Source: Rhizophagus irregularis (Eukaryota). Taken from it: a stretch of DNA of 64,000 bases. A program made the position numbers and the translations under genes. The notes under the pieces are model-generated. The model had not been told where the DNA came from. It searched no databases and was given only the letters and a program-made list of their open reading frames with translations. The stretch is from NCBI RefSeq assembly GCF_026210795.1, contig NC_089429.1, forward strand, positions 6,138,001 through 6,202,000, in the 5' to 3' direction. How positions within the stretch are numbered: position 1 is the stretch's first letter; each line of letters begins with the position of its first letter. Shown here piece by piece: positions 1 to 64,000 of this stretch.

Positions 1-169
1 TCCCATTCTTTTCAATGCCTACTAAGTAATATAATGATGTCATTTAAGTAAAAGTAGTTTATTTATTACAGAATTGAGTTAGAAATAAAATATCATTATA
101 TAAATTTTAGCAAACAATTTTATAATTTATTATTATCAAAGCATAATATTGCTAGAATGATTAAATGAT

Positions 170-945
170 TATGGAAAGCCGTCCTTGACAAAAGGTTGAT
201 GTCCAAACATCATGAAATATAATGTTTAGACATCATGATGGTATGTCTAGACATCATGTTTGATATATGTAGGATGATGTTTGTACATTATTTAACATGA
301 TGTGAAAGACATCAACCAACATGATGTCTAGACATCATGCTGATCAAATTACCAAATATAGTATATTTATGAGTTACACAAAATAAAATTTACTATATTT
401 GGTAACATGATGTCTAAGACATCATGTCGGTTGATGCTTGAGCACCATGTTGAATGATGTACAAACATTATTCTACATATATCAAACATGATGTCTAGAC
501 ATTATCCAACATGATGTCTGGATATCAACCTTTTGTCTATGGAAAGCCGTCCTTGACAAAAGGTTGATGTCCAAACATCATGAAATATAATATTTAAACA
601 TCATGATGGTATGTCTAGACATCATGTTTGATATATGTAGGATGATGTTTGTACATTATTTAACATGATGTGAAAGACATCAACCAACATGATGTCTAAA
701 CATCATGCTGATCAAATTACCAGATATAGTATATTTATGAGTTACACAAAATAAAATTTACTATATTTGGTAACATGATGTCTAAGACATCATGTCGGTT
801 GATGCTTGAGCATCATGTTGAATGATGTACAAACATTATTCTACATATATCAAACATGATGTCTAGACATTATCCAACATGATGTCTGGATATCAACCTT
901 TTGTCAAGGACGGCTTTCCATATTTGTCAAGGACGGCTTTCCATA
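170..945. mobile_element. Palindromic MITE (outer copy), TATGG...CCATA termini, 6-bp TSD AATGAT; IS3EU-like
   Basis: TIR tatggaaagccgtccttgacaaa at 170 and its reverse complement ending at 945; aatgat at 164-169 and 946-951; internal CATGATGTCTAGACATCATG-type repeats. Confidence 0.9.
538..922. mobile_element. Second, near-identical copy of the same MITE inserted in the right TIR of the outer copy, 6-bp TSD TTTGTC
   Basis: Complete TIRs at 538 and 922; tttgtc at 532-537 and 923-928. Confidence 0.9.
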
Positions 946-1167
946 AATGATGACTTCACTTATGCCGATCAATTGTAACCCAGGTTTATACTATACTATT
1001 TATAGAAATTTTTTAATGAATGTTATACATGTTGTACAAGAGTTTATTTGCGAATATATATACCCGAACTCCGTTACTTTTTTTTTTTTTTACGCTTCAA
1101 TTTATTAAAGTAATAACGTTATTTGTTATCTTTGAATTTAATAGGTAGATTGCAATCTATATATATA

Positions 1168-1718
1168 CAGTAGGCGATCAAAAGTATACGGACACCTTGT
1201 TTTACGAAATTATGTAGATTACCATATGGTCATATGATACGAATAACACATGATTTTGAATTTAGGATCATGATAAACAAATGCACTTAATTTTTCAGAC
1301 TTTCCTTTATTAGTTAATTTTTTATCAAACATGGAATCATTTGCACTAAAATCATCAAAAACATTAAGATTAGGAATCTGGTTTTAAACTTACTGAAAAT
1401 CTCTGGGCAGATATAAAAACAACTATTTACCTACTTTCTGGCATACTTCACTATCATTTTAACTTAAAAAAAATAATAGAGAATGCACAAAAAAAAATAT
1501 TTCTTCAAGAATATTATAAGAAAACTAATCAATATGATGCATGGAAAATTGAAGTAATTCCTGCCATAAATTAAATTATTAGCGTTTATATTTATATGTA
1601 ATTCAATAAATGAAGATGAAATAAATATGTTTACTTTATATTTTAGTTTTATTTTATATTAAATGTATGAGAATTTTTTTAATTTGAGAGGTGTCCGTAT
1701 ACTTTTGATCGCCTACTG
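1168..1718. mobile_element. Tc1/mariner-type MITE, 30-bp perfect TIR, TA TSD
   Basis: cagtaggcgatcaaaagtatacggacacct at 1168 and exact reverse complement ending at 1718; TA on both sides. Confidence 0.9.
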
Positions 1719-1737
1719 TATATACAACCCAAATCGT

Positions 1738-3606
1738 ATGGAAATATTCAAAATGAATTCTAAAGAAAATCTTAAAAGTTTATGGAAGAGATACGATGAT
1801 GAATATCAGGTAAAACAGTTCACATTATTACTATTAATAACATTATTTTTTAAATAGTAATAGTTTTTTTTTTTAATTATTTATTATAAAAGGATCATGT
1901 CATTACAAATTCTACTATAGATCCAACTACTGAATTAATAGAAGAGGCAGCTGAAAAAGTAGTTTATATGAATGACTTAAAAAAAGGAAAACAAGTATAT
2001 GAAATATGTGGGGACTGTAATGAACCTGGCACAGGAAAATATTGGTGTCAACCTTGTAATGCTAAAAGATTTAAGGATAACTTTAAAAATTGGACTAGTG
2101 GAAATAAAGATAATGATGAATTTATACAACAATCACAACTTAATGCTGTGCACTGTAAAAAATATCTTGAATGGATAACTTTTGAAAATTTTAAAGATAT
2201 TACTTATATTACCAGAGGTGTATTTAGTAAAATTTATTCGGCTGAATGACCTGAAGGATGTATTCATTATTGGGATATTGAAAATCAAAAATGGATAAAG
2301 TATGATAATAAAAAAGTTGCATTAAAAAGTTTGGATAATTCTTCTTGTATAAGTACAGAATTCTTAAATGAGGTAATTAAAATTAGTAATGTAATCTATT
2401 TACTTGATTTTATTTATGTATTATTTATATATTTATTAAAAATTTTTCGCTTTTCATTATTTTCATTAGATTAAATCTCATCTTCAGATTTATACTTTTG
2501 ATGTTATTCAATGTTATGGAATAACTCAAGATCTAAATACCAAAGATTATATGATGGTTTTAGAATATTGTAAATGAGGAAATTTGAGAAATTATTATAT
2601 TAATAATGAATCATATTATTATTTAAAAATTAATGAATTTCTATTTATTGCAAGTGGACTTTTAGATATTCACAATGCTGGAAAAGTTCATAAAGATTTT
2701 TATTTAGCTAATATATTATATGATGATAATGAATGTTTATATATAAGTGATTTAAGAATGTGCCAACCAGCAAATAATGAAAAGTAATCGGTTAAACAAG
2801 AAGGAATTTATGGAGTATTACCTTATATGGCACCAGAAGTTTTACGTGGATATCAATATACAAAAGCATCTGATGTTTATTCATTTGGAATAATTATGAA
2901 TGAATATTTATCTGAAGAAACTCCTTATAATAATATTCCTCATAATCATTGCTTTAGCTATTAAAATATGCAAAGGACTTAGACCAAATATTTTTAAATA
3001 TACACCAAAATTACATGCAGATTTGATTACTAAATGTTGGGATGCTAAAGCAGAAAATAGACCAACTGCTAAAGAATTGTTTCAAGAACTCAAGAAATTG
3101 CAAGAATATCAAGTAAATGAAGATGATAGTGATATTAAATCTCAAGTAAATGAATATGATGATAAGATTAAATTAAACCGAACAAGTGAGAAAAGATCTA
3201 ATAACATTCAAACACATCCACAAGCAATCTATATTAGTAGACTTTTAAATTTCAAAAATCTTCCAGAACCAGTAAATTCAGGTAATTTAAATTAATTACT
3301 TTTTAACAAAAAGTATAGTATTTATGGTGCTAGTTGTTGTATATTTTCTAACAGGTGCTATTCAATCAACATTATGTAAGTAATTATATTTATTGGTAAT
3401 TTATATTATTAGTAAGTTAGTATATTATTAATTTAATTGATTTATAGTTTCAGAAGGTCATTAGATGAATCAGGTAAGATATTCAGTCCTTAATGTTTTT
3501 ATTTTATCAATACTTTATTATATATATATACCTTATATATCTATATTTATTTATTTTTATAGATCTTAATGAAATGAATCAAGATGATGAAAATGATATT
3601 GAATGA
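1738..3606 (+). pseudogene. Intron-containing tyrosine-kinase-like protein kinase pseudogene (Glomeromycotina-expanded type)
   Basis: CxxC...WCQPC N-terminal motif, HKDF-x-ANIL, YMAPE, DVYSFG, CWDAK..RP, HPQAIYISRLL; GT-AG introns ~1810-1892 and 2373-2469, plus 3' micro-exons (~3356-3375, ~3449-3473, 3563-3606); stops at 2247, ~2575 and 2785, frameshift ~2950. Confidence 0.85.
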
Positions 3607-4835
3607 AGTTTTCTTTTCAATTAAAGATATTAGTTTAACTAAATAACATTTTTAAATTATCTTTTTATGTATGGTATATTGGTTAAAAATAAATTTTAAA
3701 TGGTTATATTTAATAAAAATCAATGATTATTAATGACATTAAATATATTATTTTAAGTCAAATCTAATTAGAAAGCTTAACAAACATGTGTAAATTAGAC
3801 AGAATTATTGCTAGATAATATCATCTGGGCAATAATTTATTCTGTATATCCTAACGAAGTTTTATCACTAACAAACATTTTAAATGATTTATAGGTAAAA
3901 ATAAAATCTGGAGTTTGATGACTTGAATTGTCTTGGAGTGAAAGAAAACTAAAGAAGTTGAAAGTGAAAATAACTCCAAAATTAAACTCGATAATAAACC
4001 ACTGCGGGAACTTTGAAATGCTGTATACACATTTAATGGCGTTAGATTTTTCCACAAACAGGAAATTTAGTCACAGATATAAAAGGGAGTAGTACTTTTA
4101 TACACTTATACAGTTATACTATTATCAGTTACTTGTAAATGAATATTCTTAAATTTTTGTCTGTTTGTTTGAATTTTCATTTTATGACAATAATATAGTA
4201 TAACGATTTAATTTAAGTAAAAATATTGAGTATGCCTGAGATAATTATTTTTTATTTCATGGAGTCACTGGAATATCATGATTTTCACGGCTGCATCATG
4301 AAATAACTATTACTTACTTTATTGTTTCATTATTTTATTATTTGCAATAAAAAAATATTTCATATAAGTTTTATCACTAAAAATTTACAAGCACATAAAC
4401 TAAAAAATATTTTACACTAATACTATTTGAATACTAATATGCAATTACATATATATATGGTTATAAAATTTGTTATACATCTTGATTTTGCTAATATATA
4501 ATCATAAAAATCTTCAATTTTTGTCTATCATCTCTATTAACTAATATATATATTCTAATATATTATAATGATTAAATAAATGAGACAAGTGAAGTTTTCA
4601 GGATAATCATAATAGCAACAAGAAAAAAGATTACCTGTTCTCGTAAATGTTTTCAGTTCATAGAAGTGGTTATCTGAAAGAGTGCACTGGATTCACAAAC
4701 GTGAATAAGATAATTTCGATGCTTTTAGTGTAGACAAAATGTTTCAAATAATACTACATCTACAATAAATTAATATACTCAATCATGACGGTCAATGTAT
4801 CAGTACGATCAATCATATATATCCATTTCGGCAGG

Positions 4836-5813
4836 TAGTAAGTAAGTAACGGAAATTGGCTAAGTGAGTAACGTAAAGTTACTAATTTAGGTTAATTTAC
4901 GTTACTCCCCTTAATTAAGGCACGGAACGTAAGATAAAATTTTTTTACCTTCCATATCTAGCACCACGTGATTTATATTATCAATTTTTGCATATTATTT
5001 ATCTTAGTAAAAAATTTATTTTAAAAAAAATATTAGAGTTGATTTTCTTATGCCTTTAAATATAAAAAGAAAATTGATTTTATACTTTTAAAATTATAAA
5101 AATTATTTATTTTAAAACAAAATTATTTATTTATTATTTATTAATAAAAATAAAACAAATAAAAACATAACAGATAAGTTTTATTGAATTTAATTAATGT
5201 CTTTATTATTTATAAACTAAAATACAGTAAATAAACGCGTTACGCGTAACACGTCCTAATATTATTATGAAAATAATTACAACTCCACAAATATGAAAGC
5301 AAAACCCAGTAAAAATAGATCCTTGAGTAATCCATACCTATTAAACAGCTTTACTTATCTCCAAAAGACAATTAACTTTGACAAAGATATCAAAACTATG
5401 CTCTAAATTTTTTGTACCAAAAAATAAAACAGTTAATATAGTAGTTATTAGTTAATAATATGACAGGTAGTTTAATAAACAAATTTTATACCTAAATAAT
5501 TGTTCAAACTTAATTGTCCTTGACTTTTCTATCTTTTTATAAGATTTTGTTTGACATTAAAAGAATTAAAAGAAGGGAAAAAGAAAAAACGAGGGAGAGT
5601 TGCAAAATTATTGTTGAAAAATGTAAACAAATAGGCTGATCGTGATGTGCCACAAAAAATCACTTACATTGTCACGTGAACCATATAAGATACGTAACGT
5701 AAGATAAAAAAAATTTCACTTTACGTTACGTGCCTTATATTAAGTGGAGGAACGTAAATAAATCATGTGACTTTACGTTACTTACTTAGCCAATTTCCGT
5801 TACTTACTTTCTA
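4836..5813. mobile_element. Non-autonomous TIR element with ~110-bp imperfect TIRs
   Basis: tagtaagtaagtaacggaaattggctaagtgagtaacgtaaag versus its reverse complement ending at 5813; no clear long TSD (the terminal TA could be the TSD). Confidence 0.75.
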
Positions 5814-5829
5814 TATATTCTATCCATTT

Positions 5830-6832
5830 GAAGACAACTAACTATATATATAATAAGGTTTAAAATATTTAAATACTTTAATATAAGTATGTTTAAGAAC
5901 CCTTGAAGAAACAAACAATACAATAATTCGATTTCATAGATAATCCATAAATTACAACTTCATGTGCAATTCCACTTATGGGTTGATCAGAAATGGAAAT
6001 AACTCGTATGACTAAAATATTTAATTCTTTTTTGCAAATATTTGTTTTCACTAAAACCTCTGACTAAAAACATTGCTGGACAACAGCGTTCTTATTTATT
6101 TGTTGTGTACGTATCAAATTAATAATTCCGTTATAGTTAATATTAATTACCCATTCTTCCATCCATTCTCTGCCTGATTCACTAACATATTGCAATAAAC
6201 TTGGAGCAATATTCCCAATATCTAGTTCATAATTAAATTCTCTATTATCTCCTGTGAAAGGTTCTTTTACGTTTTTACGGAATTTGAACCAGAGATTGAA
6301 ATTCATCATAATTATTTTCGACTAATAGATCCATAGACAACATCCAAGTATTCTATATAAAAACGATAAATTCTTTATCTACAAATGCACTTCCACAGGA
6401 AGTCTCCACTACGTTCGGTAACCTCACTTAATTGTAATTGATTATTTCCAACTAACTTGCGAGTAGTTAAATCTAAAGTACCACCACCACAGTCAACAAC
6501 CACAAAAGTCGCTAAATATTTAAAAATTAATCAAATTAATAAAATAATTCCTTTTAATTAACGTTCATTATAATACCTTACTTCCTATGCTTAACAAATC
6601 ACGCAATAAACTGCTGCAGCTTCCGCTGTAAACATAAAAATTAGTTCATCCATTAATTAAAACTAGAGATTCAAGTTCTTCTCTTATTACTAGATTTTTC
6701 GAATATTTATCATTGATGAGATTTGCATTATATGCTCAATAGCATTATATATTCTGCAGGAGCAGTAAGAACCAATAAAACATTTTTCAAAGAAATTAAT
6801 ACTCCAGCGGTTGCGATTGTATCTTTAATGAC
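5830..6832 (-). pseudogene. HSP70-superfamily (HSPA12-like, actin-like ATPase) pseudogene
   Basis: Minus-strand remnants VLTAPAEY (~6760), EAAAVYC (~6615), TFVVVDCGGGTLDLTTRKL (~6455-6510), GSAFVDKEF, SSRVLKHTY; introns and frameshifts. Confidence 0.75.
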
Positions 6833-7058
6833 CTTAATATTTCATTAATTTATATCATACTCTGAAAGAATTTAATTGTTAATCAGTAATTAAAAGATAT
6901 AGAAATTTAAATTTATAATATAAATAAGAAATTAAAAATATATTATCCATATTAGATAGAAGTATTTGTGTTTAAAAAAAAAATTCAGAACCTGAGATTT
7001 ATTCTTATAATTCATAATTACATGAATATATAATCATTTCATTATATAATTGAATTAT

Positions 7059-8531
7059 TTACACGTTTATATCTTTAATAACCTTTTCAATTTTATATTT
7101 ATCAAACAGTTTCATATATAAATTATCTTTTCGATAAAAATAAGCGTTATCAAAATATAAGGAAACTGCAGGTCGTCCTTTCCACTTTTCAAGGAATGTT
7201 TCTAAAGTTTTTAAAGAAAACTTAATATCATAAGGAATTCTAATATCTCTTAGATTAGTTGATGCTTCCCTAATTAACACATTTGACAAGTAATCTCCAA
7301 ATTCTAACTCTCTCCCTTCTTCATAATATACTTCTTTAAAATTTAATGATCGTAAATTTTGACATTTTTTAAGTAATTTTTCAAATTCAATAAAGTGATT
7401 CTCCGATAATGGAAATACAGGAATTGATAAATATTCAATTAAATGACAATTTTCACAAATTGTACGAATAAAATTAAGAGAGTAATTATAAAAATTATCA
7501 TCATTCCGGTGAAAATCATTAATCCTTAATTCTCTAAGATATAAGCTATTTTTAACCATGCAATTAACTTGATAAATATCTATAAAATCTATTTCTAGGA
7601 TCTCAAGGTTACGATAAGCCACCATTTCCAATTTTTTATTGAAATCATCATTATTTAGAAATATAGGAGAATTAATTTCTAATATTTTTAAATTATGAAG
7701 TTCTAGGATTGTATATTGTAGAAATGTATAATTACAATCATTGTAAATATCGTAAAAATTGATGGGATAATCAAACTGAAGGCTTATATCAAAATGTTTA
7801 AGAGTATTTGCATGTTTTTTTAATACGTTAAAAATTTCTGTATAAGGATCTTCAAATAATTCCCAATAATTATATTCTTTAAATTCATCTACCCATCTAA
7901 AATATTTTAAATTTTTTTGAAATTCGATTAACTTAGTAGTTCCATGATTAACTTTTACTAAGTTTTTATTAATAACGATTATTCTTTGTATTTGTTGACA
8001 AATATGCGCTAATCTGTAAAAGTACCTAGAATCAATCAATGTGTCACATGTTAATTCACAAAGTGATTCAAGACGAACCTTTGCTTCTGGAAGATATACT
8101 ATCTCATAGGTACCACATATATTTAAGTACTTTATTTCTGGACATTTCTTTACCAATAAACTGTAAATTTCCTCTTGTAAAAGAAATTGATTATATTCTG
8201 ATAATAATCCAATGGAAATAATATCATCTATAACTTTTATATTGATATTCATACAGAAAGACAAATAATCAAATGCAAGTGATTGGCCTATAATTAGAAT
8301 CCTTCTCTTTGTTAATAATTCTTTAATATCATCGGATAAATAAGAAGTAATAATGGAGTATAAAGAAATTTTTTTATAATTAATAGAATAGCACCAAGGA
8401 TTCCTCCATAAGATTGGAATAACGGTTTCACACCATATTCTATTAACCATTAGGCATGAAAAGAGGAATTTTGAATTATTTTGTAATTCCTCAAATATCA
8501 AGAAAAGAATATCTTTATTAAGTTTGGACAT
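7059..8531 (-). CDS. F-box-like / RNI-type LRR protein, 490 aa, single exon
   Basis: Intact ORF; N-terminus MSKLNKDILFLIFEEL..LFSCLMVNRIWC..IPILWRNPW; degenerate LxxLxL repeats; C-terminal LETFLEKWKGR...KYK family motif. Confidence 0.9.
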   Translation of the reverse strand: MSKLNKDILFLIFEELQNNSKFLFSCLMVNRIWCETVIPILWRNPWCYSINYKKISLYSIITSYLSDDIKELLTKRRILIIGQSLAFDYLSFCMNINIKVIDDIISIGLLSEYNQFLLQEEIYSLLVKKCPEIKYLNICGTYEIVYLPEAKVRLESLCELTCDTLIDSRYFYRLAHICQQIQRIIVINKNLVKVNHGTTKLIEFQKNLKYFRWVDEFKEYNYWELFEDPYTEIFNVLKKHANTLKHFDISLQFDYPINFYDIYNDCNYTFLQYTILELHNLKILEINSPIFLNNDDFNKKLEMVAYRNLEILEIDFIDIYQVNCMVKNSLYLRELRINDFHRNDDNFYNYSLNFIRTICENCHLIEYLSIPVFPLSENHFIEFEKLLKKCQNLRSLNFKEVYYEEGRELEFGDYLSNVLIREASTNLRDIRIPYDIKFSLKTLETFLEKWKGRPAVSLYFDNAYFYRKDNLYMKLFDKYKIEKVIKDINV

Positions 8532-9028
8532 TCTCGATAAATAAAATGGAAATAAAATAAAAATAATAAATAAATAATGAAGTACGTTTTATATAAAATT
8601 CCGATGTATGACCATATGACCATAATAAAATGCAAACATTGGAAATACAATATATGGTAATAAATGTAGGGAGATCAATCAGTAATTCGGTGACGTTAAT
8701 TGCTGATCCGCATATAATTGGAAGTAAAAGTGAGTATAAAATAATATTCTGATTGGCCCATTGGTTACACTATTTTTCAGCCAGGTTGTTTGTTCACCAA
8801 TTTGTAACCTTAAATAGCAAGTATATTTTTTCAATATATGACGCAATTTATAATTCTTTGAAAAAAAAAAATTCGGGGCAAATTAGCTCAAAAACCATTT
8901 AAGGGTTTATTAATTTGCAAAAATAATTCCCTCAAAACGTATTAATATGGCAAGCCGAGACTGCCGAGTTGGACAAAATTATCAGACATTGTGCGGTAAA
9001 AAATCTTACCTGTTCATGCTTGTTACAG

Positions 9029-9321
9029 TAGCCCTGTTCATTTCTAGATCGTATCGGATTGACCGAAAAAATGTATAACCAATCAGATCATAGTTACAAT
9101 TGAGCACAATTTTTGATTGATCGGATTGGTTTATATATCCATAATAGCTTATAGGGCAAAAACACGTAGTTGTTGTTTATTACGTTTATTATAAAATCGA
9201 TCAGGGAAAAACACCAATTTTTGTAGATCGGCTTGACTGACCGCTGACCGCATCAGTAACCAATTATTTTGGGGTACAAATTTGCGATCAATCCGGTCCG
9301 ATCTAGAAATGAACAGGGCTA
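9029..9321. mobile_element. MITE nested in the left end of the foldback element
   Basis: TIR tagccctgttcatttctagatcg / cgatctagaaatgaacagggcta; the terminal TA may be the TSD. Confidence 0.8.
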
Positions 9322-10870
9322 GTGCTTGATATTTATCTGTCCGTGCTTGATGTTTATCTATCACGTGCTTGATATTTAATTTGTTGGAACAATTTTTTTT
9401 TAACAGAATTCATTGAGATTTTTTTTTTTTTGTAGAAAATTATTTGAAGAATTTTCTTAATAGAGAAGATTTTTTTTTTAATATATAATTTCGTTAGAAA
9501 TTTTTTTAACAAGTGAGATTTTTTTTTGATAGATAGAGAATTTCGATAAGAATTTTTTTTTTAATAGGAGGGAGTTTTCCTTGATAAAGAATTTCTTTTG
9601 GGAATTTTTTTTAATAGATGAAAGTATTTTTTGACGGAGAATTTTATTAGAGAATTTTTTTTTAATAGGGTTGATAGAGGATTTTATTAAAGAATTTTTC
9701 TTTAATAGGAAGATAAATAATTTCGCTGAAAATTTTTTTTTGATAGAAATTTCATCATAGAATTTTTTTTGATAGATCATTTCGTTATTAAATATTTTTA
9801 ACAGGGGAGATTTTTTTTGATAGAGAATTTTGATAAGAATTTTTTCTTTAATAGGAGGAAAGTTTTTTTTTTGATATAGAATTCTTTTGAGAATATTTTT
9901 TAATAGGTAAGAATCTTTGAATTTTTTTTGATGGAAGATTTTCATTAGATATTTTTTTGATTGAGAATTTCATTAGAGAATTGTTGGTTGAAAAGTTTTT
10001 TATTTTTTTGATGGAGAATTTTGTTAGAAAATTTGTTAGAAAATTTTATTGAAAATAGTTTTTTTTAATAAGGGTATCGAGAATTTTGGCTTGAAATTTT
10101 TTTTTTTAATAAAGAATTTCATTAGAGATCTTTTTTTTAAAAAAATTGATTGAAAATTTATTAAATTTTACAATTTTAATAATTTTTTTTTTTAATGGAT
10201 ATTATAAAATAAATTAATGGTTTGCTAGTAGTTGCTAAAGCTCAGCTCGAAAATTAAGAGAGCTGAGTCCACAATGAACTGATCCACGGCAAATATTATA
10301 CTATCCATACACTACTTATCGAAGAAAGGCTGAAGAACTAAAAAATAAAAAAAAATTGCGTTAGTGTTAATGTTCCATAAGAACAATACTGCTTATACAT
10401 TATACTATTTACCGTATAACTCCAAGGAAAGGCCAAAAAACTAAAAAATAAAAAATGCGTTGGTGTTATTCTGTAATGCCATATATTAAACTACTTATCG
10501 CGTAACTCTAAGGAAAGGCTGTTCTTACTTCATTTCAACGGAATTCACATCTAGAATAATGTCCCTAAAGAAAAAAAGAAAGGAATCATTAGTAACGTTT
10601 CCAAATTAAAAAAAATTAAAAAAAACCAAGTACGCTTCCCTTAACTTACATTTCCGTCATCTTTTTAAATAATAATAATGAATAAATTATTATTAAAAAA
10701 AAGATCGGTAAAAAAATAAATTTTTTATACAAAAAGTTGATTATCAATTAACCGATTGGATCGGTAAATCAATATCGGGAAGTCATATGATTAATTTTTA
10801 TTTTATTACTTTGTAGGCGAGCCAGCTTGAGCTTTTTCGAGCCAGCTTGTCAAGCATCAAGCCAATTTAA

Positions 10871-10902
10871 GCATGGCTTCGGCTCATGCAGAGCTTTACT
10901 AG
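10871..10902 (+). mobile_element. Helitron-like 3' terminus (hairpin then CTAG|T)
   Basis: gcatggcttcggctcatgc stem-loop, 9 nt, CTAG at 10899-10902 followed by T; partial copy at 45519-45541. Confidence 0.55.
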
Positions 10903-12014
10903 TATATAAAATTTGCTTAATTTACTATGCTATTTAGGAATTTATCATAGTTTTTTTTAATTTTATCTTTAATGTAATTTAGTAATATATTATGATTCAG
11001 CTTTTTTTTTAATTTTTATTTTATTTTATAGTACTGTATTTCTTTGTTTAATTAATATAATTAATATTCTTTTTGATCTATATTAGCATGCTTTTTTAAT
11101 TTTATCGATCTTATCTTTATAATTATTTTCTTAAATTTATTATTAGTTTTTAGTCTTGGTATTTCTTTAATTTCATTTTTATTTAATTAATTCTTTTTAG
11201 TATTTTTTTTTTTTTTTTGTTTTATTTGTTTCATTTTAATAATTTCAGATTTCTAGAAATTATTTATATGATATTTTTTAAAAAATTTATCTTACTTTAT
11301 TTAATAATTTTCTTTAGTTTGGTGTTTTTGATTCCATTTTTAACTTTAATTTTAGCATTTTTTTTTTAATTTTAATATTTTTTAATTCATAAAAATTTTT
11401 TTACAAATTTCTTATTATATAATCATATAATATTCATATATAACATAAATTAAAATAATGTTAACTTTAAAAAAGTATATAGCAGAAATTTGTTTGAAGT
11501 GTTTTCCCTTTTTATCATTAATAATATTAAATATTTGGCATAAAAACATTTTATTATTTTATACTTTTAATATATATAAATAGAAATTGGGGATTGCTAA
11601 ACATTGCCTGGGTTTTTTTTTTCAAATATGTCATATGATGTATCTAATTTTTGATCGGTTATTATTGCAAAAGGTATTTTTAAAAAGATTTTTTGCAAAC
11701 ATATTTATTCAAAATAATCTTATTGAATGAAATTTTATTTGCAAATATTAAAATTTAAGTCACACATTTATGATTTTAAAGAAAAAAATCACCATATTTA
11801 TTTTTATTGAAGTGTACAAATAAAACAAATAAAAGAAACAATAACAATAAATAAAAAAGATAAGTAAATTACAATGATCAAGGAGAAAGATGCTAATAAA
11901 AAAAAATGAAATAACAATGGAATAATGGAAAATAATAGAAGATGAAAGGGAGTAAAAAAGAGTAATGAGAAGTGATAGGAAACAGAAAGGAGAAATAGGA
12001 CATGATGAGAGATG

Positions 12015-12315
12015 AAAAGGAGTGATGGGAGACAAAAAGAAGTGATGGGAGACGAAAAGAAATGATGGGAGATGAAAAGAAGTGATGGGAGACGTAAAGG
12101 AGTTATAGGAGACGTAAAGGAGAGATGGGAGATGAAGAGGAGTGATGGGAGACGGAAAAGGAGTGATGGGAGACGAAAAGAAGTAATGGGAAGATGAAGA
12201 GGAGTGATGGGAGACGAAAAGAAGTGATGGGAGACGAAGAGGAGTGATGGGAGACGAAAAGGAGTGATGGGAGCAATGGGAGATGAAAAGAAGTGATGGG
12301 AAGATGAAGAGGAGT
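12015..12315 (+). repeat. ~20-bp minisatellite (GGAGTGATGGGAGACGAAAA)n
   Basis: About 15 diverged tandem units; reverse-complement array at 44505-44960. Confidence 0.9.
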
Positions 12316-15146
12316 AAAAATTTATTAAAAAAAAAGATCTCTAATGAAAAAAATTTCAAGCCAGGATTCTTTAAAAAAATACTATTTTCAATAAAATTTT
12401 CTAACAAATTTTCTAACAAAATTCTCCATCAAAAAAATAAAAAACTTTTCAACCAACAATTCTCTAAATATCCCCGATTAAGAAAAATTTCTAATGAAAA
12501 TCTTCCATCATAAAACACATTTTCCCTATTAAAAAAAAATTCAAAGATTCTTACCTATTAAAAAAATTCTCAAAAAATTTCTATCCAAAAAAAAACTTCC
12601 CTCCTATTAAAAAAAAAATTCTTTACCGAAATTCTCTATCAAAAAAAAATCCCCTGTTAAAAAAATTTACTAACGAAATGATCTATCAAAAAAAAAATCT
12701 TACCTATTAAAAAAAAATTCTCAGCGAAATTATTTATCTTCCTATTAAAGAAAAATTCTTTAATGAAATTCTCTATCAAAAACAATCTCCCTATTAAAAA
12801 AAAATTCTCTAATAAAATTCTCCGTCAATAATACTTTCACCTATTACTTTATCAAGTAAAACTCCCCTCCTATTAAAAAAAAATTCTTAATGAAATTCTC
12901 TATCAAAAAAAAATCTCATTTGTTAAAAAAATTTCTGACAAAATTATTTTTATCAAAAAAAATCTTTCTTATTAAAAAATTCTCCAAAGAATTTTCTACA
13001 AAAAAAAAAAAATTCTCAATGAATTCTCTATCAAAAAAAAAAAAATTCTCAATGAATTCTCTATCAAAAAAAAAAAAATCCTGTTAAAAAAAATTGTTCC
13101 AACAAATTAGGTATATGCCCAAAAAAAAATCTTATTAAAAAAATTCTCCAATGAAATCTAAATTTTTTAACGAAATTATCCATCGAAAATAAACTCAGAA
13201 ATGTCCCTAAAAAAATTCTCCAACAAAATTTTTATCAAAAAAAAAGTCTTTTTATTAAAAAAAAATTCCAAAAGAATTTTATCAAAAAAAGCCTTTGCCT
13301 ATATTAAATAAAAATTCTCTACAAAAGTTGTTTTATAAAAAAAAGCCAATAAAAATAAAAAAAAAATTCTTCGTGTAAAAACTATGTAAAATTTTTTGCC
13401 AAAAATTCAAATCACGTGATAAAATTTTTTTACTAAAAAAAAAAATTTCTATTTTTCGAAAAACTGACCCCGGCCGGGTCACGAGAATCTAAAATTTTTT
13501 TGTATATATTAACCTATAATTTTGCTGATCAGTCATACTTACTTACACTCGTGAAAAAGTATATACCAAGAAAGCACTCTCTGGACAACATTATGCACTG
13601 ACACGTGATATCGCTTGGCCAAATTTTCCTTAATTCTGGCCATGAGGGGTATGAATAACAAAATTGGGGTATAAAGAACAATGGCATATATGTATATTTT
13701 ATTTATATTTAAATGCTAAATGCATCACTTCTCGCTCTAAAAGATTCATAATGTGGTCCGACGGATAATTATACGGAATTTGAAAAATACATTGAAAAAT
13801 TTTTAAATTTTGAAATTAAATTAAAGTTTTGCATAATATTGCATTTATTGATAATGGATCAGGTATTAACCATTTTCATTTATTTTATGACGCCAGTGTT
13901 CGTAAAGATATCCGAAAAAGAAATGTTTAAAGCGTATATGCATAATGACCGTTGTAGGAATTACATCAAAACAATAAAAAAATGCGAAAACGCTTTTAAT
14001 TCTAGAATAAAATATTTTCTGACTTAATACACATATATAGTTTTCAAATAATCCCAGTTATTAAATTGGTTTTCTCCAACCTTTTGTTCTACTACCTTGA
14101 TGTTATTTGTACGCTTGTATTTTGCTTGTATTTTCGACCAATATTGTTGTTAAGTCTGATCTTAAATTTGATGTGCGCTTGGATTTATCGGAAAAAGTAT
14201 ATCAAAATCGATAATGGCTAAGAGAATTTTTTTTCTAAGGTTGATTTTCGAACAAATATAAGAAACAAAGGTATCCAAATATGTTTATATATCAGTATGT
14301 GAAAGTTGATATCATTTTAAAATTCTAGTTCTTCAACACAAATTGGATCATTTACGACTGGTGACGAAATAAATAGAACAGAATAGAACCGTACTAGAAA
14401 AGGTGCGAAAAAAAACAAGAAAAAAAAAATCCTATAGAACTTTCGTACTACATATACTGTATTGACGAATTAACAAACGAGATATTTAATTTCTATAAAT
14501 TCTGAATAATCTGAAGCTTTATGTTAAAAGTCTATTAAATTAAATTGATTTTCAAGAAATTTTAATACTCTTGCAACTACAACGTTTTTGAACCTTTGCT
14601 TTATAAAATTATTTTCTATATAAAATTAATTTCAGACTCCCTATTCAATATACCATTTGACATTAATTTATTACTTTTTTATCACACAATACTAATAGTG
14701 TATGATTCTGATAAAGAATGTATCTACTCATAGAATAAAATTTTTATATATAACTTCTGATTATGCTTAGCTAATTTATTTTCATCAGCCGTGTACCAAT
14801 TTCCTCAAGATATTTTGGCCCTACCAAAAATTCTAATTGAAAGCATTTCTAATGCTTTAAAGAGTCTCAATTAATAAAACAACAACATTAACACCATATT
14901 AAGTACTTTTGTCCAATATATAATCAAATTTTTGATGTTCATAAAATGTTTCGTTTTAATACGCGTCATTCATTTGTACCAGCTGTACATTACAATATGC
15001 CTGATAGCACAAATATGCAATAATATAATGTGAGACGATGCACTATAATCAAGTTAAGAAACAATGAATAGCAGATATACTCTTTTGAAGTCTAATTTTG
15101 TTTATCTTTTTTGTGTAATTATTTTACCTCCATTATTTATATAATT

Positions 15147-15497
15147 ATCGCAATTTCAAATTAGTGCGACCCCCTCTAAGAAAATCGGTATTCACAAATC
15201 TGGAAAACCAAAATTTTCCTGAATAACTATGTTGTGAAGGGTCGATTATTAGTGATTACCAGAGTTATTTAAGTAGTTTCTCTTGAAAATATGGTAATAT
15301 TACACAAAGTTTTAATCCATGTTCATAGGAAAACTACTTAAATAATTAAGATTTCTGCATGAATTCCTTTGGAATTCGCTAATAATCGACCCTTTCTACA
15401 TAGTTATCCAAGAAAATTCCAGGTTTTCCCGATTTGTGAATACCAATTACCTTAGATTAGTGACATACATGGATCGCACTAATTTGAAAACAGCGAT
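15147..15497. mobile_element. Palindromic MITE flanked by AATT
   Basis: atcgcaatttcaaattagtgcga ... tcgcactaatttgaaaacagcgat; internal arms also complementary. Confidence 0.75.
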
Positions 15498-16355
15498 AAT
15501 TTCCACATAATATATAAATCTTATATTTACACTCCCACCCTTAAAATATCACGTAATAAATGTCATTGGCCTAATTTAATTATAATAGTAAAATTTTTGG
15601 CTATTTACTGTATATTTAAAATTTTTTTAATAAATAAAATAAATCAAAAACTTATAAATCAGGTTTAGGTAGATTCAAAATAATAGTTTGGGCTATGTAA
15701 AAAAAAGCCAGAACTTTGCCACAAATAACATCAAAGCTAAATCCATAGCCACAAATCACATTCTGTGCTAATGTTATTGAAATAATAAAAACTTTCATTT
15801 ATCAGAGACATCATATTAATCCGTATAAATTGTGTATTTAAAGATGATTAGTTTCTTTGAAATATACTAGGACAGCACATGGTAAAAGCAGTAATATCGT
15901 AATATCACGTATAAAGTAAGGTCACATGATATTTCCATCTAAAATATATAGTTTTTTGATCACAATAAGTAATGATATTATTTATATTATTTCTAAATAA
16001 AATTGAAAATTTGATATATATTTTTCATCATTAATCATACTATTTTTTTTTTTTGATCATAACTCATCGAAAAAATGTATTAAGTTATATACCTTTATAA
16101 TTTACAATAATATCATCGCATATATTACTTATATTACTTATATTACTTGTATTCTCATCAACAGAAGAACATTTTAATGAATTAAAAGTAAGTTGGAATT
16201 TATTCAATATCCATCAATTATTAAAAATATTTCATTACAATATTCATTAAAGTTACAATAATAATATTTTTTGATTCATGAAAATACTATAAATTACATT
16301 TTATAAAATTACAGATTTATTACTATTATTTATTCCATAAAGAATAGTATTTATA

Positions 16356-16620
16356 CCCTATAAAAAAAGAATGTCCGGAAATTGTAGCTGAAAACGTCCG
16401 GAAAATGTTTATTTGTCTGGAATATGTCCGGAATATTGCAATATTCCGGACGTTGGAAAATTTCCATTTTCCGGAAAATGTCCAGAAAATGTCTAGGAGG
16501 GTTCAGACCCAGCGTCCAGAAAGTGTCCGGAATATTGCAATTTTCTGGACGTTTTCCGGACACACGGACATTTTCCGGATGTTTTTAGCTACAATTTCCG
16601 GACATTTTTTTTTTACAGGG
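16356..16620. mobile_element. Palindromic MITE, CCCT...AGGG termini, ATA TSD (CMC/EnSpm-like)
   Basis: Near-complete hairpin with repeated TCCGGA cores; ata at 16353-16355 and 16621-16623. Confidence 0.8.
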
Positions 16621-17035
16621 ATATCAGCAATTTCCTAATGAATAGTACAAAATAAATTACTAATAATATATGTGATGAATTATATAACTGGTGGTGACCA
16701 CACTGAATAAAATCAACTAAACGAATGGCAAGTAACAAATATTTTCCTTTTAGGCCAGATAAAATAAATTTTTAAAGCTCATAAGCTTTTATGTTTCAAA
16801 ACAAACCAATAAAGTTATATTACTTTAAGTCGTTAAAGTAAGTATGATTCCTATAAGTATCATTAGCTTGTTCAAATGGATATGATCTGTACGGACACTA
16901 GTTCGGTCCACTAAACTGTTTATTATTATAACCATTTTCAAGAAGTTTTCTGATTTATTTTTACTCATTCTTGATTGCACTAAAGTATTTTTAATTTTGT
17001 TGATTAATACTTACTATCAGTTACAGTTAGTGAAC

Positions 17036-17250
17036 GAGAGCATAGTAAACATGTAGTGTATGGTTGACTATGTATGTAGGGTATGGTTAAACATCACATA
17101 TAAAAGTATCACGTGACCATACGTGGTACAGAATAGAACGGTCTAGGCCTTTCCTTATTTGGTAATAAACAATGTAGATCTGTATGGAACGCGTGTGAAA
17201 TTTACCCTACATACATAGGTATCCGTACACTACATGTTATCGTAACACCC
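17036..17250. mobile_element. Mutator-like MITE, 9-bp TSD TTAGTGAAC
   Basis: Imperfect TIRs (catgtagtgta...tatgtatgtagggta versus reverse complement); ttagtgaac at 17027-17035 and 17251-17259. Confidence 0.85.
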
Positions 17251-17400
17251 TTAGTGAACTGAATATAAAATAAATGTGGGTTATTTAATTGAACAATAGA
17301 CTGACTCTATTATATTCCATTCTTATTCTTAATATATAAGCTTTTTTATTAAGTAAAAAAATATATTTATTTTAACTAAGTTTATTCAAATAGGAAATAT

Positions 17401-17985
17401 GGGATCACCCAAAAATCCTGACACCTATAATATCGACAGTCTATAATCCCGACACCAAAATCCCGATAAATGCAAATCCCGATTGAATCAAAATCCTGAC
17501 AGTTACAGAATCCAGATGATCTAAAATCTTGACAGCCAAAATTCTGGCTGAGATTCGATCAGATGAATTTGAGTTTAGTTAATTTTTTTAATATAATTGT
17601 TTCTAATTTTAGAAGATAAAGAATAGTTTAGTAGTCTAGTAATATACTGTACATATTCTTTTTAACTAAGATAATAAATTTTTTCTTTTAATTTCATTAA
17701 TAATAAAGTAACGTTAGTTAATTTGCATTAATATTAATAAAATTTGCAAACAATTTACATTGGTATTAATAAAATTTACAATAAATTAACCTGTTACTGC
17801 GTCATTGTATTTTTAAAATTATATTTAAAAAAAAAAAACTTTTGGATTTTGATTGTCAAGATTTTTAACTGTCGGAATTTGTGACTATCGAGATTTTATT
17901 TCAACGGGATTTGGGTTTGTCGGGATCTTTGTGTCGGGATTGTAGACTGTCGATTTTATAGTTGTCGGGATTTTGTGGTAAACCC
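17401..17985. mobile_element. Mutator-like MITE, ~140-bp TIRs, 9-bp TSD AGGAAATAT
   Basis: GGG...CCC ends, internal AATCCCGACA repeats; aggaaatat at 17392-17400 and 17986-17994. Confidence 0.9.
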
Positions 17986-20900
17986 AGGAAATATATATAT
18001 ATATTGATTGTATCACAGCACTAACTTTGATCCAAATATAAAAGGTAAAAGAACAAAAAAAAATTAAGAAGAAAAATTAGTAAAAAATAATTAGGTAAAA
18101 AAATTATTATTAAAAAAAGGTGCTTTATACTGAAATACTGCAGCGTTATTCTGATCAAATCAAAAAAAAAAAAATTCAAAAAATTATATAAAAAATTTAA
18201 TATATTATAAAATAGAAAAAAAAAGTCAAAAAAAAAATAAAAAATATTGGAAAAAAAATTTCAGTTTTAACCAATTAAAAAAAATTGGTTACGGTAATAC
18301 AATCGGTGATACAATCTGCTGCAGCTTGATCACAGACTGGAAATAGCATCGCCACCAAAAAATGGTAGCAGGATTTATTTGCTGGTCATACATACCAGTT
18401 ACATGTGATTTTGGACAATTATGTTAAATTATCGATTTAAAATAATATATTATTTTCTTTTCTTCGTTATAATTTGTTTTATAAACTCATATTTAAAAGA
18501 TGAGTCACTTAATAAGCCAAAATGATATTTGTGATTAAAAAATGTTCGTTCAAATTTTAAATTGAAAAAACATTATAGCGCTAAAATCATCAAACTATAC
18601 TAAGAAACCTGAAAGGGTTCTAATAAGAATACAATGTATTTGGAATAATTATATTAGAAACATAAAGAACATAAAGTTAAAATATTAAACATCATAGTAT
18701 ATTATTTAAAACTATAATATAAAAAGAATTCTTTAAGGTTATTGAATTTATTATTATTTTTCACAAATATAAATATTTAAAGTTTGATATATCGTTTAAT
18801 TCTAACCTACCAGTTTTTAGGGTCGTTGTAAATAATACCAAATATCATATGATAATAAAATAAAATAATTACTCTTCATTTTACAAATTTAAATTATAAA
18901 TGAAGTACATTAATGCTAAATTACTATTTCTCAAATACAACTACAAATTAACTCTTAATATGTAATACAAGCAATATACTGTAGTTAAAATAATAGTTAA
19001 GTTGAAAAATATTATTGATCCACAACAATCCATTCTTGCATAAGCCTCATTAGTCATAGCCTCAATTATTTATTTGTTTATTTATATTTAATAGCAAATG
19101 CTAAGCTTCTCTAAGGACTTTAGTTGTGTTTTGATAAAAATGCATATGATAACTTTGGTTATAAAATTTGATTATTATTCTAAAAATAATAATATTTATT
19201 AGATATTTGATATTATAAAAAAAACTTTCCATAATGCCTCCAGATGTTTTGCTCGTCATCTGATATTTTCACAGCCCACAGGAAGCCCATCCAAGCCCCT
19301 GTTGTTGTACAACCAATTATATGTAACCATAATGAATAAAAATTGTTATAAATAAAGACATAATATTAAAATTTTGTTGTTATCATTATAATTTTTAATT
19401 ATATAACTGATATTTTTTTCAAATTAAAAACCTTTATTTTACTCACATAAAATATATTAATGAAATTTAATAAAGAAATTATAATATGCAAAGCTAATTT
19501 TGTTATCAAACTAAATGCATAATATAAATAGAACCTTCGGGATATTATCAATAAATAGTTTTATCTACAGAAACTATGTATCTTAATTATAACTTAGATC
19601 CTATAGCTCCACTTTTCAAATCTTAACAATTGCTTTAAAATGCATTAAATCAATAATCCAATTTAATGCTGCCAAAAGCTCAACTTACCTAGCAATACAT
19701 TCCCAAAGTGCAAAACAATAAAGACAACTTCTAGAATAATTCAAATAGCAATTCAATTTCAACCCATTCTCCTTACTTTTTAATGGTATTAATATATTTT
19801 ATGAAAAAATTCTTGAAAAAGAAAAAGTTAATGTAGAGGTAAACTAATGACTATTGGTACTAGTACAGGGGAAAGTGTACATATACATGGAATTGGAAAG
19901 AAGAAAATGTATTTAAAATCAACTGGATACATTGAAAGAAAATGAAGATGAAATAAAAAGAAGGCATCCTATTAGACGTAATTATTTTATTTCATTCTCC
20001 ATGTTTAGATGAGCGCTGATGGAGTATCTGGGGAAAAATTTTTCCGAAAAATCATGTGACTTGTTAGTTTATGATATCCGTGATTTATTAGAAGAATTTA
20101 AGTTATTACATAGTGTGGTCTTTGGGTGACGTGGTTAGTCAATACTAAAGCCCTATTTCAATTCGCATTATCATTTTGACTTGGCCTATCTGACGCCGTT
20201 AGTAAAAATAAAAATAAAAATCAATTAAGTTATTGCATATCAGATAGAAATCTATATTCTATAAGTTTTGTGCAGAAACGTTTAATAACAAATAAGTGAA
20301 ATCAGAAAAACATAGTAGATATTTTATGCAATTGCATTAAGTCTGAAAAAATTTTAGCAAGTGTAGAGTATTTTCTTTTAAAATTGCATGATAAAAGTCA
20401 TTTACAAAATTTTTGGAAAGAAAATGAAAATATCTGTCATCTCGAAGGAAAACATGAATAGGATCTCATTAATTCATTAAAATTATAAGCAAATGGATTA
20501 TTTCAACTAATAATATACAATTACAAAAAAAAATTTTAAATCTCAAATTCTTGATTTTGAAAATAATAATGAACAATTAAATGAACAAATAAACGAACAG
20601 ACCAACACTACCATTGTATCATCTTAAACATTAAGTTTATTTTCTATAAAAACAATATTTTAATTATATAAAATTAAAATAAATGATTCAATTTTAACGC
20701 CTGAAGAATGTTCACAAATGGGTTGCAATTTAGCTAGAGATCTTAAAAAAACTTGTAAAGAATTTCAGGATTTTCAAGCATTAGAATCTCCTAATTCTTT
20801 AAATGAATATTGATAGATAAATGATGAAGAATTAATTGTATTAAGTTTACAAGTAAGATATAACAAAATTGGAGATAAGGAACAAAAGAAATATGAAAAG

Positions 20901-21139
20901 AAGTATTGATTTTCTGGACTTTAATATAATAATTGTATATATACCTTGTAAGAGCAATATGCTATTCCCAAGGTTTACAGGTAGCATTGGATTTTTACAT
21001 ACCCTGATAGACCACAAAAGTATAAGTTTATTAGTTGACTTTATTATTTTAATTAACCTATATTTTATTCTCTATCATACTATGGCTGAAGATACAGTTG
21101 AAGTTTTCACAGAAGATTAAAAGTTTATCATTTTTAAAT

Positions 21140-24100
21140 AATTGAGCAAATTATTAATGAAGCACTTTGCAAATGCTAAAGAAGGAGTTTATACTTTTAG
21201 AATTAGATTGCCAAGAGATACATTTTTTTTATAGGGAGATCATGCTCATCCCGATTTCGGTTAGCGTCCCGATGGTTGCTGTCATGTGATTATATTTACC
21301 ATAATATTAACAATCATCATATTAACAATGATTAAAAATTAAAATCATTATTTGCACAAACTGCTAGGCAGGTTATTAAGTAAATTGAGCAAAGTATTAA
21401 TGAGAACTTTGCAAATGCTAAAGATGGAGTTTATAATTTTAGAACTAGATTGATGTTTAATGCCAAGAGATACTTTTTTTTTAAAGGGAGATCATGCTCA
21501 TCCGATTCTGGTTAGCATCCCGATGGTTGCCTGTCACGTGTTTATGTTTACCGTAATTTTCACAACCATCATATTAACGATGATTAAAAATCAAAATCCA
21601 TTATTTGTACGAACTGCTAGGCAGGTTATTAAGTAAAAATAACTGATAAGATCTTTAAGAACTAATAAATTATAATCTATTTCTCAATGCACAATTAGTT
21701 GACAATATTAAGCTGTAGACAAAAATGATATCTACACAGTATTTAGTAAATTTGCTATATGATCATCAAAATCTGCTGTCATAGAATATTCATAGGAATA
21801 ATTCTTTCTAAGATATATAATTGAAAAGATTATCATACTTCAAAATGAAATGATATTTACATCAAATAATACTATGGATTTACAAAGAAGTCTAAAATAT
21901 GGTATAACAAGATTATGAATTTGTCAAATACCGAATCTTTGGCAATCTCAAAGTAAATTAATATTTTGTGGTTAACACAATAATCTTGAAGCAAACTAAA
22001 TATATCTATTTGATTTATCAAATATCAAAATTTTATTATATATTAAATTATTTAATTTCCAAAAAACCTTCTGAAAATAGATACCATCAAAATTTATAGT
22101 CTTAAATTCCAAATTAATGACAATACATAGATTCATATGAAAAATCCTATGAAAAATTTAGTTCCACTATTCAATGTACTTCAACATGATGCTAAATTTA
22201 ATCTTAAGAAAACATTAAAAAAGTTTCATTTAATTATAATAGTTATTTCTTAGATAATTTGGTACTATTTTCATTAAAAAACCCTAATTTTATAAATACA
22301 TTAAATTTAATTATATTTTGTTATCAGCCATATATTTCTGCAGTTTGGGATAGTAACAAATTTAATCTAGAACATCTTATACAGTATCAAAGCAAATTCT
22401 TTAAAAAAATTTTATAGATGTGCCAAATCAAAAATATAAAATGAGAAAAATCATCAAAAGTTATGGATTCTTAAAATTTTCAACTAAGTCTTCAAGAATC
22501 ATACCCTGTTGAAGTTGGATTAGTTTAGTTGAGAGAGTTAATTACAAACACTTGATTTTAAATTTTTAATATATAATTTTTTAAGGCATATATTATATAT
22601 TGAACCTCTAGGAAAATTGGAAATAATTTTACATATTTTCTAAGACAAAGAAGCATTATTAAATATAAAAAACGCGTTGTACAAACTGCCATAATTTTAA
22701 TTGGAAGTGCACCTCAGAATTGCCAGTAAAAAATGGTCCTCATAAAAATTCAGCCAGCATATGAAAAAAAAGGGATACTTGATTCCTTCCTAACAGAGCC
22801 AAGTATTGCAGGATGATAATTATACATCAGTATCATCTAACAAAGCTTCTTAGTGAAGCTATTATTTCAAATAGACAGTTATAACATAATGTAAATAATT
22901 AAAATGATTTTAAGCTAGCAAAAAATGTAGTGAAAGCTTTTCAACTTATACAACTACATTAGTCATTTCAAATCAGAAATATATCCATCCAAGTTGAAGG
23001 AATTTTGCAAGTATGATATAGTATTAATGAAGAACTTTGCAAATGCCAAAGATGAAGTTTATAATTTTAGAATTAGATTGGTGTTTAATGCCAAGAGATG
23101 ATTTTTTTTTTATAGAGATCATGCTCATCCCGATTCTGGTTAGCGTCCCGATAATTGCCTGTCATGTGAATCATATTTACCATAATTTTCACAACCATCA
23201 TATTAGCAATGATTAAAAATTAAAATCTTTATTTGCACAAACTGCTAGGCAGGTTATTAAGTAAATTGAGCAAAGTATTAATGAAGAACTTTGCAAATGC
23301 CAAAGATGAAGTTTATAATTTTAGAATTAGATTGGTGTTTAATGCCAAGAGATGATTTTTTTTTATAGAGATCATGCTCATCCCGATTCTGGTTAGCGTC
23401 CCGATGGTTGCCTGTCATGTGAATCATATTTACCATAATTTTCACAACCATCATATTAACAATGATTAAAAATCAAAATCCATTATTTATACAAACTTTC
23501 TAGGCAGGTTATTAAGTAAAAAATCACTGATAAGGTCTTTAAGAACTCATAAATTATAATTTGTTTCTCAATGCACAATCAGTTGACAACACCATATTCA
23601 CATACTAATTAAGCTGTAGACAAAGTAAATCTGCTATATAATCATCAAAAATAGAACATTTATAGGAATAATTATTTCTTTCTAAAATATATAATTGGAA
23701 GGATTATCATACTTTTCAAAATGAAATGATATTTATATCAAATAATACTATGGATTTATGAAAAAGTTTAAAAATATAGTATAACTAGATTATGAATTTG
23801 TCAAACACCGAATCTTTGGCAATCTCAAAGTAAATTAATATTTTGTGGTTAACATCTCAGCAATTTTGGTAAATGATTCAATAATCTTGAAGCAAACTAA
23901 ATCTATTTGATTACCAATATCAAATTTTTATCGTATATTAAATTATTTATTTTCCAAAGAACCTTCTGAAAATATTATACCATCAAAATTTATAGTCTTA
24001 AATTCCAAATTAATGGCAATACATAGATTCATATGAAAAATCCTATGAAAAATTTAGTTCCACTATTCAATGTACTTCAACATGATGCTAAATTTAATCT

Positions 24101-26745
24101 TAAGTAAATATCAAAAAGTTTCATTTAATTATAATATAATAGTCAATTCTTAGACAATTTGGTACTATTATCATTAAATAACCCTAATTTATAAATACAT
24201 TAAATTCAATTATATTTTATTACCAGCCATATATTGTTGCAGTTGGGATAGTAACAAATTTAATCTGGAATATCTTATACAGTATCAAAAAAAGTCTTTA
24301 AAAAAATTTTATAGATGCGCCAAATCAAAAATATAGTAAGAGAAAATTATCAAATATTATGGATTTTCAAATTTTCAACTAAGTCTTCAAAATTCATACC
24401 CTGTTGAAGTTGGATTAGTTTTAGTTGAGAGAGTAGTTACAAACACTTTATTTAAATATTCTAATATATATTTTTTTAAGGCATATGTTATATATTGAAC
24501 CTCTAGGAAAATTGGAAATAATTTTACATCTTTTCTAAGATAAAGAAGCATTATTAAATATAAAAAACACGTTGTACAAACTGCCATAATTTTAATTGGA
24601 AGTGCACCCCAAAATTTCCAATAAAACATGGTCCCCATAAAAATTCAGTCAGCATACGAAAAAAAAGGGATACTTGATTCCTTCCTAACAGAGCCAAGTA
24701 TTGCAGGATGATAATTATACATTAGTATCATCTAACAAAGATTCTTAGTGAAGCTATTATTCAAAATAGACAGTTATAACATGATGCAAAATAATTAAAA
24801 TAATTTTAAGTCTAGCAAAAAATGTAGTGAAGCTTTTAAACTTTATACAACTACATTAGTCATTTCAAATTGGCAAATATATCCATCCGAGTTGAAGGAA
24901 TTTTGCAAGTATGATGTGATAAAAATACAACTCAGGAGTATTTTGGCAAATTCATAAGTAATGCAAGTGTATGGAAGACTGCTGTTTTTACAATATTAAA
25001 TTTATTTTTATTTTGTTATGAATTTATTTTTCATATCAAATGTGATTTAATTTCTTAAATCTTGGTAGAAAAAAAGATTTTTTTTCATTTTAAAAACAAA
25101 AAAGTATAAAAAGAATAGGGTTTGGATTAGTTTTAGTTGAGGGAGTTAGTTACAAATATTTGATTTTAAATATTTTAGTATAAACTTTTTTAAAAAATCA
25201 AAAAATATAATTTATATTTATATAATCAAAGGCGACCGACCATAAAGCAAAACTATAAAATGGATACTTCACAAAAAGAACCTGAACACAAGCTGAAAGC
25301 AGAGGTGAAGAGGAGAGGGCAGTAGAAGAAAATATTTTAGTATATATTTTTTTAAGAATATATATCAAACCTCTCACATATTTTCTAAGACAAAGAGGCA
25401 TTATTAAAATTTGCGCACATTGCCATAATTGTAATTAGAAGTACACCTCAGAATTGCCAACAAAACATGGTCCCTGTAAAAATTCAGTCAGCATATGGAA
25501 AAAAAGGATACTTAATTCCTTCTTAACAGAGTCAAGTACTATTGAAGGATGATAATTATACACTAGTATTATCAAACAAAGATTTTTAGTGAATAATCTG
25601 ATATTTTTATTGACATAATTAATATTAAAGCTATTATTCAAATAGACAGTTTTAGCATGATATAAAATAATTAAAAATAATTTTAAGTCCAGCAAAAAAT
25701 GTAGTGAAAGCTTTTGAACTTTATACAGCTACATTAGTCATTTCATTTCAAATTGGCAAATAGTACTGTATATCCATACAAGTTGAAGGAATTTTGCAAG
25801 TATAATGTTGTGATAAAAATACAACTTAGTATTTTGGCAAATTCATAAATAATGTAGCCGTATGAAAGACTGCTGTTTTTTACAAAATATAATTTATTTT
25901 ATTTTGTTATGAATTTATTTCTTATATCAAATGTGATTTCATTTCTTAAATCTTGGTAGAAAAGAAAATTTGCATTTTAAAAACAAAAAAGTATAAATAG
26001 GATAGGTTTTGGATTTAGTTTTAGTTGAGGGAGTTAGTTACAAATATTTGATTTTAAATATTTTAATATATAAACTTTTTATATTTTAGTATATATTTTT
26101 TTAAGGATATATACATATATCAAACCTCTAGGAAAATTGTAAATAATTTCACATATTTTTAAGACAAAAAGGCATTATTAAAATAAAAAGCGCTTTGCAC
26201 ATATTGCCATAATTGTAATTAGGAGTACACTTCAGAATTGCCAACAAAACATGGTCCCTGTAAAAATTCAGTCAGTGTATGGAAAAAAAAAGGATGCTTA
26301 ATTCCTTCTTAACAGAGTCAAGTATTGAAGGATGATAGTAATTATACCATTAGTATTATCTAACAAAGATTCTTAGTGAATAATCTGATATTTTTATCAA
26401 TGTAGTTAATATTAAAGTTATGATTCAAATAGTCAGTTTTAGCATGATATAAAATAATTAAAAATGATTTTAAATCCAGCAAAAAATGTAATGAAAGCTT
26501 TTGAACTTCATACAACTACATTAGTCATTTCATTTCAAATTGGCAAAATATATCCATCCAAGTTGAAGGAATTTTGCGAGTATTATGTTATGATAAAAAT
26601 AATTGGCAAATTCATAAATAATGTAGGTGTATGAAAGATTGCTACAAAATTTATTTTGTTATGAATTTTTTTCTTACTTTATCAAATGTGATTTCATTTC
26701 TTAAATCTTGATAGAAAAAAAAAAATATTTTTTCATTTTAAAAAT
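21140..26745. repeat. Hierarchical tandem duplication: two ~1.9-kb units, each starting with two ~240-bp subunits, followed by ~0.8-0.9-kb partial copies
   Basis: Recurring blocks such as gatcatgctcatcccgat (~21238, 21490, 23117, 23370) and gttgaaggaattttgc (~22992, 24891, 25782, 26562). Confidence 0.85.
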
Positions 26746-27279
26746 GAAAGGGAAATGTTAAATAATATCTTGGAAAAAACAAGGAAAAAATAATATTAGA
26801 AGCGGTACTGATTAAACAAGAAGATAGATCCTATAAAAAATTTTTCAGAGAAATGATCATGTGTCTGAGTTTCTTTGAAATAAAAACTAGAAAAATGATT
26901 ATTTATCAGAGTTTTTTCCAGATTTTTTTTATAGGGAGAATATACATACTGCCCAGATATTGACATTAATGAAGATATATATAACCCTTTAATTAAAGAA
27001 ACTGAAATGGAAGAATTGGACGAAGCAATAACTTTAACAAATAATGGGAAAGCAGCAGGAAATAGTAAAATAACATATGAATTTGGAAAAAAAGTAAACC
27101 ATTAACAAGAATGCTACTACTAAGTTAATGAATCAATATTTGATAGAAGAAGAATCAATAGATGCCTGGAAGAAAGGTCTAACACTAATATATCCAATAT
27201 CAAAACCAACAGATTGAAATAAGGATTTAAATAACTTTACAGAAACCTTCAATTTTCATAAATATGATAAACATATAAT

Positions 27280-27665
27280 TGTTAGATAGCAGTCATATTT
27301 TCGATATATAATAAAAATATTTTAGTACATGTTATATAATTATGAGATGATCAACAGATGTATAAAACATGTTCGTAATTTCCTCGATTTACGCTATTAG
27401 ATAATAGTCATATTGTTGATATATAATAAAAATATTTTAATACGTGTTATATAATTATGAGATAATCAACAGATGTATAAAATATGTTTGTAATTAACCT
27501 GATTATGCTATTAGATAACAGTCATATTTTCAATATGTAATAAAAATATTTTAATACACGTTATATAATTATGAGATGATCAACAGATGTATAAAACATG
27601 TTCGTAATTTCCTTGATTTACGCTGTTAGATAATAGTCATATTTTTGATATATAATAAAAAAATA
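27280..27665. repeat. ~115-bp subterminal tandem repeat, ~3.3 copies
   Basis: ttagat(a)..agtcatatt...gagatgatcaacagatgtataaaa recurring at ~115-bp spacing. Confidence 0.85.
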
Positions 27666-29129
27666 TTTTAATATTCTTTGCAGAAAACTCTAGTTTTCGT
27701 AAAATATGTTAGACATAAAAAATGATGAGAATTAATGATATTGGTGAATATTTTTGTAATATGAACAAAACAATTTTACAATATTTTCAAAATATGTTAA
27801 AGATGAACTTGAACTAACAAATATTTTCGTAATATGAATACAATATTTTGAAATGCATTAAAATATGATTGATATTAGCGAAACAGTTATTACAATATTT
27901 TGAAATATATTAAATATAAAATATAAACTTAAATTAATGATATTAGTGAATTCTAAGAATGAATAAAATATAGCTACTATTTCGATTCCCTATATCAAAA
28001 TTCATAAAATCTTTGAAATATAATTAACACATGAATAAAATATAGCTACAATATCAATTACATATGGCAAAATTCATATAATCTCTGTAATATAATTTAA
28101 CATATCTTTCTCCTATTTTAACCTGATTAACCACGCACTTTAAGATGATGAATTACTTCTCCTTAATTTGGTTCATTAAGGAGGTTCCTAACATAATGTT
28201 AGTGTTTCATTCACTTATCCGCTGGTGGTCAGACTAAAATATTCCTTACTAACTTTTCATTCTTTCTTACTTTTTACACCAATAATAATATAAAAAATTT
28301 TTAATACTGAAAAAAATATCGGCAAAAGCCCTATATTTATATTAATTTAGAATCACGTGTATCATGTGATTAACCTGATTAAAGCAATACTAATAATAAA
28401 TCCGCAGTTTGGTCTTTTTTTTTTAAACTTTTTTTAACTCTTTTTTTTAACAAAGTTTATTTTATTTTATTTTATTATTTAAACTTTTAACTATTCTTTT
28501 AATTTTTTCTAACACTTTATCAATGTTATAATATATTTCAACACCATATGGTCACCACTTTGTTATTTTTTACTCTCTATTTCCTATTTTCCTTCTTTCA
28601 ATCATTCCCTCCTCTCTCTCATACATAGTTTTAAAAAAAAAGTGAAAAGTACCCACAAGAGAAAATCAAAAATTCTTTAACATTTTACATTTTGATTTTA
28701 GCTTCCATATTGAATTTCATTCATTTGAAATTCACTTTGGTACAATAAATAGTAGGAGGTTGTTTAGTATTAGGCGTAAGTATATTTTGTTGTGTAAAAA
28801 ATGATAAGGAAAAGGAGATAATAGCAGTTTCTTCACAGATTCATATTTTTCAAATCTCCAAATATATAATTAATGCAGAGTATCAACAGAAATGATTGGA
28901 AGATATTCCAATAGTAGCATAACATATTGTTAAATACCCTTCAAATGCTGAAACTGGAAGCTTTTTTTAGGTAATTCTTTCAGCTCCTCCAGTAGAATTT
29001 GTCAATTTTGTTTTCTTTAATTGTTTTGTTTTTTATCAAATAATTTTTAATGGTTGTTTTCTTAATTCTTAGATGGCTTAGTTCTACGGTATTTAGAATG
29101 TGAGTACAGTAGGAAGTTTTTTTTTAATT

Positions 29130-30020
29130 ATTTATCTTATAGCAACGAAACATTTCTTAGATAATGGGATCTTCAGATATGTTGATTTTTGGTAAGAGTA
29201 TTCGGAAGTTTTTAAAAGTTTCAAAACATTTTACTAATGTTACAATTTACTCTCTTTTTTAGCAAGTTTTTAAATCTTTGTGCGCGTTGGAATTGAGTGG
29301 GTATTTCTTTTTTTAGAATTTCTATTTTAACAAATATTTATTAATGTTTTGATTTTTTTCTTTTGTAGCTCTTATTATGGCATGTCTGGCCTCTTTGGAT
29401 GCTGTCTCTTTAGATGTGGACTTTTGGTAACTTTTTTATCTTTTTTTTTTCACTTTTGACGAAATGAAACATTTATCAACATCCTTTCATTTTTCTTTCT
29501 TTTGTAGTTGCAGATTTTTAGGGTGTGATTTTATTATTTGTTTATTTTATATTTTTTAATAAACTTTTGCTAAATGTTCATTTGTTTCTTCTTTTTAGGC
29601 AACTGAACTGGCTGAATTTCTTTGGATGTGCAGGACCTCTTTGACGAACTGTCATTTGTAACATTTTGATTTTTTCTTTTTTAGCAGCTCTTTAGTTTCT
29701 TAGCTCAGGATTTTGGTTAGTCTCAAAATTTTTTATTAAATTTTTTTTATTTTTAGCGAACTTTACTAACAGTTTATTTATTTCTTTTTTTTAAACAGTT
29801 GTGCATACACTTAATTTATTGTAAGAATCTTCAGAATTTTTTTTAAAAAATTTTCTTTATTGAGCATTTTATTAAAATTTCAATTTTATTTATTTCATTT
29901 TTAGGCAATGGAACCTTGGATTTGTAGATTTTGGTAAGTATTGGAAGTTCCTTTGGTTTTATTTCTTTAACGAATTTCTTACTAATGTTTTGACTTTACT
30001 TTTTTTTTAAATGATCAAGC
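29130..30020 (+). other. Array of short GT-AG introns and micro-exons with no ORF
   Basis: Repeated GTAAG/GTATT/GTAAC ... TACTAA(T/C) ... pyrimidine tract-TAG units, e.g. ~29192-29262, 29302-29368, 29427-29507. Confidence 0.65.
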
Positions 30021-33000
30021 ATCTTGTATTGTATAAATAGAAATAAAATTACTTATTGAAAATTTACACGTCCACAAACAAGCAAATATACTAATAAAAA
30101 TAACCTACAGTGTATTGCAAAATATCATACAAGAAATCTAGACTAATTACTACTACTATTTATTATCCTACCCACAACTTACAGTATTTAACAGTCTGAA
30201 GAAAATCGCAGAAGAATAAGTGTGACCTCCAAATGAGATGGAAAGGAAGTGACCAGGAGAGTTGCAAAAGGGAGATAAGATGTGAAAATGGCGAACATAC
30301 AAAAAAGTACAGTAATAATTTTGTTTCCTTATCATTGAGAGGGTCGTACAGAAAGGAGAATCAGAAGTCACATGATTTGACTTGGAAATTTCCTTGCAAA
30401 TAAATCACAATGATCCAAATCAAGAATGTAACAAAAATTGTGCAGTGAAGGCATTATAATAGTTTTGTTTTTATTATAATTTCAATGTAAAATGTATAAT
30501 TGTAATATTTTAGTGTATTTTTAATATATAATAAATTGTATTACTTGCAATATATTATAATGATATTTTTGATATATAATAAAAATATAAATATCACATT
30601 TTTTTCATAAATTTTGACATATTTTTGATATATAGTAAACATATTTTAAACATATTTTAATCATGTGTTTTTTAACATATGTTCAACATATTGCCGTTAT
30701 CGAGTTACAACAGAGTTAACAGAAATGTATACGCAATATGTCAATCATATTTTAAAAATATTTTTACCATATTTTCAAAATCAATAGGTTTCTGCAAAGA
30801 AAATAAAACACGTCCAATAACATTAATTGAAACAGCTTAAAATTAATGTCAAAAATATTAACAAAACAGTTGAGTAATATTATAAGTTAATTTAATGTAT
30901 TAAAAGGGAATAATTTCACAGCATTAAAAAATAATAGTACATACAAATCAATAAAACTAAGTTATACAATCATTAATTAAAGATGGAAGTAGAAAAAAAA
31001 AAGAATTATGGATTATTTTAATGGACATAAGTAAAGCTTTTGATTCAGTTAATTCAATAATGTTAGAAAAATGTCTTAAAAGAATAAAAATACCAAAAAG
31101 GTTTATAAATATAGTAATAGATGTTGCATATAATAGATCCAATTGAGTAATAGTAGGAAAAGATCCATCAGATGAATATTATGTGCAAGATGATTGACCA
31201 AGGGAAAGTGTGGTCACCGATTTTACGGAAAATTTTTATGATCTATTATTAATTTATTTAGACAAAATTAAAGAACAAGATATGAACTTGAATGTGAATG
31301 AAATACAAATATTGAAGATGTAGCAGTAAAAACACAAATTAACGTATAATTGACAGCTTATATGGACGATACTACAATAATAGGAAAAAATAAAGAAAAG
31401 GTCTTAGAAATGATTGATATTTGTCACAAGATCTTTAGCTTTGATAACGTTCATTTTAATGTCAATAAGCACGGAGTAATAAAAATAAATAGTAAAGAAA
31501 AAGAATTAATTATTAATGAAGATAAAATAAGAAAAATAAATAATAGTGAAGAAGGGAATAGTTATTTAGGTTTTTTTTTATATGGAACAATAAAAGGAAA
31601 ATATATTAAAAAAGAATTAAAGATATTATTGATAAAGCAGTCAAAAATAATCAGATGGAAAAACATAACTGAAAAACAGGTAATAGCAATTTGAAATATA
31701 GTAGTCATACTGTATTATTTTAATGAAATAGGAATGTAAACAGTTAATGATTCCAATAAATAAGTTATGTAAAAATTAAGGTAAGGTAATACCAATGAAA
31801 AAAATAACAAAACTACCAATAATAACGCGGAAGTAAACGAACAAGTTTTAAAAGCTCTAAAAATTGCGGCCGTAGCGATTAAAGACGGTATAATTAGCTA
31901 TAACTACTCCAAATTATATAATATATGATAATAATATTATAGGACTTAAAAATATATACGGTGTATAATTAGAAAATATTAGTAAAAATATTTTATATTA
32001 CATCAATGATAAAAAGAACTTGGAGAGTTATTCAAATTCCATATGAAAGAAATGCAAAATGAATTATAGACTGCTTATTGTAACAAAAATTCAATAAATA
32101 CAAATGTGACGCATTAATGTTGTTGAAAAGATCTTAAAATTTGTGATTATGAGATTATGAATCTCATACAATTAATACAATTAAAGGGGTTGCATTAAAA
32201 TAGAAGATATATTAAATGAAGAACAATATATATTGTTCTTAAATAATGTTTAGAAAATAATAATACAACATTAATGAAATGGAAGCACATATGTAAGGAA
32301 GGTAATATCATAACAATAAAAGGCAAGCTACCAAATGGTATAAAATAATTAAAGGTCTCCATTTAAATAAATATTATTTGGAAAAATTAAAATTAAATAA
32401 CAAAGAATTATTAATTAATAGAACGCATAATTATGTAGAAAATATAGGTAAATTAATAAAGAAAAATTTATTAACATGGAATGATGAAAACAAATTAGTA
32501 TTTGGAATATATAAAAAGAAATCACAAAGTAAAATCATGAATATATTGGAATGCATTTAATTCATAAAGAAGATGAAAATGATGAAGATTCACTGAATTT
32601 AATAAAATGTAAAGATTATGAAAAAAATATTAAATATAATGGATAAAATAATTACAGATGTTGAACAAGAAAATGATATATAAATAGTAAGATAGTTATA
32701 ATTAATAAATATTGCAAAATGAATAATGAAACAAACAAGCGGATAATAAGTGAAATGGAGAAATTAATTGAAATGAATGAAATGGAAATATTGAGTTTCA
32801 TCAAGAAATACCAGAAGGTCAAAATAATAATAATTTGTTGTCTTGGACAATTATATTATTAGATCAAAATAATGCTGAAAAAGTAGAGTTAATGAGTATT
32901 ATAATAATATTGATACTAGTTAAAGACCATAGTAGAATAACTTTATGATTAGATAAAAATACATAACAATATTATTAATTTTAATCTAGAAAAAAGTGAA

Positions 33001-34561
33001 TGTAAAAGGCTGAACAATATATATATAAATTATATATGAAATATAAATTTATATTTAACTGGATAAAAGAACATTCATTAATATCATTTCATAGATAAAA
33101 ATGAAAGATAAAATATTAGAAAAGATAAAAAAGATAAACAGAACCAATTGATCCTAATAAAAAAGCATCATATTATATGAAATAGAAAATCAATCTTATA
33201 CACTAAGATGGAAAAAATGTCCAATATCAGCAGGTGATTATAGAAACTGGGTGAAAATGTATAATAGGATAAAATACAAAAGTGAAATGTTAGCAAGTGA
33301 ACATTTGATAGATATATTCCAGTTAAATGTATTACAAGAATACGATTGGAACACTACCTTTAATCTCATCAAAAAAGGAATAAGCAATAATATTTGTAAC
33401 TAATGTTTTAGATAATGAATTATGAGCATATAAAATTAAGAAGAATTACCAACATATGAAATTTTATTTAAAAGAGTTAGTAGTGCAATCATAATGAAAG
33501 CATGTATCAGATGCTGTAGTAAAATTGATAATTATAACATGCCTGAAAATTTAGATCATGTATGGAAATGTACAAGGAAAGAATATACAGAAGAAAAAAT
33601 TATGTATAATACATTTACATGAAGCGCTAACTGGTATAATTATAAAGTAGATAACATTAATGAGTTCAACAAAAATATTAATATCTGAGAATACTAATAG
33701 ATATGCATTAAAATATAGAGAATTAGTAACGAGGGGATTATATGATGATCAATAAAATAGGGAAAACTAAGGATGAAAAGGCGATGGTTAAGTAGTATGA
33801 AACATGAATGTTAGGATTATTGCATGGTGCTAAGTAAATAATATATACATTTTTTGCTCAGCAAAGAAAAATACAATTTTAAGAAAAAAATACACATTAT
33901 CTGTTATATTGACAACATTAATAGCAAATATTAAATATTATTAGGGTATATTGTTGTTTAGAAAGTAAATACATAAATAAAACAAAGAAATGTAAATATG
34001 AGTGAGGGTGAAACATAAACATATATGTTAAAAATAGGTTATTTTTTTTATTTTTTTATATATCTGATATGTAATTTATTTATAAATTTCATTAAAATAA
34101 TAAAAATAAATGCGCATTATTAACAAAAAATATAATAAAGGTTTTTTTTCATAAATACTACTAAGGAACTATACAAAATTGACTATAAATCACATATTTA
34201 TTGAAAAATATTAATGAAAGTGCCAAACTTGATTCTTAATTCCACCATAGTTTAATACATGAAATTATGGATTAAGCAAATGATTGCCTCACTAATTCAT
34301 TACACATGATTAAAGTTAATCTTCAAATAGTCGACTTGCATGCACCTGCTTGTAATGTGTAATTTTGTAATCCATGCTGCTAATTAATAAAAAACTTTTT
34401 TTTTTGGTACTTGAATGAATATAACTTTTCCTAACAATATTATATACATATTCAAAATGTCTGAAATGAATGAATTGTTTAACAAGTGTATTGATAAAGT
34501 TATTGCTAAAAAGCATTAAGAATATAAAAATTCAAGAAATTAGTATCAGTGGCTTTGGAAA

Positions 34562-34841
34562 TAGGGATGGAATCGGTTAAAAACGAGTTGACTCGAGTCG
34601 ATTATGGAACTGATCTTAAATTTAAAAGATTCTGGATCTCTTGGGCTTAAACTACTACTTTTAATCATAAAAACTCTTCTGAACTTCAACCCGATTTCTC
34701 AAGAACTGACTCAAATTGAGTCATCTGACGATCACACACCAACTATCATTTGAAGGCCAATCATTTTTCTGATTAATCATCATCACATGCTCTACTTGTT
34801 GATGCACGTAGTTAGAACTGACAAACCGATTTCCATCCCTA
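34562..34841. mobile_element. hAT-like MITE, 8-bp TSD TTTGGAAA
   Basis: TIR tagggatggaatcggtt / aaccgatttccatcccta; tttggaaa at 34554-34561 and 34842-34849. Confidence 0.92.
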
Positions 34842-36786
34842 TTTGGAAAAGTTTATCGTGCAAAATGGAAAATTCGTATCAATATTTTGCATTAAAATCT
34901 CTTCTTAATCTTCAGTTGATGAAAGTACTATCAAGGTGTTCATGATGTGATTATAAAATATGTATTGGTAATTAAATAATTTAGATTCATATTTATTTTA
35001 TGTATAATTTGAATAGATTGAATTTCAACGTGAAGTTACTTTCCATAATAACTTTTATGAAGTTACTAGTTACAACTCACTATTTCAGATCAAGCATATT
35101 ATTATATTACAATCAATTTAAAGTGATAAATTTTTTATTATTTTAGAGAATCAAAATAACAGTGTTAAGAAATATCTTTTAGAGTATACTGATGGTGTTC
35201 TCTTTACAATTATTTGAAAGAAAATTTTGAGAAACTTACATGGGAAGATAAACTTAAACTTGCTTTTCAGTTTGCTGTGCTCATGCTAAGACATAATACA
35301 TTATATTTGGTACTAATTTATTCAATTTATTGTAAAATAATCATTACATCAATTATATTATTTTACCTTAACAATTTTTATTTTATTTTCTTATTATGGC
35401 ATTCTTATAATAATGTATTAGCCAAAATACTATCAAATTGGCCAGATTTTGGATTGTCAAAAAGAATTGAAGCATCAATTAAAAAGAAAAAAGATTAATT
35501 TAGTGTAGTTCCTTATATGGATCCAAAAATAGTTCAGTGATAAATCTTATTCTTTAAATAAGAAGAGTGACGTCTACAGTATAGGTGTACTTTTATGGGA
35601 AATATCAAGTAGTAAACTACCCTTTTATGTGGAAGAGTCATATGATTGTAATTTAGCCTTCCAAACTGTACAAGGTCATAGAAAAAACTGTTATTCCTGA
35701 TATACGTTAAGCTTTATACGTACTGGTGAATTTAATACTTTTTTTATTTATTTATGAAAATTGTATTATAATTGAAATTTTTATTTTCTTTAGAATGCTG
35801 CAGTGGGACAACAACCAAGAAGTTGTTAAAAGATTAAATGCAAAGATTTATCAAAAAAAAAAAAACAAAAATATTGATAAGAAACTGATCAAATAACAAA
35901 TTAATATAGTTTTAAATAGTATTGAAGATTATCACAGAGAGAATTATCTCAAATTATCCAAGAATTTGACAAAATGTATACAAAAGGAATTATGAAATTC
36001 ATGACAATCAAATTATTAGCAAAAATATTTACCAGTAAATGATCTGCCGTAAGTGTAATAGTTACATTGCAGAAATTTTTAAAATCAAAACCATATCATG
36101 ACCAAGTCGAAATTATATCATAGACCTTATAACCAAGGTTTGGTCACAATATGGTCTCACATCGTTACAATAAGTTCAAGTCAATCGTTTGTATAGAGTT
36201 GATGCATATTAAGGAGATCATCACCTGATTTAACTAGGTCGTACAAAAATAGTATCGAGATTAGTTAAATCCATATTAACGTTATATTTAATTTATATTA
36301 AAGTTATATTTAATGTATAGTAATGTTATATTTAATGTATAGTAAAGTTGCATTTAACATATGTAAAAGTTATATTTACTGTATCATAAAATTGTATTCA
36401 ATATATATTAAAGTTGCATTTTCAATGTCGCAAATAAATCGTAAAGTGTTCTATAAACTTTATTTAAGAAATATTAAAGTATTCTATTCTAAATCTAATC
36501 GTACTCAAATCTATTATTATTCTAATCTATAAATAAAATTATTCTAATATAAATTAAAGAAGGTTTGAAATTGTTCGAAACTTAGGATTCCTGTAGAAGC
36601 CGTTTCCCTACTAAATAAATAAATTAATTAAAGTTATTAAAACGATTTTTAAAAGAAAGTTTTTGAAGTTGTTTCAAAAACATACTTCCAGGCTCCAGAG
36701 TTCTGGTAATGAAGTTGGAGCTGGTGTCTACAAAATCGTTAGTTAACGTATCGTACTTAAGAATTCAAGAACAAGCCATCTGAAAC

Positions 36787-39052
36787 CTAAAGAAAGAAAA
36801 TAAATTTACGTTAGTAAAAGAAAATGAAACAAAAAAAAACAATGAAAAAAAAATTAAACACTAACCTTCATTCTGAAACCGAAATCTAAAGAGAAGACAA
36901 TTGCCGATTTCTCTACAAAAAAAAAAAAAAAGTTAAAATAATGTTTTTTTTTAAAGTTTTGAAATTTTTCTTCTCAAAACTTACCTATTGGGATTCCGGT
37001 ACCCAAATCTACCTATATTCGCCTATTGAAATCCCGCACATCCAAAGTTCCCAAAAACCAGCCATCTAAAAAAAGAAAAGAGCAAACATTAGTAACATTT
37101 CATTGAAAAAATAATGCTCGCAAAAATCCACTCACCGAAATCCATGTCCGTTCATGAAATTATTTTATTTTGCCTATTGATCCTCATTGCTAATTGTGTC
37201 TCTCAACAACTTATTCAAATGTTAATATATTAATAATATTGGAGATGAATGATCTAAATAAAAGATTTTCATCTTTTTTTCCTCGTTGAAGACCTATTTA
37301 TGATAAGATACAAGGATATTACAATTGTTATATTGCTTGTTCACTAAAAAGACGTAATAGGCGAAAAGCTGTCTAAACTACAAAATGCAAAACACGAAAT
37401 GTTAGTTAACGTTTCGTTGCACTAAAATGAAAAAATAAAACAATTTTTAAGATTATACCTTCAAAATGAGTACGGCCTTTGAAATGGACCTACAGAAAAA
37501 AAATGAAAACGTTAGCAAAACATTTCATTAAAAAAACCCCCCTGAAAGAAAAAAATTCAAAATTTTACCTTTGAAAATGGTAGTCCACTTCGAAATGAAG
37601 TGAAACGGAGTTTTAAACCTAAAAAATGAAAAACAAAAATGTTAGCAAACGTTTCGTTAAAAACCAAAAGAAAACATTCAAAGATATTATACCTTCAAAG
37701 CTGGACCTACTAAAAAAAAAAACGTTTGCAAAACATTTTGTTAAAATCCAACCCCACCGAATTCTCACGTCCAAAGAGCTGAAGAACTAACATCATCTAA
37801 GAAAAAGAAATAAAAGAGAATTTAATAGTTGTTTAAAAAAAATTAAAAAGACATTGCAAAACTCAGCAAAATACCATGTCAAAAGAGCTGAGGAGCCGCC
37901 TAAAAAAGAAAAGGAAAAGAAAGGGGGAAGTGGAGCAAAGTGGAAGACAAAAGAGAGGGAAAGGAAAGTACGAGGAGGGGAAAGGGGAGGAACGAGAAGA
38001 GAAGGGGAAAAGATGAAAAGGAGGAAAAGGAAGAATGAGAAGGGAAAGGAAAGAACAAGAAGAGGGAAAAGGGAAGAACGAGAAGGAGGGGAGAGGGAAA
38101 GGGAAGAACGAGAAGGGAAAGGAACGAGAAGGGAAAGGTAACTATTCTACGTGTCCAGACTTGTTTAAAAATAAGAAAACTAAGGCAATTTTTTACCGAG
38201 ATCCTATGTTCCAGATCCGTCTAAAAAAAAGAAAAAGTACTGTATCCAGAGAGACCCGAAAAGCCATCTATAAAATGAAAAATGAAAAATTAACAAGCAT
38301 TTCATTGAAAAAAGTAAAAAGAAAAAGAAAAAAAGCACTTACTTTAAATCTGCGTTCAAGTCGTACAAGACCTACAAAAGAAAAAAATGAAAATGTTAGT
38401 AAAATGCTTCGTTAAAAGAAATAAAAAAGTGAAATTCGAAGGTATATACCTTTAAAATAGGAGTCCAGCCTTCTAAATGGGCGTCTTGAGCCTACAAAAG
38501 AATTAAACAAAAACGTTAGTAAGACATTTCGTTAAAAATAAAAAAAAAAATTCAAAGGTGTATACAAAAGACAAAAAAACGAAACCATTAGTAAAATGTT
38601 TCGTTAAAAATAAAAAAAAAGTAAAATTTAATGGTATATTTATACCTTTAAAATAGTGTCTTGGGCCTACAAAAGAAAAAAATGAAACTGTTAGTAAAAA
38701 CATTTCGTTAAAAAAAATAAAAAATTTGTAGGTATATACCTTCAAAATATCATATAACCAAAATCTAAAAACAAAACTTACCAAGTTCCGGAGTTATAGG
38801 AAAGAAGTCGAAGTTCTACAAAAAAGATTTCTTTAGATTATTAATCTCGTATCATGTATCAGGATTGGATAGTCAAATTCTGAGGAGCCCCCTAAAAAAA
38901 ATAAAGGAAAGGAAAAAGGATGAAGGGAAAGGAAAAAGGGGAAAAGATTAAGGGAAAGTAAAGGGACGAAGGGAAGTGAAAGGGAAAAGAAGGACAAAAA
39001 AAGAAAAAAAAGTTTTAAAAAATACTAATTTATATTATAAGCTAATTATTAC
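36787..39052 (-). other. Array of about 13-15 homologous short spliceosomal introns separated by micro-exons, no ORF
   Basis: Minus-strand GT...(T)ACTAAC/GCTAAC...pyrimidine tract-TAG introns at ~36787-36865, 36913-36984, 37066-37135, 37378-37459, 37490-37568, 37619-37692, 38268-38342, 38372-38449, 38667-38739. Confidence 0.75.
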
Positions 39053-39400
39053 CATTATTCGACCAGTAGATCATTACTAATTAGGTCGAATAATTTTAAT
39101 TTTGGCTGAATATAGGCCAAATTATTATATTCATGTTTTTTTTTTATATTTTCGTTAAATTATGTAATTTTTATGTTGTGTTACTTCCTGCTTTTACATA
39201 AAATAAATAAATAAAAATAAATAATAAAAAAAACATTATTTGAAGTTAAATGAAAATATTAAAGTTTTTGTCTGGTTAAAAATTTACTTGGATTTGTGTA
39301 TATTTTATATGAACTCTAATAATTAATAACTTCACTAAATTTAAATTTAATCTGCTACGTCCGCGTGGGTTATCTTTTGGCTAGTGTAATTTATAGCATA

Positions 39401-41151
39401 GGTAAAAATCCATGTTATTGGCTAATTTATTGTCATATGATTCAATTTAATGTGATCAGCAAATATTTTTTTTTTTGATAATTATTAGTAACTGTAAGAG
39501 AACATATTACATGATAAATAAGAAATACACGTTGAAATTTGATGAAAGAAACATCTATCACCAAATCTCTCCATATTAAAAATCTTCATATAGTAAAACA
39601 AAGTATACAAAGGCCTATATGCCAATATGTTCTAACTAAACTAAACTAATCAATAAACTGCCCTAATATTCCAATCAATGAGATCTATCCACTCCATCCA
39701 TGTCATTCCATTGTATTCCTCAAAAATCTTACCTGAACCATATGATAAAACAGCCCGTTTCTTAGAATCAAACGAAAAAACTCCCAAGAAATCCAAGATC
39801 CCTCCACAGATGGATAATGATTTATATATATATATATATATGTTGTGCCTCAGATCGATTCTTGCCTCAGATTGAAGCTCACGCACCTCAGATTGAGATT
39901 GTCATCTGACGCACCTTAATTGCTAATAAAAATGAGCTATAATTAAACATCAAAATTTCCAATTTTAATGTATTTTTAAGTACTAAGTAAACTTATTTAT
40001 CATTATTTTAAGTATACAATCCTATAATTTCAGATTAATTGGAATCATACTTATTAAATTTTTTCATTTGAAAAATGACTTAAAATTTAATGATTTTTCA
40101 GATAAAACACAAATATAAACTTCAATATAAATCGGATTTACATAAAAATTTCAGGAAACATGTAACTCATTATGGTGCACAAGTTTGTTTATGTTACAAA
40201 AAGTGGTTTAATTAATGAGAAAAAAAGTTTACTTATAACAGACTTTATTGAATGATTCAAATGAGGTGCGTCAGGTGACAATCTCAATGTAAGGTGCGTG
40301 AGCTTCAATCTGAGGCAAGAATCGATCTGAGGCACAACATATATATTTCACGTGTTGACTAAAATAAACTCTATCCACATGTGGTATTCTATATTTAGAA
40401 TAAATCTTCAATTTTGGTTTACTGGTTTACTGGCAACTCACCATACAGGACGCGCAAATCCAAAATAATTATCAACGTGATATGCTGCACTTTTCAGCTA
40501 AATTTATGCCGTTGTGATCGGCAAATATATGTAATGTGTTACTTTAAAAAAAGGAAAAAAAGCTTACTATGAAATTGGTAATACACTGCATAATAACAAC
40601 TACTCAAATTTTCGGAGGTTAGAATATTGTTTGTAGTAATTGTGTCTTTTGCATTGACACTAGTTGGTATTCGAAGGCGGGCACTCCATAACCTTCTTCA
40701 ATTCTTCGTTGCGCCATCTGATAAATGGTATTTACGAATGGTAATAGTGTAGTTGACGCTGAGGCGCCTTGAATGCATCAATTTTTGTTTGTCGTTGGGC
40801 GCATTGCTACCCGAAACAACGCTATTTAGAAATTGGTCTTTACAGATAGATTTCTTTTGTGGTGGGTTGTTTCTTTGGATTAGGGGAGTATTAATCATTC
40901 TGATTTGATCACGATAGAATCTCGCCAGTATGCATGAGGGTAGAAAAAGAAGTGATATGTTCGCCACATCGCTAGACATGATGTAAGCGGCAGGGTTCTA
41001 CAAGTTGTTCCACAACGGATATAAAATCCTAAACAAATCACATGGGAGCCTATAAAGTGATAATTTTAATGAATTTATTATCACGTGACAGAAATTATTG
41101 GCTAGCAAGTGTTGATCATCACGTGAAATTGCCGACCAATGGATTTTTACC
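39401..41151. mobile_element. TIR element nested in the 5.5-kb element
   Basis: ggtaaaaatccat / atggatttttacc, flanked by TA on both sides. Confidence 0.65.
39841..40339. mobile_element. Ginger-like MITE, TGT...ACA termini, ~75-bp TIR, inserted in (TA)n
   Basis: tgttgtgcctcagatcgattcttgcctcagattgaagctcacgcacct and its exact reverse complement; TATA on both sides. Confidence 0.85.
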
Positions 41152-43114
41152 TATATTTTATTGACTTTTTTCATTTTATTATAATTTTATACTAATTAAC
41201 TTTTATTTAATAAAAGAGATGACAAAAAACAAAAAAAAATATAAAAAAACAAAAAATACAAAACTCTTAAGAAACTGGTAGATTTGTCATTAAATAATAT
41301 CTAATACATCGAAAAAATATCTTGGATTAATTTTTTCGACTAATTTTTGATGATATTTACTACCTATTCAAGACCATTCTTTTAATACGTTACAACCTCG
41401 AAAAAGCATGCCATCGATAATTTCACGATTATGTTAAGAGACCGTCTGAAACCACATCATCACGTGTTGGATACCAAATTGTTGTAATTTGATGGTGATC
41501 ACTTAACCGCATAGTAACAAATCACGGGTTTCTGCAATGTAATAATATTACAGAATTTATTTTTGAATGCTAAATAAAAGAAATCATTATTCATTAAAGG
41601 AAGAGATACTTGATTATTTTAATAATCAAAATAAAGAAATTTATAATTGGTTATCTTAACAATCAAGATTATAATTCAATTTTTTACTTGGAATTTATAG
41701 TTTTATAGAATCAAAACAATTGGAAATAGTACGATGGTATTTAAACTAGTATTTATTAATATTTTGAATAAAATCATATATTGGCACAATATTTTGTTAG
41801 CTATTGTTATAAATATGACTATAGAACTTTATGAAATGATTCATTAACTTTTGGATATTTTAAAAGGGCAGCCAAGAAAAATTTGGCAGTCACACAATGT
41901 GTATAGGTCATCATTATAGCAATGTATTATTTAGTACTCTGAGTAAATTCAAACCTTTCTTTTTACTGGCATAAAAAAGTTGCAAAGAATGGAAATAGAG
42001 AGATATTAATCTTGGCTATTATTATAAAGTTGGAAAGGTGTTAAAAAAGAAAAAGATATAGATAAAGCAATTGGTATAAAAATCTGTAGAACAAGGGAAT
42101 AATAAATATGCTCAAAATTACTTAGAAGAATTAATGAAAACCAAGTAATTTATGTAAATTCATTTGTAATCTATTTATTAATAAATCATTTTTACTATAA
42201 ATATAATGTAAGTGTTTTAAAAGTTCAGGTTTGAGGTGTATTCGAATCCAACTTGTGTGTAAAAGTCATAACTTAGACTCAACTTGATCCAATTATAGCC
42301 TGATTCAGTTTGACCCACCAATTTGTATTTAAATAAAAAAATTTAAATTTTTAGTTAAAAATATAATAAAAATATTCAGGACAGTATTGATTCATCTTGT
42401 GTATAGTAGAGTAAGGAATAATTTAACTATTGTTTGCTTTAGTCAGATTAGCTTTTTTGTAAAGCTAATAAAAATTTTGCTATAAATAGGTGCACGCATC
42501 TACACATACATTATGTGTGTCTCTACTTTGACACTACCATTCTGAAAAAATAACTTCCAACATTGTATCCTTGGAAAAAATACCATACAGGTATATTTTT
42601 CATTATATATGCTGCTAATGTTCTTCACAAAAATTTTGTAGATGACTTTTATCATGATTTTTGAGTTTGTAATAAAAGAACTTATTATATATTAGCTGAT
42701 CAAAAAAATCTAATTTTTTTGGGGTGAAAAATATGATTTAGCATAATATGTTTCCTATTAAAAATAACTAAATAATTTCAAATTCAAAGTTTTTTGTATA
42801 ATTTCTTTATTACTGACATCCCATTAATGATGTATGAATTCAGCTATGTGTTTTCTGATTTGCCAAAAATGAAATTCTAAGTATTTAATAATAATATTTG
42901 TTCTAGTTGAATCATTAAATCAATTTTGCACTTCAAGTTCTTAAATTGCTAATAGCCACAAATTTACAATTAATCAAAAATTCTTAGCATTATATGCAGC
43001 TTATCTGCAATATAATGATATAAAGTATGGCAAGCCGAGCTGGACTAAACTATCAGGCATTGGGCGGGTGAAAAATCAAGCATGGATTGACAAAATGTTA
43101 CACCGTGCCTGACA

Positions 43115-43520
43115 TCTTACCTGTTCATGCTTGATATTCATCTGTCCGTGCTTGATATTTATCTGTACGTGTTTGATATTTTTATCTGTTCATGCTTGAT
43201 GTTTATCTATCACGTGCTTGATATTTTTATCTGTTCATGCTTGATGTTTATCTGTACGTGCTTGATGTTTTATCTGTACGTGCTTGATGTTTTATCTGTA
43301 CCGTGCTTGATGTTTATCTGTACGTGCTTGATATTTATCTGTACGTGCTTGATATTTATCTGTATGTGCTTGATATTTATCTGTACGTGCTTGATGGTTT
43401 TATCTGTACGTGCTTGATAGTTTTATCTGACCATGCTTGACATTTTTATCCGTCCGTGCTTTATGTTTTTATCCATCTGTGCTTGATATTTTTGTCTGTC
43501 TGTGCTTGATGTTTTTGTCC
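43115..43520 (+). repeat. ~20-22-bp subterminal tandem repeats (GTGCTTGATRTTTATCTGTAC)n; mirror array at 46740-47090
   Basis: About 18 units read directly. Confidence 0.9.
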
Positions 43521-44504
43521 AACTGTGTTTGATTTAATCCAACTATGTTCGATAATTTTATCTTTGTCAAAAATTAGTTTCTTTGTCAGCACAGGGTTGA
43601 TATATTGTCGGTCATATGTTTTTAAGTTTAGCATAGTTTTAAAAAAAATTTTTTTTTTTTATTGGCTTTTTTTTATAAACAAATTTTATAGAGAATTTTT
43701 ATTTTTAATATAGGCAAAGGCTTTGTTTGGTAGAATTTCTTTGGGAATTTTTTAATAAGATTTTTTTTGATAAAAAATTTCGTTAGAAAATTTTTTTCAT
43801 TGATAGGGACATTTCTAAGTTTTTTTTTTTTGATGATAATTTCGGAGAATTTTTTTTAATAAGATTTTTTTTTTGACATATACTTAATTTGTTGGAACAA
43901 TTTTTTTTTTTAACAGGAGAGATTTTTTTTTTTTTGATAGAGAATTTTATTAGAGAATTTTTTTTTTTTTGATAGAAATTTCATCATAGAATTTTTTTTT
44001 TAATAGGTAAGATTTTTTTTTTTTTTTTTGATAGGATCATTTCGTTAATAATTTTTTTAACAGGAGATTTTTTTTTTTGATAGAAAATTTTGGTAAAGAA
44101 TTTTTTTTTTAATAGGAAGGAAGTTTTTTTTTTATAGAAATTCTTTTGAGAACATTTTTTAATAGGTAAGAATCTTTGAATTTTTTTTTAATAGGGAAAA
44201 TGTATTTTTTGATGGAAGATTTTCGTTAAAAATTTTTCTTAATCAGGGATATTTTTTTTGATTGAGAATTTCATTAGAGAATTGTTGGTTGAAAAGCCTT
44301 TTTATTTTTTTGATGGAGAATTTTGTTAGAAGTCTCAATAGAAAATTTTATTGAAAATAGTTTTTTTTTAATAAGGGTATCGAGAATTTTGGCTTGAAAT
44401 TTTTTTTTAATAAAGAATTTCATTAGAGATTTTTTTTTTTATAAAAAATTGATTGAAAATTTATTGGAAAATTTTTTATTAAATTTTACAATTTTAATAA
44501 ATTT

Positions 44505-44960
44505 TTACTCCTCTTCATCTTCCCATCACTTCTTTTAATCTTCCATCGCTCCTTTTCGTCTCCCATCACTCCTTTTCGTCTCCCATCACTTCTTTTCATC
44601 TCCCATCACTCCTCTTCGTCTCCTATCACTCCTTTTCGTCTCCCATCACTCTTTTTCGTCTCCAATCGCTCCCTTTCGTCTCCTATCACTTCTCTTAATC
44701 TTCTCATCACTTCTTTTCGTCACTCATCACTCCTCTTAATCTTCTCATCACTTCTTTTCGTCTCCCATCACTCCTCTTCATCACCCATCACACCTCTTTG
44801 TCTCCCATTACTTCTTTTCGTCTCCCATCACTCCTCTTTGTCTTTCATCACTTCTTTTTGTCTCCCATCACTCCTCTTAATCTTCCCATCACTTCTTTTT
44901 TTTTATCTCCCATCACTCCTCTTTGTCACCCATCACTTCTTTTCGTCTTCTATCACTCCT
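44505..44960 (-). repeat. ~20-bp minisatellite, reverse complement of the 12015-12315 array
   Basis: (TCTCCCATCACTCCTCTTCG)n-like units on the plus strand. Confidence 0.9.
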
Positions 44961-47376
44961 TTTCATCTCTCATCATGTCCTATTTCTCCTTTTTGTTCCT
45001 ATCACTTCTCATTACTCTTTTTTACTCCCTTTCATCTTCTATTACTTTCCATTACTCCATTGTTATTTTATTTTTTTTTCCTTGATCATTGTAATTTACT
45101 TATCTTTTTTATTTATTGTTATTGTTTCTTTTATTTGTACATTTCAATAAAAATAAATATGGTGATTTTATTCTTTAAAATCGTAAATAGACTTAAATTT
45201 TAATATTTGTAAATAAAATTTCATTAAATAAGATTATTTTGAATAAATATGTTTGCAAAAAAATTTTTTTAAAAAATATCTTTTTAATAATAACCGATCA
45301 AAAATTAGATACATATTTGAAAAAAAAAACCCAGGCGATGATCGCCCTGGCGATATTTAGCAATCCCAATTTTTATTTATATATATTAAAAGTATTTAAA
45401 ATAGTAGATTTTCAAAAATGTTTTTATGCCAATTAATGATAAAAAGAAGAAACACTGCAAACAAATTTCTGCTATATACTTTTCTTAAAGTTAACATTAT
45501 TAACTTTTTAATTTATGTCGGCTCATGCGGAGCTTTACTAGTATATAAAATTTGCTTAATTTACTATGCTACTTAGGATTCTATCATAGTTTTTTTTAAT
45601 TTTATCTTGATCTTATTAATGTAATTTAGTATTTTTTTTAATTTTATAAAAAAAGATCTCTAATGAAATTTTTTATTTAAAAAAAAAAATTTCAAGCCAA
45701 AATTCTCGATACCCTTATTAAAAAAAAAACTATTTTCAATAAAATTTTCTATTGAGACTTCTAAGAAAATTCTCCATCAAAAAAATAAAAAAACTTTTCA
45801 ACCAACAATTCTCTAATGAAATTCTCAATCAAAAAAAAATTTCCCTGATTAAGAAAAATTTCTAACGAAAATCTTCCATCAAAAAATACATTTCCCTATT
45901 AAAAAAAAAATTCTTTACCGAAATTTTCTATCAAAAAAAAAAATCTCCTGTTAAAAAAATTATTAACGAAATGATCTATCAAAAAAAAAATCTCTCCTGT
46001 TAAAAAATTAAAATTCTATGATGAAATTTCTATCAAAAAAAAAAAAATTCTCTAATAAAATTCTCCGTCAAAAAATACTTTCACTTATTAAAAAAAATTC
46101 CCAAAAGAATTCTTTATCAAGGAAAACTCCCTCCTATTAAAAAAAAATTCTTAACGAAATTCTCTATCAAAAAAAAATCTCACTTGTTAAAAAAATTTTC
46201 TAGTAACGAAATTATCTATCAAAAAAAAAATCTTCCCTATTAAAAAAATTCTTCAAATAATTTTCTGCAAAAAAAAAAAGAAATTCTCAATTAATTCTCT
46301 ATCAAAAAAAAAAAATTTCTCCTGTCACAAAAAATTGTTAAGTATATGTCAAAAAAAAAATCTTATCAAAAAAAATTCTCCAATAAAATTTCTATCAAAT
46401 AAAAATTTTTAACGAAATTATCATCAAAAAAAAAACTCAGAAATGTTCCTATCAATGAAAAAAATTTTCTAACGAAATTTTTTATCAAAAAAATCTTATT
46501 AAAAAAATTCCCAAAGAAATTCTATCAAACTAAGCCTTTGCCTATATTAAAAGTAAAATTCTCTACAAAATTTGTTTATAAAAAAAAGCCAATAAAAAAA
46601 AAAAAATTTTTTAAAACTACGCTAAACTTAAAACATGTGACCAACAATATATCAACCCTGTGCTAACAAAGAAACTAATTTTTGACAAAGATAAAATTAT
46701 CGAGCATAGTTGGATTAAATCAAATACAGTTGGACAAAAACATCAAGCACAGACGGACAAAAATATCAAGCACAGATGGATAAAAACATAAAGCATGGAC
46801 GGATAAAAATGTCAAGCATGGTCGGATAAAACCATCAAGCACGTACAGATAAAACCATCAAGCATGTACAGATAAATATCAAGCACGTACAGATAAACAT
46901 CAAACACGTACAGATAAAACATCAAGCACGTACAGATAAAATATCAAGCATGTACAGATAAACATCAAGCATGAACAGATAAAAATATCAAGCACGTGAT
47001 AGATAAACATCAAGCATGAACAGATAAAAATATCAAGCACATACAGATAAATATCAAGCACGGGACAGATGAAAATCAAGCATAAACAGGTAAAATGTCA
47101 GACACAGAGTGACATTTTGTCTAGCCATGCTTGATATTTTATCGCGCAATGTCTGATAATTTTGTCCAACTCGGCTTGCCATAATAAAGAAATTAGAAAA
47201 CTAAGGCTGATAGTGATTTTACTAATAAATGATGGTTAAAATAAGCTGATTCAATTAATTCATATGATTTTCAATAGTGTAATCTTTATTTTTGTTACCA
47301 ATATTTTTTTAAAAAATTTAGCATTATTTCTTATTGAAATGATAGATGATGGCAAAATAGAATATCTGTAGTTTTA

Positions 47377-48660
47377 TATATTTCTTATTATATTTACTCT
47401 TATATATTTACCAATAAATTTCATCTTCTTCTTTTGGTATTAAAGAAAAGATATAGTAAGCCTACTTCAAAGAACCATTCTAATCTATTGTAGTATTTAT
47501 TATAAATAGTTACACCAGCTTAATTTTTAAAGTTCACTATGTAACTTTTTATATATTTTTTCATTATCCTACAAATATGATATCTGGATATCTATCTAAT
47601 TGCCTTTTACCTCTTCTATAAAACCATAATTAGTAATTTTATAGTTATTAAATATGAAACATCATATATATATGACTTCCTTTATATAAATCTTATGCAG
47701 CCAGTAACTGGTAAGCCTTTAATTGTAGCTAAAGTTGTTGGGATATCATCTACAGTTTCACCAAAATAAAAGATTCCTTAAAGTATTGAGAGAAATCTTT
47801 ACAAAAGAAAGGAACCTTTCAAAGAAAAAAATTGTGGATTAAAAATAAAGCTTAATTGTTTTTTTACAAGCCTCCATAAATTTTTTTTTGAAAGCCATCA
47901 TAATTTTTTTTTACAAGCCCATAAATTTTTTTTTTACAAGCCCTTATAAATTATTAATATTTCTATATACTGTGATGAAAAAATGGAAAAAAGGATAATT
48001 TGGTAGCATCAATAAACTTATATATTTCTTATTGTATTTACTCTTATATATTTACCAATAAATTTCATCATCTTTTGGTATTAAAGAAAAGATATAGTAA
48101 GCCTACTTCAAAGAACCATTCTAATCTATTGTAGTATTTATTATAAATAGTTACACCAGCTTAATTTTTAAAGTTCACTATGTAACTTTTTATATATTTT
48201 TTCATTATCCTACAAATATGATATCTGGATATCTATCTAATTGCCTTTTACCTCTTCTATAAAACCATAATTAGTAATTTTATAGTTATTAAATATGAAA
48301 CATCATGAATATATGACTTCCTTTATATAAATCTTATGCAGCCAGTAACTGGTAAGCCTTTAATTGTAGCTAAAGTTGTTGGGATGTCATCTTCAGTTTC
48401 ACCTTTAGTATTAAAATAAAAGATTCCTTAAAGTATTGAGAGAAATCTTTACAAAATAAAGGAACCTTTCAAAGAAAAAAATTGTGGATTAAAAATAAAG
48501 CTTAATTGTTTTTTTACAAGCCTCCATAAATTTTTTTTTGAAAGCCATCATAATTTTTTTTTACAAGCCCATAAATTTTTTTTTTACAAGCCCTCATAAA
48601 TTATTAATATTTCTATACTATACTGTGATAAAAAAAATGGAAAAAGGGATAATTTGGTAG
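47377..48660. repeat. Near-identical tandem duplication, period ~645-655 bp
   Basis: tatatttcttatt.tatttactcttatatatttaccaataaatttcatc at ~47377 and ~48021; both copies end gataatttggtag. Confidence 0.9.
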
Positions 48661-51569
48661 TACCAGTAAATCAAGCAGCAAGAGTAGGAGAATTACCAGA
48701 ATTACCAAAGGAGAACAAGATCCAAATGATTGGATTAGAGAATTTGAAGCAATATTTACAGAAATAAGCAATATTATTGGTGAAATTAGCTGAGAATATT
48801 TTATATTTTTCATCAGTTAATTGCTGGATTATTTTTATGGTCTAATGAGAGATATAACAGAAATCAGTTGGTATTCTTCTGGAGAATTTGTAGTCTTTTT
48901 TTTGTAGTATTTTTTTTAGTGACTCTTTCAAGAATATTGACCAGTCATTTCTATTTTATTTTAAAAAATCCTTCTTTATCTTAATAAAGGCTACTTCTAT
49001 ATATCTTAATAGCCTTGGTGATGGGACATCATACAAATTATAACAGTATTATTTTAGGTCTAACTATTTGGGTATTTTTTTTGTATTTTAAAGCTTATTG
49101 AAATTATCATTTTTCAGAGCATGAGTTCATTAAATATCTCCTCCAGCATCTAGTAGATAGGTATATTATAAATAATAAAATCATATCTTGAATTATTCTG
49201 AATCTTTGGTTTTAATGTCCAAGTATCTTATTATTAGTCTTTTTTAATAAAACACATGATTGATAATCTGATTGTTGTTATTTTTGCACAGATTTTTTGG
49301 ATTTATATTTCTTTTCATGATATTTTTATAGTATCACTTGGCTGAATTCCATTTCATCCTTTATTACATTTGTGATTGGTAATGTGTAAGCTACATTATT
49401 ACCTTAATCAGTATAGCAGTACTTTTGGTTTTAGTACCTGTAGAGTCTATAATAAGAAATTCAAAGACAGCAGATGCAGTTTTTAAAGTAAAGCTATATA
49501 TGAAAGATAGGAATACAGAACACCCTGATATTAAAGATGAAGCTTCAGAATCTTGGAACAAATTCATTGGAATTAATATCATCTTCCATACCCTATTATT
49601 AAAACCTGCATATTCAAAATCAAAACCCTTATCACTTATTACTATTGTTTCCTTAGAGATAGTTTTCTTCCAGTTCTTCCATGAAATAGTTTTTTTTAAT
49701 AATAGGAAAGGAGCTGGAACTTTACATTTCATCACTGTGTTAATAATAGTATTGATAGATTAGGCATTATTTTAAATGTTCAAGTATAAACTTGTATTGG
49801 ATTTCTAATTTAATATAAAAAGTTTGCTTTGTCTAACTTCTGTATTAAAAATTAAGAAACTAGCTGAAAGTGTGTTTGAAATAGCTGTAATCTTTCTTAA
49901 ATATTTTCTTTTTTTAGAAATCTTAAATTACATAGGTTCTGGGCATTTATTGATAAAGTATATTTGAAATAAAATTTTCAGTTATTGCAGAAATTGCAAA
50001 AAATTTCCTGTATATTGTTTTCATTAATTTGTCAATATTTAACATGACTATTTTTTGCTACTATTTTTATTTTTTTTTATTGTTTTTATTATTATTTTCT
50101 CAGTCCATTTTAGTTCTTCAGTATGAGTAAAGTCTGATTCAACTGCATCACCTTTAATTATTTGAAAACCTAAAGAATTTCATAACTGAATAAGAGAAGC
50201 ATCCAAAAGGATGATTCATCATTACTTGGAAGAACAAGAAATGGATGCGTATTTGAAAAATTGTGGTAGTGTATCTGTTTTCACCTTTCTTCATCTTCCA
50301 TTTTCTTAATATCTGATTTTTTTATTGTCTTTTGTATTTTAATTTTTTTTTTATTTAAATTATGACTTTGGAACTCTTTGTAATACTTGTTATTTTTTGT
50401 TAGATTTTAGCTTCTATTTAACCATTAATAATATGGAAAAAATTGTTGACCATTTAATAATTGGAATATAATTTTTCGTCAGTTAAAATTTTTTGCATTA
50501 ACATAGAATTCTTATTCTGGTTGTCTTTTTACTAATACTAATAGTGCTAGTTGCCTTTTTGTCAAAACTAGTTGTTGTTTCATTGTACTGGTTATCATTA
50601 TGTGTTATTTTTCCTATTATATTGCTTTATTGTATTATATAATAATAACAATAAAAAAATATTATATTTATAGTTACTATAGTTCAAAATTAAGAACTGA
50701 ATTAATATAAATATAAGAATAATATAAATTTAATATTTTTTTTTTTAATATTTTTTAACTCTAGTTAAGTCCCAATATGCATTTACTTTTTGTTATTTTT
50801 GAAGAATATTATTAATAATAATGAAAATGAAATTATCATCATTAATATTAGGAAATGATTCTAAAGAAAGTAAGATCTTGTATTACTTTTTCATCAATTT
50901 GTATTCATTATATTTACTGTGTCCTCTAATAAATTTATGTGTTGTGTAGTCTATTAAGAATTTTATCTTGAATTCTAACTTTTCAAATTTTTTTTATTTG
51001 CTACATTTATATATAACTCAGGATCTTTTATAGTTTACATATTCAGCCATAATTTTTTCATAATAATCAGTCAGAACTAGAGTAAAATTAGATTTCAATG
51101 AAGCCAATACTTTGTGTTATTTTGCTTTTAAGGCTTTTTGATTTTGTTATAAAGTAAAGGAGTGGTAACAGGTATGATGATAATAATATTAATAAAAAAT
51201 ATTTGAAAGTAAAAATTAACTATCTACTTCACAAATGATTTGGGCATATGGATTTTCTTAGATGAAAAATATTAATATTAGAAAATTATAAATCTAATAT
51301 TAGTTATTATAAATCAAAAGTCAAAAAAATTACATTTTTAACTTCAGGGTGAAGATTGATAAATGCAGGTTTAGGCTTATTTTTTCTTGTCCATATTTCT
51401 TTTAATCTTTTCAATTAATTTGTTTATCTTGAGTAGTTTGTAAATATTTTGTTTAGCTTACTTTTTTAGAATTTCTGACTTGTTAAAATTTTACAGGCAT
51501 GCACAAAATAAAGTATTTGGGAATTTTTATGTTCTATTGTATAAATACTAACAAATATCATCATATCAT

Positions 51570-52430
51570 AATGCAATGGCTTTTTCCATAATTACTTTTT
51601 ACTTGTTTTGAAGTTATCCAAATCAGTTGTTTAAGTCTAATAATTCTATTTCTATATTTAATGAATATTGCCATTTACCATTTGTTGATGGCCTCTATTC
51701 ATTTACTGAAGTTTTTGGAATTTGATTCAATTTGGAAAATTTTTAATTTACATAAAGATTGTTCCATAAATGCATTATTAGCAGATATTATAGCTTGTTT
51801 CACAATTACTTTTAACTTGTTTTGAGATATCCAAACCAGTTGTCTAAACCAAATATTCCAATTTCCATATTTAATGAATATTTCCATCTACCATTTGTTG
51901 ATAGCCTCTATTCATTTACTGGAATTATTTTAAACAATTTTTGAATCATATTTCTTGTTTTCGGAATATGATTTCAATTTGGAAAATTCTTTGTTGAAAT
52001 GAAGATTCTTCCATAAATGCATTATTAGCAGATACTATATTTCTTTTAACTTATTTTGAGGTATCCAAATCAGTTGTTTAAACCAAATATTCCAGTTTCC
52101 ATATTTTATTGAATATTTCCATCTACCATTTATTGATGGCCTCTATTTATTTACTGGAATTATTTTAAAAAATTTTTGAATCATATTTTTTTGTTTTTGG
52201 AATATGATTTCAATTTGGAAAATTCTTAATTGATATGAAGAATCTTCCATAAATGCATTGTTAGCAGATGTAATAGTTTGTTCATAACTTGTTTTAAGGT
52301 ATTCAAAACAGTTAAATATTTCAGTTTCTATATTTAATGAATATTGCCATTTACCATTCGTTGATGGTCTCTGTCCATTTACTGGAATTATTTTAGAAAT
52401 TTTTAAATCATATTTTTGCTTTTGGAATAT
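51570..52430. repeat. Four diverged tandem units of ~210-235 bp
   Basis: ccat.taccatt..ttgat.gcctctatt.atttactg at ~51672, 51883, 52118, 52347. Confidence 0.85.
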
Positions 52431-55400
52431 GTTTTTACATGCTTCTATTATACTTTATTCTTCATAGTATATTAATAAAATATTTCTTCAGTTTTTTTTT
52501 ATCTTTTATTGAGTTCACCTTCTTCAGTTATTGATGATAATAAAAAGTTATTGTTGATAATATATTAAATTTCACTGAGTCATAATTCTATATGCCTTGC
52601 ATAATTATTATTAGCTAGAATTTAGAAATTCAGCAGATGAATCTCAAAATGGTGTTGATTATCTAATGATTAGATATTTTTTCAGATCAAATTTGAGGAT
52701 AATTATAATACCAGTATGCTAAAAGGCTGGCTGATGTTCTAATATTTTGTCTTTTTACAGAATATTCTTAATTTCACCTATTGCTTCTTTCTTAGTTCAT
52801 TAAAAATGGAATTATAAAAAATGTTGTAGTTATCAAAAATGAAGGATGAAATTCTAATTTCTTTTGGTGTTTTTATATTATATGCACTATTAATATATCT
52901 TTATCTAACAAATAAATCACTTTTTCCAACTCCTTCTATGTGAATACTTATTTCTATAAGGTAAGTAATTCTTAGTTAAACCTTTCATAATGATAGTAAT
53001 ATCATTTTTCGTAAATATTGATTTTTCATAATAAACATTAATATACTTTAGATATTTAATTAAAACCATTAATAAACGATTTTAAAATTTCAGCAATGTT
53101 TATTATAAGAAATTAAAGAATTCTAAATACTTTATGAAGATTTTTCTTAGAGTCATCATTATCAATATAAAGTTTTCTTCCTTAATTTTAATTGATGCAT
53201 GCATATTAATTATAATATTGTGATTATTTTCTATCTCAATTATACTATTATTTCTCCTTTTTTTTTCTATAATCATTGATTACTTAATAATAAAATAATT
53301 TTTGTAAACTATTTTTAAATCGTTATTGTTCATTACTAAATTCATTTAAAGTTTAAATTTTTTAAATTCTTACTTTATATTGATGTATTATTTTTAGTAT
53401 GTTGGTAAAATATCATTTTTAAATATTATCAATAAATAATTTAACCATATTATAATATAATAATAAGATTTGTGAATAAAAAATAATCATTATGAAAATA
53501 TATAATTATTAGGTTAAGGGGAATGATTTTTCAAAGATATTAAAGAAATCAATGAACAGTTAAGACTTAAGAGAAAGAATTCTAGATATAAAGAATAGCA
53601 ATAACTAATAAGTTATGATTACTAATTTTCCATTGAATTTATAATTTGCTAAAATTACTACTATAATTAAAGTTTTGGTAATTATTAATGCAATTCAATT
53701 TGATTAAAATTTGAATTTTTCAACTTCTGCTGTATTACCATATATAGTAATAATGTCATAAATAATGTATAATTGTACCCTGCATCAACATAATGAAATA
53801 TATTTCAACAATATAATCAGTCTAGTTCACCAGCCAGAGTATATGAATTTCTTTTTAAGGGATGATCAGTTTTGACTTTTGAATGTATTTGTAAATTTAA
53901 AGAGTTCTTACTTCTGGTTATAAACTTGTACTATAACAAATCTAATGTTTGATAGTTAAACTGACGGTATAGTTACTAATAATTTATCAACTATTTAATG
54001 TTAAAAATGAGTAATTAAGAAGTAAATAAATAATTTGATTTTAAAACTTATGAGTTCATATTATAGTTTTTCTGCAATTTTTGTAATTTCTGGATGTTTT
54101 AGTATTTCTTGTAATGTATCATTAAAACAGAATAATAATTTTCTCCTAAATGTGTACTATTCTTTTATGATCTCTTATATATTTAAATTTAGATAATTAT
54201 TCTCCAACTGCTAATGATTTATTATTAATTTGAAGAATGAAATCTTAATAATTATTCTGCTATTATTAACCTTCTAATATACTATAGTGTTGGATAAAGC
54301 TACTTTTGTATCTTCTTGGTAATTTAGATGATAAAGAATTTTTTTTAAAGAAATATATTTTTATAAAATAATTCAGCTTTTTTTATCCAATTAATTTAAA
54401 ATCTATTGTATAATGCATTTTTTCCCTAATGAACCTTTTCTTGTCAATTGTATATTGATTTCTATCTAAGTGTGGAAGATCATGAGCAATAAACAGTAAT
54501 GCGTATTTGACTTTATTTAAAACCTTATCTGATGATATATTCTAAAGAAAAAGTTCTTCAATTTTTAAATGAAAGCTTAATTATAAAGATGTGATATCTA
54601 ATAAATGAAAAGTAAAAATGGGACACCTATAAACAGAAGAAAATGTGACTTTTAATGAAAATATAGCGAACAAATGTTTAAAGATGATAAAGAACCAAAT
54701 TATATAAATAAAAATTGAGTTATCTATTAATATAGTCATATTACTATTTTAATATAGATGGTGATAATTATAAATATGGTAATATGGTAAATCACTGAAG
54801 TATCAAGTGAGAAGAGTTGATAATTAAGAAATAACTTAAATGTATAACTAAAAATTTTTTAAATTAAATGATCATTTAAAGATTATTGATTGTACAATAT
54901 AATTGCATAAAATTTTAACAATCCTATATCAGAATATATTCTTTATTACTCTTTTCAAAATCAATATATTGATATTCTTGATTAATAAATTTAGTATTTA
55001 TTTGCATATTGTTAATGTTTAATTCCATGACATTTGCGTTCAAAAAATGGATAGTTTTTGATTGAAATACATCCACCTGATCCATTTGTATTAAAAGTTA
55101 ACAAGTTTAAATAATTTATTTAGACCAAACAATCATATACTTCTATATTCTTCTTATTAACATAAAAATATGATTAAGTGGATTTAGTGTGAATATGAAT
55201 AAAGTGAATGTTTATTATTAATATTGATTATTTGAATAAATTACGATTAATCATAGTTTATCAATAATATGTTATTATTAAATTATACAAAAATTCCACA
55301 ATCAACAAAAATGATTAAAAATAATTTTGTTAGACCATCACGGCTGTAGCTTAATCTTTGAAGAGAATCTATGATAAGAAAAATAATTTTTTATTTTATA

Positions 55401-55682
55401 ATAGTGCTAAGGTGTATTTGGAATTATTTTTATGCATAAGGTATTAAGTGGGAGAACTTTTTTATTTTAAGAATAAGTTAATTTGCTGAAAAAATTTTTT
55501 TTTAATAATAGAATATTAACTTTTCAGTAAAATGGGTGATTGAATATAAGCGTTGAGTAGGCGTAAATTTTTTTAAGTTGAATAAAAACAAAGGGTTTAT
55601 ATATACAAAAATGTGGCAGAGCTAAAGGTGACGCGTGGCGCAATTTTTTGGGCAAAATTCGGGCTATGCAGAAACAGGGCTT

Positions 55683-55723
55683 TTACCGAAAATGTGTCAC
55701 ACGGTAATCCCCTTATTTGCTAG
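55683..55723 (+). mobile_element. Possible Helitron 3' terminus
   Basis: ttaccg...cggtaa stem, 12 nt, CTAG at 55720-55723 followed by T. Confidence 0.35.
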
Positions 55724-56019
55724 TCTAATTTACAAAGAAAGTTTTTAATAAGACCCGAGATATATATAAAGGGTAGGGCAGCGAGTACGTGTATCTTTAA
55801 CCCAAAAAATCGTGTAGATCTTTCCTTTTTAGATAATTTCTTTAGATAATGCCAGCCAAAATTTTATTACATATTTAGTAACTGACTGAGATTAGCATAA
55901 TTTCGGTCCCGAAAAACAATTTACTGAATCACTTGATCTTTACATATATATTTCGGGTTATATAATTATTACATACAAGTCTCAAAACGCTTTATAATAT
56001 ATGATTTAATTCCAAAGTT

Positions 56020-56635
56020 AAATTGAAAAAAGCAAAGCCCACTTCAAATATCTGATGACGTCAACATTTTAATTTTTATATAGTATATGCAGTATATACG
56101 CAGTATGTTGCTGAAAATTAAATTCAAATTACACATATTACACAGCTTTAAGATATAGTTTTTCTAGTTTATTAAGGCTGATCTTTGTATCGTTTCTTTT
56201 AAGTATATGTGTAATAAGATAATTTTTTCACAGAAGAAATTTTTTTCATAAACATTTTGATTATTTCTTTTGCCAGGATTTTTGACTTTTCTAAAAACAT
56301 CAATAATCACTTGACCAATCGCATGAATTGACAAAGCTTTGTAAAATGATACATAGTTAAATAATAGATTTTTTGAGATTGAGTTGAATTAAGAATTCTC
56401 TTCTCAAGCAAATGACTTTTTGAATCATTAGGAGGAAAAATGATCAATGTATTAAGAATTGCCGGTTTTACTTTCAATCGGTGCCGACCTAGGTAATCGA
56501 CTTGCCAATCCAAATATTACACAAAATTCTAACAGAAATTTCACACCAAAGACGATTGACTAATAAGCAACTTTATTTTTCTCTAAATACTCAAAAGTTT
56601 CATTAGGGCAATCGACAGGAAATTTACAAGATATC
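56020..56635 (-). pseudogene. Truncated, frameshifted paralogue of the F-box/LRR gene at 59670-61082
   Basis: PVDCPNETFEYLEKNK, LLVNRLWCEISVRIL and HRLKVKPAILNTLI align with PADCLKEILEYLEKDK, LLVNRLWCKISVRIL and HRLKVEKSILNMLI. Confidence 0.85.
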
Positions 56636-57530
56636 TTTAATATTATAGATATAATAAAACAAGAAAAAAATTTAAGGGTTTCATTCAAACACGATTTACA
56701 CTTACCCGCCCGTGTTGCACTATTTCAATCGCTTCATTGTAAATTTACTAATAGAGATAGTATTACTTTACCGAGTGTGATATTTACTGCAGATCAATTG
56801 TTTACATACTTTTGAATTGAGGAATAAAAGGTCTAGGCCAGTCCACTCTTATTCGCATACTAGGAGCGTGAAAAATAGATTTACTAGATTTAAGCTTAAC
56901 TCTAAAGGTGAAGCATTGTAATACAATTTTGTAAATCGTATGATTTAAAATAATACGTTTTTTATTGCTATGATTTACATGAAATAAGTGAGTATTCAAA
57001 ACGTTCAAATGTTTTTGGCTAACACTAATAATTGAAAAAGATTATAAGCTAGAACAAATATCTGATTTAACTTTTGCAGAATTTTATTCATTAGACACAA
57101 TATAAAATTTTAGAAACAATATAGTATAGCAACTCTTACTAGTTTACAACGAGTTATCTAAGTTTTTTCGTAGCGAAATATCGTCGATTCGGCGGTTCTA
57201 TTTTTATGTTTTCTGATATTAATTCTTGACTATAAGACAAAGACGTTCTTTTCTCAGTTTTTCGTTCCGGTGTGGTTTCTAACTTTAATTTCTTGGATTA
57301 TAGCTCTTTAGTAGCGCGGGATTGAAATCATCCATTTTTTTTTTAAGAGACGAATTTCGCATGGTAACAAATTCCGATTTTTGTATCATTTAAATTTGTT
57401 AAAATTTATAACTTTCTTACTTTTTTAAAAAAAATGGGATCAGGATTTAATTAAAGGGTTTAGGTTTCTTGATGTATGTTTCGTTGTTGCAAAATTTTCA
57501 ATTTTTTTAATTTTTTTTGTATAATTAATT

Positions 57531-58162
57531 GCTAGTCCGCATGTGGGCGGTGCAGATCATTTTAAGCATCAAAATTAATTTCCGCGGAGTTATTTAACTT
57601 AGAAAACTGAAAAATTTGAAAAAATCGCAAAAAAATCAATAATTGCTTAAAATTAGGTAGTTTTTACAGGTTTTTGAAGTCATTAAATCAAATATAAAAT
57701 AAAATCCGTATTTTTTCAATTAATTTTGTTTTAAAGAATATATTAATACATATGTAAAAGTATGTAAATATAAAATTTGAGGCTTCTAGCCGGTACTTTT
57801 ATAAGGCAAAAAAAAGTGGCGCAAATTTATTCAAAATATTGCCAAATTTTGACTAATTAGCAATGTTTAGTAATATTAAATACTTGAATAAAAAAGATAT
57901 AACCTCAAGGTTTTTTCAACAAAAATTTTAAATAATTTGATTAAAAATTGATCGACTTATCTATGGGGGAAACGCAGATTTCATATGTAATTTTGACTTG
58001 TTCAATTTATAGATGGATTTTTAAGATTTTGAGTTTTATAAGAATCACATTAAACATTTGGATAAAAAAAATCAAATCTCAAAGTCCTTTTAATAAAAAT
58101 TCAATGGGAAACGCAGATTTCAAATTTGCGGTAATTTTTCTATTCATCACATGCGGATCGGC
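57531..58162. mobile_element. TIR element flanked by AATT
   Basis: gctagtccgcatgtg / cacatgcggatcggc; aatt at 57527-57530 and 58163-58166. Confidence 0.55.
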
Positions 58163-58225
58163 AATTAAATCATTAATACATTTTATTAGTCCGAAGTCCG
58201 GATGTCCGTCCGACACGTCAACAAT

Positions 58226-58363
58226 GGGGGTCTTCACAAAAAACGTGATTGAGATTGAGATTGAAATTTAGTATAGAATTTCAATCTTACTAACATATTA
58301 AGATTGAAAATTCTATATGAAATCTCAATCTCAATCTCAATCACGTTTTTTGTGAAGACCCCC
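58226..58363. mobile_element. 138-bp hairpin MITE, GGGGG termini, 3-bp TSD AAT (PIF/Harbinger-like)
   Basis: gggggtcttcacaaaaaacgtgattgagattgagattga and its exact reverse complement; aat on both sides. Confidence 0.9.
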
Positions 58364-59669
58364 AATAAAACCTTAACAGCACTTCGAACTTAATAATGGT
58401 TTCCGTTCCCTAGTATTTTATTTTTATTCATCATAATATTAATTCTTTTTACTAATATACTTAATATGATGCCGTCATTCTGAAGATGGCGATAATGATT
58501 TAATTTAAGATTGTTCAAAAACGATAATTTTGTAACATCAACATTAATTTAGGTTTTTAAAGTGTGAATATTGATACTCGATAGTTCGATAGTTTTTAAT
58601 TTATCAACTAAATAATTTACCGAATAACTTAAATTAATGTTACACCATAATACATTATTGTATTATTGTATAAATACAAGACCGTTGTCCGTGTGAAATG
58701 GATTCACCCACATACAAATTTATTAAAATCAGGTGATTTCACCGTAATAAATCACACGTAAAAAATTTTGTATAAAAAAATTTTTAATTTGAGTGAATTT
58801 ATATATAGTTTTAATTAATTGAAATTTTATTATAATCTAAAATACATTTATTATGAATGGAAAAATCTATAATCTCGTTACATCATATTATGGTTCATGA
58901 GATTTTACAGACTCTTGATAACCACCACCACTGAAATCAAAAATAATTGAGATTGAAATGAACCAAAGATACTTACTTGGGTGATTTCTTCTTGAGTTTC
59001 ATTGGGTTTCTTTTGGATTTCTTCCTTGGGTCTTTTCTTGGATTTTATTTGGGTTTCTTTTTGGGTCTTCTTGTGCTTCTTTTCTTTGATTGGAGGAATG
59101 TCAAAAAAAGGTTATCCGTTATCTGATAAACAAATAAACAAAAAAAAATTTAATCAGGTGATATCACCTACGGTAAAAATAAGTACCTTTATAATCTTAT
59201 TATTTTACCTTTCAATTTGCAAGATACACATGGTACAATGGCTAATAATTTAATTAATAAAAAAAATCATTGAGTTCAATAATTGAATGATCCAATTATT
59301 GTAGATACTTTCTGGTTATAAGTTATTTATTGAATTTTATTAAATAAAAAAAATAAGTATGGAATTTTCAAATAGTATTGTACATTCTATACAATTTCTG
59401 GGTACTGTAGTATACTAAAGAAAATTATACCATAAGTTAAATATACTAACTATTCCCCTCTCATTTACGTATAGCGTTCGTATATAACTTTAGATGGGAG
59501 GGATACTTTATATACATACTAGAACTATACAGAAAGTTTATGAATAATATACTGTTCGTCGTTTTATAGTTATATTAAATATATACTGTCATCGATTTGA
59601 CAATTATTAATAGCTTATACCTTAATAATCAAATGAAACTTAATAACTTATTTCTTAAATATGTAGTAT

Positions 59670-61082
59670 TTATAGTTTCAAAAATTTATGAATAATACCA
59701 AGCTTTTTATATTTTTCTATCACTTCCATATTTCCTTCTTTAGCCTCTAAACTATTTTTACATCCCCTAAAAATAAAAGAAAACGGTCTTTGTGGTACAC
59801 GATTTTTCCAATTAATAAAAAATTCTTCTAAATCTTCTGGAGTTAATTTTGAACTTGAATTATAAAATAACTTTAACCTATAAAAATTTTTTGGTGAATA
59901 TTTTGCCAAAGATTCCAAAAGATCTTTTTCTTTTAACAGGTCGTTATCATGTCGAGTCCCAATACTTTCTAATTGTTGACAATTTTTAAGAATTAAATTT
60001 AATGTTTCAATCTTACCAAATAAAATAGACAATAATTGAAGATTTTGACAAAATTTAGCTATAGCTAAATTAATCGAATCATCAGAATTTTCACAACTAA
60101 TATAAAATTCTTTTAAATTTTTTCCATTATTTTCTAAGAATTTAATTATTACATCACTTTCTGGATATGCACATAAAAATTTTAAAATTTGTAATTGAGG
60201 CAAAATAACATTCTGTAACTTATCACTGAGTTCATGAAAATAATCTCTATTCCGAAACGTTAAAACAAGTTCTTGTAAATTTATGAAATTAGTAATAAAT
60301 GATAATGGCCCATTCTGATAATATTCTAATTTTAATTTAATTAAGGTATTTGAATGATTTGTTAATGAAGGTATGATATCTGTTTTCATATCTGTAATAT
60401 CATGTTTTAATCTTAATGATAAACATTTTAAATTATTTTGTGAAGAAATTAAATCATTTAAATCACTTGAAATTGATTTTTTAAATTCTATTGTTAATGA
60501 TTGAATATTGAAACTTATTTGAGATAATTTATGAAAAAATGAGAATTTAACATTGGAATTACAACTTAATTTTGAAAGTTTTTTTAAACAATCTTTTGCT
60601 TTAGGATAATGTAAAAATGATAAATTTATAGTGTTGGAATTATTGGTATAATAATATAATTTTTTCAAAGGAATTTTTTTCATAAACATCTTCATAATTT
60701 CTTCTTCAAGATATCTTTGACTTTTAAAGACATCAGCAATCATTCGAACAATTCCATGAACTGAAAGAACTTTACAAAATGATGCATAATCAAACAATGA
60801 AGTTCTTGAGATTTGACTTGAATTAAGGATTCCCTTCTGACGTAAATATTTTTTTGATTTATTAGGAAGGCAAATAATCAACATATTAAGAATTGATTTT
60901 TCCACTTTCAATCGATGTTCATAACCAACAAGGTTAATAGTCCAAATATTCCTCCACAATATTCTAACAGATATTTTACACCAAAGTCGATTAACTAATA
61001 AGCATGAATGTAAAGAGAATTTATCTTTCTCTAAATACTCCAAAATTTCTTTAAGACAATCAGCAGGAAGTCGAGAGGCCAT
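59670..61082 (-). CDS. F-box-like / RNI-type LRR protein, ~470 aa, single exon (likely start MASRLPADCL)
   Basis: Intact ORF; LPADCLKEILEYL..SLHSCLLVNRLWC..LWRNIW, LFDYASFCKVL, LRR-like repeats, LEEFFINWKNR...IEKYKKLGII; first ATG at 61082. Confidence 0.9.
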   Translation of the reverse strand: MASRLPADCLKEILEYLEKDKFSLHSCLLVNRLWCKISVRILWRNIWTINLVGYEHRLKVEKSILNMLIICLPNKSKKYLRQKGILNSSQISRTSLFDYASFCKVLSVHGIVRMIADVFKSQRYLEEEIMKMFMKKIPLKKLYYYTNNSNTINLSFLHYPKAKDCLKKLSKLSCNSNVKFSFFHKLSQISFNIQSLTIEFKKSISSDLNDLISSQNNLKCLSLRLKHDITDMKTDIIPSLTNHSNTLIKLKLEYYQNGPLSFITNFINLQELVLTFRNRDYFHELSDKLQNVILPQLQILKFLCAYPESDVIIKFLENNGKNLKEFYISCENSDDSINLAIAKFCQNLQLLSILFGKIETLNLILKNCQQLESIGTRHDNDLLKEKDLLESLAKYSPKNFYRLKLFYNSSSKLTPEDLEEFFINWKNRVPQRPFSFIFRGCKNSLEAKEGNMEVIEKYKKLGIIHKFLKL

Positions 61083-61782
61083 TTTAATAATTAGTAGTAA
61101 AAAAGAAAATGTGTCCAAAATTTTTATTCCCAAATGTGAGTTGGCATTTACGCCTTTACGCCATTAGTAATCGTGCTACAAACAAATTACTAATAAATAT
61201 TCATTTAATTTGCCTGTTAACTACAATTGTACAAATTAATGTTGTTTGTGTTCAAATGGTATTAATTGGTGTTACTAAAATTAATTTGCAGATCAAAATA
61301 ATCTTCCTCCTGTTATCCTGTTATATTTTTTTTAATTAACTTTATAAATAGTGATGATAGGCGGTTTGCTCGGAAATGTTGATTATGTTGCCGCAGTAAA
61401 AATATTTCAATGTTTTTTACACAATGTAAAAATTCAAATAAAATTATTAATTTATAAGTAATGTTCAATAAAAGCTAATGCTTTTTATTATTCGATTATT
61501 TTTTTCTGTTCGCATTATATCAACGCTTAAGATTACAGATAAATCTACATGTAACCATCATGGACGAAAATTCAAGTGAAACCAATGTTACACAATTATG
61601 TTGTTGAAAATATTACATATGAAAATCCTATTACTATTTTATGAATGTAACATTTCTAAATTTTTAATTTCTAGTATTTTTTTTTAAAAAAAATACGATA
61701 AACATGCTAATAACATGTTAATAAATTATTATAATGAAAAATCCTCAAATTTATAATCATGCACGATCATTTTAAGGAATAT

Positions 61783-61960
61783 TACAGCCGTTTTCAAAAT
61801 GATTGATGCTATTTATTTATGATTAAATATTTGAATACCAATATTCGTCTAGTTTTCGTTCATTATTCGTCCCGGTTTTCATCCGGTTTTCATCCGGTTT
61901 TCGGTTTTCATTTTTTTTCATCCAAACATAACAGCATCAACCATTTTGAAAACGGCGATA
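61783..61960. mobile_element. Small MITE with internal CCGGTTTTCAT repeats
   Basis: gccgttttcaaaatgattgatgct / agcatcaaccattttgaaaacggc; TSD unclear. Confidence 0.7.
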
Positions 61961-62749
61961 AAATTTAAAAGTAATATAATAGTAAATTACTAAATTACGA
62001 TAATAGAATTTTTTAATTTTTTATTTGCACACCTCAGATGAATAATAAGTATTTAATTATCAATAACGCTAATTGCTAAGGAAAAATCGACTAACAAAAG
62101 AAAAAAAAATGAAAAAAAAATGAAATGATAACCTACCCACTTTCTTAGTTCAAGAAGCTGAAATACTATGTCATACTAATTTTATAAAATTATTATTTAT
62201 TTATATTATGATTATTAGAAATGAAAGATGGGATCGATAATCTGCAACTCACAATAACGTTATCCATAATTTCGCAAATTGCAGATAACTATAGTATTGC
62301 TTCAAATCCACAATATCACGATGCAATCTGAAAGTTCGTTCTGGAAAATTACGACATACGGCTATCTTTCAACTCTATTACAAATAATACGGTATGCAAC
62401 ACTAATCGAAAGGATTTTTTAAATATTTTTAATCGTGTATCTATTATCTACATGAATTTAATTAAATTATTTTATTTACTTATGACACTTTATTACTCTT
62501 AACGCGTTAGGTTTATAGTAAAATTAACTCTTTATTGGGTAGATATGACATATTAATAATATAACTAAAGTTTTCCGCCTGATTTCCATTAAAGTCGTGT
62601 AGGTTTGATATTAAATCTTAGAATATAAATGTATACGGTATTTCCACATAACAGGCTTGCTAAAGTTAACTGTAATCACGTTCGATATTTTTTAAGAAAA
62701 GAACATGTAATAATAAGATTTTGAATTACCGAGAATTTCACTAGGTTTA

Positions 62750-63875
62750 GATGATGATGGCGATGAAGGAAGAAGCTGGGTAAATAACCTAAGAATTATA
62801 TACGATAACGAGCCGACCGGGCCTGAAAAAGTTTATCCCAAGCATTCTACCATAACAAGCTATGAAATCGTGTCCATCTCTGATGCCTGAAATGTCGTAA
62901 TTATCATCAGAGTCATCTTCATCAACATCCCAAATCTCTAATTTATCTGGACAAGGAAAAATGTATGTTTCACGCCTTTTCTCGGTCAGAAGAATTCAGT
63001 GTATTAGAACATAATGCACTATTGGATGCGTTAAATTACCCTGTGAAGGGTTTAAGTCTTTTCAAATATGATCAACAGTATTACTAATTCGAGACTACGA
63101 ATTCATCATGCAAAGCTCGATTATTTTTCGATCGATAACCCTCTATCCTCGCCCTCTTCTTCACACCATTACGCAGCGTTTGATATTCCGCGGACTTCTT
63201 GGACCAAAGTCGAGAAAGTCACGGCCACTAACCTTCTGCTTTCACATTATTTCCAAGTCATCGTTGTCAAGTCCGCTAACGTGAGCTCGTCATTTCCAGT
63301 AGCAGTAGTTGAAGCAGGCGTATTAGTTTCAGACAGTGCTTTTATAGGCTATTTGGCTCAGATAAAAATGTGTTACGTTCGGAGTGATTGACCGATGTGG
63401 AATAGAAGCATTTCTAGGGATTTTATGTCGCACAGACATTGCATCATCACACGACATTTATCGAGTATTCATCAAGAACAGTATCAATGCTTTATTTTTT
63501 TGCTGGAAGCTGGTTTATAGTATACAAAAGACCAAAATATTCCTAACGATCAGGTGCGGATGTTGGGATATCTAGATAGACTATAACATGAATGTCCTTT
63601 TCAGGTATGTCCTTGGAAAAACATTCGGAAATCTTAGACATTAGGTTCAACGCTTTCCATTTAGGCTCGTAAGTATTGCTTTAACACTGTGTATAGTTAA
63701 CCGAATTTAGTAATCGGAATATTATCAAATAGGGGCGCATATGCTTTTTTAATTTCCTTTCGGAGTAAATGAATAGGTTCCTTGTCGTCAATCCTAACTA
63801 TAACGATATGTTGAACCCGATATTCCCGACCAAATCACTAGGAACAGTAAGACAATTAAGTAGGATTACTGGCAT
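62750..63875 (-). pseudogene. Crinkler (CRN)-like pseudogene
   Basis: MPVILLNCLTV..(frameshift)..IVRIDDKEPIHLLRKEIKKAYAPLFDNIP and DIHVIVYLDIP (HVIV at 63579-63590) resemble the CRN N-terminal ubiquitin-like domain and HVLVxxP junction; downstream GC-richer broken frames; 3' end approximate. Confidence 0.65.
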
Positions 63876-64000
63876 TTTGTTTTTCCTAAATATAAAGGTC
63901 CATAATGAATGGATTTTCATTTGTATGGATGCAAAGAAGCTTCGAAACATTTTTCTATTAAAATAACATGTTCGTATACGCACCTTATTTTTTCGCGGGA

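What the first reader, a model, noticed from the sequence alone, without database searches (positions are those of the whole stretch)
29130..30020. Second intron array, opposite strand, in a related TIR element
Seen: about 7-8 plus-strand GT-AG units with the same AACGAA...TACTAA intron signature and short exons with recurring GGATGTG/GATTTTGG motifs. They lie inside element 27235-30799, downstream of a CACGTG/CATGTG block (~28354-28370). A second, diverged occurrence suggests the array is a family trait rather than a one-off.
Basis: partly seen in the sequence, partly recalled or inferred. Interest (0 to 1): 0.75.

Follow-up and report, generated by a model that had tools for sequence, protein, structure and literature searches.

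The report
Intron array riding a fungal transposon
A small jumping gene in a root-symbiotic fungus carries a worn run of about ten intron-like units that code for no protein and resemble a run in a neighbouring jumping gene; it is likely cargo picked up and carried along, and its splicing was not seen.

Summary
The observation largely holds. Window 29001-30010 (+) holds 10 exon-intron-like units, 7-8 of them full length, far above chance. They lie in a 3565-bp terminal-inverted-repeat element (A, 27235-30799) inserted in a dead LINE; contig depth suggests about five near-identical copies. The units are distantly but measurably related to array B (36611-39025, minus strand) in intron motif, exon words and overall identity. 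The exact AACGAA..TACTAA signature occurs only once in A. There is no reading frame. B's ends match complete Plavaka-like (CMCT) transposase elements at 70-93%, and neither of those 2 holds an array. A shares only about 13 terminal bases with them. So the array is not a trait of the whole family; it is likely cargo of non-autonomous derivatives. In three runs only guessed to be RNA, contigs cross A's introns unspliced, and no listed joint matches an intron. No genome was held, so the genome-wide co-occurrence test is open. Real and apparently undescribed, but likely passive.

The parts
26800..27234 (+). Decayed LINE reverse-transcriptase sequence, left flank (host of the insertion)
   Evidence: Frame ...KPTD*NKDLN runs on as NKTRPITLIETA right of the element; RVT_1 E=0.0005, below the curated cut-off, at 31350-31691
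27235..27276 (+). Left terminal inverted repeat of element A
   Evidence: 81% over 43 nt to the right end; contigs of runs X18 and X19 begin to match exactly at 27235 after 312 and 83 unmatched letters
27282..27673 (+). Subterminal tandem repeat, 3.4 x 115 bp
   Evidence: TRF; 74-79% to locus L045, which starts with the same kind of end
27676..27717 (+). Second, inner left-end-like repeat
   Evidence: covered by a contig of depth 113 in X14, like the rest of the element
28354..28368 (.). CACGTG/CATGTG block; possible promoter word (untested), common in the window
   Evidence: 14 CACGTG in 64 kb
28748..28923 (+). Segment with a diverged relative elsewhere in the genome; 28749-28892 reads as a hydrophobic 48-aa frame (possible captured gene piece, unconfirmed)
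   Evidence: Joint 28801-28866 at depth 20 in X14 and 178/115 in X18/X19, with loose ends at 28748 and 28923; frame; no protein homologue or Pfam match
29001..29072 (+). Predicted intron 1 (72 nt, weak donor; alternative donor 28971)
29100..29160 (+). Predicted intron 2, shortened: keeps CAACGAAAC, lacks the branch point
29192..29262 (+). Predicted intron 3 (71 nt, GTAAGA..TACTAAT..TAG)
   Evidence: crossed unspliced by an X19 contig
29301..29368 (+). Predicted intron 4 (68 nt)
   Evidence: 74% to B intron 38739
29427..29507 (+). Predicted intron 5 (81 nt)
   Evidence: 77% to B intron 38449; crossed unspliced by X19 and X20 contigs
29523..29598 (+). Predicted intron 6 (76 nt)
   Evidence: 74% to B intron 38342
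29658..29684 (+). Truncated unit 7 (27 nt, likely too short to splice)
29716..29798 (+). Predicted intron 8 (83 nt, TACTAAC)
   Evidence: crossed unspliced by an X20 contig
29821..29904 (+). Predicted intron 9 (84 nt)
29934..30010 (+). Unit 10: the only full AACGAA..TACTAA signature in A; ends TAA, acceptor lost
   Evidence: 74% to B intron 38565
30758..30799 (-). Right terminal inverted repeat of element A; its first 13 nt equal the end of L075
36065..41539 (.). Element B: transposase-less derivative of a Plavaka-like family, in a decayed gene; flanked by TA on both sides
   Evidence: ends 72% over 407 nt and 93% over 278 nt to L075; removing the element and one TA restores the host frame
36611..39025 (-). 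Array B: better preserved related intron array (14 curated introns)
   Evidence: two database gene models join its exons

Best explanation
The stretch is a run of about ten short exon-intron-like units with no reading frame inside a 3.6-kb transposase-less DNA transposon; the units are likely aged copies of one spliceable unit that the element picked up as cargo and now carries passively, and the element is likely moved in trans by a CMCT (Plavaka-like) transposase. Shown: the units, their excess over chance, their kinship to array B, the element's ends, the lack of a transposase in A and B, and the link of B's ends to complete transposase elements without arrays. Inferred: an ancestral exon+intron unit of about 100-120 bp was multiplied head to tail in a transcript that was once spliced; such arrays entered non-autonomous derivatives separately (B's ends are far closer to an array-free autonomous element than to A); A then transposed to about five near-identical copies with its array already worn.
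For: Units above chance. Units defined by the internal block alone, without asking for GT or AG: donor found in 15 of 15 and acceptor in 12 of 15 in A+B, against 1 of 8 and 1 of 8 elsewhere in the window, so the founder was likely a real intron. Kinship to B. No frame: longest stop-free run of A's internal exons 64 aa, shuffles mean 52, 95th percentile 77; exon lengths in mixed phase. Wear: A introns are closer to B introns (62.3%) than to each other (60.1%); 3 of 10 units are damaged. Carriage: X14 contigs inside A, array included, have depth 96-136 with 0-3 other letters per 165-424 nt, against 19-22 for flank contigs; contigs in X18 and X19 start to match at 27235 exactly. No transposase trace in the window (tblastn of 120 homologues, no hit). 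L075 and L120 are complete, carry a D-D-CxxC-H(3)H-E protein and no array. Contigs of three RNA-guess runs cross A's introns unspliced (weak).
Against: The source locus of the array was not found, so capture is inferred, not shown; no genome was held. Only two arrays are known, both from this window. Seven of ten units keep both GT and AG although they are only about 60% alike, which fits selection for splicing at least until recently. In the RNA-guess runs the listed contigs of A gather over 29.1-30.3 kb, which would fit transcription of this part. A's link to the Plavaka-like transposase rests on about 13 terminal bases; its subterminal repeats match L045 instead, for which no transposase was seen. 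The target-site duplication of A is ambiguous (2 nt AA, or 7 nt if the LINE frame is to be restored).
Confidence: 0.58

Rival explanations
1. The array is a working non-coding module: a multiply spliced (or stalled-splicing) RNA that elements of this kind keep because it changes how the host silences them or their autonomous partner.
For: Splice dinucleotides kept across diverged units; both transposase-less elements in the window hold an array; a promoter-like word lies upstream; RNA-guess contigs lie over the array; two annotations of R. irregularis call several of B's introns. Spliced transposon-derived lncRNAs are reported in a mildew fungus (PMC10648671, abstract seen); splicing linked to RNAi is known from other organisms (search listing).
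Against: No joint at any predicted intron among the 6 listed; contigs bridge 6 of A's 10 units unspliced. A is worn. No conserved structure, no Rfam match. Complete relatives do without it.
Confidence: 0.22
2. The array is the ruin of a multi-exon protein gene with repeated micro-exons, captured by the element.
For: Intron sizes are ordinary; gene predictors built 128-aa and 76-aa models from B's exons; a hydrophobic frame lies just upstream in A.
Against: Mixed exon phases and chance-level frames in both arrays; the two B models use different exon subsets and have no Pfam match (P0121) and no relatives beyond this locus among 1.84 billion representatives (3 hits: itself, the second model, one unrelated-looking repeat).
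Confidence: 0.1
3. It is a T-rich minisatellite or a transposase-binding repeat array whose GT, AG and branch-like words are coincidence.
For: TAACGAA also recurs in the subterminal arrays of other long-inverted-repeat elements of this window (12.7-13.2 kb, 43.8-46.5 kb); no splicing seen; CACTA elements can carry satellite arrays (PMC8978399, passages).
Against: Donor, branch word, T tract and acceptor stand in the right order and spacing on one strand only (13 acceptor-like sites sense, 0 antisense); the other T-rich arrays score at most 2 per tile; the array is interior, not subterminal; TRF does not call it.
Confidence: 0.07
4. The introns are introners: one mobile intron family that inserted many times into one transcript.
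For: Introns are sequence-similar (B-B 65%, best pairs 81-84%).
Against: The exons are related too, which points to duplication of whole units; none of the top-scoring controls in host genes forms a family; no stable hairpin.
Confidence: 0.03

Closest known systems
Pack-CACTA / Pack-TYPE non-autonomous elements (PMC6379663, passages read)
   Same: Terminal inverted repeats from a CACTA-type family, no transposase, interior unlike the autonomous partner, different interiors between members.
   Different: There the interior is traced to host genes and the duplication is 3 bp; here no source locus was traced, the cargo is a non-coding tandem intron array, and the flanks fit 2-3 bp.
Plavaka / EnSpm in the CMCT clade (PMC12730594, passages; prevalent in R. 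irregularis per PMC11075540, passages)
   Same: Partner protein has C(2)C and H(3)H motifs between D and E; B ends read CA..TG; 2-3 bp flanking duplications.
   Different: Pfam Plavaka scores 25.1 and 25.3 bits in 2 of 7 full-length homologues, under the 26.3 cut-off, and none in the other 5; A and L075 end CT..AG; ends are neither TGT..ACA nor CATCA..TGATG. No intron arrays in the passages seen.
Introner-like elements and sister (stw)introns of fungi (PMC8469720 abstract; PMC3609843 search listing)
   Same: Sequence-similar spliceosomal introns that decay towards ordinary introns.
   Different: Those sit singly at unrelated positions in genes and have stable hairpins; these are in tandem with related exons, in a transposon, without a stable fold.
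Transposon-derived lncRNAs of Blumeria hordei (PMC10648671, abstract)
   Same: Non-coding transcripts arising from fungal transposons.
   Different: Those are shown by RNA data and mostly antisense to coding transposons; here expression and splicing are unproven and the unit is a tandem array.

Membership tests
CMCT (EnSpm/Plavaka-like) non-autonomous element | Terminal inverted repeats shared with a transposase-bearing element | tested here: met
   B: 72% over 407 nt and 93% over 278 nt to L075. A: only the terminal 13 nt, so weak for A
CMCT (EnSpm/Plavaka-like) non-autonomous element | Partner transposase with C(2)C and H(3-4)H between second D and E | tested here: met
   YYDD, ADLPQG, GCRTC, LHANFH, KEMVH columns in alignment A2; definition from PMC12730594
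CMCT (EnSpm/Plavaka-like) non-autonomous element | CA..TG termini and 2-5 bp target-site duplication | tested here: inconclusive
   B CA..TG with TA; L075 CT..AG with TAA; A CT..AG with AA, or 7 nt by the LINE frame; a conserved outer A could belong to the element instead
Plavaka proper (PF18759) | Pfam match at the curated cut-off and Plavaka A/B termini | tested here: not met
   Best 25.3 bits against 26.3; termini differ
Pack-TYPE element | No transposase inside | tested here: met
   tblastn of 120 homologues against the window: no hit; no long ORF in A
Pack-TYPE element | Interior traced to host chromosomal DNA | tested here: inconclusive
   28748-28923 has a diverged relative at single-copy depth but no protein homologue; source of the array not found; no genome
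Spliced long non-coding RNA | Transcribed and spliced at the predicted junctions | tested here: inconclusive
   Runs only guessed to be RNA; contigs unspliced; 0 of 6 listed joints at a predicted intron; contigs drop rare forms.
Spliced long non-coding RNA | No coding frame | tested here: met
Introner / introner-like element | Similar introns at unrelated gene positions with unrelated exons | tested here: not met
   Exons are related; units are in tandem; genome-wide spread not testable
Introner / introner-like element | Stable intron secondary structure | tested here: not met
   Mean z -0.3 (A) and -0.4 (B), controls -0.25; no consensus pairs
snoRNA-host or other Rfam RNA array | Rfam match within introns | tested here: not met
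   0 matches at E up to 1 in 27000-42000

The most novel reading that the evidence does not exclude
A protein-free, multi-intron module is passed between different non-autonomous CMCT transposons of arbuscular mycorrhizal fungi and kept because splicing, or stalled splicing, of its RNA sets how the host's small-RNA and methylation systems treat the element: a transposon accessory made of introns.
Probability: 0.17. Interest if true: 0.78.

Novelty: new variant of a known kind. Interest (0 to 1): 0.42.

Why it matters
About two thirds of R. irregularis repeats were unclassified (PMC11075540), and many small-RNA loci lie in unannotated regions or genes without known domains (PMC8647823). These elements name one class of that material. 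They also show a source of false orphan genes: two database protein models are stitched from array B's exons. If the arrays are kept for their splicing, they give a direct test of whether introns shield or expose a transposon to silencing, since array-bearing and array-free relatives exist.

Tried and rejected
No whole genome held. Sequencing-run search: no RNA holder listed. Reads could be laid only on element A, so splicing of B is untested; parts of A and its flanks without cover in X18-X20 are not used as evidence. The joint 28801-28866 was first taken for splicing and rejected: ends TG..AT and it stands in the DNA-like run too. Hairpin around the branch point (AACGAAA or AATGAAA against TTTCGTT or TTTCATT): not supported; B beats 100 of 100 upstream shuffles and A 93 of 100, but neither beats 320 control introns (p=0.21, 0.34), energies are ordinary, no consensus fold. 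Rfam none; tRNA none; the bacterial promoter scan is irrelevant. Pattern scans for arrays: 44 viral loci and 72 prokaryote loci were chance; 0 of 200 loci held has an array (best 3 units per tile). Metagenome end-pattern scan: 9 of 83 loci matched A or B, the other 74 were set aside as chance; viral end scan 1 locus, no match. Protein searches: 28749-28892 none; B frame gave only the locus's own gene model. Protein atlas gave no answer. The Glomhopper paper (PMC13465315, abstract and passages) concerns Crypton elements without inverted ends: not this. Earlier-findings look-ups by place and sequence were empty.

Full report
Setting. The window is 25% G+C and repeat-rich, with F-box-like and kinase-like ORFs (family labels recalled). 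A frame of the window matches a database protein of Rhizophagus irregularis at 91%, and that protein maps back exon by exon at 95-100%, so the source is R. irregularis or very close. No genome was held.

The units. Reading 28900-30050 gives 10 units on the + strand: seven of 68-84 nt with GT and AG, one of 77 nt that ends TAA, one without a branch point and one of 27 nt. Exons are 15-59 nt. A strict rule finds 6 units in A against 0.46 in 500 shuffles (0 of 500), and the top 7 of 230 window tiles lie in A or B. Acceptor-like sites number 13 on the sense strand and 0 on the other. Units found by the internal block alone have a donor in 15 of 15 and an acceptor in 12 of 15 cases in A and B, against 1 of 8 and 1 of 8 elsewhere (all). 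The curated lists were made by eye with GT and AG in view; only this last test is free of that bias.

Kinship with array B. The exact AACGAA..CTAA signature is in 6 B introns and 1 A intron. A profile learnt from 14 B introns scores 9 A introns at a mean of 5.1 bits, against a median of 1.3 for 342 intron-like controls (p=0.002) and 0.76 for shuffles (0 of 2000); only 3 of the 9 exceed the controls' 95th percentile. The 27-nt unit was left out. Exons: A against B z=5.0, against B's reverse strand z=1.4, A against A z=2.6. CTCTTT[AG]GA occurs 4 times in the window, twice in each array on its sense strand. Intron identity A-B is 62.3%, A-A 60.1%, B-B 65.4%, A-control 57.6%. There is no colinear alignment, only 45-70-nt patches at about 75-82%. 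The kinship is real, modest and old; A looks like worn copies of a unit that B keeps better.

Coding. Exon phases are mixed, and the longest stop-free run of A's internal exons is 64 aa, inside the shuffle range. Two database models (128 and 76 aa) are built from different subsets of B's exons; they agree with several of my B introns but are predictions, have no Pfam match (P0121) and no relatives beyond the locus.

The element. A runs 27235-30799, has a second left-end-like repeat at 27676 after 3.4 copies of 115 bp, and splits a dead LINE frame. In run X14, six listed contigs inside A have depth 96-136 with 0-3 other letters, and two flank contigs 19-22; I infer about five near-identical copies, array included, though the tool warns that depth is no copy number. 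Contigs of X18 and X19 begin to match at 27235 exactly. A metagenome scan for the end motif gave 83 loci, 9 of which match A or B. L075 and L120 are complete elements of 6.7 and 7.6 kb with a divergent gene pair; the larger protein has 407 relatives, the named ones listed nearly all Glomeromycota, and D, D, CxxC, H(3)H and E columns as defined for CMCT transposases (PMC12730594, passages). Pfam Plavaka is just missed. B's ends match L075 at 93% and 72%; A shares about 13 terminal bases and otherwise matches L045. No transposase trace is in the window.

Is the array a family trait? Neither complete element, nor any of 7 partial ones (286-3169 nt read inwards), has an array; L045, the only A-type locus, ends after 887 nt, before an array would be expected. 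Since B's ends are much closer to array-free L075 than to A, the arrays are not simply inherited with the ends. I infer separate entry into non-autonomous derivatives, by capture or exchange. This rests on two arrays.

RNA. Only A was laid, on four runs whose RNA label is a guess; X14 behaves like DNA. X19 bridges five units unspliced in one contig (29107-29723), X20 bridges 29427-29507 and 29716-29798, X18 the 27-nt unit. None of 6 listed joints is at a predicted intron; one joint row was dropped at repeats, and 1064 pieces and 203 loose ends were not shown. Two X14 joints skip 97 and 312 nt, about one and three units, but have sides under 30 nt and are weak. Contigs drop rare forms, give no strand, and a five-copy element could appear from DNA carry-over, so this neither shows nor excludes splicing.

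Structure. A possible hairpin round the branch point failed against controls; Rfam gave nothing.

Literature. Eight searches and term look-ups in three R. irregularis papers (PMC8647823, PMC11075540, PMC10234402; passages only) showed no description of such arrays. Supplements and curated repeat libraries were not seen and may hold these elements. The red-algal Plavaka section (10.1101/2025.02.11.637652, section 8) describes coding accessory genes, not arrays. Two earlier scan notes report like units in transposons of other genomes; they are unchecked leads.

Verdict. Real feature, related to array B, non-coding, carried by a recently copied non-autonomous element. Most likely passive, worn cargo (0.58); a selected spliced module stays possible (0.22). 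New variant of Pack-type CMCT elements; interest 0.42.

Noticed in passing
L055:775-2649 (-), also L057: A 624-aa TnpB/Fanzor-like ORF (PF07282 E=6e-22, PF12323) lies about 500 nt inside a Plavaka-like end in two metagenome contigs.
   Followed up: partly
window 28748-28923: A diverged relative of this segment, lacking or replacing 28802-28865, is at single-copy depth in X14 but depth 178 and 115 in X18 and X19; may be a well-expressed host gene piece captured by A.
   Followed up: partly
window 39834-40346: A 513-bp element with 89-nt inverted arms (94%) nested in element B.
   Followed up: no
window 9329-13311 and 43134-47063: Two related elements with very long inverted arms and 20-, 21-23- and about 50-bp subterminal repeat arrays; the 50-bp units contain TAACGAA on their A-rich strand, the same word as in the intron arrays.
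   Followed up: partly
L075:822-2384 (-), L120:6725-9217 (+), L062, L091: The Plavaka-like elements carry a second, multi-exon gene pointing away from the transposase, with KRGRKK stretches and an Asn-rich repeat; no convincing Pfam match for the pieces tested.
   Followed up: partly
ends of A, B and L045-L120: The base just outside C[AT]TT is A in 12 of 15 ends, so either the target is biased or the true terminus is one base further out.
   Followed up: partly
window 29224-29260 and 29528-29563: Short intron-end stretches match other contigs with the same loose ends in two runs each; these may be other arrays of the family or chance.
   Followed up: no
window 37900-38140 and 38900-39010 (-): Two related pyrimidine-rich simple-repeat blocks inside array B, each ending in an acceptor-like AG.
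   Followed up: no

What the first reader, a model, noticed from the sequence alone, without database searches (positions are those of the whole stretch)
36787..39052. Tandem micro-exon/intron array with no ORF carried inside a TIR element
Seen: on the minus strand, about 13-15 introns of mostly 70-82 nt, most with a GT donor, a CTAAC-type branch site and pyrimidine tract-TAG. Many share TTAACGAAATGTTTT-ACTAAC. The ~15-60-nt exons resemble each other (many end TTTTGAAG or TTTAAAG), so an exon+intron unit of ~110-125 bp was amplified. By eye, splice signals are better conserved than exon sequence or phase. Inference: a heavily spliced non-coding or leader transcript made by a non-autonomous element. 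Possible roles are evading silencing of intron-poor transcripts, producing intron-derived RNAs, or combinatorial micro-exon splicing. I know of no named system matching this, but cannot search.
Basis: partly seen in the sequence, partly recalled or inferred. Interest (0 to 1): 0.85.

Follow-up and report, generated by a model that had tools for sequence, protein, structure and literature searches.

The report
Transposon making heavily spliced non-coding RNA
A 5.5-kb jumping-DNA element, likely from a root-symbiotic fungus, carries a row of at least eleven short introns that are cut out of its RNA, leaving a transcript of about 1 kb with no conserved protein code, and the splicing itself is likely what the element keeps, because it would make its RNA pass as an ordinary gene's and so escape silencing.

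Summary
Observation largely confirmed and extended. On the minus strand, 11 strict intron-like units lie in 36600-39052 (shuffles: mean 0.8, max 5). A 931-nt contig of a probable RNA run, with no differing letter, fits the exon model to the base and lacks 11 introns; one junction recurs in three studies, while DNA runs are unspliced. The product (about 1.07 kb) has no ORF beyond chance (60 aa) and no conserved frame. The TIR element is real: 36065-41539, 11-bp TIRs, TA duplication, an empty site in one contig, no transposase. A second copy differs by whole exon-intron units and keeps 8 of 8 donor hexamers (32 of 57 control sites, p=0.02). Corrections: the first intron (39052-38892) and a 48-nt one are unsupported, one more lies at 36611-36685, only about seven introns are demonstrable duplicates, and exons are not less conserved than intron interiors. 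Function is untested; selection for splicing as such is my best reading. Relatives are annotated as hypothetical Rhizophagus irregularis genes. The scan noted similar cassettes in other algal and fungal transposons, mostly without RNA. New variant of a known kind.

The parts
36063..36064 (.). TA target-site duplication, left copy
   Evidence: Empty-site contig in X10 reads the left flank, a single TA, then the right flank (joint 36030 to 41540); window ends printed
36065..36075 (+). Left terminal inverted repeat, 11 bp (CATTGCAGAAA)
   Evidence: an X17 contig from another copy starts to match at 36063 after 93 unlike letters
36065..36255 (.). Left terminal region shared by many related elements
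   Evidence: Summed contig depth about 24,000-27,000 at 36189-36196 against about 230 on unique pieces in X10; loose ends at 36255 in X10 and X12; depth is not a copy number
36243..36418 (.). AT-rich 11/22-bp tandem repeat, subterminal
   Evidence: Family D7
36500..36610 (-). Last exon seen (RNA contig ends at 36500; true 3' end not shown)
   Evidence: X19 record 17, positions 1-111
36611..36685 (-).
   Evidence: Both flanks listed in X19 record 17
36787..36865 (-). Intron, 79 nt, spliced in X19, retained in an X17 contig
   Evidence: Exact length bookkeeping of record 17; X17 record 12
36913..36984 (-). Intron, 72 nt, spliced in X19, retained in an X17 contig
   Evidence: Piece boundary at 36985 in X19 and X20, bookkeeping
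37066..37135 (-). Intron, 70 nt, spliced
   Evidence: Joint 37065/37136, CT..AC, in X17, X19, X20 (three studies), 0 in X15
37378..37458 (-). Intron, 81 nt, spliced; duplicated-unit type
   Evidence: Piece ends at 37377 in record 17; bookkeeping
37490..37568 (-). Intron, 79 nt, spliced; duplicated-unit type
   Evidence: Bookkeeping only: exons of 31 and 50 nt fill the unlisted 79+2 letters
37619..37692 (-). Intron, 74 nt, spliced; duplicated-unit type
   Evidence: Piece starts at 37691 (2-nt ambiguity) in record 17
37710..37757 (-). Degenerate 48-nt intron-like unit, retained
   Evidence: Record 17 runs through 37691-37796 without a gap
37797..37874 (-). Intron, 78 nt, spliced, no consensus branch site
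   Evidence: Piece ends at 37796; 25-nt exon fills the gap
37900..38196 (-). Intron, 297 nt, with a long CT-rich tract that duplicates 38880-39007; spliced in X19, retained in X17 and X20 contigs
38268..38342 (-). Intron, 75 nt, spliced
   Evidence: Piece ends at 38267; a paralogous X17 contig has the same junction around a 27-nt version of the exon
38372..38449 (-). Intron, 78 nt, spliced; duplicated-unit type
   Evidence: Last 68 letters of record 17 = 29-nt exon + 39 nt of the next; X19 depth 6.35 at 38454 equals that record
38492..38645 (-). Fused double intron, 154 nt (an exon lost between two units); splicing consistent with contig lengths but not shown
   Evidence: Sequence; absent with its neighbour from copy L002
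38667..38781 (-). Intron with two donors: 38781 (used in RNA contigs) and 38739 (73-nt unit, not seen used)
   Evidence: X19 record 18 and X20 record 25 stop matching at 38781 and go on for 53 and 111 letters; acceptor inferred
38892..39052 (-). CT-rich tract; predicted first intron unsupported, likely transcription-start region
   Evidence: RNA-like contigs of X19 and X17 end at 38898 and 38937 and have zero depth in 39025-39800; weak hint only
39050..39145 (.). Upstream limit of the cassette shared with other copies; two palindromes
   Evidence: Homology to L002 ends near 39145, X24 loose end at 39152; fold z -3.76; second palindrome not kept in L002
39834..40346 (.). Nested MITE with 89-nt arms, polymorphic
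   Evidence: I3; absent in X12 record 13
40698..40997 (-). 99-aa open frame with no family; no transposase recognised
   Evidence: 0 Pfam families, no atlas hit at 0.9, only hit is the same sequence
41529..41539 (-). Right terminal inverted repeat, 11 bp
   Evidence: summed depth about 5,250 at 41496 in X10
41540..41541 (.). TA target-site duplication, right copy
   Evidence: joint

Best explanation
The array is the transcription unit of a 5,475-bp non-autonomous cut-and-paste transposon with 11-bp inverted ends and a TA duplication, and its RNA loses at least eleven introns to give a product of about 1 kb with no conserved reading frame, the splicing itself likely being the selected feature because it would make the element's RNA look like a normal host message and so lessen RNAi-directed silencing. 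Shown: element ends and empty site, splicing, absence of a conserved ORF, gain or loss of whole exon+intron units between copies. Inferred: start of transcription in the CT-rich tract near 38900-39000, outward direction ending a few hundred bases from the left end, growth by tandem duplication of a ~110-bp unit plus one ~1-kb block, mobilisation by a transposase in trans (CMCT/Plavaka-like or Tc1/mariner), selection on donors. Untested: any effect on silencing or transposition. I put about 0.9 on the anatomy and about 0.45 on the functional step.
For: Spliced contig with 0 other letters matches the model base for base; junction 37065/37136 in 3 of 4 runs laid, the fourth (X15) behaving as DNA; X10 and X12 contigs cross the array unspliced. 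Empty site with single TA, 11-bp TIR occurring once per strand in the window. Paralogous transcript spliced at homologous sites (X17 joint 38267-38448) and RNA-era gene models of a paralogue with isoforms t2 and t3. Copy L002 lacks the units between 38742 and 38453. Donor +1..+6: 0 of 48 columns differ against 9.8% in exons and 12.4% in intron interiors (Fisher p=0.007, binomial 0.004-0.016); 8 of 8 donor hexamers intact against 32 of 57 other GT hexamers (p=0.019); 6 of 7 acceptors aligned intact, the seventh shifted. Exon indels between copies: 7 of 10 not multiples of three; no codon periodicity of substitutions (p=0.63). Known biology: in Cryptococcus poorly spliced transposon transcripts feed siRNA production through SCANR and introns are needed for expression (PMC5851062, passages); R. 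irregularis TEs are mostly CG-methylated and expressed copies less so (PMC8647823, passages).
Against: Conservation rests on one pair of copies. Exons are somewhat better kept than intron interiors (non-CpG 6.6% vs 10.1%, p=0.027; all columns p=0.13), which fits a relic gene or a structured RNA as well. Splicing is incomplete: X17 and X20 contigs retain several introns, which is not what an efficient gene-mimic would want. The empty site is one contig with 25 listed letters on its short side. Other copies diverge from this one at 36255 and 39145-39152, so the cassette is not in every element that shares the ends; only one other contig (joint 36251-36507, side 30, in X10, X12, X15) ties the last exon to the terminal region. 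RNA status of X17, X19 and X20 is the tool's guess. No small-RNA, methylation or transposition data were available.
Confidence: 0.5

Rival explanations
1. Neutral relic: the cassette is the decayed remainder of a multi-exon accessory gene or UTR of an autonomous element (TnpA-like) or of a captured host gene; slippage duplicated some units, and the spliceosome still removes whatever looks like an intron, to no effect.
For: Exons slightly better kept than intron interiors; truncated and fused intron remnants and retained introns; low contig depth (6-35) in the RNA-like runs (a poor measure); En/Spm tnpA has 11 exons and CACTA transcripts splice erratically (PMC2613891, passages).
Against: Donors kept better than control GT sites; no protein family or longer fused form found (the last weak evidence by the tool's own note); two more distant arrays of the same build in this window imply long persistence.
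Confidence: 0.3
2. Self-silencing trigger: the many, partly degenerate introns stall spliceosomes and feed an RNAi pathway, so the cassette damps the element family (for the host's or the element's benefit).
For: Retained introns in X17 and X20 contigs and weak branch sites; SCANR precedent (PMC5851062, passages); about 20% of R. irregularis small-RNA loci are unannotated regions near TEs (PMC8647823, passages); KDZ1 ncRNA linked to small RNAs (PMC11343200, passages).
Against: A fully spliced contig exists; most sites are near consensus; CpG content of the array is not depleted (observed/expected 0.97 against 0.76 for the window) and the CpG excess of substitutions is modest once controlled (CG 38%, GC 27%). 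SCANR is not shown for this lineage.
Confidence: 0.12
3. Micro-exon gene for short variable peptides, diversified by alternative splicing.
For: Gene models of 66-124 aa exist in R. irregularis annotations and share a 31-residue stretch; isoforms t2 and t3 are annotated.
Against: 3 of 12 internal exons are multiples of three; best ORF over 4096 exon-skipping combinations is 67 aa; the models change frame within the shared stretch and have unrelated ends; phmmer over 1.84 billion representatives gives 4 hits, 3 of them these models; no codon periodicity.
Confidence: 0.05
4. Host transcript for intron-derived small RNAs (snoRNA-host or mirtron-like).
For: Many similar short introns with a shared core upstream of the branch site.
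Against: 0 Rfam matches to E=1 in 28000-42000; 6 of 6 introns folded no better than shuffles (z -0.08 to -1.57); short-intron interiors differ at 44 of 306 columns, the highest rate.
Confidence: 0.03

Closest known systems
Non-coding RNAs inside the KDZ1 DNA transposon of Cryptococcus neoformans (PMC11343200, passages read)
   Same: A fungal cut-and-paste element that carries annotated non-coding RNA genes; KDZ1 moves in an RNAi-proficient strain.
   Different: KDZ1 has a transposase, 236-bp TIRs and an 8-bp TSD; one of its ncRNAs is antisense to the transposase. The passages say nothing of an intron array or of amplified exon-intron units.
Spliced TE-derived lncRNAs of Blumeria hordei (PMC10648671, passages read)
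   Same: Spliced, alternatively spliced, intron-retaining non-coding transcripts from fungal transposons.
   Different: Mostly antisense to TE genes, 2.3 exons on average, more than five exons in under 1.9%; here at least 12 exons, no TE gene opposite, units tandemly duplicated.
CMCT clade DNA transposons: Plavaka, ESTA, EnSpm (PMC12730594, passages and one supplement search; PMC11075540 section 10)
   Same: CA..TG termini and a 2-bp TA duplication; Plavaka is prevalent in R. irregularis.
   Different: Ends are CATTG, not CATCA (PlavakaB), TGT (PlavakaA) or CAC with 3-bp TSD (EnSpm); no transposase here to place it.
En/Spm tnpA and soybean Tgmt* multi-exon transcripts (PMC2613891, passages read)
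   Same: A DNA transposon with a many-exon, erratically spliced transcript.
   Different: Those exons encode proteins and are not tandem copies of one unit.
Introners / introner-like elements and Schistosoma micro-exon genes (both recalled; one search gave only a search listing on intron gain)
   Same: Families of similar short introns; runs of tiny exons.
   Different: Here introns multiply together with their exons in tandem, not by dispersed insertion; exons are not symmetric and encode no conserved protein.

Membership tests
Non-autonomous class II (cut-and-paste) transposon | Terminal inverted repeats | tested here: met
   11-bp perfect TIR at 36065 and 41539, once per strand in the window
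Non-autonomous class II (cut-and-paste) transposon | Target-site duplication shown by an empty site | tested here: met
   One X10 contig joins the flanks over a single TA; a second joins 36030 to 41680; 1 of 4 runs laid, table cut
Non-autonomous class II (cut-and-paste) transposon | Dispersed copies with shared ends and different flanks | tested here: met
   High summed depth at both ends, loose ends; X17 record 10 boundary at 36063; L002
Non-autonomous class II (cut-and-paste) transposon | No transposase of its own | tested here: met
   Six-frame translation of 39140-39840 and 40350-41540 shows no long frame; the 99-aa frame has no family
CMCT clade (Plavaka, ESTA, EnSpm) | CA..TG termini and 2-5-bp TSD | tested here: met
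   CATTG..CAATG, TA; definition from PMC12730594
CMCT clade (Plavaka, ESTA, EnSpm) | PlavakaB CATCA..TGATG, PlavakaA TGT..ACA or EnSpm CAC..GTG ends | tested here: not met
   Ends read CATTG
CMCT clade (Plavaka, ESTA, EnSpm) | Transposase with C(2)C and H(3-4)H motifs | not testable with these tools
   No transposase in this copy; no whole genome held, autonomous partner not found
Tc1/mariner | TA target-site duplication | tested here: met
   TA rule for this superfamily from search listing and recall
Tc1/mariner | DDE/D transposase of the family | not testable with these tools
   No transposase in this copy
Spliced long non-coding RNA | Transcript over 200 nt with GT-AG introns removed | tested here: met
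   931-nt contig, 11 introns
Spliced long non-coding RNA | No conserved coding frame | tested here: met
Spliced long non-coding RNA | Cap, poly(A) tail, no ribosome occupancy | not testable with these tools
   Only assembled contigs were served
snoRNA-host or mirtron-type gene | Structured, conserved RNA in the introns | tested here: not met
Micro-exon protein gene (Schistosoma MEG type, recalled) | Symmetric exons in multiples of three within one ORF | tested here: not met
   3 of 12 internal exons; longest ORF 60 aa
Introner / introner-like element (recalled) | Near-identical introns inserted at unrelated exon sites | tested here: not met
   Introns are duplicated in tandem with their flanking exon ends

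The most novel reading that the evidence does not exclude
DNA transposons have evolved a dedicated, protein-free 'splicing cassette': an expandable tandem array of exon-intron units whose only job is to be spliced, licensing the element's arm as gene-like chromatin and shielding it from RNAi and methylation. This copy would be an RNA-verified example with at least eleven introns, in a fungus whose genome is largely unclassified repeats, and similar cassettes noted by this scan in algal, diatom and other fungal transposons would be convergent cases.
Probability: 0.27. Interest if true: 0.85.

Novelty: new variant of a known kind. Interest (0 to 1): 0.6.

Why it matters
If the cassette is kept for its splicing, it is a counter-silencing strategy of transposons that needs no protein, and it makes the question of how introns mark 'self' transcripts in fungi testable with natural copies that differ by whole intron units. 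Even if neutral, it explains a class of short 'hypothetical proteins' in R. irregularis annotations as fragments of a spliced transposon RNA, assigns part of the unclassified repeat fraction (24% of the genome in PMC8647823, passages) to a TA-duplicating DNA element, and shows new working introns arising by tandem duplication.

Tried and rejected
No whole genome was held, so copy number and the autonomous partner could not be determined. A first search for long TIRs found none; the 11-bp TIR was among chance-level hits there and became credible only through the empty site. Collection scans: viral contigs gave 0, 2 and 7 loci, genome contigs 0, metagenome contigs 2; of these 11 loci only L002 is related, the other 10 were dropped as chance matches (L001 is bacterial-type coding DNA). 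No RNA holder is on record as RNA; X21, X24 and X12 gave no usable splicing information, X21 had 0 of 128 laid contigs at 99% or more and showed no empty site. P0002 is an unrelated repeat protein and was left out of alignment A1; P0006 is the window's own frame read with TAG as glutamine. A search for longer fused proteins found none of 661 candidates (weak). CpG decay looked strong (38% against 8%) but shrank against same-ascertainment controls (GC 27%, TG 28%, CA 29%), so I do not claim methylation. The scan's own notes held no look-alike by sequence or place. Ten paper searches found no description of this family; main-text look-ups in PMC11075540, PMC8647823 and PMC11952901 found no 'splic' passages; one supplement each of PMC11075540 and PMC12730594 was searched without a match to these ends. 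The curated R. irregularis TE libraries themselves were not available and may already list the element under an uninformative name. No structure or complex prediction was run, there being no credible protein.

Full report
Setting. The window is about 25% G+C with F-box, tyrosine-kinase-like and reverse-transcriptase fragments and many repeats. No whole genome was held. The nearest named sequences are gene models of Rhizophagus irregularis, one of them 91% identical to a frame of this locus, so the source is likely that fungus or a close relative.

The array is real. A strict scan finds 11 on the minus strand and none on the plus strand; no shuffle of 1000 reaches that, whether dinucleotides or local composition are kept. 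Eight of 12 short introns share a core just upstream of the branch site, but only the group with AAG|GTA(T/A)A donors is clearly above a shuffled control in identity. A larger duplication lies on top: 38880-39007 resembles 37888-38019 and 38369-38557 resembles 37487-37683. The array therefore grew in at least two steps, and not all introns come from one unit.

It is spliced. Of 24 listed runs none is on record as RNA; six are guessed as RNA. I laid four of those. X15 behaves as DNA, with long unspliced pieces. X19 holds a 931-nt contig with no differing letter whose six listed pieces end at predicted splice sites, and whose internal coordinates equal those of my exon model at every step. That accounts for 11 introns: two with both flanks listed (36611-36685, 37066-37135), seven by exact length of the short exons that the table does not list, two by the remaining 68 letters and the cover at 38454. 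The 37066-37135 junction appears in X17, X19 and X20, three studies. DNA runs X10 and X12 cross 36943-37392 and 37380-38405 unspliced. The 48-nt candidate and two short remnants are retained. X17 and X20 also hold contigs that retain introns, so splicing is incomplete or alternative. An X17 contig from a paralogue joins the homologous sites around a 27-nt exon.

It does not code for a conserved protein. The RNA-supported model is 1,072 nt; its longest ATG frame is 60 aa (shuffle median 44, 95th percentile 76) and no exon-skipping combination of 4096 exceeds 67 aa. Three of 12 internal exons are multiples of three. phmmer with a 77-aa gene model over 1.84 billion representatives returns 4 proteins: itself, two isoforms of one R. 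irregularis paralogue and an unrelated repeat. These models shift frame inside their shared stretch and end differently. None has a Pfam family. No Rfam family matches and six introns fold no better than shuffles.

It lies in a DNA transposon. The 13-mer TACATTGCAGAAA occurs at 36063 (+) and 41529-41541 (-). An X10 contig joins a diverged copy of the left flank straight to 41540 over a single TA, which defines an element at 36065-41539 with 11-bp TIRs and a TA duplication, inserted into an older repeat. This is one contig in one of four runs, with 25 listed letters on the short side plus 28 diverged letters that end like the window's flank; a second contig joins the same flanks further out, and an X17 contig from another copy begins to match at 36063. 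Both ends draw far more contig depth than unique stretches (not a copy number). Relatives diverge from this copy at 36255 and near 39150, so the family has shared ends and variable interiors; one contig, seen in X10, X12 and X15, links the terminal region to the last exon. No transposase is present. CA..TG ends with a 2-bp TSD fit the CMCT clade, but not the exact Plavaka or EnSpm ends (PMC12730594, passages); TA also fits Tc1/mariner. The superfamily stays open.

Comparison with a second copy. L002, from a metagenome contig, aligns from about 39145 to 37137 and has a different upstream region. It lacks the stretch 38742-38453, that is whole exon-intron units. Donor positions +1 to +6 differ at 0 of 48 columns, exons at 67 of 681, intron interiors at 90 of 725; 8 of 8 donor hexamers are intact against 32 of 57 other GT hexamers (p=0.019). 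Seven of 10 exon indels are not multiples of three and substitutions show no codon rhythm. A CpG excess largely vanished under a matched control. This is one pair; it suggests, and does not prove, selection on donors.

How it most likely works. Shown: a non-autonomous element is transcribed from within, towards its left end, and the RNA is spliced at many duplicated introns to a product without a conserved frame. Inferred: the element moves by a transposase made elsewhere; units are added and lost by slippage or unequal exchange; what is kept is the ability to splice. The likeliest use is to make the arm's transcript resemble an intron-rich host message and thereby avoid RNAi-linked silencing, by analogy with Cryptococcus, where poorly spliced transposon RNAs feed siRNA production (PMC5851062, passages). 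I give that step about 0.45, a neutral relic of an older multi-exon gene 0.3, a self-silencing trigger 0.12. Retained introns count against the first and for the other two.

Relation to known systems. Non-coding RNAs inside fungal transposons are known: KDZ1 (PMC11343200, passages) and Blumeria TE lncRNAs, of which under 1.9% have more than five exons (PMC10648671, passages). Multi-exon transposon transcripts are known from En/Spm, but they code for proteins (PMC2613891, passages). Ten searches found no account of an amplified, protein-free intron array in a Glomeromycotina transposon; passages of PMC13465315, PMC10234402, PMC11075540 (also section 10), PMC8647823, PMC5751038 and PMC11952901 did not describe one. 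Earlier notes of this scan describe similar cassettes in other genomes; they are unchecked leads and did not set my score. Verdict: new variant of a known kind, anatomy well supported, function open, interest 0.6.

Noticed in passing
   Followed up: partly
window 10338-10649 (-): A third small cluster of two or three intron-like units inside an arm of the large foldback element.
   Followed up: partly
window 39834-40346: MITE with 89-nt arms nested in the element, absent in run X12, so recently mobile.
   Followed up: partly
window 39490-41140 (-): A further spliced-looking unit in the element's interior, read by eye: donors at 40567, 40441 and 39732, promoter-like TCACGTGA and CCAAT words near 41080-41120, a 99-aa frame with no family; nearly single-copy.
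   Followed up: partly
window 35900-36062 and 41540-42200: The flanks belong to one older repeat that the element interrupted; other copies of that repeat supply the empty site.
   Followed up: partly
window 43026-47183 and about 8963-13364: Two related large foldback elements with long inverted arms and internal 20-, 21/23- and about 50-nt tandem repeats, no ORF of known family tested.
   Followed up: no
window 31000-33500 (+): Heavily decayed reverse-transcriptase (LINE-like) remnant; RVT_1 E=5e-4, below the curated cut-off.
   Followed up: partly
window 7059-8588 (-), 59670-61163 (-), 1890-3295 (+), 35193-35610 (+): F-box/leucine-rich-repeat-type ORFs and tyrosine-kinase-like fragments of the expanded families typical of this fungal group (family names for 7059-8588 recalled, no Pfam hit).
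   Followed up: partly
window 170-905: Two tandem 368-bp copies (98% alike) of an internally palindromic element.
   Followed up: no
window 20857-26744: Several tandem duplications of 250-1900 bp at 84-95% identity, apparently of a gene fragment.
   Followed up: no
window 39050-39135: Two adjacent palindromes at the cassette's upstream edge (fold z -3.76); the first is kept in L002, the second is not.
   Followed up: partly

What the first reader, a model, noticed from the sequence alone, without database searches (positions are those of the whole stretch)
43026..47183. Intact 4.2-kb foldback element with IS3EU-type ends
Seen: perfect 6-bp TSD, TATGG/CCATA termini, ~1.4-1.5-kb inverted arms built from 20-bp repeats and poly-T/poly-A modules, and a non-coding loop. 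Established: TAY...RTA termini with 6-bp TSDs are the reported signature of the IS3EU superfamily. Inference: a Foldback-style non-autonomous derivative that could form a >1-kb hairpin RNA or a cruciform, and so a likely siRNA source and rearrangement hotspot.
Basis: partly seen in the sequence, partly recalled or inferred. Interest (0 to 1): 0.7.

Follow-up and report, generated by a model that had tools for sequence, protein, structure and literature searches.

The report
Foldback IS3EU transposon in mycorrhizal fungus
This is a real, geneless 4.2-kb insertion with long mirror-image arms in a root-symbiotic fungus, and it is likely a multi-copy passenger of the known IS3EU jumping-gene group, whose presence in this fungus I could not find described.

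Summary
The structure is confirmed: 43026-47183, 6-bp duplication ATAAAG, TATGG...CCATA ends, arms of about 1.4 and 1.5 kb, and a 1.2-kb loop without a gene. One correction: the arm repeats are 21-23 bp; the 20-bp array lies in the loop. The host is Rhizophagus irregularis by protein cluster. Short-read contigs from four studies support both junctions, so an assembly artefact is unlikely. The IS3EU call is now tested. Three animal-like elements with TATGG ends and 6-bp duplications (L006, L042, L059) enclose an rva_4 transposase with the motifs of published IS3EU proteins. A fungal-like contig with an end homologous to ours leads into a HECT-family gene, as in those elements. No fungal transposase joined to these ends was found, and no empty site. 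The two arms share variants against a second copy in the window, which points to arm homogenisation. A cruciform in duplex DNA is unlikely with this spacer. siRNA production and rearrangements are untested. Verdict: a new non-autonomous member of a known superfamily, of modest interest.

The parts
43020..43025 (.). Left target-site duplication ATAAAG
43026..43125 (+). Left terminus: 14-bp perfect inverted repeat, then a left-specific subterminal stretch (likely transposase-bound end)
   Evidence: similar end type in L017/L026/L030
43104..43516 (+). Outer tandem array of the left arm, 21-23-bp units, about 18 copies
   Evidence: homologous array behind the terminus of L029
43517..44446 (+). Inner left arm: short unique block, then poly-T modules of about 35-52 bp
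44447..45641 (.). Non-coding loop, about 1.2 kb
44507..44975 (+). 20-bp pyrimidine-rich tandem array, 23 copies, in the loop
45518..45631 (+). 114-bp loop segment that lies in the opposite relative orientation in copy B (10879-10984)
45642..46731 (-). Inner right arm: poly-A modules (more units than on the left) and unique block
46732..47094 (-). Outer tandem array of the right arm, 21-23-bp units, about 16 copies
47085..47183 (-). Right terminus with right-specific subterminal stretch
   Evidence: same end type in L021 and copy B
47184..47189 (.). Right target-site duplication ATAAAG
8946..13393 (-). Copy B: decayed two-armed relative, one TATGG end left, other end missing, nested small element at 9026-9324
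170..945 (.). Separate small family with related TATGG ends: tandem dimer of a 368-bp unit, duplication AATGAT

Best explanation
The element is a geneless, multi-copy insertion with long inverted arms that was likely moved by cut-and-paste by an IS3EU-type DDE transposase supplied by another element in the genome. Shown: the ends, the 6-bp duplication, the arms, the lack of a gene, the same ends at other flanks, and IS3EU transposases between TATGG ends in other organisms. Inferred: the transposase recognises the outer ~25-100 bp (the 21-23-bp array may add binding sites); a 6-bp staggered cut gave ATAAAG; the coding middle (transposase plus a HECT-like second gene) was lost or replaced by repeats; and the arms are kept alike by copying between them (conversion or template switching), while the outer ~100 bp keeps left and right identities.
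For: (1) The signature matches IS3EU as published. (2) From ends to transposase: of 39 metagenome matches to our terminal pattern, L006 is a 9,248-bp element with both ends, flanks CTCAAA/CTCAAC and a frameshifted rva_4 gene (E 2e-48). (3) From transposase to ends: of 21 rva_4 loci, 14 with long flanks were examined; L042 (7.3 kb, 394-bp arms, CTACAC twice, 414-codon rva_4 frame E 2e-72) and L059 (TATGCG twice) have paired TATGG ends. GACAAAA sits at positions 18-24 in our right end, L029, L006 and L042. (4) Published IS3EU transposase alignments carry the same WHIDG and HNQRIE motifs (supplement of PMC10045372). (5) L029, a fungal-like contig about 70% identical to our outer arm (E 2e-33), continues into an ORF 53-59% identical to four R. 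irregularis proteins, one with a HECT domain; HECT-like genes lie beside rva_4 in 5 of 21 loci. (6) Our end types occur at other flanks: copy B, L021, and contigs of runs X5, X16 and X20. (7) Arm homogenisation: columns grouping A-left with A-right against the two B arms 7, cross-grouping 0; against B and L021, 19 and 0. In the terminal 100 bp A-right groups with L021 instead (10 of 15 sites).
Against: No fungal contig links these ends to a transposase: only 1 of 39 pattern matches holds rva_4 and it is animal-like; the 120 listed rva_4 homologues carried no fungal name; no host genome was available. 12 of the 14 examined rva_4 loci gave no paired TATGG ends. The fungal-animal second-gene match (probability 96%, E 2e-9) lies in the HECT region and may be generic; upstream similarity is weak (E 0.03). 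No empty site was seen in 8 runs laid. The diagnostic arm columns cluster in a few patches, so they are fewer than 7 and 19 independent events. One early Met-less open frame and summed contig depths are not evidence of activity.
Confidence: 0.87

Rival explanations
1. Composite element (compatible with the best explanation): IS3EU ends and outer arrays enclose inner modules that belong to a more abundant, separate repeat family.
For: Summed contig depth over flank depth is about 60-220 in the outer arms but 140-1150 in loop bins 44874-45355, in 4 of 4 runs. Copy B leaves homology at 13393, at the edge of the poly-T module, and has other sequence around the 114-bp segment.
Against: Summed contig depth is not a copy number, and tandem arrays inflate it. 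Copy B and L021 show the same modules behind IS3EU ends. No other end type was identified for the loop module.
Confidence: 0.35
2. The element is mobilised by another transposase class that also makes 6-bp duplications (hAT6, Polinton, Ginger2).
For: hAT6 and Polinton make 6-bp duplications; a Ginger2 family from R. irregularis is listed in the supplement of PMC10045372. The fungal partner was not found.
Against: Ginger ends are TG..CA (PMC6839031); Polinton and hAT ends differ too (recalled, not from a call). All three complete coding elements with TATGG ends found here hold rva_4.
Confidence: 0.06
3. This copy works as a hairpin-RNA locus that yields siRNA against the family, or as a fragile site.
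For: Predicted RNA fold of the whole element: -1874 kcal/mol, 1,236 arm-to-arm pairs; 965 of 1,425 left-arm bases lie in 21-mers found exactly in the other arm. R. irregularis makes small RNA from TEs (49% of 3,067 loci) and unannotated regions (41%) (PMC8647823). Widely spaced inverted repeats fold back in single-stranded DNA in yeast (PMC10164571).
Against: No transcript through this copy was shown. In duplex DNA, instability falls about 40-fold from a 12- to a 20-bp spacer, and this spacer is about 1.2 kb. Both junctions are unchanged in 4 of 4 high-share runs, which may be one strain.
Confidence: 0.15
4. The inversion is an assembly or read-chimera artefact.
For: No contig spans the whole element, and only 1 of 8 junction contigs reaches the tool's 31-letter bridging rule.
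Against: All 8 junction contigs (4 runs, 4 studies) run from unique flank 26-31 letters into the end at flank depth with no substitutions, covering bases that tell left from right. The arms differ by mismatches and unit numbers, a 6-bp duplication is present, and copy B has the same two-armed plan.
Confidence: 0.02

Closest known systems
IS3EU/GingerRoot DNA transposons (PMC10045372, PMC12730594, PMC6839031)
   Same: TA..TA ends, TAYGG..CCRTA in rust fungi, 6-bp duplication, inverted ends longer than 30 bp; non-autonomous families exist (45 Repbase families, 17 autonomous, as of 2022).
   Different: Arms are 1.4-1.5 kb and modular, against 100-150 bp in GingerRoot and 394 bp in L042; no gene; host is Glomeromycotina. 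None of the 14 IS3EU names I saw in the PMC10045372 alignment is from Rhizophagus, and IS3EU does not occur in the main text of two AMF TE papers. Repbase itself could not be checked.
Foldback elements (Tetris, Galileo, FB; PMC4079207)
   Same: Long modular inverted arms with internal tandem repeats around a non-coding middle; no transposase.
   Different: Foldback is a shape that arises in several superfamilies, mostly Mutator per that paper; this one has IS3EU ends and a 6-bp duplication.
Styx/REP9 of Zymoseptoria (PMC8232023, PMC10853768)
   Same: Fungal IS3EU-related element with 6-bp duplications; degenerate copies are moved in trans; linked to rearrangements.
   Different: Styx is about 7.9 kb, has four ORFs and is shown to be active; this element has no gene and no shown activity.

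Membership tests
IS3EU/GingerRoot | TA..TA (TAYGG..CCRTA) termini | tested here: met
   TATGG..CCATA
IS3EU/GingerRoot | 6-bp target-site duplication | tested here: met
   ATAAAG twice; AATGAT twice for the related 170-945 element
IS3EU/GingerRoot | Terminal inverted repeats longer than 30 bp | tested here: met
IS3EU/GingerRoot | Elements with this end type encode the IS3EU DDE transposase | tested here: met
   L006, L042, L059 in animal-like DNA; motifs as in published alignments
IS3EU/GingerRoot | Autonomous partner with matching ends in the same genome | tested here: inconclusive
   No host genome; L029 gives end plus HECT-family ORF but is 1,264 bp; scans of viral and prokaryote collections gave no fungal locus
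IS3EU/GingerRoot | Two-protein organisation of autonomous members | tested here: inconclusive
   Met in L042 (rva_4 plus convergent HECT-like gene); does not apply to this geneless copy; two proteins stated in PMC8232023
Foldback-type element | Long modular inverted arms with internal tandem repeats and a non-coding middle | tested here: met
   definition from PMC4079207
Mobile element | Dispersed copies at different flanks | tested here: met
   Copy B, L021, contigs of X5, X16, X20
Mobile element | Empty site with one copy of the hexamer in another strain | tested here: inconclusive
   4 of 8 runs carry both junctions; the other 4 show no contig across the site
Hairpin siRNA locus | Transcription through both arms and small RNAs from the stem | not testable with these tools
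   Only contigs were available and no holder is on record as RNA
MITE | Length under about 1 kb | tested here: not met
   4,158 bp; the 50 bp-1 kb criterion is from PMC11075540

The most novel reading that the evidence does not exclude
Arbuscular mycorrhizal fungi host an uncatalogued IS3EU radiation: foldback and miniature passengers such as this one, autonomous elements whose HECT-like second gene is annotated as a host gene, and members carrying a TET/JBP dioxygenase (L005 with L019), which would extend demethylase-bearing transposons beyond Dikarya into a fungus that methylates its repeats.
Probability: 0.4. Interest if true: 0.55.

Novelty: new member of a known kind. Interest (0 to 1): 0.33.

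Why it matters
About 24% of the R. irregularis genome is unclassified repeat (PMC8647823). Its own curation keeps class II elements only if they have a transposase domain or are under 1 kb, and its profile list lacks IS3EU (PMC11075540), so a geneless 4-kb element like this would be missed. A simple terminal rule (TATGG, GACAAAA at 18-24, 6-bp duplication) could classify several families at once and flag HECT-domain 'genes' as transposon cargo. The single copy has no shown function.

Tried and rejected
No host genome was held, so no copy census or partner search in it. The terminal pattern found 0 matches in viral and prokaryote collections. The HECT-family alignment in viral contigs and the rva_4 alignment in viral contigs found no relatives. 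An rva_4 profile found nothing in the window or in 38 of 39 pattern loci. The homologue search with the L006 core listed 120 of 1,785 hits, none with a fungal name; the Atlas showed chordate, cnidarian, ascomycete and basidiomycete clusters only among the six rows printed. PDB sequence search gave only weak integrase matches (E 0.27 or worse). Six of the 39 pattern matches (L012, L025, L028, L031, L032, L036) look like chance hits in bacterial coding DNA and were set aside. Expression: no RNA holder listed; family sequence is covered in contigs of two runs only guessed to be RNA (X18, X20) and cannot be assigned to this copy, so it is not used. Empty site: not seen, uncovered rather than disproved. 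The loop's open frame was rejected as a gene. The 644-bp tandem duplication at 47374-48670 is next to the element, but nothing ties it to the element. The host of the L005 TET gene was not identified (Atlas gave no answer; exact look-ups negative). Searches for print: 'IS3EU' + 'Glomeromyc' gave 1 paper (passage concerns Mucoromycotina); 'foldback' + 'transposon' + 'arbuscular mycorrhizal' gave 2 unrelated papers; 'GingerRoot/IS3EU/HECT' gave 1 paper without HECT; 'TET JBP' + 'Rhizophagus' + 'transposon' gave 0. Repbase and subscription journals were not searchable, and supplements of the two AMF TE papers were not read and may list this family.
Full report
Observation. The sequence at 43026-47183 starts TATGGCAAGCCGAG and ends with its exact reverse complement, and ATAAAG flanks both sides. 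The arms run about 43026-44446 and 45642-47183. Each has a ~100-bp end-specific stretch, an array of 21-23-bp units, a short unique block and poly-T or poly-A modules of about 35-52 bp. Colinear blocks are 90-97% complementary; in one well-aligned part 637 columns matched and 32 differed, 25 of them transitions. The longest exact match is 85 bp. It has no credible gene, no Rfam match and no transposase remnant.

Host and reality. A protein encoded at 59673-61082 is in the collection, and the six other members of its cluster are named Rhizophagus irregularis; the window's GC content is 25%. No whole genome was held. Contigs of four runs from four studies were laid on the region. In all four, a contig runs from each unique flank through the hexamer 26-31 letters into the end, at flank depth and without substitutions; only 1 of these 8 meets the tool's 31-letter bridging rule, and none spans the element. 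The runs may be one strain. Summed depth inside is tens to a thousand times flank depth, which shows a repeated family but is not a copy number. Four further runs showed no contig across the site, so an empty allele was neither found nor excluded.

Family. The window holds a second, decayed two-armed copy (8946-13393) with one end missing, and a small element with related ends and its own 6-bp duplication (170-945). Our right end also occurs before other flanks in L021 and in contigs of X5, X16 and X20. A scan of metagenomes with a terminal pattern gave 39 matches; six look like bacterial chance hits, and I printed 15 AT-rich ones that show several distinct families behind the same end.

Which transposase. 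Papers give IS3EU TA..TA ends and usually 6-bp duplications (PMC10045372, section 3.3 read) and TAYGG..CCRTA in rust fungi (PMC12730594, passages). I tested the link in both directions. From ends: L006 is a 9,248-bp element with both ends, flanks CTCAAA/CTCAAC, and a frameshifted rva_4 gene covering profile positions 5-396; it is the only one of 39 with rva_4 in the fetched DNA. From transposase: of 21 rva_4 loci (filed in prokaryote MAGs, likely host-animal DNA), 14 had flanks long enough to examine, and two have paired TATGG ends with perfect 6-bp duplications, L042 and L059; L044 shows one such end. L042 has a 414-codon rva_4 frame, a convergent HECT-like gene and 394-bp arms with internal repeats, so long repetitive arms also occur in coding members. 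The published IS3EU alignment shows the same WHIDG and HNQRIE motifs as these proteins (supplement passages of PMC10045372), which ties rva_4 to IS3EU by inspection, not by a computed score. On the fungal side, L029 has an end and array about 70% identical to ours and continues into an ORF 53-59% identical to four R. irregularis proteins, one with a HECT domain. The ORF inside the L006 family (L015) also belongs to HECT-bearing proteins. The two protein sets match at 96% probability, but in the HECT region only. The gap remains: no fungal transposase joined to these ends was found.

Arm evolution. In the inner arm, 7 columns group the two arms of this copy against the two arms of copy B, and none groups arms by side; in a second block 19 columns group them against B and L021, and none by side. 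In the terminal 100 bp the right arm groups with L021, a right-type end (10 of 15 sites), unlike the interior (Fisher p 0.03 for the nearest block, 0.0001 with the next; sites cluster, so these values overstate the case). Since B also has two arms, at least one copying event between arms likely followed the split. Template switching is known to homogenise short inverted repeats (PMC8604942, abstract); here the mechanism is inferred.

Consequences. A through-transcript is predicted to form a stem of about 1,236 pairs, and this fungus makes small RNAs from TEs and unannotated DNA (PMC8647823, passages), but nothing here shows that this copy is transcribed. Cruciform extrusion from duplex DNA is unlikely with a 1.2-kb spacer; fold-back in single-stranded DNA is possible (PMC10164571, abstract and introduction). 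An IS3EU relative, Styx, is linked to rearrangements in Zymoseptoria (PMC10853768, passages); that is an analogy only.

Comparison and novelty. It works like a non-autonomous cut-and-paste element and has the foldback shape defined in PMC4079207 (passages), which arises in several superfamilies. It meets the IS3EU end and duplication tests; the same-genome partner test is inconclusive. IS3EU does not occur in the main text of two AMF TE papers (PMC11075540, PMC11952901; passages), and four searches found no description for this fungus; Repbase and those papers' supplements were not seen. Other papers seen as passages: PMC6839031, PMC8232023, PMC5751038, PMC11934779. Three earlier AI notes report similar elements in other genomes; they are not support.

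Side finding. L005 (28% GC) has a related TATGG end with a 465-codon Tet_JBP-like frame 860 bp inside (E 3e-6, below Pfam's cut-off). L019, from the same assembly, has an end with the same palindromic flank ATTAAT and may be the other end. PMC12730594 reports TET-bearing transposons only in three Dikarya lineages. The host of L005 is unidentified.

Verdict. New member of a known kind; interest 0.33.

Noticed in passing
L005:2375-3769 and 4606-4629; L019:99-122: Tet_JBP-like open frame (HxD, H and R residues present by eye) inside a TATGG-ended element in a 28% GC contig; L019 may be the other end (both flanks ATTAAT). Host unknown.
   Followed up: partly
L029:18-1233; proteins P0008-P0011: R. 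irregularis hypothetical or HECT-domain proteins are homologous to the ORF directly behind an IS3EU-type end, so they may be transposon genes.
   Followed up: partly
L042:9388-16694: Complete-looking IS3EU element with rva_4 and a convergent HECT-like gene, 394-bp arms, in a contig filed under a bacterial MAG; likely host-animal DNA. The same applies to other loci among L040-L060.
   Followed up: partly
window 170-945: Tandem dimer of a 368-bp element with TATGG ends, a doubled 23-bp right end and duplication AATGAT.
   Followed up: partly
window 8946-13393: Decayed relative with a nested inverted-repeat element (9026-9324), extra sequence at 10190-10878 and 10985-11443, and a 114-bp segment in the opposite relative orientation.
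   Followed up: partly
window 45518-45545 and 10879-10906: Short hairpin followed by CTAGT, resembling a Helitron 3' end (recalled motif), at the start of the segment that is flipped between the two copies.
   Followed up: no
window 16356-16620 and 39834-40346: Two further small palindromic elements, likely MITEs of other families.
   Followed up: no
window 47374-48670: Tandem duplication of about 644 bp (96% identical) starting 190 bp right of the element.
   Followed up: no
window 21131-26744: Cluster of local duplications of 250-1,900 bp.
   Followed up: no
window 7059-8588 and 59670-61163 (minus strand): Two ~500-codon genes; the second has a weak F-box-like match (E 8e-5). A weak reverse-transcriptase remnant lies at 31350-31694.
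   Followed up: partly
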